This document shows positions 1-64,000 of a DNA stretch of 64,000 nt, piece by piece. A model generated the notes under the pieces. The model made no database searches. It was not told the DNA's origin and saw only the letters and a list, made by a program, of their open reading frames with translations. Origin of the DNA: Myxococcales bacterium. GTDB lineage: Bacteria; Myxococcota_A; Polyangia; Polyangiales; Houyiibacteriaceae. Where the stretch lies: assembly GCA_020430775.1 (NCBI GenBank), contig JAGQJE010000169.1, positions 2,343 to 66,342 of the forward strand, read 5' to 3'. Numbering within the stretch: the first letter of the stretch is position 1; every line of letters begins with the position of its first letter. Position numbers and translations under genes: made by a program.

Positions 1-2
1 GA

Positions 3-125
3 AACTACGTCCGCCACGTCGTCAGCCACTACGCCGTCTACCACTACCTCGCCCACCGCGAGGCGCCCTGGAAGCTCGATCTGCCGATGACGGTGGGTCC
101 GAAGCTGCTCGCCCCGAGCGACTGA
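3..125 (+). CDS. 3' end of a gene that starts upstream of the window (last 40 codons, product unknown)
   Basis: Frame 3 reads NYVRHVVSHYAVYHYLAHREAPWKLDLPMTVGPKLLAPSD then TGA. Nearly every codon ends in G/C, as in confirmed genes here. No start codon lies inside the window. Confidence 0.35.
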   Translation, partial: NYVRHVVSHYAVYHYLAHREAPWKLDLPMTVGPKLLAPSD

Positions 126-206
126 GAGCGCCGCGTCTCGCCGCTGCGCGAGTGGGCAGCGGGTCGCGCTGGCACGGCGTCGCGGCGTCTCCTATGCTCG
201 CGCCGC

Positions 207-653
207 ATGAAGCTTGGCATCGTCGCTGCGCTCTGCGTCGGCGCCTCCGCGCTCGCGGCGGGGTGCGCGCCGAAGATCGGCGACTCGTGCAGCAACTCGG
301 CGGACTGCTCCGTCGACGGCGAGCGGGTGTGCGACGTCGCGCAGCCGGGCGGCTACTGCACCATCGCCGGTTGCGATCCGGACTCGTGCCCTGACGGAGC
401 GCTCTGCGTGGAGTGGCGCTTCATGCCCGCGCGGACCTCGGCGACCTGGTGCATGGAGGACTGCCGTAAGGACGGCGACTGCCGGCAGAAGGCCGGCTAC
501 CGCTGCGTGCACCAGGGACCGTCCGGGACGGTGGTCTACGACGGCGAGACCATCCTCGACCCCACCGACGCGCCGGTCCTCGCGCGTATCACCGACATCG
601 AGCGCCGCGACGACAAGGGCTTCTGCGCCGCGGTCGTCACGAGCGAGAAGTAG
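207..653 (+). CDS. Cys-rich secreted lipoprotein, function unknown
   Basis: The N-terminus MKLGIVAALCVGASALAAGC is a signal peptide plus lipobox (LAAG/C). The mature part has about 12 Cys. GC3 bias is strong in this frame. Confidence 0.6.
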   Translation: MKLGIVAALCVGASALAAGCAPKIGDSCSNSADCSVDGERVCDVAQPGGYCTIAGCDPDSCPDGALCVEWRFMPARTSATWCMEDCRKDGDCRQKAGYRCVHQGPSGTVVYDGETILDPTDAPVLARITDIERRDDKGFCAAVVTSEK

Positions 654-713
654 CGCAGCGCGCGCGGGCGCGAACGCGGGCGGAGCGGCGCGCGCGTACT
701 ATGCTCTGCCCCG

Positions 714-1655
714 ATGTCCGCGGGGCTCCTTCGCTACATCGCCGAGCGCGTCGTGCGTGCGGCGCTCACGGTCGTCGGCGTGGTCGTGCTGGTCTTCCTG
801 CTCGTGCGCCTCGTGCCAGGAGATCCCGTCGACGCGATCCTCGGCGATCAGGCCTCGCCCGAGGACCGCGCCGCGCTCCGAAAGAGCCTGAAGCTCGACG
901 CGCCGCTCCCGGTGCAGCTCGAGAGCTTCGTCGGCGACGTCGCGTCGGGCACGCTCGGCCACTCGTTCCGCCGCCCGGACGAGACGGTCGCGTCGCGGAT
1001 CGAGGCGGTCTTCCCGGACACCGTCGAGCTCGCGCTCGCCGCGCTGCTGCTCGCGTGGGCGCTCGCCGTGCCGCTCGGCGCCCTCGCGGCCGTGCGAAAA
1101 GGCACGGGGTGGGATCGCGCCGCCTCGACGGTGGCCATCGCCGGGCTCGCCATCCCGAACATCTGGCTGGGCCCGCTCTTGATCCTCGGCTTCGCGGTCG
1201 AGCTGCGGTGGTTTCCCTTCCCCGGCGACGCACGGGCCGGCGCCGCTGCGCTCGTCTTGCCCGCCGTCACGCTCGGGACGGCCCTCGCGGCGATCCTGAC
1301 CCGACAGACGCGCGCCGCGATGATCGAGGTGCTCGACGAGCAGTACGTGCTGGCCGCCCGCGCCCGAGGCATCGGCCGCGTGCGCCTCGTCGTCGGGCAC
1401 GCGCTGCGCAACGCGATGCTGCCGGTCATGACGGTCGGCGCCGCCCAGCTCGGCGCGCTCCTGTCCGGCGCGGTCATCACGGAGAAGATCTTCGAGCGGC
1501 GCGGGCTCGGCACGCTCTTTCTCGACGCGTTCTTCGCCCGCGACATCCCCGTCGTGCAGGGCTGCGTGCTCGTGGTGGCCGTTCTCTACGTCGCGGTGAA
1601 CCTCGGGGTCGACCTCGCGTACGGCGTGATCGATCCGCGGGTGCGGCTGTCGTGA
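714..1655 (+). CDS. ABC transporter permease, peptide/nickel (DppB/OppB-like) type
   Basis: 313 aa, multi-TM. N-terminus is LRYIAERVVRAALTVVGVVVLVFLLVRLVPGDP. The EAA-loop region is EQYVLAARARGIGRVRLVVGHALRNAMLPV. Confidence 0.9.
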   Translation: MSAGLLRYIAERVVRAALTVVGVVVLVFLLVRLVPGDPVDAILGDQASPEDRAALRKSLKLDAPLPVQLESFVGDVASGTLGHSFRRPDETVASRIEAVFPDTVELALAALLLAWALAVPLGALAAVRKGTGWDRAASTVAIAGLAIPNIWLGPLLILGFAVELRWFPFPGDARAGAAALVLPAVTLGTALAAILTRQTRAAMIEVLDEQYVLAARARGIGRVRLVVGHALRNAMLPVMTVGAAQLGALLSGAVITEKIFERRGLGTLFLDAFFARDIPVVQGCVLVVAVLYVAVNLGVDLAYGVIDPRVRLS

Positions 1656-2551
1656 CGCGGCGCGAACCCGACGCGCCCCCCGCCGATCTCGACCTGCCGG
1701 GGCAACGGTCGGCGAGCGCGGCCGTGCTCCGCGCCCGCGCCGCGCGCCTGTACGGCTGGCTGTCGGCCTCTCCGGTCGGCCTCGCGCTCGTCGTCGCGTT
1801 CTTCGTCCTGGCGCTCCTCGGTCCCGTGGTCGCGCCCTACGACCCGCGCGCGATCGACCTCGCGCACGAGTACGCCGCGCCGTCGCTCCGGCACCTGCTC
1901 GGCACCGGCGACAACGGCATCGATCTCTTGAGCGCGGTCCTGTACGGCGCGCGCCTCGCCGCGGTGGTCGGGGTCTCGGTCGTCGGCATCTCGCTCGCGA
2001 TCGGCGTCAGCCTCGGCGCGCTCGCCGGGTATGCGGGCGGGCTCACCGACCACCTGGTGACAGGCTTCGCCGATCTGGTGCAGGCGTTCCCGGCCATCGT
2101 GCTCAACATCGCCATCCTCGCGCTCGTCGCGGAGCCCGGCGTCGAGCACGTCATCCTCGCGCTCGCCGCAAACGGCTGGGTGCTCTACGCGCGCATCGCC
2201 CGCGCTCAGACGCTCACCCTGCGCGAGCGTGACTTCATCGACGCCACGCGCGCGCTCGGTTTCCGCCCGAGTCGCACGGTGATCCGCCACATCCTCCCGA
2301 ACCTCGCCGCGCCGATCGTCGTGCAGGCGACGGCAGGCTTCGGCGCGGTGGTGCTCGCGGAGGCGACGCTGTCGTTCCTCGGGCTCGGCCCGGGCAAGTC
2401 GGTCTCGTGGGGCGCGCTGCTCGACCAGGGAACCGCCGTGCTGCTGCGCTTTCCGCACGTCGCCCTGGTCGCGGGCGCGGCCATCGCCGCGACGGTCTTC
2501 GGCTTCAATCTGACTGGTGATTGGCTGCGCGATCGCCTCGACCCACGGTAA
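1652..2551 (+). CDS. ABC transporter permease, DppC/OppC-like type
   Basis: GTG at 1652 overlaps the stop of the previous permease (GTGA). Motifs are LLGTGDNGIDLLSAVLYGAR and the EAA loop RDFIDATRALGFRPSRTVIRHILPNLAAPIVV. The 616-aa track ORF (701..2551) is this frame read back through the previous gene. Confidence 0.85.
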   Translation: MTRREPDAPPADLDLPGQRSASAAVLRARAARLYGWLSASPVGLALVVAFFVLALLGPVVAPYDPRAIDLAHEYAAPSLRHLLGTGDNGIDLLSAVLYGARLAAVVGVSVVGISLAIGVSLGALAGYAGGLTDHLVTGFADLVQAFPAIVLNIAILALVAEPGVEHVILALAANGWVLYARIARAQTLTLRERDFIDATRALGFRPSRTVIRHILPNLAAPIVVQATAGFGAVVLAEATLSFLGLGPGKSVSWGALLDQGTAVLLRFPHVALVAGAAIAATVFGFNLTGDWLRDRLDPR

Positions 2552-2622
2552 CGCATTCGGGCCCTGAGCGGCCCATTGAGCGGCTTACGTCCTCGGTCCC
2601 TCCCTGCGACGCACGCAGAGTG
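2552..2622. repeat. 71-bp direct repeat, copy 1
   Basis: cgcattcgggccctgagcggcccattgagcggcttacgtcctcggtccctccctgcgacgcacgcagagtg is identical by eye to 2707..2777. Confidence 0.9.
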
Positions 2623-2706
2623 CGCCTCAGTCGGGCCCTGTGGGCGCGCTCGCTCACTGGACCACTCAGAGCCCGAAGCTCGCATCGCTTGCGAGGTGAC
2701 GGCGCG

Positions 2707-2777
2707 CGCATTCGGGCCCTGAGCGGCCCATTGAGCGGCTTACGTCCTCGGTCCCTCCCTGCGACGCACGCAGAGTG
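2707..2777. repeat. 71-bp direct repeat, copy 2
   Basis: Same 71-nt string as 2552..2622, offset by 155 bp. Confidence 0.9.
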
Positions 2778-3030
2778 GTTGTTGATGCCCTCGCTGTCGC
2801 TCGGGGAGGGGGCACGCGCCCCCTCCCAAGCGCAAATTCACCGCGCGCAGCGCGCGGCGAATCCGCCCTTGGCACCCACCCCGCGAGGTTCGGCACCGAA
2901 GCGGAGCCTCACGTATCGGCGTTGGCGTCGTGGTCGGACGCCGTTGGTTGCACTCTTGCGGGGGCAAGACTGAACCCAACGGCGGCGTACCCTAAGTACC
3001 TCGGCAGCGCGGGAACCCGATCCCTACCTC
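2778..3030. repeat. Composite ~250-bp intergenic repeat, full copy 1 (GC hairpin module, variable middle, 74-nt invariant core)
   Basis: It starts gttgttgatgccctcgct. It contains a perfect 10-bp-stem hairpin gggagggggc-acgc-gccccctccc (2804..2827). It also contains the core tcggcgttggcgtcgtggtcggacgccgttggttgcactcttgcgggggcaagactgaacccaacggcggcgtacc. Its ends match 4571..4815. Confidence 0.85.
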
Positions 3031-3250
3031 GAACCGGTGCCCGATCCCGAACCCGTGCCCGATCCCGACTCCGATCCCGGTCCCGAGTCCGAGTCCGAGT
3101 CCGTGACCGAGTCCGAGTCCGTGCCCGTGACCGTGCCCGGTCCCGATCCCGATCCCGACCTCGATCTCGACCCCGCTCCCGCTCCCGCTCCCGCTCCCGA
3201 CCCCGATCTCGATCGCGTGCCCGAACCCGCGCCCGATCCCGACCTCGATC
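3014..3250. repeat. Degenerate hexanucleotide array (CCCGNN)n, C-rich on the + strand
   Basis: cccgat cccgaa cccgtg cccgat cccgac tccgat ... cccgct cccgct cccgct, with 6-nt periodicity over about 40 units. No consistent reading frame with the neighbouring array. Confidence 0.85.
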
Positions 3251-3375
3251 TCGATTCGTGGGAAGCAACTCGATGTCGACGGGAGGCACCACAACATATC
3301 GTGGCCACCGACCGTCGTCGACCACATCATGTAGTGGGCCGTAGCCGGCCTGAGGAGTTGCTTCCCACGAATCGA
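3251..3375. mobile_element. MITE-like palindromic element inserted in the hexamer array
   Basis: A perfect 21-bp inverted repeat, tcgattcgtgggaagcaactc (3251..3271) and gagttgcttcccacgaatcga (3355..3375), flanks an 83-bp core. The core is noticeably less GC-rich. The hexamer array continues on both sides. Confidence 0.45.
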
Positions 3376-3457
3376 TCTCGACCCCGCTCCCGCTCCCGCT
3401 CCCGCTCCCGACCCCGCTCTCGATTGCGTGCCCGAACCCGAGCCCGACCCCGCACCG
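3372..3457. repeat. Degenerate hexanucleotide array (continuation after the palindromic insert)
   Basis: tcgatc tcgacc ccgctc ccgctc ccgctc ccgctc ccgacc ... with the same 6-nt period as 3014..3250. Confidence 0.8.
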
Positions 3458-3519
3458 GCGCTCGTGCTCGTTGCCTGGGTCGCGGTGTGCGCTCTCGGGC
3501 CTGGTTTGGGCTGTGGCGC

Positions 3520-4419
<900 letters not shown>

Positions 4420-4475
4420 CGGGCCGGTTGTACTACGAAGCCCAGCCCCGCGGCGACCACCGTCACTACCCCTGT

Positions 4476-4570
4476 ATCGGCGTTGGCGTTGGCGTCGTGG
4501 TCGGACGCCGTTGGTTGCACTCTTGCGGGGGCAAGACTGAACCCAACGGCGGCGTACCCCAAGTACCTCG
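4476..4570. repeat. Partial extra copy of the 74-nt invariant core
   Basis: Same core as 2915..2990 and 4699..4775, with one extra gttggc hexamer. It lies directly upstream of full copy 2. Confidence 0.85.
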
Positions 4571-4815
4571 GTTGGTTAATGCCCTCGCTTCGCTCGGGGA
4601 GGGGGCACGCGCCCCCTCCCAAACTTCACTTCGCCGCGCCTGAGTCGCGGCGAAGCAAACTTTGGCTCCCACCCCGCGGGGTTCGGCGCCGGGGCGGCGC
4701 CTCACGTGTCGGCGTTGGCGTCGTGGTCGGACGCCGTTGGTTGCACTCTTGCGGGGGCAAGACTGAACCCAACGGCGGCGTACCGTGAGTACCTCGGCAG
4801 CGCGGGAACCCGATC
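4571..4815. repeat. Composite ~250-bp intergenic repeat, full copy 2
   Basis: It starts gttggttaatgccctcgct. The hairpin is at 4597..4620 and the invariant core is followed by cagcgcgggaacccgatc, as in copy 1. The middle ~95 bp is diverged. Confidence 0.85.
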
Positions 4816-4857
4816 TTGAACCCGATCCCGCGCCTGTGCCCGATCCCGTGCCCGCAC
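4806..4857. repeat. Short hexanucleotide array (CCCGNN)n
   Basis: gaacccgatcttgaacccgatcccgcgcctgtgcccgatcccgtgcccgc. Confidence 0.6.
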
Positions 4858-4905
4858 GCCGCAGCCGGCGACGCGGCGTCACCCGAGCCGCCGGCTTGGT
4901 TGCCG

Positions 4906-5235
4906 CTACCATCGCGGTCGATGCACGAGGCACCACAGCGCCGCGCAGCACCGGTCGACGCGCGCCCGCGCGTCTGCGACCAGGGTCTCGCTCGCGTAGC
5001 CGAGCGCGCCCGCGACGTCGAGGCACGCGACACACTCGCGCGCCGAGCCGAGCGCGCGCTGCAGGTGCGCCCCGCGGTTGCGTCCGCGCGACGGCAGCCC
5101 CTCCGCCACGTTGAGCGGCACGCTCGCCGCCGCGCGTCGAAGCTGTCGCGCAAGATCGGGATCCTGCCGAGCGATGCGCTCGAGCACCGGCCGCATCGCG
5201 CGCACCATGTCTACGGTCAGTTCGTACGTGGTCAT
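4906..5235 (-). CDS. four-helix-bundle protein (23S rRNA intervening-sequence protein / Avd-like family)
   Basis: ATG at 5235 is preceded by gaaaaggagg. The 109-aa product is MTTYELTVDMVRAMRPVLERIARQDPDLARQLRRAAASVPLNVAEGLPSRGRNRGAHLQRALGSARECVACLDVA. The IP/NIAEG...R..F...A.GS..E pattern is typical of this family. Confidence 0.75.
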   Translation of the reverse strand: MTTYELTVDMVRAMRPVLERIARQDPDLARQLRRAAASVPLNVAEGLPSRGRNRGAHLQRALGSARECVACLDVAGALGYASETLVADARARVDRCCAALWCLVHRPRW

Positions 5236-5408
5236 CGAAGCCTCCTTTTCGAGAAGGCCCCCACCGGCGTCGCGCGCAGGGTGGGTCAAGGCTCGCGGGC
5301 GAAGCCCGCGACCGCGGCGCAGGCGCGGCTGCGGCCTTGACGCACCCGAGCACGACGGCATCCTCAATGGGGCCCGAAAAGGAGGCACCCACGGTCCCGC
5401 AGAGATCG

Positions 5409-5512
5409 CGCCCGACCCCGAGCCTGCTCCCGCGCCCGCGCCCGCGCCCGCGCCCGACCCCGCAGCCGATCCTGCTCCCGCGCCCGTCGTCGATGCCGTG
5501 CCCGACGCCCGC
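5409..5512. repeat. Hexanucleotide array (CCCGNN)n, intergenic
   Basis: cccgaccccgagcctgctcccgcgcccgcgcccgcgcccgcgcccgaccccgcagccgatcctgctcccgcgccc... Confidence 0.75.
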
Positions 5513-5542
5513 GCTCCGAGCGTCTGCCGGCGGTGCTGACGG

Positions 5543-5571
5543 TTGACACGCTCGGGGCCCTACGCTACGAC
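5543..5571 (+). promoter_or_regulatory. candidate sigma70-type promoter for tRNA-Thr
   Basis: TTGACA (5543..5548), a 17-nt spacer, then TACGAC (5566..5571). It ends 20 nt before the tRNA 5' end. The -10 is weak. Confidence 0.25.
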
Positions 5572-5591
5572 CCCGGCCGCCTCAGGCGAAC

Positions 5592-5663
5592 GCCACCTTA
5601 GCTCAGGGGTAGAGCAGCGGTTTCGTAAACCGCAGGTCGGAGGTTCAAATCCTCTAGGTGGCT
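5592..5663 (+). tRNA. tRNA-Thr (anticodon CGU)
   Basis: Hand-folded cloverleaf. Acceptor stem is GCCACCT/AGGTGGC and D stem is GCTC/GAGC. Anticodon stem is GCGGT/ACCGC with loop TTCGTAA. T arm is GGAGG-TTCAAAT-CCTCT. 72 nt, no encoded CCA. Confidence 0.9.
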
Positions 5664-5717
5664 CTACTGGCCGTCCGATTCCGGCCACGACGCCGGCGGT
5701 CGCTGCGCCGGCGCGTG

Positions 5718-6878
5718 TCAGTGACCGGCGGTGAGGTCGCCGACCTTCGTTGGGATGGCGTGCGGCCACGCGGCGAGCATGACCACGACGCAGCGCCGGC
5801 CGGCGGGGTCTTCGGCGACGCCCACCCCGAAGTCCGTGAAGCGCTTGTCGACGAGGGCCATGCGGTGGCTCGGGCTGTCGACCATCGCGTCGAACGCCCC
5901 CTCGATGGTCGTCGAGCGGGCGACGGTCTCGCCCACCACGCGCGCGGCGATCCCGTGGTCGCGCAGGCGCATCGACGGGTCGCTGCCGTCGGCGGACAGG
6001 TGCGAGACCTTGCCCGTCTGGCACACCTCGACCGCGTGCTCCCGAGCGACGGTCGCGAGCAGGCGGTTCGGCCGCAGCGCGGGGACGTCGCTCGCCGCGC
6101 GGAGCGCCGCGACGCGCTGGGGGATGCCGGACGGGCCGATCGCCTTGCTCTGCGCGAACGAGGACCAGCCGGTGGCCGCCTTGCCGCCGATCTGCCGCTC
6201 GGCGAGCGGTCGCGGGCCGGACGGGCCGGTCGCCACGAGCTGGACGAGCGCCGGTCGTTCGACGCTGCCCGGGATGACGATGCCCGCCGTGAGCGCAGCC
6301 GGTGTGACGGCGAGGCGGACGCTCGCGCCGTCTGCGCCTCGCGCGACGACGTACGGCTGCCCGAACCCCGGCGCCAGCCCGACGCGCAGCCGTGACGGGT
6401 CGCCCTCGACGGGCGTCAGCGAGCCCCCGCGCACGGCCGCGAGGATGAGGCGCTGGTCGCCGGCTTCGGCCTGCCCGCAGACGAGGGGCGCGTCCGCGCC
6501 TTTGTCGAGCTCGGCGAGCCACTTCGCGGTGCGCTGCGCCGCGCCCGGGTCGGTGACGAGGAGCGAGTGTACTGAGAAGAGGTCCGAGCCCGCGTCGTGC
6601 AGGGCCTTGGCGAGCGATCCGGGGCTCGGCTGCGTCCCGCTCAGCAGGAGCGAGGCTGCGGCCGCGGCGAGGCCGTCGTCGAGGGCGCAGCGGGGCCGCC
6701 CCCCGGTCGAGGGGGACGAGGCTGCGTCGCCCGAAGGCTTCGCTCCGCTCGCGCGACCGCTCGTAGTCGACGAGCGCTCGTGCGCCCCGGGCGAAGGCGG
6801 GGCGGCCGCGGCCGGCGCGCTCACCGTGAGCGACGAGGCGGCGGCGAGCAGGACCGCGTATCCGAGCGCGCGCCTCAC
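5718..6878 (-). CDS. secreted CAP/SCP (PR-1-like) domain protein
   Basis: GTG at 6878 overlaps the argJ stop (GTGA). The signal peptide is MRRALGYAVLLAAASSLTVSAPAAA. The C-terminal CAP-like segment is HLSADGSDPSMRLRDHGI...GETVARS...AFDAMVDSPSHRMALVDKRFTDFGVGV. Confidence 0.7.
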   Translation of the reverse strand: MRRALGYAVLLAAASSLTVSAPAAAAPPSPGAHERSSTTSGRASGAKPSGDAASSPSTGGRPRCALDDGLAAAAASLLLSGTQPSPGSLAKALHDAGSDLFSVHSLLVTDPGAAQRTAKWLAELDKGADAPLVCGQAEAGDQRLILAAVRGGSLTPVEGDPSRLRVGLAPGFGQPYVVARGADGASVRLAVTPAALTAGIVIPGSVERPALVQLVATGPSGPRPLAERQIGGKAATGWSSFAQSKAIGPSGIPQRVAALRAASDVPALRPNRLLATVAREHAVEVCQTGKVSHLSADGSDPSMRLRDHGIAARVVGETVARSTTIEGAFDAMVDSPSHRMALVDKRFTDFGVGVAEDPAGRRCVVVMLAAWPHAIPTKVGDLTAGH

Positions 6879-8090
6879 GACCGGTAGTCCGCGTTGATGC
6901 GCACGTACTCGTGGCCGATGTCGCAGGTGGTGTAGTGCGCGGCGGCCGTACCGGCGCCGAGATCGACGCGCACGGTGTACTCCGCGCGCTTCATCACCGC
7001 GGCCGCCTCGCGCTCGACGGCGTCGTCGCGCACGGGGAGCCCCCGCGCGAACACCGTCACGTCGCCGATCCGGACCCGCACCTTCGACGGGTCGAAGCGC
7101 ACCCCGGCGCGGCCCGCCGCGGCGACGATGCGGCCCCAGTTCGGGTCGCAGCCGTGCAGCGCCGTCTTGACGAGCAGCGAGGTCGCGATGGCGCGCGCCA
7201 CCCGCAGCGCGCCCGGGTCGTTCGGGGCGCGCGCGACCTCGATGCGCACCAGGTGCTCGGCCCCCTCGCCGTCCGCGACGATCATCAGGGCCACGGCCGA
7301 GAGCGCCTCCGTGAGCGCGCCCTCGAGGCGCCGCGCGCTCGCGCTGTCCGCCGAGATCGACGCGCCCCCGAGCGCACCGGAGGCCATCGCGACCACGGTG
7401 TCGTTCGTGCTCGTGTCGCCGTCGACCGAGACGCGGTTGAAGGTCTGCTCGGTCGCCGAGCGGAGCGCCTTGCGCAGGACGGGGGCGCCCACCGGTGCGT
7501 CCGTGAGCACGAAGCCGAGCGTCGTCGCCATGTTCGGGTGGATCATGCCTGCGCCCTTCGCGATCGCGAGCACGGTGGCGTCGCGACGGCCGACCCGAAA
7601 GCGCGCGCAGGCGAGCTTCGGTCCGCGATCGGTGGTGAGGATGGCGTCGGCGAACGCGGCGGCGCCGCCCTCGTCGAGCGCGTCGACGAGGCGCGGCAGG
7701 CCCGAGACGATGGCGGTGACATCGAGCGGCTGGCCGATGACGCCGGTCGACGCCGGCAGGACGTGACGCGCCTCGCAGCCGAGCGCTCGGGCGAGCGCGC
7801 CGGTAGTGCGCTCGGCGTCGCGCACGCCCTGAGCGCCGGTGCAGGCGTTCGCGTTCCCGCTGTTGACGAGGATCGCTTGCGCGCGGCCCCGCCGCACGCG
7901 CTCGGCGGCGACCTCGACGGGCGCTGCGCGTACGAGGTTGCGCGTGAACACCGCCGCCGTCGGCACGGGGCGCTCTGCGACGATCGCGGCGAGGTCGGGC
8001 CGCCCCGACGCCTTGATGCCGCAGGCGACGCCCGCGAGCCGAAAGCCGGCGATCGGGGGCCAGCCCTGCGCCCCTCGGGCCTCCCGCGCG

Positions 8091-8098
<8 letters not shown>
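6875..8098 (-). CDS. argJ: bifunctional ornithine acetyltransferase / N-acetylglutamate synthase
   Basis: Motifs are FRLAGVACGIKASGRPDLA and the autoprocessing site HPNMATTLGFVLTDA. The C-terminus is YVRINADYRS. The likely start is TTG at 8098, overlapping the secA stop. The 484-aa track ORF extends into secA. Confidence 0.85.
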
Positions 8099-11294
<3,196 letters not shown>

Positions 11295-11488
11295 GCGCCG
11301 AGCGCTCCTCACCTAACGAGAGAGCCCCGCTCGACCTGCGTGCAGGGCGGGATCTCCATGAAAAACGGTGGAATTCGGGTCCAATCTACGCCTCGGCCCG
11401 ACGCGGCGCAACGACGCATCGGGCGCCCCGTCGCGCGGTCGACGTGGACAAGACGGCGCCCCTGCTCTACGAAGAGCCACTGGCCGCC

Positions 11489-11956
11489 GTGACACTGGAG
11501 ACACCCCCGGATCTCGATCGCCTGCGCGCTCGTCTCGACGAGTACATGACGCAGCACGGCCTGCGCTCGACGGCTCAGCGACGGCTCGTCACCGAGACCT
11601 TCTTCAGCAGTACGGGTCACCTGACCATCGACGACGTGCTCGAGCGCGTGCGTGAGCGCAACCCCAAGGTCGGCTACGCCACCGTCTACCGCACGCTCAA
11701 GCTCCTCGCGGAGTCGGGGCTCGCCTACGAGCGGCACTTCGGCGACGGCGCGTCGCGCTACGAGGTCGCGCGCGAGGACGAGCACCACGACCACCTCATC
11801 TGCCTCGACTGCGGGAAGATCGTCGAGTTCGAGGACGACGAGATCGAGCGCCTGCAGGTGGCGCTCGCGGAGCGCGAGGGGTTCGTGCTGAAGCGCCACA
11901 AGCACGAGCTGTACGGTCTGTGCCCGCGCTGCCGCGAGCGCGAGCGCGACGGATAG
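11489..11956 (+). CDS. Fur-family metalloregulator
   Basis: It has RSTAQRRLVTETFF...HLTIDDVLERV...VGYATVYRTLKLLAESGL (winged helix). It also has HHDHLICLDCGKIVEF...LYGLCPRC (HHDH plus two CxxC). GTG at 11489 is my best-guess start. Confidence 0.8.
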   Translation: MTLETPPDLDRLRARLDEYMTQHGLRSTAQRRLVTETFFSSTGHLTIDDVLERVRERNPKVGYATVYRTLKLLAESGLAYERHFGDGASRYEVAREDEHHDHLICLDCGKIVEFEDDEIERLQVALAEREGFVLKRHKHELYGLCPRCRERERDG

Positions 11957-11994
11957 CTGGCTGCGCCGCCACGGCCCCCAACGGCGCCGGCGTG

Positions 11995-14900
11995 CTACGG
12001 CTCGCGCGGGTCGGTGCCGAGCTCGCGCCGCAGGACGCGGGCGATGATCTCGACGTGCGGCTTTTGTAGCAGCGAGAGGTGCCCGCCGGGGGTCTCGATG
12101 ACGCGGACGCCGCGCGCGACCTTGCTCCAGCCGTAGTCCGAGTCGAAGTCGTAGCGGTCGAACGCGTGCTCTTCGCCGGCACGGAACAAGAGCAGCTCGC
12201 CGCCGTAGGTCGGCCGCGTCCGGTCCCACTCCGCCATCGCGTCGAGGAAGATGCGCTCGCGGACGCGCTGCAGGCGGAGGTCCTCGCCGGTCAGTTGCTC
12301 CTCGGGCGCGCCCTCGACCGCGTCCCGGGTCGCCTCCCGGACGCCGGCGAGCTGGGCGAGCCGTTCGAGGGCGCGCCCCGGGTTGCTCGAGTAGCGCTTG
12401 ACGGAGGCCGCGAGCCGGCGGCGTGTCGACTCGCGCAGGCTGTCGCTGCGCAGCGTGTCGAAGAGGGCGACGAAGCGCACGGTCTGCCCCTGGGCGCGGA
12501 GGCGGCGCGCGACCTCGACCGCGAGCGTGCCGCCGAACGACAGTCCGGCGAGCGCGTACGGCCCCGTGTGCTGCTTTCGCCGGATCGCGACGAGCACCTG
12601 ATCGGCGAGGCTCTCGACCGATGGGGGCTCGACGTACTCGCCGCGAGCGATCGCCTCTATCATCTGCCGTTCCGTCGGCACCATCACGGCGTAGACGCTG
12701 TGGCCGGGACCGAGCGCGCTCGCGAGCGGGTAGTAGAACGCGACGCCCATCAGGCAAAAGACGTTCACTCCGCCATCTTCTTCGCGGATCGGGACGAGCT
12801 CGGCGGTGTCGCGGTCGAGGTTCTGCTCGAAGAGCGCGGCGAGCCTCGCGGGCGTCGGGGCGTGGAACACGTGCGCGAGCGTGATCGGCGCCTTGGTCAG
12901 CCGGCGTAGCTCCGCGACGGCGCGCGCGGCGAGCAGGGAGTAGCCGCCCATCGCGAAGAAGTCGTCGTCGCGGTCGAAGACGGGCGCGCCGAGCAGCTCC
13001 CGAAAGACCGAGATGATGATCGCCTCCGTGTCGTTGCGCGGAGGTCGTACGCTCGCCGGCGCCGCGCGCTCCGAAGACACGCGGCGCCGGGCCTCGGGCA
13101 CCGGGAGCGCGTTGCGGTCGACCTTGCCGTTCGCGTTCTGCGGCAACGCGTCGAGCCACACGTGCGCCGCGGGGACCATGTAGTCCGGGAGGGTCTCCCG
13201 CAGCCGCCGGCCGATGTCGTCGAACGTCGCCGCCTCTCCGCGGTCGGGCTCGAGGCCCACGAGGTAGGCGACGAGCTGTAGCTCCCCGCTCGCCGCAGGC
13301 TGCGGGTGTACGACCGCCTCGCGGACCTCGGGCATCTGGCGCAGGCGCGCCTCGATCTCGCCGAGCTCGATGCGGAAGCCGCGCAGCTTCACCTGGTGAT
13401 CGCGCCGCCCGCAGAACTCGAGGCGACCATCCGGGCGCCAGCGGGCGAGATCGCCGGTGCGGTAGAGGCGCTCGCGGAGCGCGTCGCCGGCCGCGTCGCG
13501 ATCGACGAAGCGCTCCGCCGTGAGCTCTGGGCGGTTGCGGTAGCCGCGGGCGAGGCCGACGCCGCCGAGCCACAGCTCGCCGAGCACGCCGATGGGTACG
13601 GGCTGGAGGCGGCCATCGAGCACGCGGGCCGTCGTGCGTTCGATCGGCGCGCCGATCGTGATCGGCGCCGGCGTCTCGACGGGGTCGACGGTCGCGTAGA
13701 TCGTCGCCTCCGTCGGCCCGTAGCCGTTCCACAGGCGCAGGTCCTGGTCGAGCAGGGCGGCCGCCAGATCGCTCGGCAAGGCCTCACCGCCGGTGATGCA
13801 CTTGAGTCCGGCGCGGAGCGGCACGCCCGACGCGACGAGCAGGCGCCATGTGGCGGGGACCGCTTGCAAGACCGTGACGCGCTCGCGGTCGAGGAGCTCG
13901 CCGAAGGCGTGGGTCTCGAGGACCGCGTCCTGGGGCGCGAGGCAGACGGCGCCGCCGGTGCAAAGCGGCGCGAGCAGCTCGAGCAGCGCGATGTCGAAGC
14001 CCACCGTCGTGACGGCGAGCCAGCGGTCGAGGCGGCCGAGCTTGAGCCTGCGTTCGAACGCGGAGACGACGTTCGCGAGCCCCCGGTGATCGAGCTCGAC
14101 GCCCTTCGGCGTGCCCGTCGACCCCGACGTGTAGAGCACGTAGGCGAGGTCATCGAGCGCGACGCCTCGCGAGGCGGGTGGGGCGGGCGCTGTGGGCGCC
14201 GCGGGGGGCGCCGACGACGGTGGCGCGTCGACGACGAGCAGCCGTGCGTCGATGCCCGCGACGCGGTCGCTCGTGTCGCGCTCCACCACCGCGACGGTGG
14301 CGCCCGCGTCGTCGATGATGAGCTGCAGGCGCGCGCGAGGCTGCCGCGGATCGAGCGGGAGGAACGCGGCGCCCGCCTTCATCACGGCGAGCAGCGTGGC
14401 GATGAGGTCCGGCCCGCGGTCTAGGCAGACCGCGACGAGCGCGCCCGGCCCGGCCCCGAGCGAGCGCAGGCGCTCGGCGAGCGCCGCCGCGCGGGCGTCG
14501 AGCGCGGCGTAGGTGAGCCGCGTCTCGCCGAAGGTGACCGCCTCGGCGTCGGGCGCGTGCCTCGCCCAGTCGCTGAAGCGCGCCAAGACCGTCTCGAGCG
14601 GGGCGTCGTCCGGGGCCTCGGCCACGCTGAACCCGTCGAGCTCGCGTCGCTCGTCGTCCGGGAGGAGCGACAGGGCGTTGAGCGCCGTCGCGGCGCCCCG
14701 GGCGGCGGCGGCGTACAGCGTCGTCAGCTCGGCGAGGCGCCGCTTCACGGTGGCGGGCTTGAACAGGGCCTTGTTGAACGTGCACTCGAAGACGAGCCGC
14801 TCGCCCGCGTCCACGACGTTCAGGCCGAAGTCGAAGGGATCAAACGCGCGGGGGTTGCTCCAGGCCCGTCCCTCCGTGTCGCCGAAGCGCAGCGGCTCCA

Positions 14901-16047
14901 CCCGCGGATCGAGGTTGAAGGTGACGGGGACGAGCGGCACCCGGCTCGGATCGCGCGCGACCGCGAGCCGAGACAGCAGCGTGCCGAACGTGAAGTCTTG
15001 ATGCTCGAACGCGTCGAGGACGCGGTCCTGCGCTGCCTGCGCGTGCGCTGCGAACGAGGCCTCGCCGTCGACGCGCACGCGTACCGGGAGCATGTTCACC
15101 CAGTGGCCGACGAGGCCCTCTTCGCCGCGGCTGAGCTGCCCGGCCGCCGGGACGCCGATGACGACGTCGTCGAGCCCCGTCAGCCGGTACACGAACGCGC
15201 AGAAGCCGGCGAAGAGCGTCGCGAAGAGCGTCGCGCCGGTCGAGCGGGCGAGCGCCCGGAGGTCGGCCGTGAGCGCCGGGTCGAGCTCGAGGTCGATGCG
15301 CTGCGCACCGAAGGTCCTCGCCGCGGGGCGGTTGTAGTCGGCGGGTAGGTCGAGCGGGGCGGGGAGCGGTTCGAGCTGGGCGAGCCAGTACGCCTCGTCC
15401 GCGGCCGTAGCGCGGGCCATGTGCGCGCGGGCAGCGTCGGTGTGAGTGGGTGCGGGATCGAGGGTCGCCGCGCGGCCCTGCACCTCGGCGGTGTACAGCT
15501 CGGACAGCTCGCCGATGAAGACGCCCGCCGACCACCCGTCGAAGACGAGGTGGTGGGCGGTAAAGACGAGGCGGAGCGCGCGGTCCGGCATGCGCGCGAG
15601 CCAAGCGCGCGCGAGCGGGCCGGCTTGCAGGTCGAAGGGCGTCGCGACGTCGTGCGCCACGCGGTCGCGGAACGACGCCTCGGCGAGCTCGATGGGCAGC
15701 TTCGATAGGTCGACGTGCTCGATCGGGAGCCGCGCGTCGGCGCTGATGACGAAGGACGACCCGTCGGCCGCGAACGACCCGCGCAGGGCCTGGTGGCGGG
15801 CGACGCCTGCCAGCAGCGCGCGCTCGAGCGCGCCCTCGTCGACGCGTCCGCCAAGCTCGAGCGTCAGGCTCTCGTTGTAGGCGCAGTTGGCGGGTTCGCC
15901 GCCGAGCTCGACCGCGAGCCACATCTCGGACTGCGGCTCGGTGAGCGGGACCGTCGCCTCGATCGCGCCGCCCGCGAAGGGATCGAACCCGTCGTCGCCC
16001 ATCGAGTCGTGTGGCCGCTCTGTCGCGTCCTCGGTCCCCGTCGTCAT
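11995..16047 (-). CDS. non-ribosomal peptide synthetase, C-A-PCP-TE (terminating module)
   Basis: 1350 aa; ATG is preceded by gggggaggtg. C domain: HHLVFDGWS (approx nt 14638..15960). A domain: LAYVLYTSGSTGTPKGV, NGYGPTE, YRTGDLARW, GKVDR (13078..14595). PCP: FFAMGGYSLL (12823..13041). TE: GLSFGG ... GGH (12013..12780). Confidence 0.9.
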   Translation of the reverse strand: MTTGTEDATERPHDSMGDDGFDPFAGGAIEATVPLTEPQSEMWLAVELGGEPANCAYNESLTLELGGRVDEGALERALLAGVARHQALRGSFAADGSSFVISADARLPIEHVDLSKLPIELAEASFRDRVAHDVATPFDLQAGPLARAWLARMPDRALRLVFTAHHLVFDGWSAGVFIGELSELYTAEVQGRAATLDPAPTHTDAARAHMARATAADEAYWLAQLEPLPAPLDLPADYNRPAARTFGAQRIDLELDPALTADLRALARSTGATLFATLFAGFCAFVYRLTGLDDVVIGVPAAGQLSRGEEGLVGHWVNMLPVRVRVDGEASFAAHAQAAQDRVLDAFEHQDFTFGTLLSRLAVARDPSRVPLVPVTFNLDPRVEPLRFGDTEGRAWSNPRAFDPFDFGLNVVDAGERLVFECTFNKALFKPATVKRRLAELTTLYAAAARGAATALNALSLLPDDERRELDGFSVAEAPDDAPLETVLARFSDWARHAPDAEAVTFGETRLTYAALDARAAALAERLRSLGAGPGALVAVCLDRGPDLIATLLAVMKAGAAFLPLDPRQPRARLQLIIDDAGATVAVVERDTSDRVAGIDARLLVVDAPPSSAPPAAPTAPAPPASRGVALDDLAYVLYTSGSTGTPKGVELDHRGLANVVSAFERRLKLGRLDRWLAVTTVGFDIALLELLAPLCTGGAVCLAPQDAVLETHAFGELLDRERVTVLQAVPATWRLLVASGVPLRAGLKCITGGEALPSDLAAALLDQDLRLWNGYGPTEATIYATVDPVETPAPITIGAPIERTTARVLDGRLQPVPIGVLGELWLGGVGLARGYRNRPELTAERFVDRDAAGDALRERLYRTGDLARWRPDGRLEFCGRRDHQVKLRGFRIELGEIEARLRQMPEVREAVVHPQPAASGELQLVAYLVGLEPDRGEAATFDDIGRRLRETLPDYMVPAAHVWLDALPQNANGKVDRNALPVPEARRRVSSERAAPASVRPPRNDTEAIIISVFRELLGAPVFDRDDDFFAMGGYSLLAARAVAELRRLTKAPITLAHVFHAPTPARLAALFEQNLDRDTAELVPIREEDGGVNVFCLMGVAFYYPLASALGPGHSVYAVMVPTERQMIEAIARGEYVEPPSVESLADQVLVAIRRKQHTGPYALAGLSFGGTLAVEVARRLRAQGQTVRFVALFDTLRSDSLRESTRRRLAASVKRYSSNPGRALERLAQLAGVREATRDAVEGAPEEQLTGEDLRLQRVRERIFLDAMAEWDRTRPTYGGELLLFRAGEEHAFDRYDFDSDYGWSKVARGVRVIETPGGHLSLLQKPHVEIIARVLRRELGTDPREP

Positions 16048-16163
16048 CGTCGGTGCACCTCCCCCATCCTACGTTAGCGAATTCTGGAGAACGTCCCAAC
16101 AACGCTTGTCAAGCAGACGCAGGCGGCGGTGGTGGGCGCGCCGCGCGTACCGTCGCTGGACCG

Positions 16164-19100
16164 TCAGCCGACGCGCTTGTACTGCCCCGGGCGATCCGCG
16201 TCCGGAGCGAACCACGCCGGCTTGCCGTCGCGGTCGCGTCCGAGGCGCGCGCCGGGGACGGGCGGCTCGTCCGTGTGGAGCGCGGCCACCGGCTGGCGCT
16301 GCGGCGGGAAGAGCCCCGACGCCGACATGTCGGACGCGGCGCGCTTGAACGCCTCCTCGATGGCGGCGACGTCCGCGTCGGTGTGGGCGATCGTGAGGAA
16401 GTACGTCCGCCCGTGGAAGGCGTGGATCCCGTGGTAGCGGAGGTAGTACGCGAAGAGGGTCGGCATCGGCTCGGGCACGTCGCACGCCAACCTAAAGACC
16501 GAGGAGAACGAGCTGAGCCGCAGCGGCGCGTCGACGGCCGTGAAGTGCGCGTTGAGCCGCTCGACGAGCCCCGCGGTCCGCGCGTTGATCGCGTCGAGCA
16601 TGGCGTCGCCGCGCTCCTTCAAGAGCGACAGCGCCGCCTTCGACGCGGCGAGCGCGAGCGGGTGGCGGACGAAGGTGCCCGCGAAGTAGGTCACGCCCAC
16701 CTCGGGCGTCGAGTCGTCGCCGAAGCGCCAGGCGCCCCCGTCGAGCGCGTCCATGTATTTGCGCGAGCCGGCGATCCCCCCGATCGGCAGGCCGCCGCCG
16801 AGGATCTTGCCGTAGGTCGCGAGGTCCGCCTTCACGCCGAAGTGTGCCTGGGCGCCGCCGAGCGCGATGCGAAAGCCGGTGATCACCTCGTCGAAGATGA
16901 GCGCCACGCCGCGCTCGGCGGTCAGCTCGCGCAGCTCGCGCAAGAACGCCTTCGGCTGCAGCGCGACGTTCCGGCTCTGCACCGGCTCGACGAGCACCGC
17001 GGCGAGCGTGTCGGCGCGCTCGCGGAGGATGCGCAGCGACTCGGGCGCGCCGTACTCGAGCACGAGCGTGTTGGCGACCGCCTCGCGCAGGATGCCCGCC
17101 GAGGCGGGGAACGACCGGCCGCTCGGGCTGCCGCGCACGATCACCTCGTCGAAGATCCCGTGGTAGTCGCCGTCGAACATCGCGATGGTCTTCTTGCCGC
17201 TCACCGTGCGCGCGAGGCGCATCGCGCCCATCACCGCCTCGGAGCCCGTGTTGCACATCACGGCGCGCTCGTGGCCGGTCATCTCGCAGATCAGCTTGGT
17301 GACCTCGCCGGCGAGCGGGTGCTGCGGGCCGATCTCGATGCCGCGGTCGAGCTGCGTGTGGACGGCCTCGATGACCTCCGGGCACGAGTGACCGAGGAAG
17401 TCCGCGCCGAAGCCGCAGGTGACGTCGATGTACTCGTTGCCGTCGATGTCCCAGACACGGCTTCCCTTCGAGCGATCGACGAGCAGCGGGTAGGTCAGTT
17501 CCTTGATGAGCGGGTGAAAGCCGGTGACGACCCGCGGGTCGGCGAGGTGGGGCCGATCCTGGGCCGTCCTGTCCTTCGAGGCGCGGGTCCGGGCGACGTA
17601 GGCCTCCGTGAAACGCGCGAGGGCCTTCTGCTGGCGCGGGGTGAGCTGGTCCGCGCCGGCGTGCTCGATCCGCGCCTGCGCGCCGAACGCACGAGCAGGC
17701 CGGGCGGGCTCCTCCGTCGTGTCGCCGGTCGGCGCGGCCTCGGGCGCCGTCGCCGGTTGGGCGGGCTCCGCCGGCGGTGTCGCGGCGGCGCTCACCGGAC
17801 TCGGCGCGGGCGCGGCGACGGCGGGGGTGGGCGCGGGCGCGGCGACCGGGGGCGCGGCACCGAGCAGCGCGAGCTGGCGCTGCATGAGCTCGAGCTGCTG
17901 CGCGATCACCGCCTGCACGGTGCCCGGCGCGGCGTCGATCGCGGTGACCGGCATCGCGAGCGCTGCGATCGGCTGCGCGGTCCCAGCGACACCCCCGGAC
18001 GCCGGGGCGGTCGGCGCGGCCGGGGCAGCCGTGGGATCCGGCGGCGGCTCGGGCGCTGCGAAACGGTCCGGCGGGAGCTCGGCGTCGAGGTAAGCGGCGA
18101 GCGCGCTCGGCGTCGACAGGTCGCGCATGAGCTGCCGGAAGGTGAGCGCGACGTCGAAGCGGCGCTTCAGGCTGAGCGACGCCTGCGTGAGCAGCAGCGA
18201 ATCGAGGCCCATCTCGACGAAGGGCATGTCGCTCGGGAGCTCCGACAGAGACAGGCCCGAGGTCTCCTCGAGGACCTCGGCGATGATCGGGATCAGCCGT
18301 TCGGTGCGGGTCATGGTGGGGGCTTTCTCAGGAGGCGCCGCGGCGACGGCGGAGGCCGGCGCAGCGCGCGGGGCGGGAGCCGAGACGCGCGCGGGCGGCG
18401 CGTCCGGGCTCGTGGTCTTGGTGGTCTTCGCGTGTGGCTCGGACAGGGCGAGGTGGTAGCGCTCGCGTTCGAACGCGTACCCGGGGAGCGACACCCGGCG
18501 CGCGCGTCCGAGCGGCCAGCGCGCGCTCGCGTCGAAGCGCACGCCGGCGACCCAGAGCCGCGCGAACGCCCGGCGAGCGGCGACGCGCTCTTCGCTGACG
18601 TCGCCCCCCGCGCCCAGCGCGGCGACCACGGCGCGGCTCGAGCCGCGATCGAGGCTGCGGCGGCAGAGCGCGGCGGCCGTGCCTCGCGGGCCGCAGTCGA
18701 GGACCGCGTGCTCGGTCTCGGCGAAGAGCCGGGCCGCCGCGTCCGCGAAGCGCACGGGCTCGCGCGCGTGTCGCGCCCAGTACCCCGGGTCCGTGGCCTG
18801 CTCCGGCCGCAGCCAGTCGCCGGTGACGCTCGAGACGATGGGCACCTCCGCCGGGTGCAGGGTCATGGTCGCGGCGAGCGCGCGGAGCGGCTCGACGATG
18901 GGGTCCATCATCGCCGAGTGGAACGCGTGGGAGGTGCGGAGCATCCGGCACGCGATGTCGCGGCGCTCGAGCGCGGCCGCGACCGCACGCACCGGCGCCT
19001 CCTCGCCGCCGACCACGCAGTCGCGCGGGCCGTTGATGGCGGCGAGCGCGACGCCCGGCACGAGCTCGGTCTCGATGTCCGCCGCCGCGGCGCGAACCGA

Positions 19101-22100
19101 CAGCATCGCGCCCGGGGGCAGCGCCTGCATCAGCCGGCCGCGTTCTGCGATGAAGCGCAGGGCGTCTCGCTCCGAGAGCACCCCCGCGAGGCACGCGGCG
19201 ACGAGCTCGCCGATGCTGTGGCCGATCATCGCCGCCGGTCGCACCCCCCAGCGCTCCCATTGGCGCGCGACGGCGTAGGACACGCAGAAGATGGCCGGCT
19301 GCGTGTAGCGCGTCTCGGTGAGCGCCGCCGCCGCCTCGTCGGTGTCGCGGTCCGTCGCGTGCAGCATGGCGCGCACGTCGAACCCCGCGACCGCCTCGAG
19401 CTCCGCGGCGCAGCGATCGAGGGTCTCGCGGTAGACGGCCTCGTCTTCGTAGAGCGACCTGCCCATCCCGGGGTGCTGCGCGCCCTGCCCGGGGAACGCG
19501 AACGCGACCGACACGTCATCGCGCTCGACGTGGCCACGGAAGGCGTCCGCCGGGCGCTCACCGCGGAGCGCCGCGGCGCCGCCGGCGAGGTCTTCGCAGA
19601 CGACGGCGCGTCGGAAGGGGAGCTCGGCCCGGCCGGTCTCGAGCGTGAACGCGACGTCCTGGGGGGCGAGCGCCGGGTCGCCCTCGAGGCGCGCCGCGAG
19701 CGCGTCAGCGGCTGCGTCGACCGAGGCCTCGGTCTTCGCGCTGAGCGTGAGGACGTACGCGCCGCCGGAGCCGACCGTCGCGGGCGCGCCGCGCTCGGGT
19801 GCTTGCTCGAGCACCACGTGCGCGTTGGTCCCCCCGACGCCGAACGAGCTGACGCCGGCGCGGCGCGGCCCAGGCAGGGCAGGCCACGCGCTGCGTTCGG
19901 CCGACACGCGGAAGGGGCCACCCGCGAAGTCGAGGTGCGGGTTCGGGCGGCGGAAGTGCAGCGTCGGGGGCAGCTCGCCGTGCTCGATCGCCAGCGCGGT
20001 CTTGATCAGCCCGATGACGCCGGCGGCGGCCGCGAGGTGGCCGAGGTTGCCCTTTATCGCGCCGAGCACGCGCGAGCCCGGCTCGAGCCGCCCGTCGGCC
20101 GCGAACGCGCGGTTGAGCCCGTCCAGCTCGATGGGATCGCCGAGCGCGGTGCCGGTCCCGTGCGCCTCGACGTACCCGATGCCCGCGGCCGGTAGGCGCG
20201 CGTCCCGGAGGGCGTCGACGATGACCGTGGCTTGGCCTGCCGCGCTCGGCGCCGTGTAGCTCACCTTCCGCGCGCCGTCGTTGTTGATCGCCGTGCCGCG
20301 GATGACGGCGTAGATCCGGTCGCCCGCCGCGAGCGCGTCGCTCAGGCGCCGCAGCACGACGAGACCCCCGCCGTCGCTGAAGAGCGTGCCGCTCGCGTCC
20401 GCGTCGAAGGGGCGGCAGCGCCCGTCCGCCGAGCGCATCCCGCCCTCGATGTGCGGATAGCCGACGTTCGCGGGAAACGCGAGGGTCATGCCACCGGCGA
20501 GCGCGAGGTCCGAGCTGCCGTCGCGCAGGCTCTGCACGGCCTCGTGGACGGCGACCAGACCCGTCGAGCAAGCCGTGTGCACCGAGACGGCGGGGCCGGT
20601 GAGGTCGAGCTTGTACGCGACGCGTGAGGCGACGTAGTCCTTCTCGTTGGCGATGGTGAGCGCGGTCTCGCCGATCGTCCGCCACAGGTCCGCGCGCGGC
20701 GCCACGTAGGACGTGAAGTAGGTGTTGTTCATCGTGCCGGCGAAGACCCCGCACCTGCCGGTGATGCGCCCCGCCGGAGTGCCCGCGTCTTCGAGGGCGT
20801 GCCAGGCGAGCTCGAGCAGCGCGCGCTGCTGCGGGTCCGTGATCTCCGCCTCCCGCTTGCCTACGCCGAAGAACGCCGCGTCGAAGGTGTCGCCGCCGGG
20901 GACCACGCCGCGCGCCCGGACGTATCCCGGGTCGCGGCGGTCGGCTTCGCTCACGCTCGGGTCGAGGTCGTCGTCGTCGAAGCGATCGATGCTCTCGACT
21001 CCGTCGAGCAGGTGCTGCCAGAAGGTGTCGAGGTCCTCGGCGCCCGAGACGCGCACCGCCATGCCGATGATCGCGACCGGCTCGCCGGCGTGGTCGGTGG
21101 CGGACGGCCCGCTCGACGCGTGCGCACGTTCAGCCGCCGCGGCGCCGCCCGAAGCAGCGGCGCCGTCGCGCGCCTCGATCCACCGGCAGAGCCCCCGCAC
21201 CGTCGGCTCGGCGAAGAGCTGCACGACGGGCACCTCGACGCCGTGCGTACGCTCGAGCGCGGCGATCGCGCTCACCGCGAGCACGGACGTACCGCCGAGA
21301 TCGAAGAAGCCGTCGTCGATGCCGACCCGGTCGAGGCCGAGGACGTCCGCCCACACGCCGGCGAGGGCGCGCTCGAGCGCAGAGGCTGGCGGGCGGTACG
21401 GCGCCGACAACGCGGGCCGCTCGCGCGTGGGCGCGGGCAAGGCGCCGCGGTCGACCTTGCCGTTCGCGCTCAAAGGGAGGGCGTCGAGCACGACGTAGGC
21501 CGACGGCACCATGTAGTCCGGCAGGCGCGCGCGGAGCGCCTCGCCGAGCGCGGCGGGATCGAGCGCGGGCGCCTCGGCCTCGGTCGGGCCCGCGGCTACG
21601 AGATACGCGACGAGCTGCTGGGCGCCCGACGGCGCCGGCTGCGGCTGCACCACCGCCTCGGCCACCTCCGGAAGCGCGAGCAGCGCCGCTTCGATCTCGC
21701 CGAGCTCGATGCGGTAGCCTCGGATCTTCACCTGGTGGTCGCGGCGCCCGTGGTAGGTCAGCCGCCCGTCGGGTTCCCGGCGGACCAGATCGCCCGTGCG
21801 ATAGAGGCGCTCCGGCAGCTCCGCGCCGTCCGGGGCGCGGTCGACGAAGCTCTGCGCGGTGCGCTCGGGCCGCCCGAGGTAGCCGCGCGCGAGCCCGAGG
21901 CCGCCGAGGCAGAGCTCGCCGGCGACCCCGTCCGGGACCGGTCGCAGCGCGTCATCGAGCACGTACGCGCGCATGCCGTCGATCGCGCGGCCGATGGTGA
22001 TCGGGGACGGCTCGACGATGGCGTCGACCGTGGCGCAGATGGAGGCCTCCGTCGGGCCGTAGGCGTTCCACAGGCGTACGCCGCGCTCGAGGAGCGCGCC

Positions 22101-23171
22101 GGCGAGATCGGGCGCCAGCGCTTCGCCGCCGGTGACGCACTTGAGCCCGCGCGGGAGCGGTACTTCGCGGTCGACGAGGAGGCGCCACGTCGTGGCCACC
22201 GCCTGCAGGACGGTCGCGCGCTCTCGGGCGAGCAGGGCCCCGAAGCGCTTCGGATCGAGCACCGCGCCCTGCGGGGCGAGGCAGACCGTGCCGCCGACGC
22301 AGAGCGGCAGGAGCAGCTCCATCACGGCCGGGTCGAACCCCACGGTCGTCACGGCGAGCCAGCGATCTGCGGCGCTCAGATCGAGCAGCCGCTCGAACGC
22401 GGCGAACACGTTGGCGAGCCCCCGGTGGGGGACCTCGACGCCCTTCGGCCGGCCCGTCGAGCCGGACGTGTAGATGACGTAGCAGAGGTCGTCGAGGGAG
22501 GGTTCGGCAGCCGGCGGCGCCACCGCCGGGGCCTCGTCGATGGGTGCTGACGGGTCGTCGAGGACGAGCACGCGGGCGCCGGTCCCCTCGACGTGCCCCC
22601 GCGTGCGCTCCTCGGTGAGCGCGACCTTCGCGGCGGCGTCCTCGATGATGTAGCGGACGCGCTCCGGGCTCTGCTCGGGGTCGAGTGGCAGGAACGCCCC
22701 GCCCGCCTTCAGGACGGCGAGCAACGACACGATGAGGTCCGGTCCGCGGCCGAGGCAGACCGCGACCAGCACGTCCGGGCCGACGCCGGCCTCGGTCAGG
22801 CGCGCCGCGAGCCCGTTGGCGCGGCCCTCGAGCTCGCCGTAGGTCAGGCGCGCGCCGTCGAAGGCGACCGCCTCGGCCTGCGGGCGCGCGCGGACCTGCT
22901 CGGCGATGCGGTGGTGGATCGGGACGAGCCCGGCTTCAGCGGCGGCGTGCGCTGCCTTGGGCGTCGCTCGCAGGTGGGCCCCACCGCGGTTGGTCACTCC
23001 GGGGGTTCGCTCGTCTCGGTTACGCTCGTGTGCCAGTTCGGACACCCCTTGCCTTCGGTCGACGCGCGTTTTTGGCCGCCGGTCCGCGGCGAGCGTCGAC
23101 CGAACCAGCATGCCCAATCGACCGGTAGGAGGGCAACCGGGCGGTTCGAAGCGACGCGGGCGCCGCCCCAT
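16164..23171 (-). CDS. hybrid NRPS-PKS with C-terminal aminotransferase domain: A-PCP-KS-AT-ACP-AMT
   Basis: Up to 2335 aa. A: LCYVIYTSGSTGRPKGV, NAYGPTE, YRTGDLVR, GKVDR (21402..22919). PCP: FFDLGGTSV (21177..21383). KS: HTACSTG, EAHGTGT, GNLGH (19797..21083). AT: GHSIGE, HAFHS (18612..19511). ACP: GLDSLL (18078..18299). Class-III PLP aminotransferase: NTGSEAVMGAMRLAR, FDEVITGFR, ATYGKILGGGLPIGG (16302..17654). The true start is probably ATG 23111, because ATG 23171 sits in a hairpin loop. Confidence 0.9.
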   Translation of the reverse strand: MGRRPRRFEPPGCPPTGRLGMLVRSTLAADRRPKTRVDRRQGVSELAHERNRDERTPGVTNRGGAHLRATPKAAHAAAEAGLVPIHHRIAEQVRARPQAEAVAFDGARLTYGELEGRANGLAARLTEAGVGPDVLVAVCLGRGPDLIVSLLAVLKAGGAFLPLDPEQSPERVRYIIEDAAAKVALTEERTRGHVEGTGARVLVLDDPSAPIDEAPAVAPPAAEPSLDDLCYVIYTSGSTGRPKGVEVPHRGLANVFAAFERLLDLSAADRWLAVTTVGFDPAVMELLLPLCVGGTVCLAPQGAVLDPKRFGALLARERATVLQAVATTWRLLVDREVPLPRGLKCVTGGEALAPDLAGALLERGVRLWNAYGPTEASICATVDAIVEPSPITIGRAIDGMRAYVLDDALRPVPDGVAGELCLGGLGLARGYLGRPERTAQSFVDRAPDGAELPERLYRTGDLVRREPDGRLTYHGRRDHQVKIRGYRIELGEIEAALLALPEVAEAVVQPQPAPSGAQQLVAYLVAAGPTEAEAPALDPAALGEALRARLPDYMVPSAYVVLDALPLSANGKVDRGALPAPTRERPALSAPYRPPASALERALAGVWADVLGLDRVGIDDGFFDLGGTSVLAVSAIAALERTHGVEVPVVQLFAEPTVRGLCRWIEARDGAAASGGAAAAERAHASSGPSATDHAGEPVAIIGMAVRVSGAEDLDTFWQHLLDGVESIDRFDDDDLDPSVSEADRRDPGYVRARGVVPGGDTFDAAFFGVGKREAEITDPQQRALLELAWHALEDAGTPAGRITGRCGVFAGTMNNTYFTSYVAPRADLWRTIGETALTIANEKDYVASRVAYKLDLTGPAVSVHTACSTGLVAVHEAVQSLRDGSSDLALAGGMTLAFPANVGYPHIEGGMRSADGRCRPFDADASGTLFSDGGGLVVLRRLSDALAAGDRIYAVIRGTAINNDGARKVSYTAPSAAGQATVIVDALRDARLPAAGIGYVEAHGTGTALGDPIELDGLNRAFAADGRLEPGSRVLGAIKGNLGHLAAAAGVIGLIKTALAIEHGELPPTLHFRRPNPHLDFAGGPFRVSAERSAWPALPGPRRAGVSSFGVGGTNAHVVLEQAPERGAPATVGSGGAYVLTLSAKTEASVDAAADALAARLEGDPALAPQDVAFTLETGRAELPFRRAVVCEDLAGGAAALRGERPADAFRGHVERDDVSVAFAFPGQGAQHPGMGRSLYEDEAVYRETLDRCAAELEAVAGFDVRAMLHATDRDTDEAAAALTETRYTQPAIFCVSYAVARQWERWGVRPAAMIGHSIGELVAACLAGVLSERDALRFIAERGRLMQALPPGAMLSVRAAAADIETELVPGVALAAINGPRDCVVGGEEAPVRAVAAALERRDIACRMLRTSHAFHSAMMDPIVEPLRALAATMTLHPAEVPIVSSVTGDWLRPEQATDPGYWARHAREPVRFADAAARLFAETEHAVLDCGPRGTAAALCRRSLDRGSSRAVVAALGAGGDVSEERVAARRAFARLWVAGVRFDASARWPLGRARRVSLPGYAFERERYHLALSEPHAKTTKTTSPDAPPARVSAPAPRAAPASAVAAAPPEKAPTMTRTERLIPIIAEVLEETSGLSLSELPSDMPFVEMGLDSLLLTQASLSLKRRFDVALTFRQLMRDLSTPSALAAYLDAELPPDRFAAPEPPPDPTAAPAAPTAPASGGVAGTAQPIAALAMPVTAIDAAPGTVQAVIAQQLELMQRQLALLGAAPPVAAPAPTPAVAAPAPSPVSAAATPPAEPAQPATAPEAAPTGDTTEEPARPARAFGAQARIEHAGADQLTPRQQKALARFTEAYVARTRASKDRTAQDRPHLADPRVVTGFHPLIKELTYPLLVDRSKGSRVWDIDGNEYIDVTCGFGADFLGHSCPEVIEAVHTQLDRGIEIGPQHPLAGEVTKLICEMTGHERAVMCNTGSEAVMGAMRLARTVSGKKTIAMFDGDYHGIFDEVIVRGSPSGRSFPASAGILREAVANTLVLEYGAPESLRILRERADTLAAVLVEPVQSRNVALQPKAFLRELRELTAERGVALIFDEVITGFRIALGGAQAHFGVKADLATYGKILGGGLPIGGIAGSRKYMDALDGGAWRFGDDSTPEVGVTYFAGTFVRHPLALAASKAALSLLKERGDAMLDAINARTAGLVERLNAHFTAVDAPLRLSSFSSVFRLACDVPEPMPTLFAYYLRYHGIHAFHGRTYFLTIAHTDADVAAIEEAFKRAASDMSASGLFPPQRQPVAALHTDEPPVPGARLGRDRDGKPAWFAPDADRPGQYKRVG

Positions 23172-23190
23172 GTAGGACGGCGCCCGCGTC
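23153..23190 (-). terminator. strong GC hairpin between hppA and the NRPS-PKS gene (terminator or attenuator candidate)
   Basis: A perfect 13-bp inverted repeat, gacgcgggcgccg (23153..23165) and cggcgcccgcgtc (23178..23190), has a 12-nt loop. No U-tract follows it. Confidence 0.35.
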
Positions 23191-23225
23191 GAGTGGGTCG
23201 CCCGCGCGCGGCGGGCGGTCGTGGC

Positions 23226-25328
<2,103 letters not shown>

Positions 25329-25363
25329 CTCTCCTACCCCGCGAGTGCGGGTCGAGTGGCGCG

Positions 25364-25391
25364 TTCATAGTGTATTTTGACGGTCCGTCAA
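25364..25391 (-). promoter_or_regulatory. candidate hppA promoter
   Basis: On the minus strand: TTGACG (25391..25386), a 16-nt spacer, then TATGAA (25369..25364). About 35 nt further on comes gtaggagaggtg and the ATG at 25328. Confidence 0.4.
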
Positions 25392-25393
25392 AA
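25375..25393. promoter_or_regulatory. perfect 9-1-9 palindrome overlapping the hppA -35 (operator candidate)
   Basis: ttttgacgg t ccgtcaaaa, in a locally AT-rich stretch. Confidence 0.4.
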
Positions 25394-25481
25394 CGCGGCG
25401 GTCATTTGTAGCTCGGGCGGGCCAGGCCGAGCGGCCGCTGCGCCCGCCGGCAAAGCGCACGCATGCGCGCCCGGGCGGACG

Positions 25482-26411
25482 TCAGCCGCGGCGGTGCTCC
25501 TCGATGGCGGCCCGCACGCCGGCGACGTCGGCCATCGTCTCGACGTTCATCCGCGCGAGGGTCTTGTCGATGCGACGGATGAGCCCGGTGAGCACCTTGC
25601 CCGGTCCGATCTCGACGAAGAGGGTGGCGCCGTCCGCCGCCATGCGCTCGACCGTCTCCTCCCAGCGCACCGGACGACTCACCTGCCTCCGGAGCGCGTC
25701 CCGAGCGGCCTCTGCGTCGCGGACCGGGCGCGCGTCGGCGTTGACGTACACCGGCACCGAGGGGTCGCGCATGGGCGTCGCGGCGAGGTCCGGGGCGAGC
25801 CGCTCGGCGGCGGGCTCCATGAGCGAGGTGTGAAACGGCGCGCTCACGGGCAGGGCCGTCACGCGCGCGCCGCCGGCCCGCAGCACCTCCGCGGCGGCCG
25901 CGACCGCGCCGGCCGCCCCGGCGATGACTATCTGGCCGGGGCAGTTGTAGTTCGCGGCCTCGACCACGCCGTCCACGGCCGCGCAGGCCTCGTCGACCGC
26001 GCTGCGCTCCGCCTTCAGCACGGCGACCATGGCGCCGTCGCCCACCGGGACGGCGTCCTGCATATAGCCCCCGCGGCGCCGGACGAGCCGCACGGCGTCC
26101 GCGAGCTCGAGCGTGCCCGCGGCGACGTGCGCGCTGTACTCGCCCAGCGAGTGACCCGCCGCCATGTCGCAGCGCCGGTCGAGCGCCCGCAGCAGCGCGA
26201 CCGATGTCGTCAGGATCGCCGGCTGGGTGTTCTCCGTCAGCCGCAGGGCGTCCTCCGGCCCGTCGAAGCAGAGGCTCGAGAGCGACTCGCCCAGCGCCGC
26301 GTCGGCGGCGTCGAAGACCTCGCGGGCGCGCGCGGAGGCCTCGGCCGCGTCCCGGCCCATCCCGACCCTCTGGCTACCCTGCCCCGGAAACACGAAAGCG
26401 ACCTTGCCCAT
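25482..26411 (-). CDS. fabD: malonyl-CoA:ACP transacylase
   Basis: Motifs are MGKVAFVFPGQGSQRVGMG, GHSLGEYSA and QNTQPAIL-type LTENTQPAILTTSVA. 309 aa. Confidence 0.9.
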   Translation of the reverse strand: MGKVAFVFPGQGSQRVGMGRDAAEASARAREVFDAADAALGESLSSLCFDGPEDALRLTENTQPAILTTSVALLRALDRRCDMAAGHSLGEYSAHVAAGTLELADAVRLVRRRGGYMQDAVPVGDGAMVAVLKAERSAVDEACAAVDGVVEAANYNCPGQIVIAGAAGAVAAAAEVLRAGGARVTALPVSAPFHTSLMEPAAERLAPDLAATPMRDPSVPVYVNADARPVRDAEAARDALRRQVSRPVRWEETVERMAADGATLFVEIGPGKVLTGLIRRIDKTLARMNVETMADVAGVRAAIEEHRRG

Positions 26412-26491
26412 GTGCCGGGGGATAGCACGGCATGGGGCGCCTCGCTGGACGCGTCGTTGACAGGTCCCGCGCCCGACTCTAACCATGCGGC

Positions 26492-26743
26492 ATGATCGAG
26501 CCGAGCGAGATCGAGGCGCGCATCCGGACCGGTGTCGAGGGGGTCGAGCACGTGGTCGTGCGCGACCTCACCGGGACGAAGGACCACTTCGCGGCGACCG
26601 TCGTCGCGGCGGCCTTCGAGGGCAAGTCGCGCGTCGCCCAGCACCAGCTCGTGTACCGGGCGCTCGGTGAGCTCGTCGGCGGGGCCGTCCACGCGCTCGC
26701 GCTCGAGACCCACACCCCGGCTTCGTGGGCCGAGCGCGCCTGA
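26492..26743 (+). CDS. BolA-family protein
   Basis: 83 aa. GTKDHFAATVVAAAFEGKSRVAQHQLVYRAL...VHALALET is the BolA signature layout. It sits immediately upstream of a monothiol glutaredoxin. Confidence 0.8.
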   Translation: MIEPSEIEARIRTGVEGVEHVVVRDLTGTKDHFAATVVAAAFEGKSRVAQHQLVYRALGELVGGAVHALALETHTPASWAERA

Positions 26744-26779
26744 GGCGCCTCGCTCGCACCGTTTGGAGGATCGACGGAG

Positions 26780-27118
26780 ATGGACGCTGAGCTGAAGACT
26801 CGCCTCGAGGCGCTCGTGCGCGACAACCCGATCGTGCTCTTCATGAAGGGCACCAAGCACTTTCCGCAGTGCGGCTTCTCGGCGGCGACCGTCGAGATGC
26901 TGCGCCGCACCGGGGCGGATTTCATCACCGTGAACGTCCTCGAGGATCCCGCGGTGCGTCAGGGCATCAAAGAGTTTTCGAGCTGGCCGACGATCCCCCA
27001 GCTCTACGTCCGCGGTGAGTTCATCGGCGGCTGCGACATCGTCCGCGAGATGTACGACTCCGGCGAGCTCCAGAAGCTCGTGGACGGCGTGTCAGTAGCG
27101 GGCGAGGCCTCCGCCTGA
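26780..27118 (+). CDS. grxD: Grx4-type monothiol glutaredoxin
   Basis: Motifs are VLFMKGTKHFPQCGFS (CGFS active site), WPTIPQLYVRGEFIGGCDI. Confidence 0.9.
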   Translation: MDAELKTRLEALVRDNPIVLFMKGTKHFPQCGFSAATVEMLRRTGADFITVNVLEDPAVRQGIKEFSSWPTIPQLYVRGEFIGGCDIVREMYDSGELQKLVDGVSVAGEASA

Positions 27119-27132
27119 CGCCTACGGCGCGT

Positions 27133-28458
27133 TCAGCGCGCCGCTGGGGCGTCGAGCTTCGCCCGCGCGACCTCCGAGCCCGGGTCGCGCGCCAGGGCGG
27201 CGCGCCAGTCTTCGCGCGCGGCGGCCTCGTCGTGAGCGGCCTCGTCGAGCAACCCGAGGTTGAGCCACGGGTTCGCGTCGGTCGGGTCGAGCGCCGCGGC
27301 GCGCTCGAAGGCCTTGCGCGCCGCGTCCGGGTGACCGGCGTGCATCAGCGCCGCGCCGCGTCCGTTATGGGCGGCGGCCAGGTCGGGCGCGAGCGCGAGC
27401 GCCTTGTCGAACGCTCGCACCGCGTCATCGAGCGCGGCGTCGGCGACCAGGGCGTTGCCGAGCTTGAGCCACGCGGTCGGGTCCTGGCCGTCGCGGTCGG
27501 TCGCCTCGCGGTAGTACACGAGCGCCTCGTCGATGCGGCGCGCGCGCAGGTACAGGTCACCGAGGGCGAGGGCGGGGGCGGGGTCGTTCGGCGCGAGATC
27601 GGCCGCCCGCTGAAAGTCGGCGGCCGCCGCGTCGGCGAGCCCGAGGTCCATCGCCGCGAGCCCACGCCCGAGACGCGCTTGCGCCTCTTCGCCCGGCGTG
27701 TGGGCGGCGGCGAGCGCCGTCGAGAACGCCGTCTTCGACAGCTCAGGCTGGTGCGCCGCGCGAAGCGCGCGGCCGAGGTCGATCCAGGCTTCGAGGTCGC
27801 GCTCGTTGAGGCGCACGGCGTCGCGGTAGGCGGCCTCGGCGCCTTCGAGGTCTCCCGTCGCCTCGCGCGCGCGCCCGAGGCGGTCCGCGACGTAGCCGGA
27901 CTTCGGGACGCGCCTCGCGAGCCCCTCGAGCGCGGCGAGCGCCGCCTTCGGCTCGCCGCGCGCGAGGGCGAGCGCTCCGCTCAGCAGCAGCGCCCGCGGA
28001 TCGTCCGGCGCGAGCGACAACGCCGCGTTCGCGTGCAGGGTGGCCTCCGCGAGGTCGGTCCGGCGCCACGCGAGCGTCCCGGCCAGCACGCGCAAGCGCG
28101 CCGTCCAGCCGAGGCGGGCGCGCGCCGAGTCGAGCGCCGTCTCGGCCTTCGGGAGGTCGCCTTCTTCGAGCGCTTCGATCGCGCGGGCGTAGTCTAGCTC
28201 TCCCTCGACGTGGGTGCGCTGGTCGTCGCTCACGCCGAGCTCGAGCGCCTGTGAGAGCGCGGCGCGCGCGGTCGACGCCTGGAGGCGGTCGAGCGCTGGC
28301 GCCTCGAGGAGCCCGGCGCCGAGGCGCGCGTCTGCCTTCTGGACGAGCGCGGCCGCCTCGCGCTCTCGCCGGACCCGCTCGACGCCCCGCCACGCGAGGC
28401 TGACAGAGAGCAAGATGGCCGCCGCGACCAGGCCGGCGAGCACCGCGCGTGAAGACAT
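27133..28458 (-). CDS. membrane-anchored TPR-repeat protein
   Basis: The N-terminal TM is AVLAGLVAAAILLSVSLAW. It is followed by about 10 TPR-like A..A...Y..AL..DP repeats. Confidence 0.7.
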   Translation of the reverse strand: MSSRAVLAGLVAAAILLSVSLAWRGVERVRREREAAALVQKADARLGAGLLEAPALDRLQASTARAALSQALELGVSDDQRTHVEGELDYARAIEALEEGDLPKAETALDSARARLGWTARLRVLAGTLAWRRTDLAEATLHANAALSLAPDDPRALLLSGALALARGEPKAALAALEGLARRVPKSGYVADRLGRAREATGDLEGAEAAYRDAVRLNERDLEAWIDLGRALRAAHQPELSKTAFSTALAAAHTPGEEAQARLGRGLAAMDLGLADAAAADFQRAADLAPNDPAPALALGDLYLRARRIDEALVYYREATDRDGQDPTAWLKLGNALVADAALDDAVRAFDKALALAPDLAAAHNGRGAALMHAGHPDAARKAFERAAALDPTDANPWLNLGLLDEAAHDEAAAREDWRAALARDPGSEVARAKLDAPAAR

Positions 28459-28555
28459 CGGCGAGGCCTACCCAGCGTTGGCGCGTCGGGTCAAGCGAGC
28501 GACCGTCATGGATGGGGGCTCCGCGCTGCTGACGGCCGGCCGGCCGGCGGGCGCG

Positions 28556-28833
28556 GATGCGGGGAGTGGGACTTCGGTTCGGGATCGGGCACGAGATCGG
28601 GATCGGGATCGGGCGCGGGATCGGGCGCGGGATCGGGCGCGGGTTCGGGCGCGGGTTCGGGCGCGGGATCGGGCGCGGGTTCGGGCACGAGATCGGGATC
28701 AGGATCGGTCACGGACTCGGTCACGGTCACGGACTCGGTCACGGACTCGGTCACGGACTCGGTCACGGACTCGGTCACGGTCACGGACTCGGGAGCGGGG
28801 TCGGGTGTGGGTGTGGGGCGGGGTCAGGTGGGG
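28556..28833. repeat. Hexanucleotide array (GGGNNC)n, G-rich on the + strand, in a divergent intergenic region
   Basis: gggatcgggcgcgggatcgggcgcgggttcgggcgc... has about twenty GGG tracts with 3-nt spacers. It continues as (ggtcac/ggactc)n and gggtgt units. Confidence 0.9.
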
Positions 28834-28925
28834 GCGCGACGCTGGGTGTCTCACCGGGCGGAACCGCGTCGCCGGCTGGACGCGGACTTGCCGCCGCATC
28901 CCGTTTCCGGGACGCTAGCGGCCGG

Positions 28926-29969
28926 ATGACCGAAGCGACGATCCTGCTCGCCGGCAAGTACGAGCTGCTCGAGCTCGCCGGTGAGGGCGGCATGGCCCAG
29001 GTGTTTCGTGGGCTCACGCACGGCGCCGCCGGCTTCTCCCGCCCGGTCGCCATCAAGCGGCTTCGCGACGACCTGGCGGTCGATCCAGAGATCGTGGCGC
29101 TCTTCGTCGAAGAGGCGCGCGTGGTCGCCCGGCTCGCGCACCCGAACGTCGTGCAGGTGCACGACTTCGATGTGGACGCGCACGGGCGCTACTTCCTCGT
29201 GATGGAGTGGATCGAGGGGCTGAACCTCCTCGACTGGGCGTTCGCGTTCGAGCGAGCCGACCAGCGCACGCCGTGGCCGCTGCTCTGCGCCGTCGTGATC
29301 GAGTGTCTGGCCGCGCTCACGGCGGCGCACCGGCGCGTGGACTCCGCGGGGCGCTCGGTGCCGATCTACCATCGCGACGTCACGCCGCAGAACGTGCTGC
29401 TGAGCGTGGGCGGCGTCGTGAAGCTCACCGACTTCGGGCTCGCGCGCTCGATGGACCGGCGCCGGATGACCCGCCCGCAGATCCTGAAGGGCAAGGTCTC
29501 GTACATGGCGCCGGAGCTCTTCGCCGGGGCGGAGCCGTCCGTTCAGAGCGATCTCTACTCGCTCGGCGTCCTGCTCTGGGAGACGCTCGTAGGGCGCAAG
29601 CTCTTCAAGGGCGACAGCCCGATGGAAGTGGTGCAGGCCATCCAAGCGGCGAAGGTGCCGCCGCTCGACTCGGCGCGCCCTGACGTCCCGGCTGCCCTCG
29701 CGTCCATCGTGCACCGCGCGCTCGACGCCGACCCCGCGGCGCGGTTTCGGTCCGCCGCGACCATGGCCCGGTCGCTCGCCAACCTGCTGCGCGTCACGCC
29801 CGAGTCGACCGCGGCGGACGTGATCGGTGCGAGCGTGCAGCTCGCGCGGGAGCGGATCGAGGTCGCGACCACCCGGCCGGCGCCGAGCGCGTTCTCGATG
29901 CACGAGCTGGAGGCGTTCTCGCACGCCCCCACCGAGCAGCCCGCCACGTCGAGCGACCCGCGCCCCTGA
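28926..29969 (+). CDS. Ser/Thr protein kinase (kinase domain only)
   Basis: Motifs are GEGGMAQVF, VAIKRL, HRDVTPQNVLL, DFGLAR, SYMAPE and DLYSLGVLLWE. 347 aa. ATG at 28926 lies within the 470-aa track ORF. Confidence 0.9.
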   Translation: MTEATILLAGKYELLELAGEGGMAQVFRGLTHGAAGFSRPVAIKRLRDDLAVDPEIVALFVEEARVVARLAHPNVVQVHDFDVDAHGRYFLVMEWIEGLNLLDWAFAFERADQRTPWPLLCAVVIECLAALTAAHRRVDSAGRSVPIYHRDVTPQNVLLSVGGVVKLTDFGLARSMDRRRMTRPQILKGKVSYMAPELFAGAEPSVQSDLYSLGVLLWETLVGRKLFKGDSPMEVVQAIQAAKVPPLDSARPDVPAALASIVHRALDADPAARFRSAATMARSLANLLRVTPESTAADVIGASVQLARERIEVATTRPAPSAFSMHELEAFSHAPTEQPATSSDPRP

Positions 29970-31183
29970 TGCGCGGTGCGCGCTCCGAGCGCATGGTAGA
30001 ATCGGAAGTCGTGGATGCAGAGTCGCGGCGGTGGCTGGGGGACGTTCCGGAGGTCGGGTCGCGGCCGCTCACGGACGACGAGCGGGAGCGGATTCGGCGT
30101 TGGACCGCTCCGGACCGGCGCTGGGCGAAGTTCTACCAACGCTTTCTTCGCGCGCTCGGCTTGCTCGAATGCGTCGTCCTTCCCTCGGTGATCTTCCTCC
30201 TGGGGCGCCCCGGTCAGCCTGCGAGGATGCCGTGGGCGCTCGCGACCATGTGCGCGGTGGTGGCGTCGCTCCTGCTCGGCGGGTGGCTCGTGGGGGTCGT
30301 CGAGGTCTTCGTCGGACGCACACGCACCGCGCGCGTCGGATTCGGGGCGCTCACGCTGGGTATGGCGATCGGCGTCCTGCTCTTCGCGTCCTTCGGCGAG
30401 CGTTGGGTCGGGGTAATGGCCCTCAGCGGTCTCGCCGGCACGGTGGGCGGGATGACCGTGTTGGGGAGCTCCTGGCGTCGACTCGGAGACATCCGCGCCC
30501 GGCACCGCGCGGTCGACGCAGGCCTTGCGCGCGGTGAGGCGGCACGCTTCGTCGGTCGGGATACGAGCCTCGCTGATGGTCACGAGACCCCGCCCTCGTT
30601 CGACGTCCTCGTCCCGGACGATCCACGACATCCTGTGGGCGTCGCGCTGACAAGGGGCGGCGTGCGTCTGGACCCTCCGACGCTCGCCTTCGTGCCCGTG
30701 GTCGCGTCCAGCGTGAGTCCGCGCGTGGACGCACCGCTTGGGGCGTCCGTCGGCGTTGAAGCCCCGCCCGGCTCGGAGCTTCGGCAGCGCCACCTCACCC
30801 GGGCGGAGCGAGCCGAGCTTCTCGGTCTCGCCCGGCGCACGCTGCGCACCGGGGCGACGAGCGCGCTCGTTCAGCTCTGGATGCTCGCCGTCCTCGTCAA
30901 CATGGTGAACATGCGATTTCCTGTGTCACCACCGGTGCGAATGCGATGGGACCTGCTCGGGGTTGCCACGCTGTGGGCTCTCGCCTGGTTCGCGCGCGCC
31001 GCGCGACAAGCGCACCGTCTGCGGCGGGACGCGGCGAACGGTATTCTCGTTGTCGTCCGGTCGACGAGCACAGGAGGCCTCGAGAACGCGCAACTGCCGT
31101 GCGAGGTGCTGCCGCGGGCGAAGCGGATCTGGACGCTCGGGTGCGTGCCAGCGCCGTGGAGGATCGCTCGGCCGAGACTGTGA
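29969..31183 (+). CDS. hypothetical polytopic membrane protein
   Basis: ATG overlaps the kinase stop (TGATG). At least 4 hydrophobic segments in the N-terminal half and 2 near the C-terminus. No motif recognised. Confidence 0.55.
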   Translation: MRGARSERMVESEVVDAESRRWLGDVPEVGSRPLTDDERERIRRWTAPDRRWAKFYQRFLRALGLLECVVLPSVIFLLGRPGQPARMPWALATMCAVVASLLLGGWLVGVVEVFVGRTRTARVGFGALTLGMAIGVLLFASFGERWVGVMALSGLAGTVGGMTVLGSSWRRLGDIRARHRAVDAGLARGEAARFVGRDTSLADGHETPPSFDVLVPDDPRHPVGVALTRGGVRLDPPTLAFVPVVASSVSPRVDAPLGASVGVEAPPGSELRQRHLTRAERAELLGLARRTLRTGATSALVQLWMLAVLVNMVNMRFPVSPPVRMRWDLLGVATLWALAWFARAARQAHRLRRDAANGILVVVRSTSTGGLENAQLPCEVLPRAKRIWTLGCVPAPWRIARPRL

Positions 31184-31286
31184 CCTCTCGGTGCCGTCGC
31201 GGCGTCGCCTCGCGCGGACGGGGTGATCGGACGCGCGTCACTCGGCGAGGCCCTTGCCGGTGCGCGAGGTGGGGCATACTGGCCGC

Positions 31287-32897
31287 ATGGCCAAGAGCAC
31301 CCGTACACACGCCGCCAAGCTCAAGACCCGCCTCGCGGTCCCGGAGGACGTCCCGGCGCTCGTCGAGATGACCGACCGCGCCTATGGCCCCGGTCTAGGC
31401 TACTCCGCCGAGATGCTGCTGGCGCAGCAGACGCACTTTCCGGAGGGGCAGTTCGTCGTCGAGTACGAGGGGAAGGTGGCCGGCCACTGCGCCACCTTCC
31501 GCGTCGACGAGGCGGCCGCGCTCGCCCCGCACACCTGGACGGAGATCACGGCGGGCGGGCTCCTCTCCCGGCACAGGCCCGACGGGAACTGGCTGTACGG
31601 CGCCGGGGTCTGCGTGCACCCGGACTTCCGCCGGATGCGCATCGGGCAGCGGCTTTACGCCGCCCGCAAGCGCCTGTGCACCGACCTCAAGCTCCGCGGC
31701 ATCGTCTTCGGGGGGCGCATCCCCGGGCTCGCGAAGAACTTCTCGCGCTACGAGAGCGTCGAGGCATATGTGCAGGCCGTGGTCGACGGCAAGCGCCGCG
31801 ATCCGACGCTCAGCTTCCACCTGAGCAGCGAGTTCGAGCCGGTCGGCGTGCTGCCGGGGTATGACCCGAACGACCACGAGTCGCTCGGCTACGCCGTGCA
31901 CCTCGTGTGGCGAAACCCGCGCCTGCTCGACCAGCCCGACATGCCGCCGATCGCCTCGCAGCAGCGCCTGCCCGACTCGGTCCGGGTCGCCTCGGTGCAG
32001 TACCGCCAGCGGCGGGTCGAGTCGTTCGACGAGTTCGCGACGCAGGTCGAGTACTTCACGGACATCGCCGCGGACTATAACGCGGACTTCGTCACCTTCC
32101 CCGAGATGCTGACGCTGCAGCTCTTGTCGATCGAGAACATCGAGCTGTCGCCGGTCGAGGCGATCCACAAGCTGAGCCACTACACCCCGCACGTGCAGGA
32201 ACTCTTCTCGCGGCTCGCGGTCAGCTACAACATCAACATCATCGGCGGGACCCACCCGACGATCCAGAGCAACGGCGACATCCACAACGTGTGTTACGTC
32301 TGCCTGCGCGACGGCTCGATGTACGAGCGGGAGAAGCTGCACCCGACCCCGAGCGAGCGCACCGTGTGGAACATCACCGGGGGGGACTCGGCCGCCACGA
32401 TCCAGACCGACTGCGGTCCGATCGGCGTGATGATCTGCTACGACAGCGAGTTCGCCGAGGTCGCCCGCCACCTGACCGACCAGGGCGCGCTGATGATCTT
32501 CGTGCCGTTCTGCACGGACGTGCGGGAGGGCTACCTCCGCGTGCGCTCGTGCTCGCAGGCGCGCGCGATCGAGAACCAGTGCTACGTCATCCTGTCCGGC
32601 AACGTCGGCAACCTCCCCGGCGTGAACAACTTCGACATCCAGTACGCCCAGAGCTGCATCCTCACGCCGATCGACTTCCCCTTCGCGCGCGACGGCGTGG
32701 CGGCCGAGTGCACGCCGAACATCGAGACGGTGCTCTTCGCGGACCTGCGCCTCGAGAGCCTCGCGAAGGCGCGCAACGCCGGCGCGGTGCAAAACCTCAA
32801 GGACCGGCGCTTCGACCTCTATGAGACGAGCTGGCGTCGCAAGCCGAACGGAGCGACCGCGTCTTCGACTGGGCTAGTGCGGAGTCCCAAGTCATAG
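31287..32897 (+). CDS. GNAT acetyltransferase fused to a carbon-nitrogen hydrolase (nitrilase superfamily) domain
   Basis: The N-terminal GNAT has VHPDFRRMRIGQRLY. The C-terminal CN-hydrolase has FPE (Glu), EREKLHPT (Lys) and VMICYDSEF (Cys). Confidence 0.8.
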   Translation: MAKSTRTHAAKLKTRLAVPEDVPALVEMTDRAYGPGLGYSAEMLLAQQTHFPEGQFVVEYEGKVAGHCATFRVDEAAALAPHTWTEITAGGLLSRHRPDGNWLYGAGVCVHPDFRRMRIGQRLYAARKRLCTDLKLRGIVFGGRIPGLAKNFSRYESVEAYVQAVVDGKRRDPTLSFHLSSEFEPVGVLPGYDPNDHESLGYAVHLVWRNPRLLDQPDMPPIASQQRLPDSVRVASVQYRQRRVESFDEFATQVEYFTDIAADYNADFVTFPEMLTLQLLSIENIELSPVEAIHKLSHYTPHVQELFSRLAVSYNINIIGGTHPTIQSNGDIHNVCYVCLRDGSMYEREKLHPTPSERTVWNITGGDSAATIQTDCGPIGVMICYDSEFAEVARHLTDQGALMIFVPFCTDVREGYLRVRSCSQARAIENQCYVILSGNVGNLPGVNNFDIQYAQSCILTPIDFPFARDGVAAECTPNIETVLFADLRLESLAKARNAGAVQNLKDRRFDLYETSWRRKPNGATASSTGLVRSPKS

Positions 32898-32904
32898 CGG
32901 CCGC

Positions 32905-35900
32905 TCAAGGTGCCGCTTTGGGCTCGGATGCTTCCGGCGCGAGCGGCCCACGTCCTTTCCATATCGCGAAGAGCGCCGGGTAGACCAGCAGCTCGAGCAG
33001 GAACGAGGTCGCAAGGCCGCCGACCATCGGCGCCGCCACGCGCTTCATCATGTCGGCGCCGGTCCCGGTGCTCCAGAGGATGGGCGTGAGGCCGATCATC
33101 GCCGTGAGCACGGTCATGAGCTTCGGGCGGATGCGGTGCGCCGCGCCCTCGACGATCGCCTCGCGCAGGTCCGAAAAGCGCGAGAGCGTGCCCGCGGCCT
33201 GGCGCCTGCGGTGGGCGATCGTCAGGTAGAGGAGCATCACGACGCCCGTCTCCGCGTCGAGGCCCGCGAGCGCGATCATCCCGACCCAGACCGCGACGCT
33301 CAGGTGGTAGTCGAGCAGGTAGAGCAGCCAGACCGCGCCGATGAGCGAGAAGGGCACGGCGAGCATCACGATACCTGTCTCGATGAACGAGCGCGTGTTC
33401 AAGAAGAGCAGGAGCACGACGAGGGCGAGGGTGATCGGGACGACCACTTTGAAGCGCGCCTTCGCCCGCTCGAGGTAGCGGTACTGGCCCGTCCAGGACA
33501 GGCGCGTGCCGGCCGGGAGCTTCACGTGGGCCGAGATCGCGTCCTGCGCCCGCGCGACGTAGTCCGCGACAGGGACCTCGCCCGGGTCGACGAAGACGTA
33601 GCTCACGAGCTGGCCCGCCTCGGTGCGCACCATCGGCGGGCCGTTCCGGAAGCGTACGTCGGCGACGTCTGCGAGCGGCACCTGCGCGCCGGCCGGCGTC
33701 GTGACCAGCACGCGCCGGAGGGCCTCGGGGTCTTCGCGGAAGTCGCGAGCGTAGCGGACCTGTATCGGGTAGCGCTCGCGGCCCTCGACCGTCTCGCCGA
33801 TCGGCAGGCCGCCGATCGCCGTGCGCACGACGTCCTGGATGTCGCGGACGCGCAGCCCGTAGCGAGCCGCCGCCGCGCGATCGATGTCGAGGTCGAGGTA
33901 GAAGCCGCCCGTCGAGCGCTCGGCGAACGCGCTGCGCGTGCCGGGGACGTCGCCGAGCGTCGACTCGATCGAGAGCGCGGCCTCTTCGATGGTCGCGAGA
34001 TCGGGGCCGAAGACCTCGACCGCGACCGGGCTGCGCACGCCCGTCGCGAGCATCTCGGTCCGCGTCTGGATCGGCATCCACCACACGTTCGGCATCCCGG
34101 GGTAGCGGAGCTTCTGGTCGAGCTCGTCGATGAGGTCGTCCCACGTGAGCCCCGGGCGCCACTCGCTCTTCGGCTTCAAGACGATGGTCGTCTCCGCCAT
34201 GCCGATCGGGGCCGAGTCGGTCGGCGTCGTCGAGCGCCCCATCTTGCCGAAGACGCTGACGACCTCGGGGACCTCCTTGATCTTCCGGTCCATCGACTGG
34301 AGCGCGTTGCCGGCGGCGGTCATCGACATGCCCGGCGGCGCGGTCGGCATGTAGAGGATCACCCCCTCGTTCAGCGGCGGCATGAACTCCGTCCCGAGCC
34401 GCGAGAACGCCGGGATGGTGAGCACCATCGCGAGCACGGCGAGCACGACGGTCAGGTAGCGGTGGTGCACGACGAGACGCACGACCGGCGCGTAGATGCG
34501 CACCAGGGCGCGGTTGAGCGGGTTGTGGTGCTCGCCGCGGACGTGACCGCGGATGAGCAGCGCCGCGAGCGCCGGGGTGAGCGTGATCGCGAGCAGCGCC
34601 GCGAAGCCCATCGAGTAGGTCTTCGTGAAGGCGAGCGGCTTGAAGAGGCGCCCCTCCGTCCCCTCGAGCGTGAAGACCGGCAGGAACGAGACGGTGATGA
34701 CGAGGAGCGAGAAGAAGATCGACGGGCCGACCTCGCGCATGGCGGCGACGATCACGTCGACGCGTGAGCCGGGCTTGCCCGCGTCGTCCCATAGCTCGAG
34801 GTCCTTGTGCGTGTTCTCGATGAGGATGATCGCCGCGTCGACCATCGCGCCTATCGCGACCGCGATCCCTCCGAGCGACATGATGTTCGCCGTGAGGCCC
34901 TGATAGAGCATCGGGATGAACGCCATCGCCACCGCGGCGGGGATGGTCACCACGGCGACGAGCGAGCTGCGGACGTGCAAGAGGAAGATGAAGATGATCA
35001 GCGCGACGACCGCCATCTCCTCGATGAGGGTGTCTTTGAGCGTGCCGATCGACTGCTCGATGAGGCCGGAGCGGTCGTAGGTCACCTCGAGCTCGACCCC
35101 GTCCGGCAGGCCCTGGCGGATCTCTGCGAGGCGCGCCTTGACCCGGTGGATGACGTCGAGGGCGTTCTCGCCGTAGCGCATGACGACGATGCCGGCGGCG
35201 ACCTCGCCCTCGCCGTCGAGGTCGGCGAAGCCGCGCCGTGGCGCCGGGCCGACCGACACCTCCGCGACGTCGCGCACGAGGACGGGCGTGCCCTGCTCGG
35301 TCGCCCTCAGCGGCACGAGCTCGAGGTCGTGGACGCTCTTGATGTAGCCGCGGCCGCGGATGATGTGCTCGTGGCCGGCGATCTCGACGGTCCCGCCGCC
35401 CGCGTCCTCGTTCGAGGCGCGGACCGCGTCGGCGACCTCGGTGATCGAGACCCCGTACGCGCGGAGCCGGTCCGGATCGACCTGGATCTGGTACTCCTTG
35501 ACGAAGCCGCCGACCGAGGCGACCTCCGCGACGCCCGGCACGCTCTCGAGCGCGTAGCGGACGTTCCAGTCCTGGAGCGAGCGGAGCTGGGCGAGGTCGT
35601 GCCGGCCGCTGTGGTCGACGAGCGCGTAGCTGAACACCCACCCGACGCCCGTCGCGTCGGGGCCCATCGCGGGCGCGACGCCGTCCGGGAGCTTGTTGCG
35701 GACGCCGTCGAGGTACTCGAGCACGCGGCTGCGCGCCCAGTACAGATCGGTGCTGTCGTCGAAGACGACGTAGACGAACGAGAGCCCGAAATACGACTGG
35801 CCGCGGACTGACTTCACGTGTGGGGCGCTCAGGAGCGCCGCTGAGATCGGGTAGGTGATCTGGTCCTCGACGAGGTCCGGGCTGCGGCCTGGCCACTCGG

Positions 35901-36096
35901 TGAAGACGATCACCTGCACGTCCGAGAGGTCCGGGATCGCGTCGAGGGGGGTGTGCCGGATGGCGAAGATGCCCCACGCGACGCCGGCGAGGACGAAGAG
36001 CATCGTCACGTAGGGGTGGCGCGCGCAGCGCTCGATCACCCACCCGACGAGCCCGCCGCGCGGGTCGCCGCCCGGATGCGGCTCAGTGGTCGTCAT
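32905..36096 (-). CDS. cusA: CusA/CzcA-family heavy-metal efflux RND pump, Cu(I)/Ag(I) type
   Basis: It is collinear by eye with E. coli CusA (LDAIPDLSDVQVIVFTEWPGRSPDLVEDQITYP, DLYWARSRVLEYL, GPDATGVGWVFSYAL). ATG at 36096 overlaps the cusB end. Confidence 0.9.
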   Translation of the reverse strand: MTTTEPHPGGDPRGGLVGWVIERCARHPYVTMLFVLAGVAWGIFAIRHTPLDAIPDLSDVQVIVFTEWPGRSPDLVEDQITYPISAALLSAPHVKSVRGQSYFGLSFVYVVFDDSTDLYWARSRVLEYLDGVRNKLPDGVAPAMGPDATGVGWVFSYALVDHSGRHDLAQLRSLQDWNVRYALESVPGVAEVASVGGFVKEYQIQVDPDRLRAYGVSITEVADAVRASNEDAGGGTVEIAGHEHIIRGRGYIKSVHDLELVPLRATEQGTPVLVRDVAEVSVGPAPRRGFADLDGEGEVAAGIVVMRYGENALDVIHRVKARLAEIRQGLPDGVELEVTYDRSGLIEQSIGTLKDTLIEEMAVVALIIFIFLLHVRSSLVAVVTIPAAVAMAFIPMLYQGLTANIMSLGGIAVAIGAMVDAAIILIENTHKDLELWDDAGKPGSRVDVIVAAMREVGPSIFFSLLVITVSFLPVFTLEGTEGRLFKPLAFTKTYSMGFAALLAITLTPALAALLIRGHVRGEHHNPLNRALVRIYAPVVRLVVHHRYLTVVLAVLAMVLTIPAFSRLGTEFMPPLNEGVILYMPTAPPGMSMTAAGNALQSMDRKIKEVPEVVSVFGKMGRSTTPTDSAPIGMAETTIVLKPKSEWRPGLTWDDLIDELDQKLRYPGMPNVWWMPIQTRTEMLATGVRSPVAVEVFGPDLATIEEAALSIESTLGDVPGTRSAFAERSTGGFYLDLDIDRAAAARYGLRVRDIQDVVRTAIGGLPIGETVEGRERYPIQVRYARDFREDPEALRRVLVTTPAGAQVPLADVADVRFRNGPPMVRTEAGQLVSYVFVDPGEVPVADYVARAQDAISAHVKLPAGTRLSWTGQYRYLERAKARFKVVVPITLALVVLLLFLNTRSFIETGIVMLAVPFSLIGAVWLLYLLDYHLSVAVWVGMIALAGLDAETGVVMLLYLTIAHRRRQAAGTLSRFSDLREAIVEGAAHRIRPKLMTVLTAMIGLTPILWSTGTGADMMKRVAAPMVGGLATSFLLELLVYPALFAIWKGRGPLAPEASEPKAAP

Positions 36097-37594
36097 GGCC
36101 GCTCGCCCAGTAGGTGGTGGCTGACCGCAGGCGGCTCTCCGCTGCGACGAGGAAGGTCCCCGAGGCGACGACGCGTTCGCCGGGCTCGAGTCCGGCGCGC
36201 ACCGCGACCTGGTCGTCGTTGCGCGGCCCGACGGTGATCTCGGTCGGCTCGAGCCGGCCCTCGCCACGGTCGACGAAGACGATCCGCCGCGTGCCAGTGT
36301 AGATCACGGCGTCAACCGGCACCTGGAGCTGCTCGCCGAGGTCGACCTCGAGCGACGCGTTCACGAACATCTCTGTCTTGAGCGCGTGGTCCGGGTTCGG
36401 GAGCGCGATGCGGACCTTCGCCGTGCGCGTGCGCGGGTCGAGGTCCGGGTAGACGTGCTCGATGGTGCCGGACGCGGGCTTCATCTCGCCGCCCGGGAAG
36501 GTCAGCTCGACCCGCTGGCCGACGGCGACGAAGGGGAGATCGCGCTCGAACACCTCCGCTTGCACCCAGATCGGGTCGAGCGGCGCGATGCGGTAGAGCT
36601 GCGCGCCGGCCTTGACGAACGCGCCGTCGACGACCTGCTTCTCGACGACGAAGCCGCTCGAAGGCGCGCGGATCGTCTCGACCTCGCGGGCGCTGCCGCG
36701 GTGGATGACGGCGCGCACCTGTGCGCTCGTCAGCCCAAGCAGGCGCAGGCGCTTGCGCACCGAGTCGACCGCGCTCGCCGTGCCGTCGTCGTGGAAGCGC
36801 TGCTCTCGGTGCGCCGCCGCGAGCAGCTCCTGCTCCGCCGCGAGGAGCTGCGGGCTGTAGAGGTCGAAGAGCTTGTCTCCGCGAGCGATCGGGGCGCCCG
36901 TCTCGTCGGCGTAGAGGCGCTCGATCCAGCCGTCGACGCGGAGGGTCACGTCGCGGAGCTTCGCCTCGTCGTATTGGAGCACGCCGAGCGTGCGGATCGT
37001 CCGGCGCATCGGCGCGCGGACCGCCTCGCTGAAGCGGACGCCGCCGAGCTGCGTGCGGGTCGGTCCGAGCGTCACCGTGCCGGCGTTGGTCGCAGCGTGC
37101 TCGCCCTCGTGGGGCGCCTGCCCGCCGACCGGCGTGAGGGTCATGCCGCAGATCGGGCACTTGCCGGGCTTCGGCTCCCGCACCGAGGGGTGCATCGGGC
37201 AGGTGTAGTAGAGCGGGCTCTCTGCGGGCCCGGGCGACGCCGCGGCGTGGTCCATGGCGGCGTGGTCTGCGTGGTCGGCGTGATCCGTGACGGCGTGGTC
37301 TTCGTGGTCGCCGTGGTCCATGGCGCCGTGGTCCATCGCGCCGTGGTCCATGGCGCCGTGGTCGGCGTGGTCCATTCCGGCGTGGTCGGCGTGGTCCATG
37401 GCGCCCATGCCCGGCATCCCGCCCATGCCGCCGTGGTCGTGACCGCCCATCGCGGCCGGCGGCTTCTCGTGAGGCCCTTCGAACCACTCGAGCAGCGGCC
37501 CGCGGAACCACAGGGCGAGCGCGACGGCAGCGAGCACGATGAGGGCCGGGCCGACGAGCCGGCTCAGGCGCTTCGAGGTCTTGGGGCGGGTCAT
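36083..37594 (-). CDS. cusB: RND periplasmic adaptor (CusB-like) with a His-rich N-terminal region and a CPMH...CPxCGM metal-binding module
   Basis: It has a TM anchor, then (MDH/ADH)n at aa 49-107. Next is YYTCPMHPSVREPKPGKCPICGMTL, then the membrane-fusion-protein barrel/hairpin body. ATG overlaps the cusC stop (ATGA). Confidence 0.85.
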   Translation of the reverse strand: MTRPKTSKRLSRLVGPALIVLAAVALALWFRGPLLEWFEGPHEKPPAAMGGHDHGGMGGMPGMGAMDHADHAGMDHADHGAMDHGAMDHGAMDHGDHEDHAVTDHADHADHAAMDHAAASPGPAESPLYYTCPMHPSVREPKPGKCPICGMTLTPVGGQAPHEGEHAATNAGTVTLGPTRTQLGGVRFSEAVRAPMRRTIRTLGVLQYDEAKLRDVTLRVDGWIERLYADETGAPIARGDKLFDLYSPQLLAAEQELLAAAHREQRFHDDGTASAVDSVRKRLRLLGLTSAQVRAVIHRGSAREVETIRAPSSGFVVEKQVVDGAFVKAGAQLYRIAPLDPIWVQAEVFERDLPFVAVGQRVELTFPGGEMKPASGTIEHVYPDLDPRTRTAKVRIALPNPDHALKTEMFVNASLEVDLGEQLQVPVDAVIYTGTRRIVFVDRGEGRLEPTEITVGPRNDDQVAVRAGLEPGERVVASGTFLVAAESRLRSATTYWASGHDDH

Positions 37595-39045
37595 CGGTTC
37601 ATCTCCTGCCGGGGGCTCGTGTTGGGTGCGGGTGCGAGTGCGGACCCGGGATCGGGATCGGGATCGGAAGCGGACACGGACACGGACTCGGACTGGGACT
37701 CGGACTCAGACTCGAACGCCGCGGCGTCGGTGGCGGCCATCGGGGAGGCGCCGAGGGCTCCGTCGAGCGCCGCGCGCGCGATGTTGACGTCCGCGACCGC
37801 GCGGTAGAGCCCGAGCTCGGTCTCTTCGAGCTCGCGGGCGGCGTCGATCACGGTGTCGAAGTCTTGCTGGCTCGCCTCGTACCCGGCGCGCGCGACGGCG
37901 ACGCGCTCCTTGGCGAGGGGGACGAGCTCGGCGGCGAAGAGGTGCGCGATGTGGTGCGCCTCGCGGAAGCGCACCCGCGCCTCCTTGACCTCGTTCGCGA
38001 CGCGGTCAGCGGTCGCGAGCGCGTCGGCCGCGGCGCGGGCGCGCTCGGCGGCGGCCTCCTCGATGCGTGCGCGATTCGCGCCGATCTGCAGCGGGAGGTT
38101 CAGGCTCACGCCGACCATCCATTGGTGCCGCTTCATCGCCCACATCGAGTCGTAGGTGCCCCGCACCGTGAAGTCGGGAAAGCGCGCTCGCCGCGCGTTC
38201 TCGTGACGCTCCTGCATCGCGCGGACCTGCGCCGCGGCGCCCTTCAGCTCCGGGCGGGCGCGGCGCGCGGCCTCGGTGAGGGTCGCGGTCGAGCTCGTCA
38301 CGAGGATCGGGACGGAGAGGTGCTCCGGTGCGTCTGGCAGCGCCGTGTCCGGCGCCCGATGGAGCAGCTCATTGACCTTGGCGACGACGAGCCGGCGCTC
38401 GGCCCGCAGCATGACCGCCTTGTGCCGCTCGTGGATCAGCGCGAGGCGCGCTTGGAGCGTGTCGTCCCGCGAGCCGGAGCCCGCGACGTAGCGCGCGTGC
38501 GCCGTGTCGACCAGCGCGGTCAGCAGCGCCTGCTGCGCCTGGTTCACCGCGAGCGCGCGCTCGACGTAGAAGTAGCGGTCGAAGAGCGTCGAAGCGAGCA
38601 CCGAGAGCGAGAGGCGGAGCGCGTCGTAGTCGGCGAGGGCGACGTCGGCCTCGAAGCGCGCCGCGGCCGCCGCGAGCCGGCGCTTGCCCGGCCACGGGAG
38701 CTTCTGAGAGACGGTGATCGTCTGGCCGAAGCGCACGGCGTCGGTCGCGATGCTCGCGGGCGCGATCGTGTAGCCGAGCATCGGGTCGTCGAGCGCGTGC
38801 TCTTGGGCAGGCCTCGCCTTGGCGGCGCGGACGGCCTGCCGCGCGGCCTCGACGCTCGGGTTCTCGGCGAGCACGGCGGTGATGAGCGCCTGGCGGTCGA
38901 GGACGCCAGCGCGGTCGAGCGGGGGCCTCGCGGACGGCGGCGGCGTGTCGGCCCGTGCGCTCGCGGGGAGCGACAGGGCGAGCAGCGCGAGCCACGGTGC
39001 GGCGAGGCGCGACGCGAGGACGGGGTGGGGGGCGAGAGGACGCAT
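37591..39045 (-). CDS. cusC: TolC-family outer-membrane efflux protein (CusC-like)
   Basis: It has a signal peptide ending in ASARA and two-repeat TolC-like helices. It lies in an operon with cusBA. The C-terminal ~45 aa (ESESESQSESVSVSASDPDPDPGS...) is encoded by a hexamer array. Confidence 0.8.
   Translation of the reverse strand: MRPLAPHPVLASRLAAPWLALLALSLPASARADTPPPSARPPLDRAGVLDRQALITAVLAENPSVEAARQAVRAAKARPAQEHALDDPMLGYTIAPASIATDAVRFGQTITVSQKLPWPGKRRLAAAAARFEADVALADYDALRLSLSVLASTLFDRYFYVERALAVNQAQQALLTALVDTAHARYVAGSGSRDDTLQARLALIHERHKAVMLRAERRLVVAKVNELLHRAPDTALPDAPEHLSVPILVTSSTATLTEAARRARPELKGAAAQVRAMQERHENARRARFPDFTVRGTYDSMWAMKRHQWMVGVSLNLPLQIGANRARIEEAAAERARAAADALATADRVANEVKEARVRFREAHHIAHLFAAELVPLAKERVAVARAGYEASQQDFDTVIDAARELEETELGLYRAVADVNIARAALDGALGASPMAATDAAAFESESESQSESVSVSASDPDPDPGSALAPAPNTSPRQEMNR
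37624..37716. repeat. Hexanucleotide array inside the 3' end of cusC
   Basis: gggtgcgggtgcgagtgcggacccgggatcgggatcgggatcggaagcggacacggacacggactcggactgggactcggactcagactcg. Confidence 0.8.
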
Positions 39046-39320
39046 GGAAGTAGGCTCTGGTTGGAACAGGAGATCGAGGGCGAGCTCGCGGCCGACGTGG
39101 GGCGCGAGGCCGTAGAACGCGGCGGTCGACCGGGAGCGGTCGTGCGTGCAGCCGCGCGCGGCGGGCGTGAGCGTATCGATTGGACACGCGTACGCAGGAC
39201 GAGCGGCGATGCTCGTTCAGCGGATCAACGGCTCAGGGCGTGCGCAAGACGCAGCGGCGGAGCACGACGCGGCGGTGCCTGGTCGGGCCGCGAGGCGGAC
39301 GGGACCAGGGCGGGGTCGGC

Positions 39321-39713
39321 TCAACGCAAGATGGAGCGGTGGCGGAGGTAGATCGGGGGGCCGCTCGCGCTCGGCGGCCCACGCGCCGTGCGCACGTGCA
39401 TGACGCGCGGCCGCGGTGGCGGCGAGGGCATGACGAACGCGAGGGGGAGCGCGACCGCGCTCGGCGCGAGGTGCGAGTCCGTCGGTGGGGCGGTCGCGGG
39501 GGACGCACCCATGACGGGGATCGCGCTGCAGCACTGCCGGCGGATGGTCTCCACGCGGGGTTCGGCGTGCCTCTCGTGCTTGCAGCAGCACGCGCGCGTC
39601 AGACGCCCCTCGTGCATGTCGCAGGCGTAGCGGAGCTGCGCGACCGCCCCTGACGAGACGAGCGCGGAGAACGCGAGCAGCGCTGCGGCGAAACGGGCCG
39701 TCACGACTGTCAA
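39321..39713 (-). CDS. small secreted Cys/His/Met-rich protein, function unknown (metal-binding candidate)
   Basis: Start is TTG 39713 or GTG 39704, downstream of aaggggag. The signal-like segment is TARFAAALLAFSALVSSGAVAQ. It is followed by LRYACDMHEGRLTRACCCKHERHAE...RRQCCSAIPV and a Pro-rich tail. GC3 is very high in this frame. Confidence 0.5.
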   Translation of the reverse strand: MTVVTARFAAALLAFSALVSSGAVAQLRYACDMHEGRLTRACCCKHERHAEPRVETIRRQCCSAIPVMGASPATAPPTDSHLAPSAVALPLAFVMPSPPPRPRVMHVRTARGPPSASGPPIYLRHRSILR

Positions 39714-39750
39714 TATGCGGACAGGCTCCCCTTGCGGCAAGCAGAAAAGG

Positions 39751-39771
39751 TACCTATACCCCCTATAGGTA
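39751..39771. promoter_or_regulatory. CsoR-type operator candidate
   Basis: TACCTATA-CCCCC-TATAGGTA is a perfect 8-bp inverted repeat around a C5 core. It ends 5 nt before the csoR ATG. It lies in the ~63-bp spacer between divergent transcription units. Confidence 0.55.
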
Positions 39772-39776
39772 TCGAA

Positions 39777-40049
39777 ATGATGAGCTCCGAAGAGAAGCGC
39801 AAGCTCGCCGCCCGGCTCCAGCGGGTCGCCGGCCAGGTCGGCGGAATCCAGCGCATGGTCGACGAGGATCGCTACTGCATCGACGTCTTGATGCAGATCG
39901 CGGCGGCGCGCGCTGCGCTCGCGAGGGCTGGAGAGATCCTCCTCGAGTCGCACGTCAACACCTGCGTCGTCCACGCGCTCGACTCCGGCGACCCTACCGA
40001 GCGCCGAGAGAAGCTCGACGAGCTGATGCGCGTCTTCCGTCGCTTCTGA
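39777..40049 (+). CDS. csoR: copper-sensing repressor, CsoR family
   Basis: 90 aa. RLQRVAGQVGGIQRMVDEDRYCIDVLMQIAA...LLESHVNTCV carries the C-H-C Cu(I) ligand pattern. Confidence 0.85.
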   Translation: MMSSEEKRKLAARLQRVAGQVGGIQRMVDEDRYCIDVLMQIAAARAALARAGEILLESHVNTCVVHALDSGDPTERREKLDELMRVFRRF

Positions 40050-40115
40050 CGGCGCTGCTTCGGCATCAAAGACTCGCGCGTCCAGTGTACGCGTAGCCAA
40101 CGACAGGAGAACTCC

Positions 40116-42437
40116 GTGTCCGAACCATCGAAGAGTTGCCATCACGCGGCGTCAGACGAAGCCGCGACCGATGCGCCGCGCTATGCGCCCGGTGAGTACA
40201 CCTGCCCGATGCACCCGGAGGTCGTGAACGACGGCCCCGGCTCGTGCCCGAAGTGCGGGATGGCGCTCGAGTCCGCCGGACCCCCGGCGATGACGCGCAC
40301 AGAATACACCTGCCCGATGCACCCGGAGGTCGTCCAGGACGGCCCCGGATCGTGCCCGAAGTGCGGGATGGCGCTCGAGCCGCGGACGGTCAGCCTCGAA
40401 GACGAGGAGGACCCAGAGCTGCGCTCGATGTCGCGGCGGCTGTGGTTCTCGGTCGCGTTCGCCGTGCCGCTGCTCATCGTCTCGATGGGCGACATGCTCC
40501 CAGGGCAGCCCATCTCCTCGCTGATCACGCCGCAGGGCCGCGTTTGGCTCGAGCTCGTCCTCGCGACGCCGGTCTGCACGTGGGCCGCCTGGCCGTTTTA
40601 TGTCCGAGGGGTGCAGTCCGTAAAGCACCTGAGCCCCAACATGTTCACGCTGATCGCGCTCGGCGTGACCGTCTCCTACGTGTACAGCGTGGTGGCGACG
40701 ATCGCGCCCAGCATTTTCCCCGACACGTTCCGAGACGCGACCGGCCAGGTCGGCGTCTACTTCGAGGCCGCCGCGGTCATCACGGCGCTCGTCCTGCTCG
40801 GCCAGGTGCTCGAGCTTCGCGCCCGCGGTCGCACCGGCGCAGCGCTCAGGTCCCTGCTCGGCCTCGCCGCGAAGAGCGCGCGGCGGATCAGCGAGGACGG
40901 CACCGAGCACGACGTCCCGCTCGACGAGGTGCAGGTCGGCGACCGGCTCCGCGTGCGCCCCGGCGAGAAGATCCCGGTGGACGGGGTCGTGCTCGAGGGC
41001 AGCAGCGCCGTCGACGAGTCGATGGTCACGGGTGAGCCCGTCCCGGTTCAGAAGGGTGAGGGCGATCAGGTCATCGGCGCGACGATCAACGGTGTCGGGG
41101 GGCTCGTGATGCGCGCGGACAAGGTCGGCGGCGAGATGCTCCTGTCGCGGATCGTCACGATGGTGGCCGAGGCGCAGCGCAGCCGCGCGCCCGTCCAGCG
41201 CGTCGTCGACATCGTCGCGAAGTACTTCGTTCTCGGCGTCCTCGCGGTCGCGGTGGTGACGTTCATCGTCTGGTCGACCGTCGGCCCAGATCCGCGGATG
41301 GCGCACGCGCTGGTCGCTGCGGTCGCTGTGCTGATGATCGCTTGCCCGTGTGCACTCGGCCTCGCGACGCCGGTGTCGATCATGGTCTCGACCGGCAAGG
41401 GCGCCGGCCTCGGCGTGCTCTTCAAGAACGCCGAGGCCATCGAGGTGCTCCGCGACGTCGACACGCTGGTCGTCGACAAGACCGGCACCTTGACCGAGGG
41501 CAAACCGAAGCTCGTGACCGTCCGTGGCCTCGGTGAAGGCAGCGCCGACGGCGAGGAGGACGCGCATCTGCTCCGGCTCGCCGCGAGCCTCGAGCGCGCG
41601 AGCGAGCACCCGCTGGCCGCGGCGATCGTCGACGGCGCCGAGGCGCGTGGCGTGACGCTCGTCGAGCCGGAGGGTTTCGACTCCGTGACCGGCAAGGGCG
41701 TCCGCGGACAGGTGGACGGCAAGCGCGTCGCGCTCGGCAACGCGGCCATGATGGCCGAGGAGGGCGTGGCCGACGACGCGATCGCGCAGGCCGAGCGACA
41801 GGCCGAGAGCCTCCGAGCCGAGGCGCAGACGGTGATGCTCGTCGCGATCGACGGCGCGCTCACGGGGTTGCTCGGCGTCGCGGACCCGATCAAGGAGACC
41901 ACCGCCGAGGCGATCGACGCGCTGCACGCAGACGGCCTGCGCATCGTCATGCTCACAGGTGACAGCGAGGCGACGGCGCGTGCGATCGCCAAGGAGCTTG
42001 GCATCGACGAGGTGATCGCAGGCGTGCTGCCGGACGAGAAGGCTGCGAAGATCAAGGCGCTTCAGGGCGAGGGCCGGGTGGTCGCGATGGCGGGTGACGG
42101 CATCAACGACGCGCCCGCGCTCGCGCAGGCCCAGGTGGGCATGGCGATGGGGACCGGCGCCGATATCGCGATGGAGACCGCGTCGGTCACGCTCGTCAAG
42201 GGCGACCTCCGCGCCATCGTCCGCGCGATCCGGCTGTCGCACGCGACGATGCGAAACATCAAGCAAAACCTCTTCTTCGCGTTCGTCTACAACGGCCTGG
42301 GCATTCCGGTCGCGGCCGGCGTGCTCTATCCGGTCTTCGGGCTCTTGCTGAGCCCCATGATCGCGGCTGCCGCCATGACCTTCAGCTCGGTGAGCGTCAT
42401 CACGAACGCGCTGCGCCTACACAAGATGGAGCTCTGA
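40116..42437 (+). CDS. copA: copper-translocating P1B-type ATPase
   Basis: Motifs are CPC ([13 protein letters not shown]), [15 protein letters not shown] and MLTGD. The N-terminus carries two [22 protein letters not shown] modules instead of MxCxxC ferredoxin-fold domains. Confidence 0.9.
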
Positions 42438-42457
42438 GGCTCAGCGTCGGCGTCGGG

Positions 42458-43536
42458 TCAGAGGCCGATGCCGACTGTGCAGCGCGCGTTGCCGGAGACC
42501 GTCTCGACGAGCTGGATGCCGCCGGCGCGCTGCCAGTAGGGCACGTGGACGCTCAGCGAGCACGACAGACGTCTCGCGAACAGGGTGCTGAGCCCAGCCG
42601 CGGCACCGAGCTCGACGCGGGAGCCCGCGCGCTCGTGGGTCGTCTCATCCGTCACGGGCGAGACGACCGGGATGCGGTCCCGCGCGTGCCACCGTGCGTC
42701 GGCGCTCACCGTCGCCCAGACCGCGTCGTGGACGAGCTCGAGCGTGGCGCCCACGCTTCCGGTGAGGTCGGTGCCCCACCGGATGTCGTCGGACGTCGTG
42801 CTGACCGGAGAGCTCGCGTCGAGCCCGGCGCTCAGGCGCACTCGGGGGTGCGCGCGCCACCACGCGTCCGCGCCGTAGGCGATCGCCCACACCCCCGCGC
42901 CGAGGCTGGTCTGCGAGTTGAATGTGTGCGGCATGAGCGAGCCGCCTGGGCCGGGGTGCACGTCCGTCACGGAAAGATCCCCCGCCGGCCGGTAGCGTCC
43001 CGTGGGCGCGGTGAGCCCGGCGCGCAGCGCGAGCCCGAACGCGCGCTCGTGGTGATGCGCGTGGTGGGAGGTGCCATGTGCGTGCGGATGCCGAGCGTGA
43101 CCGTGCGCGCCCCCGCCGCCCCACAGGCGACCGAGGTCTTGCGACACGAACGCGCTCAGGTCGCCGAGCCCGCCCGACGTGCTCGTCGCGCCACCGGGGG
43201 GATAGGTCCGGACGGTCCCTACCGGGAGCGCCACGCCGACGGTCGTGCCATGCCGGAGCGCGAGCCGAGCGCTCGGCGTGACGAGGTGGACGAGCACCTT
43301 GCCGAGCCCGTCCCCGCCGACCGACGAGTGACCTTCGAGCGTGCGCCCGAAGTAGTTGACGGAGTACGACACACCCAGATCGAGGCGCGGCGGCGGCACC
43401 GACGCGCTCGCGGGGGTCCACGCCATCGAAGCGCCACCGCCGACGCGCGCGACGGAGCTCCCGTGATGGGCGAGGGCCGGCGCGGCGGTTGAGCAGGCGG
43501 CGGCGCAGGCGAGCGCGACGGTGAGCAGGTCGAGCC

Positions 43537-43540
<4 letters not shown>
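42458..43540 (-). CDS. hypothetical secreted protein, outer-membrane beta-barrel-like, with a His-rich loop
   Basis: GTG at 43540 overlaps the mbnH stop (GTGA). The signal peptide ends ALA, followed by HHGSS. A loop reads GGGGAHGHARHPHAHGTSHHAHHHE (nt 43046..43120). Alternating hydrophobic strands run throughout. Confidence 0.55.
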
Positions 43541-44687
<1,147 letters not shown>

Positions 44688-44691
<4 letters not shown>

Positions 44692-45560
44692 CGAGCCCGC
44701 GAAGCTACGGTGAAGACCGTCTGGCCGGTGCACCCCTCGACGCACGCGCCGGTCTCGAAGCTCAGGCCGATCGCGCTGAAGGGCGCGCTGCAGTCGTCGG
44801 CCTCGGTGAGGCCGGTCATGCAGCCCGGCGGTGTGTCGGCCACGTTCGTCGAGATGTTGGCGCCGGCGATGAGCGCGCCGAGGTCGACGGCGACCACGTC
44901 CGCGTCGGGGTGGAAGTCGTCGAGCTCGATGGTCGCGCGGTTTGGGCGGCCGCACTCGGCGTCCGGCGGGACGGGCGGCCCCGACGAGGCGCACGCCGTC
45001 GAGCCGATGTGGAGCTTCCACTCCGGCACGGCGCCGTCGTCCACCGCCCAGTCGACGCTCAGGAACTGCCGCCCGTTGTTCCAGGTCCAGAACATCGTCG
45101 GCTCGTCGAGCGGCGCGGAGGCGCTCGCGGTGTCGCCGTGGTTCAGGGCGAAGGGCACGCCGAGGGTGAAGCGCAGGGCGTCGTAGGTGCCCGCGGGGAG
45201 CGTGCCCGTGATCTGGTCGTTCGTGCCGGGCGTCCCCGTGTCGGCGCACTTCGCGCTCGCGTCGTCGAAGTCGAGCAGCGTCACGCCCTCGCCCTGCCAG
45301 CGGGTGCCCTCGTCGAGCGTGAGCGGGACCCAGGTGCCGCCGGCGTCTCGCAGCTCGACGTTCGACACGTACATGCGGGCGCTGGCGAGCTGCGCGCTGG
45401 AGCCGGCCGTCCCGAGGTCGGTGTAGGTCGTCCCGCACCGTGCGGGTGCGCCGTCCACGTTCGCCGCAAACTTGAGGGCGACCGCCTGGGTCGCGTCGCT
45501 TCCCCCGCAACCGATCGACGCGCCTGCTAGCGCGAGCAGGCACACAGTGGTGATGCGCAT
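44688..45560 (-). CDS. mbnP: MbnP-family periplasmic copper-binding protein (four-Cys partner of MbnH)
   Basis: ATG at 45560 follows gggag. The lipobox is LALAGASIGCGG. It has TMFWTWNNGRQFLSVDW and several conserved-looking Cys pairs. It sits immediately upstream of the di-heme partner. The family assignment is from memory of the paired TIGRFAM families. Confidence 0.65.
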
Positions 45561-45695
45561 GACAGCTCCCAACGTCTCCGAGGTCCGGGTCGACGATGCG
45601 GGCCGACCGTGGGCGTCACAACGTGGCGATTTGTCGCACACTCGTCGCGGCGGACGGCGCCGCCCCATCGCTCGGCCTGCTGGTATCGTGCCGCG

Positions 45696-46832
45696 ATGAC
45701 GTACCTCTTCGAGACCGACGAGCACCAGACGCTGCGCGCGCAGGCGCGGCGTTTCGCCGAGGCGGAGATCGCGCCGCACGCGCATGCGTGGGACGAGGCG
45801 GGTCTCTTCCCGCGGGCGCTCTACGGAGCGATGGCTGGGGCCGGCTTGCTGGCGCTCGGCTACCCCGAGAGCGTCGGTGGCGCGGGGGACATCGGACACA
45901 TGCTCGTCGCGGCCGAGGAGCTGCTGCTCGCGGGCAAGTCCGTGGGCACCTGCGTCGGGCTAGGCAGCCACGCCATCGCGCTGCCGCCCATCATCAAGCT
46001 CGGCACCGATGCGCAGCGAGAGCGCTTCGTCCGGCCGGTGCTGCGGGGGGAGAAGATCGCCGCGCTCGCGATCACCGAGCCAGGGGCTGGCAGCGACGTC
46101 GCGGGCGTCGCGACCCGGGCCGTGCGCGAAGGCGACCGCTACGTCGTCGACGGCGCCAAGACCTTCATCACGTCGGGATATCGGGCAGACATCGTCACCA
46201 CGGTCGTGCGCACGGGCGAAGGCCACGGCGGGCTCACGCTGCTGGTCGTCGAGCGTGGGACCCCGGGCTTCGAGGCGACCCGCAAGCTCGACAAGATGGG
46301 CTGGTGGGCGAGCGACACGGCGGAGCTCTCGTTCGACGCGTGTCGTGTGCCTGTCGAGAACCGCGTCGGAGCCGAAGGCGCGGGCTTCGTCGCGATCATG
46401 ATGAACTTCGTCACGGAGCGTCTCATGCTCGCCGGGCAGTGCGTCGCTACCGCCGAGCTCGCACACCGGGAATCGGTTGCCTACGCGAAGGAACGTCGGG
46501 CGTTCGGCAAGACGCTGAGCGGCTTTCAGGTCACCCGGCACAAGCTCGCGGACATGTCGTGCCGCATCGCGGCCGCCCGCGCGCTGGTCGGTGAAGGCGT
46601 CATGCGCTTCCTGCGCGGCGACGCCTCTCCCGCGCTCGCGGCCAAGGTGAAGAACACCGCGACCGACATGTGCACCTACGTGTGCGACCAAGCCGTGCAA
46701 ATCCACGGCGGCTACGGGTACATGCGCGAGTACGTCGTCGAGCGGCTCTACCGCGACGCGCGCCTCTACCCGATCGGCGGCGGGACCCGCGAGATCATGC
46801 TCGAGCTCATCGCCAAGGCCGAGGGCTACTGA
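45696..46832 (+). CDS. acyl-CoA dehydrogenase
   Basis: 378 aa. Motifs are AITEPGAGSDVAG, TFITSG, QIHGGYGYMREYVVERLYRDARLYPIGGGTREI. Confidence 0.9.
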   Translation: MTYLFETDEHQTLRAQARRFAEAEIAPHAHAWDEAGLFPRALYGAMAGAGLLALGYPESVGGAGDIGHMLVAAEELLLAGKSVGTCVGLGSHAIALPPIIKLGTDAQRERFVRPVLRGEKIAALAITEPGAGSDVAGVATRAVREGDRYVVDGAKTFITSGYRADIVTTVVRTGEGHGGLTLLVVERGTPGFEATRKLDKMGWWASDTAELSFDACRVPVENRVGAEGAGFVAIMMNFVTERLMLAGQCVATAELAHRESVAYAKERRAFGKTLSGFQVTRHKLADMSCRIAAARALVGEGVMRFLRGDASPALAAKVKNTATDMCTYVCDQAVQIHGGYGYMREYVVERLYRDARLYPIGGGTREIMLELIAKAEGY

Positions 46833-46963
46833 CGCGTGACGCCGCCGGGGCCGGCACGCGATCGGGCGCAGGTTCGGCCACGGCCTCGGTCTCGCGCTCG
46901 CGCAAGGCTTGACACCTTCGGCGCGATCGGACACCCCCACCGTCCCTCTCCAAGGAGTCTGTG

Positions 46964-47755
46964 ATGATCCGTACGCTTCGTGCCCCGACGCTCGTCTTGC
47001 TGGCGTGCGCGCAGCTCATGCTGCTGCCCGGCTGCGCGACCCTCAACTCGGTGCTCGGCGGCAGCGGCGCGAAGAAGCCCATCACGCCGCACATCGAGGT
47101 GGTCAGCACGGAGCTGTCGCACCACCCGAACGCGAAGCAGCTCGCCGCGTACTACTGCACCGACTACCTCGGGCCGCTCATCTGCCGGCTCTTCGGGCGG
47201 TCGGACCCGTCGCAGATGGCGTTCCAGTTCGACCTCACGCTCGAGCTGACGAACAAGAACCCCGTCCCGCTGCCGGTCGTCTCCGCGCTCGTGGCCTTCA
47301 AGGCGTTCCCGCAGAGCGACTCGAACCAGAACCTCGGCAGCGTGTGCATGTCGTTCTGCGAGGACCCCGAGCACTGCGCGCAGGACGCGAACGCCTGCGA
47401 GAGCAACGAGCCCGAGATCCGCGACGCGCGCTCGTTCGCGACCGCCGCCGCCGGCTTCCTCGTCTCGACCGCGCTCGGCGAGCGCGACTTCAAAGACCTG
47501 CGCGTCAAGACGGTCCCCGCGAACGGCGCGCTCCGCATGGTGATCCGGCTGTCGATCGACCCGACGCAGATGCTCACGCTGATGCGCCACCTCGGCCGTG
47601 ACATCCGCGACGACCTGCGCTCGGGGCAGGTTCCGGTCTTCGCCATCCCCTTCCAGATCGAAGGCACCGCGTGGTTCTCGGTGCAGTCCTTCGGCCGGTT
47701 CGCCGCGGGGTTCGGTCCCGTGAGCGGCGAGTGGAAGATCGGCCAGAAGAGCTGA
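46964..47755 (+). CDS. lipoprotein, function unknown
   Basis: aaggag lies 6 nt upstream of ATG 46964. The signal and lipobox are LVLLACAQLMLLPGC. No catalytic motif recognised. Confidence 0.6.
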   Translation: MIRTLRAPTLVLLACAQLMLLPGCATLNSVLGGSGAKKPITPHIEVVSTELSHHPNAKQLAAYYCTDYLGPLICRLFGRSDPSQMAFQFDLTLELTNKNPVPLPVVSALVAFKAFPQSDSNQNLGSVCMSFCEDPEHCAQDANACESNEPEIRDARSFATAAAGFLVSTALGERDFKDLRVKTVPANGALRMVIRLSIDPTQMLTLMRHLGRDIRDDLRSGQVPVFAIPFQIEGTAWFSVQSFGRFAAGFGPVSGEWKIGQKS

Positions 47756-47900
47756 GCGCGCGCCGGTCCCGCGCCCTCGTCGCGGACGCCGCTTGTGGTG
47801 CGCCGGGGGGCTGCGATGTAGGATCCCTACCGAGCGCTTCACCGAACTTTGACCGGCCTCTCGCTGCGGTGCAGGGGCAGAACCGAGCAGCGGAGGATTC

Positions 47901-48596
47901 ATGTCCAGCTCCGAGGCGTCGAGCAAGCTAGCCGATCGCGCCGTGCGCAAGTGGGCCCTGCAGCAGAAGCTGCAAGAACAGGCCACCAAGAAGACCGCGG
48001 TCTCTCGGCCGATCATCACCATCGCGCGTGACTTCGGCGCGAGGGGCTCCGCGCTCGGCGAGCTGGTCGCGGAGCGGCTCGGGTTCGAGCACTGGGACAA
48101 GGAGCTCGTCGACGAGCTGGTCAAGGAGATGGGCGTCCCGGAGTCGGTCATCGCCCAGATGGACGAGCAGGCCTACACCCGCCTCGATCTGACGCTGACC
48201 GAGGTCTTGGTCGGCTCCTCGAAGGCGCAGAGCGGCTACCTCAACAGTCTGCGGGAGGCGTTTCGCAAGATCGACGAGCAGGGCGCGGCGGTCATCGTCG
48301 GCCGAGGCGCCCACTACGTCGTGCCTCACGAGCACTGCCTGCGCGTGCGGGTCGTCTCGCCGCTGCCGGTGCGCGTGCGCGCCTACGCAATGCGCGAGGG
48401 GCTCTCGGAGCGGGACGCCGAGCGCAAGATCCGCGCGCTGGACGACGCGCGCCGCGACTTCGTGTGGCGCGCCTTCCGCATGGACGTCACCGACTCGCAC
48501 CACTACGACCTGGTCATCAACACCGGCGTCTTGCGCGCGGAGGCGGCGCTCGAGCTGATCATCGCGGCGTACCACCACCGCTTCGAAGTCCCCTGA
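47901..48596 (+). CDS. cytidylate-kinase-like family protein
   Basis: ggagga RBS. PIITIARDFGARGSALGELVAERLGF resembles the ITISRxxGSGG P-loop variant of this family. Confidence 0.65.
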   Translation: MSSSEASSKLADRAVRKWALQQKLQEQATKKTAVSRPIITIARDFGARGSALGELVAERLGFEHWDKELVDELVKEMGVPESVIAQMDEQAYTRLDLTLTEVLVGSSKAQSGYLNSLREAFRKIDEQGAAVIVGRGAHYVVPHEHCLRVRVVSPLPVRVRAYAMREGLSERDAERKIRALDDARRDFVWRAFRMDVTDSHHYDLVINTGVLRAEAALELIIAAYHHRFEVP

Positions 48597-50812
<2,216 letters not shown>

Positions 50813-50816
50813 CCGC

Positions 50817-51296
50817 TCAGTCCTCGGCCTCGCCCTCGCGCAGCGTGATCCCGTGGCGCCGCAGCGTCCGCACGCAGCTATTCCAGCGGAGCAGGCAGTC
50901 GTCGTTGCCGGACGGACGCAGCGCCTCGGCCCGCTCGAAGCACGCGAGCGCCTCGGCGAACGCGCGGGCGACGTGCCGGTCCGCTGCGCCGCGCGCGAGC
51001 TGCATCCGGGCCTCGCGCTCGGCGATGAGCCCGCCGAAATAGGCCACGTCGTAGGGGTCGTCGAGCTTGGCGAGCACCGCTCGCGCATCGCGCAGCTTGT
51101 TCGCGGAGGACGCCTGGTCGGTCAGCGTCAAGAGCAAGAGCACCTTCGCCCTGCGGTTGGCAGGGTCGGCGTCGAGCACGTCGAGGCAGATGCTCTCGGC
51201 CGGCTCCGGATCGTTGAGCAGGCGGTAGTGCGCGGCCTTGTCGAGCGCGCGGTCGAGGCCCTCTGCCGACAGCGATTTGAGCGCGAGTTCAACCAT
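50817..51296 (-). CDS. hypothetical helical protein
   Basis: ATG at 51296. The 159-aa product starts MVELALKSLSAEGLDRALDKAAHYRLLNDP... GC3 bias is good. No family recognised. Confidence 0.55.
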   Translation of the reverse strand: MVELALKSLSAEGLDRALDKAAHYRLLNDPEPAESICLDVLDADPANRRAKVLLLLTLTDQASSANKLRDARAVLAKLDDPYDVAYFGGLIAEREARMQLARGAADRHVARAFAEALACFERAEALRPSGNDDCLLRWNSCVRTLRRHGITLREGEAED

Positions 51297-51416
51297 GGGA
51301 AGCCGTGTGGTGTGGTGGAGCGTGGGGCGCGCGTGACTCGCCCGCCCCGGCCCATCATCACAACAATCGTCGCCGCGCGCCACCGGGCGCTGACGACCCC
51401 ATCGGCGGGCGGGCGC

Positions 51417-52610
51417 TCAGGCCAGCGCGCGCTCGAGGCGTCCGAGCGCCTCGTCGATGGCGTCGAGCGAAGTGGCGTAGCTGAAGCGCAGGAATCCCTC
51501 GGCGGCCTCGCCGAAGTCCCGCCCCGGACCGAGCGCCACGTGGGCGCGGTCGAGCAGGTCGAACGCGAGGGACAGCGAGGCGGAGTCCGTCGAGGGATCC
51601 GGGCGGCGGCCGGCGCCGAGGTGTCGCGCGTCGGCGAGGACGTAGAACGCACCAGTGGGCGCCCGCGGGACCCCGAACCCGAGCGCGCGCACGCCCTCGA
51701 CGAGGCGCCGCCGGCGCTGGTCGTAGACCTCGCGCATGTGGTCGACGTGCGGCTGGCCGTGCTCGAGCGCGGCGACGCCGGCGCGCTGGACGAAGTGCGC
51801 CACGGAGATGAAGAGGTTCTGCTGGAGGCTCTGCAGCGCGCGCATCGCCGACTTCGGCGCGATGACGTACCCGAGCCGAAAGCCGGTCATGGCGTAGCGC
51901 TTCGAGAAGCCGTCGAGCACGAAGCAGTCGTCGAGCATGCCGAGCGGCGAGGTCACCTCGGAGCCTTCGAACACGAGCCCGTCGTAGATCTCGTCCGAGA
52001 GCAGCGGCACGCCGAGCGCGGCGAGCGCCTCGACGACCTCGCGCGGTTGCACCGTGCCGGTGGGGTTCGCCGGGGACGCGACGAGGATGGCCTTCGTGCG
52101 CTTCGTGATCGCGGCGCGCACGCGGTCGACGTCGAGGAGGAAGCCGTCCTCGGGGCGCGTCGGGACGAGCACCGACCGGCCACCGCAGACCGCCACCATG
52201 TTCGGGTAGCAAGGGTAGTGCGGCGTCGCCATGATGACCTCGTCGCCCGGATTCACGAGGACGCTGAGCGTCAGCAGGATCGCGGGCGACGTGCCGTTCG
52301 TGACGAGCACCTGGTCGGGGTCGACGCGGACGCCGCGCCGCCGGAGGCAGTCCGCTGCGATCGCCTCGCGAAGCTCGCGCAGCCCGCGGCTGTCGGTGTA
52401 GTGCGTCTCCCCGCACGCGAGGGACTGGGTGGCCGCCGCGATCGCCTCGGGCGGCGCGTCGAAGTCCGGCTCGCCGACACCGAGCTGGATGACGGGGCTG
52501 CCCTCCCGCGCCATCGCCATGCCGCGCTCCATCACCTCCATGGCGAGGAAGGGCGCGACCTCCCGCGCCCGCACGCTCAGGGCCATCGACATGGCCGCTG
52601 AGCCTGCCAT
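51417..52610 (-). CDS. class I/II PLP-dependent aminotransferase (aspartate-aminotransferase-like)
   Basis: Motifs are LGVGEPDFDAP, ANPTG and GFSKRYAMTGFRLGY (PLP lysine). The exact start is uncertain (several Met in the first 10 codons). Confidence 0.85.
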   Translation of the reverse strand: MAGSAAMSMALSVRAREVAPFLAMEVMERGMAMAREGSPVIQLGVGEPDFDAPPEAIAAATQSLACGETHYTDSRGLRELREAIAADCLRRRGVRVDPDQVLVTNGTSPAILLTLSVLVNPGDEVIMATPHYPCYPNMVAVCGGRSVLVPTRPEDGFLLDVDRVRAAITKRTKAILVASPANPTGTVQPREVVEALAALGVPLLSDEIYDGLVFEGSEVTSPLGMLDDCFVLDGFSKRYAMTGFRLGYVIAPKSAMRALQSLQQNLFISVAHFVQRAGVAALEHGQPHVDHMREVYDQRRRRLVEGVRALGFGVPRAPTGAFYVLADARHLGAGRRPDPSTDSASLSLAFDLLDRAHVALGPGRDFGEAAEGFLRFSYATSLDAIDEALGRLERALA

Positions 52611-52625
52611 CCGCCGCCGCCCGCT

Positions 52626-53957
52626 TCAACGCCGCGTCGCGGTCTGCGCATCGTGCCGCGCCACGTCCCTCGCCGGCCCGGTCTTCGACGACCGCGCGGG
52701 GTGTGCGGCCGCGACCCGCTCGGCGATACGGGCCGCGTCGCGCCCGACCCCGTGGATCATCGAAGAGCTCATCGCGTGCAGAAAGTGTAGCCCGACGAAG
52801 TACAGGCCGGGTGCTTCGGGCACCAACCCGCTCGCGTGCCGCGGCTCCCCGTGGTGGTCGAAGATGGGCAGGTCTATCCATGAGAAGCCCGGGTGAAACC
52901 CGGTGCACCAGAGCACATTCGCGACGTCGAGAACGCGCCCATCCTCGAGCTGCGGGCGCCCGTCGCGCACCCCCGTCGTCCGCGGGACCCGCCGCACCTC
53001 GAGGCGCGTGAGGTCCTTCGACTTGATCCGGATCAACGGGCCGGCCTGGCCGACGATCTTCGGGCGCATTTTGCGACCCAGCCAGCGGTCGGTCGTGAGG
53101 ACGCGGTGGAAGAGCACGCGAAGGACGAGGCGCGTCAGCAGGAGGCGCCCGACTAGCCCGGTTACCTTGAAGGGCAGCTCGCCGGGATGCCGGCCGGACA
53201 TCCACACGGGATGGTCTCGGCCGATCTCTGCTGCCAGCTCGGCGCCCGAGTTGCCCGCGCCGACGATGAGGACGGGGCCGTCCTGGAGCTGTCTCGGGCT
53301 CCGGTAGCCCGCGGAGTGGAGCTGCACGATGCGGCGGTCGAGATCGGCCGCAAACGCGGGAGCCCACGGCCGCTGGTAGTTCGCCATCGCGACCACCACC
53401 TGATCGGCCTGGATCGTCCCACGGCTTGTCTCCGCCACGTAGCCCCGGTCGCGGTGCGCCAGCCGCTGCACCCGCACGCCGGTGTGAACGGGCAGCTCGA
53501 AGCGGCTCGCGTAGCCCTCGAGGTAGTCGGCCATCGCGTCTTTCGTCGGGAACGTGTCGGGGTGCGCCGGGAAGGGCAGACCGGGCAGCGCGTCGTAGCG
53601 CGCGGGCGTGAAGAGGCGCAGCGAGTCCCACCGCCGTCGCCATGGATCACCGACGCGTTCGTTGGCGTCGACGAGGACGAAGCGCAGCCCGAGGCGTGCC
53701 AAGTGGTAGCCGACCGCGAGCCCCGCCTGTCCGGCGCCGATGACCAACACGTCGGCGGAAGGAGGCGGCTTTGGTGAGAGGCCCGGCGCTCGGGGAGCGT
53801 CTGGCACGGTCGGGTCCGACACGGCGCCGTTCGCTCTACCGGTCTCGGAAGGAGGCACCGACGACGTCGGTTCGCGTCGCGTGCTTTGCGTGTGGGTCGT
53901 GTAGTCCATGGACTCACCCTGACGCACAGCCCCGCGGCGACGCATCGGCTCAATCAC
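52626..53957 (-). CDS. FAD/NAD(P)-binding flavin monooxygenase-like oxidoreductase
   Basis: It has VLVIGAGQAGLAVGYHLARLG (FAD GxGxxG), VLIVGAGNSGAELAAEI (NADP GxGxxG) and FTPARYDALPG. The start may be ATG 53909. Confidence 0.75.
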   Translation of the reverse strand: MIEPMRRRGAVRQGESMDYTTHTQSTRREPTSSVPPSETGRANGAVSDPTVPDAPRAPGLSPKPPPSADVLVIGAGQAGLAVGYHLARLGLRFVLVDANERVGDPWRRRWDSLRLFTPARYDALPGLPFPAHPDTFPTKDAMADYLEGYASRFELPVHTGVRVQRLAHRDRGYVAETSRGTIQADQVVVAMANYQRPWAPAFAADLDRRIVQLHSAGYRSPRQLQDGPVLIVGAGNSGAELAAEIGRDHPVWMSGRHPGELPFKVTGLVGRLLLTRLVLRVLFHRVLTTDRWLGRKMRPKIVGQAGPLIRIKSKDLTRLEVRRVPRTTGVRDGRPQLEDGRVLDVANVLWCTGFHPGFSWIDLPIFDHHGEPRHASGLVPEAPGLYFVGLHFLHAMSSSMIHGVGRDAARIAERVAAAHPARSSKTGPARDVARHDAQTATRR

Positions 53958-54014
53958 CCATTTTTCGACGCGGTGGAATGGGTAATTCCACCCATCGCCA
54001 CCGGTGGCGTCGGC

Positions 54015-55688
54015 TCAGACGAGCGCGTGCTCGTAGGCAAAGGCGGTCGCCGCGGCGCGAGAGCGCACCCCGATCTTCACGAAGATGTGGCTCACGTGCC
54101 GGTCGATCGTACGCGGGCTCACGCAGAGCGCTCGCGCGATGGCCCGGTTGGTCTTGCCCGTCGCGAGCAGGCGCAAGACCTCGAGCTCCCGAGCCGATAG
54201 ATCCCGTACGAGCGCCGGGGCCGCGGCGGTCTCCCCCGCGTCGAGCGCCGCGAGGTCGCAAGCGGCGCCAAGCTCTTCGAAGACCTCGCGGGCGGCCTGC
54301 TCTTCGAGCGCCGCGCCCTCCGTGTCGCCGAGCGCGAGGCAGGCTCGAGCGAGCAGCGCCCGGATCCGAGCGGCCGCGTAGCAGGCCCCCATGCCTCGCC
54401 ACACCTCGAGCGCGCCGCGAAGCGGCTCGACCGCGTCGTCGGGCTCGTCGCTCGCGAGGCATAGGGCGCCACGGGCTTGAGCGGCCATCGCGGGCAGGAC
54501 GGCGGTGCCGAAGCGCTCAGCGAGCGAGTCGAGCTCCCGCGACGCGGAGCGCGCCGTGCCCGTCTCGCCGGCGGCGATGAAGATCTCGACCGCCGCGAGG
54601 AGCAGGTGCGGCCGGCGCCACGGTTGCGTAGTCGTGGCGAGCATTCGGCCGATCGCTCGCGCGGCTGCGCGGCGCTGACCCTGCGACAGCCGGAGTCGCG
54701 CGAGGCCCGGCTGCGGCTCGAGCCCAAGCGCGCTCGCCGCGCGATAGGCCTGCTCGGCGTCCGCCAGCTCACCGCGCAGCCGGTGCAGCTCGCCCTGCTG
54801 GTAGCACGCCGCCGCGAGGGTCTGCGCGTCGGTCGCCTCGGAGAGCGTCGCCCGCGCGCGCGTGACCTCCGCCACCGCCTCGGCCCACCTGCCCTCGAGG
54901 AGCAAGAGCTCCGACCGGTGCACGAGGCACGGTCCGGTGAACGCCTCGACTTGCGGCTCGGCTGCGCACCACGCCGAGAGCGCGGTGGTCCACTCGAGCG
55001 CTCGGTCGACGACGTAGCACTGCTGGCAGGTCGCGATGACGCTGCAGTACACGAGTCCCGTCACCAAGGGCGAGACCTCACCGTTCGCCACGGCGAGCAT
55101 CGACTCGTCGAGCAAGGCGATCCCGCCCTCGGTCGCGCCCTGTCGCAAGAGCGCGCGGCCCTCCATCTGCCGGGCGAACGCGGCGAGGTCCGCGTCTTGA
55201 CAACGCACGCCGATCTCCGCCGCCCGGGCCGCGGTCTCCTGTGCACCGGAGAGGTCTCCGGCGCCCAGCGCACGTGCAGCCTCCGGCAGCAGCAGGTACC
55301 CCTGCTCGGCGCACTCGGCGCCGGTCTCTTCGATGAGCCGTCTCGCCCTCGCGAACCAGCCCCCCGCGCGTCCGGTCGCGCCGGTCGCGACGAGGCGGAA
55401 GCCGAGCCAGAACGCGGCGCGCGCCGCCTCGCGGGGAGCGTCTGCCGCGACGTGCGCATGGAAGAGACGCTCGAGCGCGTCGAACATGGTCTCGTCGTTG
55501 CCGATGAGCATCGCCGCGGTGGCGAGCCGATCGAGGTCGTCGCGACCGAGCGGGCTCGCTGAGTCTGCTCGGCGCAGCGCTTCGTGCGCGTCTCGCCACT
55601 CGTGCCGTCCGTAACGGACGCGACCGGTCGTGAGAGGGTCGCGCGCTGCCGACGTGGCTCGCCGGTCCCCCGCCATGGACGCGATCAT
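54015..55688 (-). CDS. LuxR-family transcription regulator with a large TPR-like N-terminal region
   Basis: The C-terminal HTH is LSARELEVLRLLATGKTNRAIARALCVSPRTIDRHVSHIFVKIGV. No Walker A motif is seen in the N-terminal part. Confidence 0.8.
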   Translation of the reverse strand: MIASMAGDRRATSAARDPLTTGRVRYGRHEWRDAHEALRRADSASPLGRDDLDRLATAAMLIGNDETMFDALERLFHAHVAADAPREAARAAFWLGFRLVATGATGRAGGWFARARRLIEETGAECAEQGYLLLPEAARALGAGDLSGAQETAARAAEIGVRCQDADLAAFARQMEGRALLRQGATEGGIALLDESMLAVANGEVSPLVTGLVYCSVIATCQQCYVVDRALEWTTALSAWCAAEPQVEAFTGPCLVHRSELLLLEGRWAEAVAEVTRARATLSEATDAQTLAAACYQQGELHRLRGELADAEQAYRAASALGLEPQPGLARLRLSQGQRRAAARAIGRMLATTTQPWRRPHLLLAAVEIFIAAGETGTARSASRELDSLAERFGTAVLPAMAAQARGALCLASDEPDDAVEPLRGALEVWRGMGACYAAARIRALLARACLALGDTEGAALEEQAAREVFEELGAACDLAALDAGETAAAPALVRDLSARELEVLRLLATGKTNRAIARALCVSPRTIDRHVSHIFVKIGVRSRAAATAFAYEHALV

Positions 55689-55729
55689 AGCAGACCGGCG
55701 ACTGCGCTGGGCGCCCGGCTCGGAGCGGC

Positions 55730-57634
55730 TCAGTCGATGGTGATGACGCGGAGGGAGGGGACGCCGCCGGTGACGGTCACCTGGTGCAGGCGCAGCGCGC
55801 GCGCGTCGCGATCGCCGGTGAGCCAGGCGGCGGCGGGCGCGCCGCCCACCTCGAGCGTGAACGCGTCGTCGCCGCGTGGGAGGTGGTGATCGCCAAGGTC
55901 GGTGGCCGGCCCGACCGGCCGGCCGGCCCGGTCGAGCACCATCGCCCAGGTGCCGGTGTAGGTCGACACGCGCTTCTTCACGTCGCGCTCCCAGCGTTCC
56001 CAGAGCGCGACGAAGCGTCCGCCGCCGAGCGCCACGAGCTTCGGCCGCTCCACGTGTGCGACCCCGCCGCTGCGCTCCTCGTAATCGGTGAGCCAGCGCA
56101 GGCGGTTGTCGTACGCGTCGTCGCGCGAGAGGACGCTGAGCGTGTCCGGCAGCGCCGGGTCGAGGACGTCCGGGTCGTCCGTCCGCAGCGTCTCGAAGTC
56201 GCGGCGCACCCGCACGACGGCGAGGTCGCGCGAGCCGTCGACGTGACCGATGGGATCGTCCGCGGTCGGCGCGTCGTCCGTGTGCTCGGTCGCGAAGAGC
56301 ACGAGGTATCCGTACGTCGGGTCGTCGGTCGGGACCATGTCCCCGAGCGCGGTGTACGTGTTGTTGTTCCCGAACGTGCCCTTGATGTGGAGCGCCTCGT
56401 AGCGCGGGCCGACGCGGTCGCGTCCGGCGCGCCCGAACGCGATGGAGCGCGGGAACGCGTCCCCGAGCTGCAGCTCGAGGAACTCACCGCCGCCGTCGTA
56501 GCGCAGGCGCTGATCGAGCGAGTGGCTGACCCACAGCGAGGAGACGCGCGTGACCATGCCCGTGTTCGCGTCGAGGTAGGTCGTGAGGCCCTTTTGGTGC
56601 CGCACTCCGCGCGCGTCCGGCGAGGTGTAGACGCCGCTGAGGAGCGCGACGGTGCCGCCACCGACGGCGAGGCGCCCGGTCGAGAAGGCCATCGGGACCA
56701 TGAGCTGCGCGGGCTCGTCGGCGACCGCGGCGCGCGCACGATCGAGGTCGATGTCGAAGAGGACTGCGCCGCTCGGGTCGAGCTTCTGCACGCGCACGAT
56801 GTTCGAGCGGTACTGCCCCACCGCAGGGTACTCAGGGGTCAGGTCGGTGAAGGGGTCCTCGTCGATGGCCGTCGCGAGGAAGTAGTCGCCCGCGGCGTCG
56901 CGCGCGAAGCCCATGATGTGGTCGAGGATCGGGACGGCGATGGCGCGCGTGACGACGTAGGCGTCGCCCGCGGGGCCCGTCGGCTGCAGGCGCAGGAGGG
57001 TGGCGCGGCCGTCGGCGTCGTAGTTCTGGGCGAGCAGGTCGAGCGCCGACCCGTCCGGGGCGACGATGATCTCGGGGCGGCTGCCGTACTGGTCGAGAAA
57101 GTCGCCCGGGCCGATGAGCTGCTCCTGCTCGGCGTCGAAGGGGAGGAGGACATCGCGGACCTGGGCGACGGAGACGGGAGGGGGAGGGGGTTCGAAAGCA
57201 GGATCGGGGTCGGGAGCGGGATCGGGAGCGGGATCGGGAGCGGGTGCGGGTGCGGGTGCGGGTGCGGGTGCGGGTGCGGGATCGGGTGCGGGTGCGGGTG
57301 CGGGTGCGGGTGCGGGTGCGGGCGCGGGATCGGGTGCGGGTGTGGGAGCGGGGTCGGGTGCGGGTGCGGGTGCGGGAGCGGGGTCGGGTGCGGGTGTGGG
57401 CGCGGGTGTGGGGGTGGCTTGGAGGGTTGGGGCGCCGGTCGCGGAGGCTGCGGGGCCGGGGTCGGCGCAGCCGCCGAGGGAGGCGACGCCGGTGGTGAGG
57501 AGGAGGCAGGCTGCGGCGGCGACGGCGAGGCGACGGTGCAGGGCGGGCGTGCAGGGTGAAGGCGTCATCGAGGGGAGGGCTCTCGGCTGGGATCGGCGAC
57601 GGGAGGCCACGCGTTGGGGGTCTCGACTGGGCAA
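55730..57634 (-). CDS. secreted/lipoprotein of unknown function with a ~80-aa Pro/Ala/Asp linker
   Basis: The lipobox is TTGVASLGGC, followed by (PAPAPDP)n and a ~480-aa domain with no motif I recognise. The start is TTG 57634 (gaagg RBS) or ATG 57568. Confidence 0.65.
   Translation of the reverse strand: MPSRDPQRVASRRRSQPRALPSMTPSPCTPALHRRLAVAAAACLLLTTGVASLGGCADPGPAASATGAPTLQATPTPAPTPAPDPAPAPAPAPDPAPTPAPDPAPAPAPAPAPAPAPDPAPAPAPAPAPAPAPDPAPDPAPDPDPAFEPPPPPVSVAQVRDVLLPFDAEQEQLIGPGDFLDQYGSRPEIIVAPDGSALDLLAQNYDADGRATLLRLQPTGPAGDAYVVTRAIAVPILDHIMGFARDAAGDYFLATAIDEDPFTDLTPEYPAVGQYRSNIVRVQKLDPSGAVLFDIDLDRARAAVADEPAQLMVPMAFSTGRLAVGGGTVALLSGVYTSPDARGVRHQKGLTTYLDANTGMVTRVSSLWVSHSLDQRLRYDGGGEFLELQLGDAFPRSIAFGRAGRDRVGPRYEALHIKGTFGNNNTYTALGDMVPTDDPTYGYLVLFATEHTDDAPTADDPIGHVDGSRDLAVVRVRRDFETLRTDDPDVLDPALPDTLSVLSRDDAYDNRLRWLTDYEERSGGVAHVERPKLVALGGGRFVALWERWERDVKKRVSTYTGTWAMVLDRAGRPVGPATDLGDHHLPRGDDAFTLEVGGAPAAAWLTGDRDARALRLHQVTVTGGVPSLRVITID
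57200..57415. repeat. Hexanucleotide array (GGGNNC)n inside coding sequence, G-rich on the template (+) strand
   Basis: cgggagcgggatcgggagcgggtgcgggtgcgggtgcggg... has more than thirty GGG tracts spaced by 3 nt (hand count). It is translated on the minus strand as PAPAPDPAP. Confidence 0.9.
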
Positions 57635-57811
57635 CGGTTCGCCTTCGCTTTTTCATTCCCAACGGCATATTTCTTTATTTATGTAATGCGCTCCTGGGGT
57701 GGGCGTCGCTGCGTGGGCGCCGTTGCATGGGGTGCAGGGGGCGCTTTGGCCGGCTTCGACGGGTCGCACCTGCTCGACGGTCACCGCCGGGTCGTGCTAC
57801 GCGCATCCGTC

Positions 57812-58621
57812 ATGACGAAGCGGAAGATGCGCGAGCGCTACGGGCCCTGGGCGCTCATCGCGGGGGCGTCCGAGGGCATCGGGCGTGCGATCGCCGAGGG
57901 CCTGGCCGCGGAGGGGCTCAACCTCCTCCTCGTCGCCCGCCGGACGGGCCCGCTCGACGCGGCGGCCGGCGAGCTGCGCCGGGCGCACGGGGTGGAGGTG
58001 CGGACGGCGTCCCTCGACCTCGCCTCGCCCGACCTCGAGGGCACCCTGCGCGCGCTCATCGAAGACCTCGACGTCGGGCTGCTCGTCGCGAACGCGTGCT
58101 ACTCGAAGGTCGGCCCCTTCCTCGAGACGCCCCTCGAGGACAAGCTCCGCGAGCTCGACGTGAACTGCCGCGCGCTGCTCGTGATGACCGCGACGCTCGC
58201 GCCGCGCCTCGTCGCTCGCGGGCACGGCGGCATCCTCGTGATGTCGTCGATGGCCGGGTTTCAGGGCTCGGCGTACGTGAGCACCTACGCGTCGACCAAG
58301 GCGTTCGACACCACGCTCGCCGAGGGGCTCTGGGCCGAGCTGCGGCCGCACGGCGTCGACGTCCTCGCTTGCATCGCCGGGGCGACCTCGACCCCGGCGT
58401 TCGAGGCGGCGACCCCCGAGAAGAAGCGAGGCAAGGCGATGCCCATGACCCCCGACGCCGTCGCCAGGGAGGCCATCGCGCACCTTCACCGCGGGCCGGT
58501 GCATGTCGCGGGCCGTGTGAACCGCGCGGTGCATCGGGGGACGCGCCTGCTCTCGCGGCGAGCGGCGACGCGCTTTTTCAGCAACGCCACCGGCGGCATC
58601 TACGGCGAGGGGCGGTCGTGA
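57812..58621 (+). CDS. short-chain dehydrogenase/reductase (17beta-HSD12 / ketoacyl-reductase-like)
   Basis: It has YGPWALIAGASEGIGRAIAEGLAAEG (TGxxxGIG) and SSMAG...YASTK (catalytic Ser, YxxxK). Confidence 0.8.
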   Translation: MTKRKMRERYGPWALIAGASEGIGRAIAEGLAAEGLNLLLVARRTGPLDAAAGELRRAHGVEVRTASLDLASPDLEGTLRALIEDLDVGLLVANACYSKVGPFLETPLEDKLRELDVNCRALLVMTATLAPRLVARGHGGILVMSSMAGFQGSAYVSTYASTKAFDTTLAEGLWAELRPHGVDVLACIAGATSTPAFEAATPEKKRGKAMPMTPDAVAREAIAHLHRGPVHVAGRVNRAVHRGTRLLSRRAATRFFSNATGGIYGEGRS

Positions 58622-59712
58622 GCGGCGAGGGGCCGGACGACTGCGCTCGGGCGCTGTCGAGGCTCGACGCGGCGACGGTCGGCCCGGCCTGCGTCGTGAC
58701 CGGCGCGGCCGGCTACCTCGGCGGCCACCTGGTCGCGCGCCTGCTGGCGCTCGGCTGCGAGGTGCGCGCGTTCGACGTCCGCCCCTACAGCGGAGACGCG
58801 CGGGCCGAGGTCGTCGTCGGCGACGTCCGCCGCTACGACCAGGTCGCCGAGGCCGTCGAGGGCGCCGACGTGGTCTTCCACACGGCGTCCGTCATCGACA
58901 CGCGCGGCTTCGCGCCGCCCCGCGCCCGGCGCCGCGCGTGGGACGTCAACGTCCTCGGTACCGAGCACGTCGTCCGGGCATGCGACCGGCTCGAGGTCGA
59001 CCGGCTCGTTCACACGAGCAGCATCAACGTCGCGATGGAGCACGTCGTCGACGAGGGCGACGAGAGCACGCCCTACGCGACCGGCGCGTTCGATCTCTAT
59101 ACGCAGACGAAGGTCGCGGCCGAGCGCGTCGTCCTCGCCGCCGACGACCCGGGCGGGCTGCGCACCGTCGCGCTGCGCCCGGGCGGCATCTGGGGCGGGG
59201 GCGAGTGCGGGCTCATGGTCCAGCGCTTCATCGAGCAGCTCGCCGCCGGAAAATTCGTCGCGCTCATCGGTGGCGGCCGCTCGCTCGTCGACAACACCCA
59301 CGTCGAAAACCTCGTCGACGCCCAGCTCCTCGCCGCGGCGGCGCTCGCCTCCGCGCCCGAGCGGGTCGGTGGGCAGGCCTACTTCATCACCGACGACGAG
59401 CGCTTCAACGGCCTCGAGTGGTTCCGGCCGCTCGCCGAGGCGCTCGGGCACCGCTTCCCGCGGGCGCGGCTCCCGGGCCGGCTGATGTACGCCGTGGGCG
59501 CCCTCGCCGAGGCGGCCTCGCTGCGCGGCGGGCCTGAGCCCACGCTCACGCGCCGCGGCGTGTTGAACCTCACGCAGAGCTCGAGCTTCCGCATCGACAA
59601 GGCCCGCCGCGACCTCGGCTACGCCCCGCGCGTGCGGCGGGACGACGGGCTCGCGGACCTGCTGCCAGACGCGCGCGCGCTCTATGAGCGGGCGGCTCGG
59701 AGGGCGTCGTGA
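58618..59712 (+). CDS. NAD-dependent epimerase/dehydratase, 3beta-hydroxysteroid dehydrogenase family
   Basis: GTG overlaps the SDR stop (GTGA). Motifs are VVTGAAGYLGGHLV, VFHTAS, HTSSINV and YTQTK. Confidence 0.8.
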   Translation: MSGEGPDDCARALSRLDAATVGPACVVTGAAGYLGGHLVARLLALGCEVRAFDVRPYSGDARAEVVVGDVRRYDQVAEAVEGADVVFHTASVIDTRGFAPPRARRRAWDVNVLGTEHVVRACDRLEVDRLVHTSSINVAMEHVVDEGDESTPYATGAFDLYTQTKVAAERVVLAADDPGGLRTVALRPGGIWGGGECGLMVQRFIEQLAAGKFVALIGGGRSLVDNTHVENLVDAQLLAAAALASAPERVGGQAYFITDDERFNGLEWFRPLAEALGHRFPRARLPGRLMYAVGALAEAASLRGGPEPTLTRRGVLNLTQSSSFRIDKARRDLGYAPRVRRDDGLADLLPDARALYERAARRAS

Positions 59713-60443
59713 CCGACCAGCTCGACAAGCTCGTCTACGTCCTGTGGGGCCCGGAGGGCCGCGCGCCGCGGGCGCACCGCGAGGTGCTGCTGGGAGACGT
59801 CGCGCCCGCGCTCCTGCGCGGCGGAGCCGAGCGCTTGCAGGTCAACATCGCCGACGACCTCGCAGACGTCCCCTCGCCCGCGCCGAAGGTGCTCTTCGAC
59901 GAGCCGGCGTGCGCGCAGGTCAACGCCTACGTCGACGACCCCACCGAGCGCCGCTTCGCGCTCGAGGACGCGATGCGCGCCGCCGGCTACGAGGTCGCCG
60001 GCTACCGCGTCGACGAGCAGATCTACACGGAGTACGGCGGCAACCGACACTCGGGCCCGCGCGACTGGCCCGACGGCGAGCGCTCGCCCGGCGTGCTCGC
60101 CGTCACGCTGATGGAGCGGCCGAAGCGCCTCTCGTACGACGAGTGGATCCGCCGCTGGCACGGCCGGCAGTCGCCCGTCTCAGAGGCGATGCAGCCCCGC
60201 GCGCGCTACGTCCGCAACGTCGTCTTGGAGCCCATCACCCCCGGCGCGCCGCCCTTTGAGGGCATCGTCGAAGAAGACTGGCCCTCGGCGAAGCACGTCA
60301 CCGACCCCTACCTCTTCTACGGCGCGACCAACCCGCTCGAGCTCGCCACGAACATGGCGAAGATGCTCGCCTCCGTCACTGCCTTCCTCGACCTCTGGCG
60401 CATCCGCACCCTCATGATGAGCGAGTACTTCATCAAGAGCTGA
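59709..60443 (+). CDS. hypothetical protein (possibly EthD-like), third gene of the SDR operon
   Basis: GTG overlaps the upstream stop (GTGA). 244 aa with strong GC3. No confident family assignment. Confidence 0.55.
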   Translation: MTDQLDKLVYVLWGPEGRAPRAHREVLLGDVAPALLRGGAERLQVNIADDLADVPSPAPKVLFDEPACAQVNAYVDDPTERRFALEDAMRAAGYEVAGYRVDEQIYTEYGGNRHSGPRDWPDGERSPGVLAVTLMERPKRLSYDEWIRRWHGRQSPVSEAMQPRARYVRNVVLEPITPGAPPFEGIVEEDWPSAKHVTDPYLFYGATNPLELATNMAKMLASVTAFLDLWRIRTLMMSEYFIKS

Positions 60444-60596
60444 CCCCCGACAACCCTCCTGACAGTCAGGGGCGCGCCGCGGATCATCCGCGTGTGACGG
60501 GCGATTGCTGCGGAGAAGTGGTAGCGGTGGATTGCGCGGGTGCTGCAGCGTAGGAACGGTCTCGACAGCGCGACGGCGCTTCCTTAGGGTGTACTC

Positions 60597-61475
60597 GTGC
60601 CTGCGATTTCGGTTGGCAGCGAGCTCGCTCTGGCCGGGCTCGGCTTGTTCGCAGGTTGGCTCGGGGCGGTCATCGGCATCGGCGGAGGCGTCGTCATCGT
60701 CCCGGTCCTGGTGCTCGCCTTTGGCTACGACATCCGCGTCGCCGTCGCGGCGTCGCTCGTCTCCGTCGTCGCGACGAGCACGGCCGCAGGCAGCGCCTAC
60801 GTGGGCGAGGGCCTGGCGAACATGCGACTCGGTATGTCACTCGAGATCGCGACCACGATCGGCGGGCTCACCGGCGGGCTCATCTCGCTTCTCGTCTCGC
60901 CGTCGATCATCTCTGGCGTCTTCGCCGTCGTGATGCTCGTGACAGCGGTCTTGGTGTTCCGGCAAAAGACCGAGCACCACGCGGACGCGCCGACCGACGG
61001 CCAGCGCGGCTTACACCTCGAGTCCGGGTTCGAGACGCCCGGCCGACTCGCCGGCGCCTACGTCGACGCGCGCACCGGCACGCTCATACACTACCAAGCC
61101 GAGCGGTTACCCGTCGGCGCCGTCGTCTCGTTCTTCGCCGGCGCGCTCTCGGGCCTGCTCGGCGTCGGCGGTGGCTTTCTCAAGGTCCCGGCCATGACGC
61201 TCGGCATGGGCATCCCCGTCCGTGTCGCGGCGGCCACCTCGAACTTCATGATCGGTGTGACCGCGATCTCGAGCCTCTTCGTGTATTTCGCACAGGGCTA
61301 CGTTCACCCGCTGATAGCGGTCCCGCTCGTGCTCGGCGTCGTCGTCGGTGCCACCGTCGGCGCGCGGACGTCAGGGCTGGTCCCAGCGCGCGCGCTGAGC
61401 CGCATCCTCGGCGTCGTGTTGATCGTGGTCGCCGTCCAGATGGGCCTCCGCGCCGCCGGGCTTTCGATTGGCTAG
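60597..61475 (+). CDS. TauE/SafE-family anion exporter
   Basis: About 8 TM. It has GLFAGWLGAVIGIGGGVVIVPVLVLAF, and the repeat half has GLLGVGGGFLKVPAMTLGMG. Confidence 0.8.
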   Translation: MPAISVGSELALAGLGLFAGWLGAVIGIGGGVVIVPVLVLAFGYDIRVAVAASLVSVVATSTAAGSAYVGEGLANMRLGMSLEIATTIGGLTGGLISLLVSPSIISGVFAVVMLVTAVLVFRQKTEHHADAPTDGQRGLHLESGFETPGRLAGAYVDARTGTLIHYQAERLPVGAVVSFFAGALSGLLGVGGGFLKVPAMTLGMGIPVRVAAATSNFMIGVTAISSLFVYFAQGYVHPLIAVPLVLGVVVGATVGARTSGLVPARALSRILGVVLIVVAVQMGLRAAGLSIG

Positions 61476-61836
61476 CGATCAGACGAGGCCGGCGGTCCCC
61501 GAGGCAGAGGTCGAGGAGCCCGTCCGCCGCTTCGTCCAGCTCGTGCTGCGCGGCGGGCTCTGGGTCTCGTTTGCGTTGATGGCGGTCGGGCTCGTCCTCG
61601 CGCTCGTCAGAGAGGGCCTCGGCGACGCGCCCGCGGTGAAGCTCCTCGCCATGAGGGGCGCGCCGAGCGCAGGCGAGCGCGTCATGGCGGCGGGAATCCT
61701 CGTGCTCGCGCTCACCCCAGCGCTGCGGGTGGTCTCGTTGCTGGTGCTCTGGGCACGCGAACGCGACTGGCGCTTCGTCGGCGTCGCCGCGGTGGTCGTG
61801 GTCGTGCTCGCCATCGCGGCCGCGCTCGGACGCTAG
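61468..61836 (+). CDS. small membrane protein (DUF1634-like partner of TauE)
   Basis: It overlaps the TauE end by 8 nt. 122 aa with 3 hydrophobic helices. The pairing with TauE is recalled from other genomes. Confidence 0.5.
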   Translation: MASDQTRPAVPEAEVEEPVRRFVQLVLRGGLWVSFALMAVGLVLALVREGLGDAPAVKLLAMRGAPSAGERVMAAGILVLALTPALRVVSLLVLWARERDWRFVGVAAVVVVVLAIAAALGR

Positions 61837-62102
61837 CCGATCGTGCTCTCCAAGGTCGCGCGGGGGCGCTCCCGCGGAGGCGCTCCCGCGCCTCCGCCAT
61901 CGGGCGCAAGGGCTACCGCTGCTTCGGCTCGGCCCGCGGCGCGCAACGGCTCGCCGCCGCCTCCACCCTCGCGCATTCCGTCCGCCGCGTCAGCCTGCTT
62001 CCACCCGCTTGGGGAGCCCAGCCAGGCGGAGGTGGCCCGCGCAGCGCGACACGCGCACCTACGTGACGCTCCGAGTGGCGCAGGCGTCGCTCGGCCTCCC
62101 CC

Positions 62103-63611
62103 TCAGGCCTCGAGGTCGGCGATGCGGCGGGTGATGAGGTCGCTGAGGGCCATGACCGTGGCTTGAGGGTTTACGGCGGAGGGGCTCGGGAAGACGCTCG
62201 CGTCGCAAAGCCAGAGGCCGTCGACGCCGCGGACGGCGCCGTCGGGGTCGGTGGGGCCGCGGCGGGGGTCGGCGCTCATCGGACAGGAGCCGAAGATGTG
62301 GTTGCCCGTCATCGGCACGTCGCGCGCCCTCACACGTCGGGTCAGGAGCAGCTCGACCTCCGCCGGCGAGCGAAAGACGGCGGGCATGCCCCAGATGCTG
62401 GTGCTGACGCCGCGCGCGCCGACGGCGAAGAGCCCGTCGACGGCCTCCTTGACGCCCCGCATGACCGTGGCGACCTCGTCGTCCGGCACGCGCATCGACG
62501 CCACAGGGGTGCCGCTGCGCCGCACCTTCACCCGCCCGCGCACCCTGGCCCGATAGACCGAGACGATGAGCGCCATGTGCCGGACCTTCTGAAGGTCGTC
62601 GTAGAGCCCGCGCCCGAGGCCGCCGTAGCGCGACAGGATGAGCGGCTCGGGCGCCCAGAGCGACTCGTACTTGAGGCCGCGGATGTTCGGGCTGATCGCG
62701 CCCCAGCCCTGGGTCGCGCCGATCCAGGGCTCGACCGGCTCGTCGAAGTAGCCCGCGGCCGCGCCGCCGATGTGCGCGTAGAAGGTCGCGCCGACGCGCT
62801 TGCCGGGGTTGATGCCGCTGCGCAGCAAGAGCGCGGGCGTCGCCATCGCGCCCGCCGCCAAGAGCACGCGCGGCGCCCGCACCGTAAAGCGGGCTGCGGG
62901 CTCTCCGCCCTCGCGGTCGATCACGCGACCGCGCACACCGACGGCGCGCCGCCCCTCGGTCAGCACGGCGTCGACGGTCGCGTTGGTGTAGACCTCCGCG
63001 CCGCCCTGCACCGCGCCAGGGAGCCACGAGCGGTCGACGCTCTGCTTGGCGCCGGTGTGGCACCCGGTCGTGCAGTCGGCGCAGCCGTGACACCCCTGCA
63101 CCGCGCGCGGCAGCGGCCCACCGCCGAGGCCCGCGGCCGCGAGGGCCTCGCCGACCAGGCGGTTGCGGCGCCCCATCACGGCGAGCGGCGTCGGCTGCAC
63201 CCGCGTGCGCTCAAAGATCCGCTCGAAGGCGCGGTCGAACGCTGCGTCGCGGAGCCCCGGCAGGTGCTCGTCGCGGATCCACTCGTCGCGCACCCAGTCG
63301 GGCAGCTTGAACATGATGGCGCTGTTGACGACGGTGCTGCCGCCGAGGCATCGGGCCTGCATCGAGGGCATCTGCATCGAGCCGCCGATCATGCGCAGCC
63401 CGCCCTCCCAGAAGTAGCGCGCCATGAAGCGCGGGCCGTCGCGCGTCATGTCCGCCGGGCGCACGACCGGGCCCGCCTCGAGGACCACCACCCGGAGCCC
63501 CGCCTCGGTGAGGTTCGCTGCCGCGACCGCGCCGCCCGCTCCGGAGCCGACGACGACGGCGTCGGCGCTCACCTCGAAGCCGGCGCGCAGGTCCGACAGC
63601 TCGTGGATCAT
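62103..63611 (-). CDS. GMC-family FAD oxidoreductase
   Basis: ATG at 63611 overlaps the upstream stop (ATGA). Motifs are AVVVGSGAGGAVAAANLTEAGLRVVVLEAG and GGSTVVNSA. The C-terminal region is MTGNHIFGSCPM...CDASVFPS. Confidence 0.85.
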   Translation of the reverse strand: MIHELSDLRAGFEVSADAVVVGSGAGGAVAAANLTEAGLRVVVLEAGPVVRPADMTRDGPRFMARYFWEGGLRMIGGSMQMPSMQARCLGGSTVVNSAIMFKLPDWVRDEWIRDEHLPGLRDAAFDRAFERIFERTRVQPTPLAVMGRRNRLVGEALAAAGLGGGPLPRAVQGCHGCADCTTGCHTGAKQSVDRSWLPGAVQGGAEVYTNATVDAVLTEGRRAVGVRGRVIDREGGEPAARFTVRAPRVLLAAGAMATPALLLRSGINPGKRVGATFYAHIGGAAAGYFDEPVEPWIGATQGWGAISPNIRGLKYESLWAPEPLILSRYGGLGRGLYDDLQKVRHMALIVSVYRARVRGRVKVRRSGTPVASMRVPDDEVATVMRGVKEAVDGLFAVGARGVSTSIWGMPAVFRSPAEVELLLTRRVRARDVPMTGNHIFGSCPMSADPRRGPTDPDGAVRGVDGLWLCDASVFPSPSAVNPQATVMALSDLITRRIADLEA

Positions 63612-64000
63612 CGGAGCGCCCCGAGCCGCTCGTCGAGCGCGAAGGGGTCTTCCGGGTGCTCGCAGGCCTTGAAGACGCCCAGCCACGCGAGGGCGCGGCG
63701 ATCGCTGAGCCAGGCGATCGTCGCGACCGACTTCAGCGAGTCGCCGATGACGCGCAGTGGATAGCGCTTCGACGCGCGCAGGCGCTCGACGAGCCGCAGG
63801 CGTCGCTCGGGCGGCAGGCGCGACAAGCGCCGCGGCGAGCCGGTCAGCAGCAGCGGCCCTGCCAACTCCACCAGCACGAAGAGCGCTGCCAAGAGCCGCC
63901 GAGGCTCGGGCGGGAGCTCCCGCATCCACGCGAGCCCGTGCTCGACGGCGCCCACCTCGCGCCAGCCAGGCGCGCCGACGTCGTTCGCCGGGAAGACCAC
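63608..64000 (-). CDS. hypothetical protein, 3' part only (continues beyond the window), coupled to the GMC oxidoreductase
   Basis: An open frame runs to the window edge. Its stop overlaps the GMC start. GC3 bias is good. Confidence 0.5.
   Translation of the reverse strand: MVFPANDVGAPGWREVGAVEHGLAWMRELPPEPRRLLAALFVLVELAGPLLLTGSPRRLSRLPPERRLRLVERLRASKRYPLRVIGDSLKSVATIAWLSDRRALAWLGVFKACEHPEDPFALDERLGALR

Follow-up and report, generated by a model that had tools for sequence, protein, structure and literature searches.

A compact NRPS-PKS-NRPS gene pair in an uncultured myxobacterium belongs to a widespread family predicted to assemble beta,gamma-diaminoacyl dipeptides

Here we analyze a compact hybrid assembly line in a 64-kb stretch of DNA (the window) from an uncultured Myxococcales bacterium represented by a metagenome-assembled genome. 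We propose, with a probability of roughly 0.6, that the locus encodes a complete NRPS-PKS-NRPS line, probably functional and horizontally inserted, which belongs to a widespread family, and that its product is a beta,gamma-diaminoacyl dipeptide. The gene pair is not a one-off, as dozens of genomes across many bacterial phyla carry it. Its architecture and each of its domains are already known or canonical, and the locus is therefore no new type of system. It matters as a pointer: a minimal, tailoring-free gene pair found across many phyla, with a predicted vicinal diamine and no reported product that we could find.

Domain organization and proposed pathway

An ORF search of the window recovered two minus-strand reading frames, 16164..23171 and 11995..16047, at the coordinates given for them in a first-pass annotation of this DNA. 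The first, gene A, encodes a hybrid NRPS-PKS protein of the order A-PCP-KS-AT-ACP-AMT, with a longest ORF of 2335 aa. Public gene calls on identical metagenome contigs place its start at a GTG at about 23045, 181 nt past the hppA stop, and residues 1-42 of the longest ORF are therefore probably untranslated. The A1 adenylation domain (21456..22904; residues 90-572, with Pfam AMP-binding at 90-432 and AMP-binding_C at 492-572) is followed by PCP1 (21177..21368; residues 602-665; a Pfam PP-binding match with the motif LGGTS), a ketosynthase (19953..21083; residues 697-1073) and an acyltransferase (18621..19502; residues 1224-1517), with a Pfam KS-AT linker match between the last two. In a motif scan the KS retains a complete Cys-His-His triad (TACST, EAHGTGT, KGNLGH), and the AT carries GHSIG at residue 1317 and SHAFHS at 1415, indicating a malonyl type; the gene thus combines the GHSxG, HAFH and KS-triad hallmarks of a malonyl-specific cis-AT type I PKS module. 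The best PDB match of the KS-AT region is an 8xju-type polyketide synthase, and KS domains from hybrid NRPS/PKS systems, for example ClbK and 6mhl, are further matches of the KS.

The ACP (18075..18314; residues about 1620-1699) is the second PP-binding match of the protein, with the motif GLDSL and Ser1658. It is separated by an Ala/Pro-rich low-complexity linker (17646..18074; residues about 1700-1842), in which we found no domain match, from a MycA-type PLP aminotransferase (AMT) domain (16305..17645; residues 1843-2289, with Pfam Aminotran_3 at 1894-2208). The protein ends in a conserved C-terminal tail (16167..16304; PPVPGARLGRDRDGKPAWFAPDADRPGQYKRVG) that is possibly a docking element towards gene B. 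All of these features lie on the minus strand, as do those of gene B (11995..16047; 1350 aa), an NRPS termination module of the order C-A-PCP-TE. Its condensation domain (14638..15960; residues 30-470; HHLVFDG) is preceded by the N-terminal motif GFDPFAGG...EPQSEMW that recurs in related loci, and is followed by the A2 adenylation domain (13123..14577; residues 491-975, with AMP-binding at 491-836 and AMP-binding_C at 897-975), PCP2 (12832..13017; residues 1011-1072; GGYSL) and a thioesterase (12025..12744; residues 1102-1341; GLSFG serine and GGH histidine).

Both A domains retain Asp235 (FDPAVME in A1, FDIALLE in A2) and Lys517 (NGKVDR in each), and these residues indicate an alpha-amino acid starter. 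A Pfam scan of both genes gave no KR, DH, ER or MT match. The first-pass annotation had read the same domain order in the two proteins, a malonyl-type AT, an intact Asp235 in the first A domain and a lack of KR, DH and ER; the Pfam and motif data bear out each of these points.

From this domain content we infer the chemistry, the substrates and the mode of release of a five-step pathway. An alpha-amino acid would be adenylated by A1 and placed on PCP1, and the KS would join it with malonyl-ACP, for which the malonyl-type AT provides the extender, to give an unreduced gamma-amino-beta-ketoacyl-ACP. The MycA-type AMT would then convert the beta-keto group to a beta-amine, yielding a beta,gamma-diaminoacyl-ACP, a vicinal diamine. 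Gene B would dock next, possibly through the gene A tail and its own N-terminal motif, and its C domain would couple the chain to a Gly-like residue from A2. Finally, the TE would free a small pseudo-tripeptide, by hydrolysis or else through attack of the beta-amine, in which case a seven-membered 1,4-diazepane-2,5-dione would result. Against a firm assignment of the release chemistry, the TE is only 25-33% identical to those of related loci.

The family and its adenylation domains

To place the gene pair among its relatives we retained the 80 best loci from a scan of species-representative genomes, the related loci being numbered L004-L081. The full A-T-KS-AT-T-AMT plus C-A-T-TE architecture, in two adjacent co-directional genes, is present in 29-31 of these 80, and a first-gene layout of A-T-KS-AT-AMT in 60 of 81 loci. 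Our tblastn maps mostly lack the second carrier domain because the ACP probe (residues 1691-1790) lay on the low-complexity linker, the real ACP being at 1620-1699. Loci of identical architecture include members from Bacteroidota, cyanobacteria, planctomycetes, Victivallales and Acidobacteriaceae; variants of it are found in Variovorax and Lysobacteraceae. An earlier description of the pair as an orphan is thus overturned, since the same architecture occurs in several phyla. Indeed, a 2013 survey of PLP domains had already catalogued A-CP-KS-AT-CP-PLP proteins, such as Pedobacter heparinus C6XWU5 and Salinisphaera F7QBN5 (PMC3870968). A full-text literature search returned neither a product nor a characterized member with this domain order; of the papers it turned up, only the 2013 survey bears on the family, those on flavipulchrin, Pseudovibrio and solanimycin being concerned with other architectures.

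The catalogued proteins and the related loci resemble the window copy in domain order, two-gene split and tail motif, and their Gly-type second A domain has a Gly-like counterpart in the window. The gene break is accompanied by the tail motif GARLGRDxxGxPAWFxPDxxxPGxY in 74 of the 80 loci (in the window, ...PGARLGRDRDGKPAWFAPDADRPGQYKRVG), and the next gene begins with (D/E)FDPFAG...EPQxE(I/M)W in the 20 family gene starts that we looked at (in the window, DDGFDPFAGG...EPQSEMW). What sets the window copy apart is an A domain that has been duplicated and carries a non-standard code, together with the lack of a PPTase, whereas Pro, Val or Thr is the usual starter in the family and many of its members in Bacteroidota have an Sfp-type PPTase. 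This enzyme is encoded immediately downstream in 23 Bacteroidota loci and is absent from most non-Bacteroidota members, so that it is no defining mark of the family as a whole; none lies in the 64 kb of the window.

Across the family, A1 codes usually correspond to the textbook codes for Pro, Val or Thr and A2 codes to that for Gly, which supports both the validity of our code extraction and an amino-acid starter as the rule. In the window, the A1 code DPMQVGAICK is unique within the family and fits no textbook code. The A2 code, DILQIGGIYK, is a variant of the Gly code: it shares DILQ.G.I.K with the family's Gly-type code DILQLG[ML][IV]WK and has smaller residues at positions 322 (G) and 331 (Y), a variant also found in Lysobacter (L070) and Luteibacter (L016). 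A1 is sister to A2, at 63% identity (73% at the DNA level), and each is at most 46% identical to any other A domain of the family; for both, the best match is module 2 of LgrA, which activates Gly, and A1 is not orthologous to the family's Pro-, Val- or Thr-coded starter domains. These comparisons indicate that a duplicate of A2 has taken the place of the starter A domain in the window copy, an instance of naturally occurring rewiring at the module level.

Conservation across the family also bears on whether the chain reaches gene B at all. The starter amine might attack the ACP thioester before the second module acts, so that a tetramic acid, or after amination a 4-aminopyrrolidin-2-one (1-aminopyrrolizidin-3-one from Pro starters), rather than the linear diaminoacyl-dipeptide, is the real product, with gene B working on something else or on a minor flux. 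Five-membered lactams should form easily from gamma-amino thioesters on general chemical grounds, and the starter amine would be free, as neither a starter C domain nor an N-acylating enzyme precedes A1 in 58 of the 60 complete family loci or in the window. However, a C-A-T-TE gene lies immediately downstream in nearly all loci, and this, together with the tail and gene break kept in 74 of 80, argues for an obligatory hand-over to module 2; we consider early self-release unlikely, at odds of around one in eight.

For the family as a whole, our proposal of undescribed, dipeptide-sized beta,gamma-diamino-acid metabolites made by an in-line AMT, perhaps with diazepanedione release, is a tentative one that we rate somewhat below an even chance. 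If it is correct, the family would offer programmable assembly-line access to beta,gamma-diamino acids and represent a widespread group of small metabolites, and its spread from Bacteroidota to cyanobacteria, planctomycetes and myxobacteria would point to a common ecological role. The family includes cultured strains of Mucilaginibacter, Pedobacter, Spirosoma, Variovorax and Lysobacter, for instance Mucilaginibacter gossypiicola Gh-48, Pedobacter westerhofensis DSM 19036 and Spirosoma panaciterrae DSM 21099.

Genomic setting of the window copy

The gene pair sits between hppA upstream (23226-25328, minus strand) and, on its other side, a Fur-family gene (11279-11956, plus strand), SecA (8091-11312, minus strand) and ArgJ (6875-8329, minus strand). 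A relative with an 81%-identical hppA holds MFS-PGI-ROK genes in the same hppA-fur interval, in agreement with the housekeeping flanks proposed in the first-pass annotation. Synteny comparison finds hppA ... Fur-SecA-ArgJ retained in this cluster-less relative, which shows that the cluster is an insertion; the hppA-fur interval is variable, and the cluster appears to have entered it horizontally. Two candidate cluster members prove instead to be housekeeping neighbors: the Fur gene, which stands in the same place beside secA-argJ in the cluster-less relative, and a FabD-like AT (25482-26486) considered as a trans-AT, which adjoins hppA in relatives that lack the cluster too. Searches of the whole 64 kb by tblastn and regular expressions confined NRPS/PKS domains to the two genes and returned neither an MbtH nor an Sfp-type PPTase, as had been noted before.

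The same sequence turns up in 10 metagenome contigs. These match at 100% except for a single synonymous SNP within gene A, a substitution beyond that gene and a scaffold N-gap. The full-length proteins are missing from the protein database because these 10 contigs, among 15 that carry this hppA, stop at or within gene A. The presumed promoter region, the hppA-gene A intergenic region of about 180 nt (23046..23225, minus strand), has a GC-rich hairpin right behind the hppA stop; a promoter and terminator scan of it gave no sigma-70 consensus and no sites above shuffled-sequence expectation.

Could the island be a silent or decaying relic, horizontally acquired and unexpressed or non-functional in this host? 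The island lacks PPTase, MbtH, transporter and regulator genes, the scan ahead of it gave nothing resembling a promoter, and its interval varies between relatives, all of which would fit such a history. On the other hand, the two ORFs together stay open over 11 kb and retain all of their catalytic motifs, their GC content matches that of the host, and the sequence recurs unchanged in the 10 contigs. Myxobacteria, moreover, normally activate their carrier proteins with PPTases encoded elsewhere, and the carrier proteins here would presumably be served by such an enzyme from another part of the genome. We therefore judge a relic improbable, at roughly one chance in ten, and favor a functional line.

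The neighboring regulator raises the further idea that the product is a small N/O-donor metallophore under Fur control, since a gap of 38 nt separates the Fur-family gene from the end of gene B and a vicinal diamine, an amide and a carboxylate together could chelate metals. This reading is very unlikely: the Fur gene and gene B converge, the Fur gene keeps its place beside secA-argJ in the cluster-less relative, a conserved Fur neighbor is absent across the family, and the island contains no siderophore receptor, transporter, or hydroxamate- or catecholate-forming gene.

The aminotransferase domain and its relation to known systems

The AMT domain aligns end to end with that of MycA (PDB 6KFM) at an E value of 1e-118 and 44% identity over about 444-447 residues, and matches Pfam Aminotran_3 at 2.5e-52. 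The alignment with 6KFM begins at residue 9 of the query, whereas that with the best HemL (E 4.5e-57) begins only at residue about 60, an N-terminal extension of about 50 residues being common to our domain and MycA and absent in HemL. A check of the PLP-binding residues found TYGK (with the PLP lysine), FDEVITGFR and NTGSEAV in line with the same residues of 6KFM, so that TYGK, DE and GSEA are conserved. The domain follows directly on the ACP of a KR-less KS-AT-ACP module, with the C domain on the next gene, 116 nt downstream; its closest match in species-representative genomes, at 64% identity, is in a Polyangiaceae MAG. Other PLP chemistry, such as that of an aminomutase or decarboxylase, or a skipped domain, is the least probable reading of all, because, although the best named NCBIfam matches are HemL aminomutases, the domain is far nearer to the MycA AMT than to any HemL (1e-118 against 1e-57), has the AMT-specific extension and occupies the same post-ACP, pre-C position. 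The first-pass view of a MycA-like aminotransferase thus holds, and we assign the domain as a MycA-type in-line AMT that is predicted to aminate a beta-ketothioester.

Gene B aligns over its full length with the stand-alone C-A-PCP-TE proteins AB3403 (4ZXH), EntF (5JA1) and SrfA-C (2VSQ), but whereas these receive ordinary acyl or peptidyl donors from NRPS partners, gene B is expected to receive a PKS-derived, ACP-bound beta-amino acyl chain. MycA and ItuA, of mycosubtilin and iturin biosynthesis (PDB 6KFM, 6KFU), likewise place a C-A-PCP module after a KS-AT-ACP-AMT unit. The MycA AMT, the only one for which this reaction is documented, aminates an ACP-bound beta-ketothioester with Gln as donor (PMC3870968), and the same conversion of beta-keto to beta-amine on the ACP is expected in the window. 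MycA differs in that an acyl-ligase domain primes it with a long-chain fatty acid, the following C domain is fused in cis, and assembly runs on to a lipoheptapeptide, whereas in the window an alpha-amino acid is the predicted starter, the AMT is the last domain of its protein and just one further residue would be added.

Aminoacyl priming itself is familiar from statine-type modules, such as those of bleomycin (BlmVIII), detoxin/rimosamide and the dolaproine of dolastatin, in which, as is predicted for the window, a hybrid KS extends a PCP-bound amino acid by one malonyl-type unit. There a KR reduces the beta-keto group to give gamma-amino-beta-hydroxy acids; in the window an AMT stands in the logical place of the KR, and an amine rather than a hydroxyl is predicted. 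If this prediction holds, the line would be the first assembly-line route to vicinal diamines in which an AMT acts on an aminoacyl-derived beta-keto thioester. Vicinal diamines also arise in the BioF/BioA steps of biotin synthesis (KAPA to DAPA) and in guadinomine. Like the AMT of the window, BioA is a class-III PLP aminotransferase, and it aminates a ketone beside an amine-bearing carbon, as the AMT is predicted to do, but it acts on a free acid with SAM as donor, and guadinomine relies on an aminomalonyl extender, so that neither employs an in-line AMT on an aminoacyl-derived thioester, the arrangement predicted here.

Domain content and proposed chemistry of the gene pair

Both genes lie on the minus strand and encode an intact A-PCP, KS-AT-ACP, AMT, C-A-PCP and TE set. 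The gene A product (16164..23171, 2335 aa) matches the Pfam families AMP-binding and AMP-binding_C, PP-binding, ketoacyl-synt N and C, KS-AT linker families, Acyl_transf_1, a second PP-binding and Aminotran_3, and the gene B product (11995..16047, 1350 aa) matches Condensation, AMP-binding and AMP-binding_C, PP-binding and Thioesterase; in agreement with Pfam, the NCBIfam amino-acid adenylation model TIGR01733 scores the two A domains at 430 and 432 bits. The first-pass annotation had read the same two-gene order, A-PCP-KS-AT-ACP-aminotransferase and C-A-PCP-TE, from motifs at these coordinates, and that reading is correct, as is its claim that KR, DH and ER are lacking: neither protein has a Pfam match to a KR, DH, ER or MT family. 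A1 and A2 both carry the A3, A4, A5, A7, A8 and A10 motifs, including Asp235 and Lys517, and motifs are likewise present in the carrier domains (PCP1, LGGTS; ACP, GLDSL with Ser1658; PCP2, GGYSL), the KS (TACST, EAHGTGT, KGNLGH), the AT (GHSIG, SHAFHS), the C domain (HHLVFDG) and the TE (GLSFG, GGH). No domain matches the Ala/Pro-rich linker that separates ACP and aminotransferase. Because public gene calls on identical contigs start gene A at a GTG near 23045, 181 nt past the hppA stop codon, translation probably leaves out the first 42 codons, rich in Arg and Pro, of the longest ORF.

By analogy with established NRPS/PKS logic and the precedent of MycA, we propose, with a probability of roughly 0.6, a five-step scheme that leads from an amino acid starter to TE release. 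A1 would load an alpha-amino acid, and the KS would extend this starter by malonate to a gamma-amino-beta-ketoacyl-ACP. The AMT would turn the ketone into an amine, giving a beta,gamma-diaminoacyl-ACP whose chain the C domain of gene B would join to a Gly-like residue. The TE would release the product by hydrolysis or lactamisation, the latter yielding a seven-membered 1,4-diazepane-2,5-dione through the beta-amine or, less likely, an eight-membered ring through the gamma-amine.

Family distribution and the conserved gene junction

Searched against proteins, the AMT region returned thousands of relatives; identity reached only 55-60% in the best, and many were ACP-AMT fragments of short contigs. 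Scanning a GTDB-based collection with one genome per species confirmed at least 596 relatives, the best 80 of which have an AMT 50-64% identical to that of the window. When the window's domains were placed on the best 80-81 loci by tblastn, A-T-KS-AT-AMT was found in 60 of 81, most of the others being interrupted by contig ends. The exact order, A-T-KS-AT-AMT then C-A-T-TE, recurs in 29-31 of the best 80 loci, among them Mucilaginibacter, Pedobacter, Parapedobacter, Spirosoma, Flavobacteriales, Chitinophagaceae and Chamaesiphon, so the assembly line can no longer be called an orphan. The layout also appears in a 2013 survey of assembly-line PLP domains, as A-CP-KS-AT-CP-PLP in Pedobacter heparinus C6XWU5 and as C-A-CP-KS-AT-CP-PLP-C-A-CP in Salinisphaera (PMC3870968). 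The window locus thus belongs to a family that is widespread and had already been catalogued bioinformatically.

Related layouts occur in Gemmataceae, Pirellulaceae, Victivallales and Acidobacteriaceae, a starter C domain is present in two cyanobacterial loci, and in one Myxococcales MAG the parts are separated and a KS-KR-ACP-TE protein extends them. In Variovorax, Lysobacteraceae, Dokdonella and Pseudoxanthomonas a variant layout has C(-T) added behind module 2. Eight Variovorax and four Lysobacteraceae loci have this added C and carrier domain but lack an accompanying A domain, and in some proteobacterial members one or two more T-TE units follow. The proteobacterial C-T lacking an A domain suggests that a third building block is loaded in trans.

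In 74 of the 80 loci the first gene stops right after the AMT with the tail PPVPGARLGRDxDGxPAWFVPDPxxPGKY (consensus across phyla in the 81 mapped loci, GARLGRDxxGxPAWFxPDxxxPGxY), and in the gene starts inspected the next gene has the N-terminus (D/E)FDPFAG...EPQxEIW. The window pair agrees with the family in architecture and in both junction motifs, with the tail at 16167-16304 and the N-terminal motif at about 15960-16047. Tail and N-terminus may form a docking pair, of which we know of no description. The chief chemical objection to the proposed scheme is that a chain could release itself before hand-over by attack of the free gamma-amine on the thioester, giving a tetramic acid or gamma-lactam; we consider this unlikely, because the strict conservation of the downstream module and the tail/N-terminus pair suggests that selection has favoured hand-over.

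The only accessory gene conserved beside the family pair in the best 80 loci encodes an Sfp-type PPTase (~250 aa), which lies directly 3' of the C-A-T-TE gene in 23 Bacteroidota loci (for example, at 15538-16278 in locus L004). Unlike these, the window pair has no adjoining PPTase, and a search of the whole 64 kb for MbtH, PPTase and further NRPS/PKS domains found none, as had been claimed for the first two. The missing PPTase would fit a silent relic, a reading we hold to be quite improbable.

Adenylation domains and genomic context

To predict the substrates of A1 and A2, 133 A domains were aligned and the ten specificity positions taken from columns anchored on window A2. Family A1 codes are mostly those for Pro (DVQFMAQVVK, DVQFIAHVVK, DVQIFSQVVK), Val (DALWLGGTFK) or Thr (DFWNIGMVHK), occasionally Ser, Asp or Gln, and at A2 most loci have the Gly code (DILQLGMIWK and close variants), the remainder codes for Val, Asn, Pro or Ser. 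That these are textbook codes validates the position mapping, and across the family they yield a rule of amino acid plus malonate plus amination plus Gly. Window A2 has a Gly-like code, DILQIGGIYK, with positions 322 and 331 smaller, shared with a Lysobacter and a Luteibacter locus; window A1 reads DPMQVGAICK, which matches no specificity code known to us. The best solved relative of both is the Gly-activating module 2 of LgrA, which hints at small substrates.

Window A1 and A2 are paralogues (21432-22919 and 13102-14580, minus strand) with 63% protein identity and 73% DNA identity over 1481 nt. Neither exceeds 46% identity to any other A domain of the family, and a neighbour-joining tree places the two as sisters; by both measures window A1 is not orthologous to the family's starter A domains. 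The carrier domains, unlike the A domains, are not duplicated. From these comparisons, the original starter A domain looks to have been replaced by a copy of A2 through intra-cluster duplication, the copy having since come to differ at five of the ten code positions.

A protein annotated from a Myxococcales MAG, and present on 15 metagenome contigs, matches the hppA product at 100% identity. Ten of these contigs, fetched and corresponding to window 18442-27343, are 100% identical to the window bar a single synonymous SNP within gene A, one substitution elsewhere and a scaffold gap, an N-run on one contig where the window (21140-21149) is rich in GGC/GCC. All ten stop at gene A or inside it. 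Assemblers evidently fail within this gene, which accounts for the absence of the full-length synthetase proteins from the protein database.

In a relative with an 81%-identical hppA the gene order is Grx-BolA-...-FabD-like AT-hppA-[MFS, PGI, ROK]-Fur (opposite strand)-SecA-ArgJ. The window keeps this frame with the two synthetase genes replacing MFS-PGI-ROK, confirming the housekeeping flanks noted earlier, and a second relative has different content again after hppA. In this synteny comparison among related Myxococcota, the interval between hppA and fur/secA spans 11957-23225 in the window and 13087-16732 and 12371-15854 in the relatives' hppA regions (L092 and L093). Since content varies within a conserved frame, the cluster occupies a variable interval of a housekeeping neighbourhood, consistent with horizontal acquisition; no mobile-element genes flank it, and its G+C equals that of the host (~72% throughout the window). 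A GC-rich inverted repeat, CGCCCGCCGCGCGCGGGCG (23185-23215, minus strand), lies immediately 3' of the hppA stop codon and may be a terminator hairpin that lacks a T tract and would separate hppA from gene A. A scan found no promoter-like site.

Judged by synteny, the Fur gene and the FabD-like acyltransferase (25482-26486, minus strand; a 334-aa ORF, 309 aa as called, beside hppA and then the BolA and glutaredoxin genes) belong to the host frame and not to the cluster. The acyltransferase was rejected as a trans-AT of the pathway because relatives that lack the cluster keep the same arrangement. That the product is a Fur-controlled metallophore is very unlikely, given that Fur holds the same place in a relative lacking the cluster.

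The aminotransferase domain and comparison with known systems

In a search of the last 501 residues of the gene A product against PDB sequences, residues 9 to 455 align with the crystallised AMT domain of the mycosubtilin synthase MycA (6KFM/6KFU; E ~1e-118, 44% identity over 444 positions), whereas stand-alone glutamate-1-semialdehyde aminomutases reach only ~1e-57 in alignments that open ~50 residues later. The domain keeps the Schiff-base lysine (TYGK), the DE of FDEVITGFR and the GSEA loop, and on these sequence grounds it is a MycA-type in-line AMT and not HemL, bearing out the earlier likening to MycA. The MycA AMT moves an amino group from Gln onto an ACP-bound beta-ketothioester (PMC3870968). 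PLP chemistry other than beta-keto transamination is very unlikely given the margin by which MycA outscores the aminomutases.

We found no characterised product for the family in the openly accessible full-text literature, though one may already be known. A tentative reading, to which we give somewhat less than even odds, is that members in many phyla make vicinal-diamine dipeptides of a class not yet described. Functional analogies for vicinal diamine formation exist in the BioF/BioA pair and in guadinomine. The window AMT would work as do those of the MycA/ItuA and McyE modules, whose domain family it matches on every sequence feature tested, and the line differs from theirs in its amino-acid starter, its trans hand-over to the next module and its very short length. 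The aminoacyl-primed KR modules of bleomycin, detoxin and dolastatin make statine-type units in which a hydroxyl is installed; the window line parallels them in priming, but is predicted to carry an amine where the hydroxyl stands in those systems.
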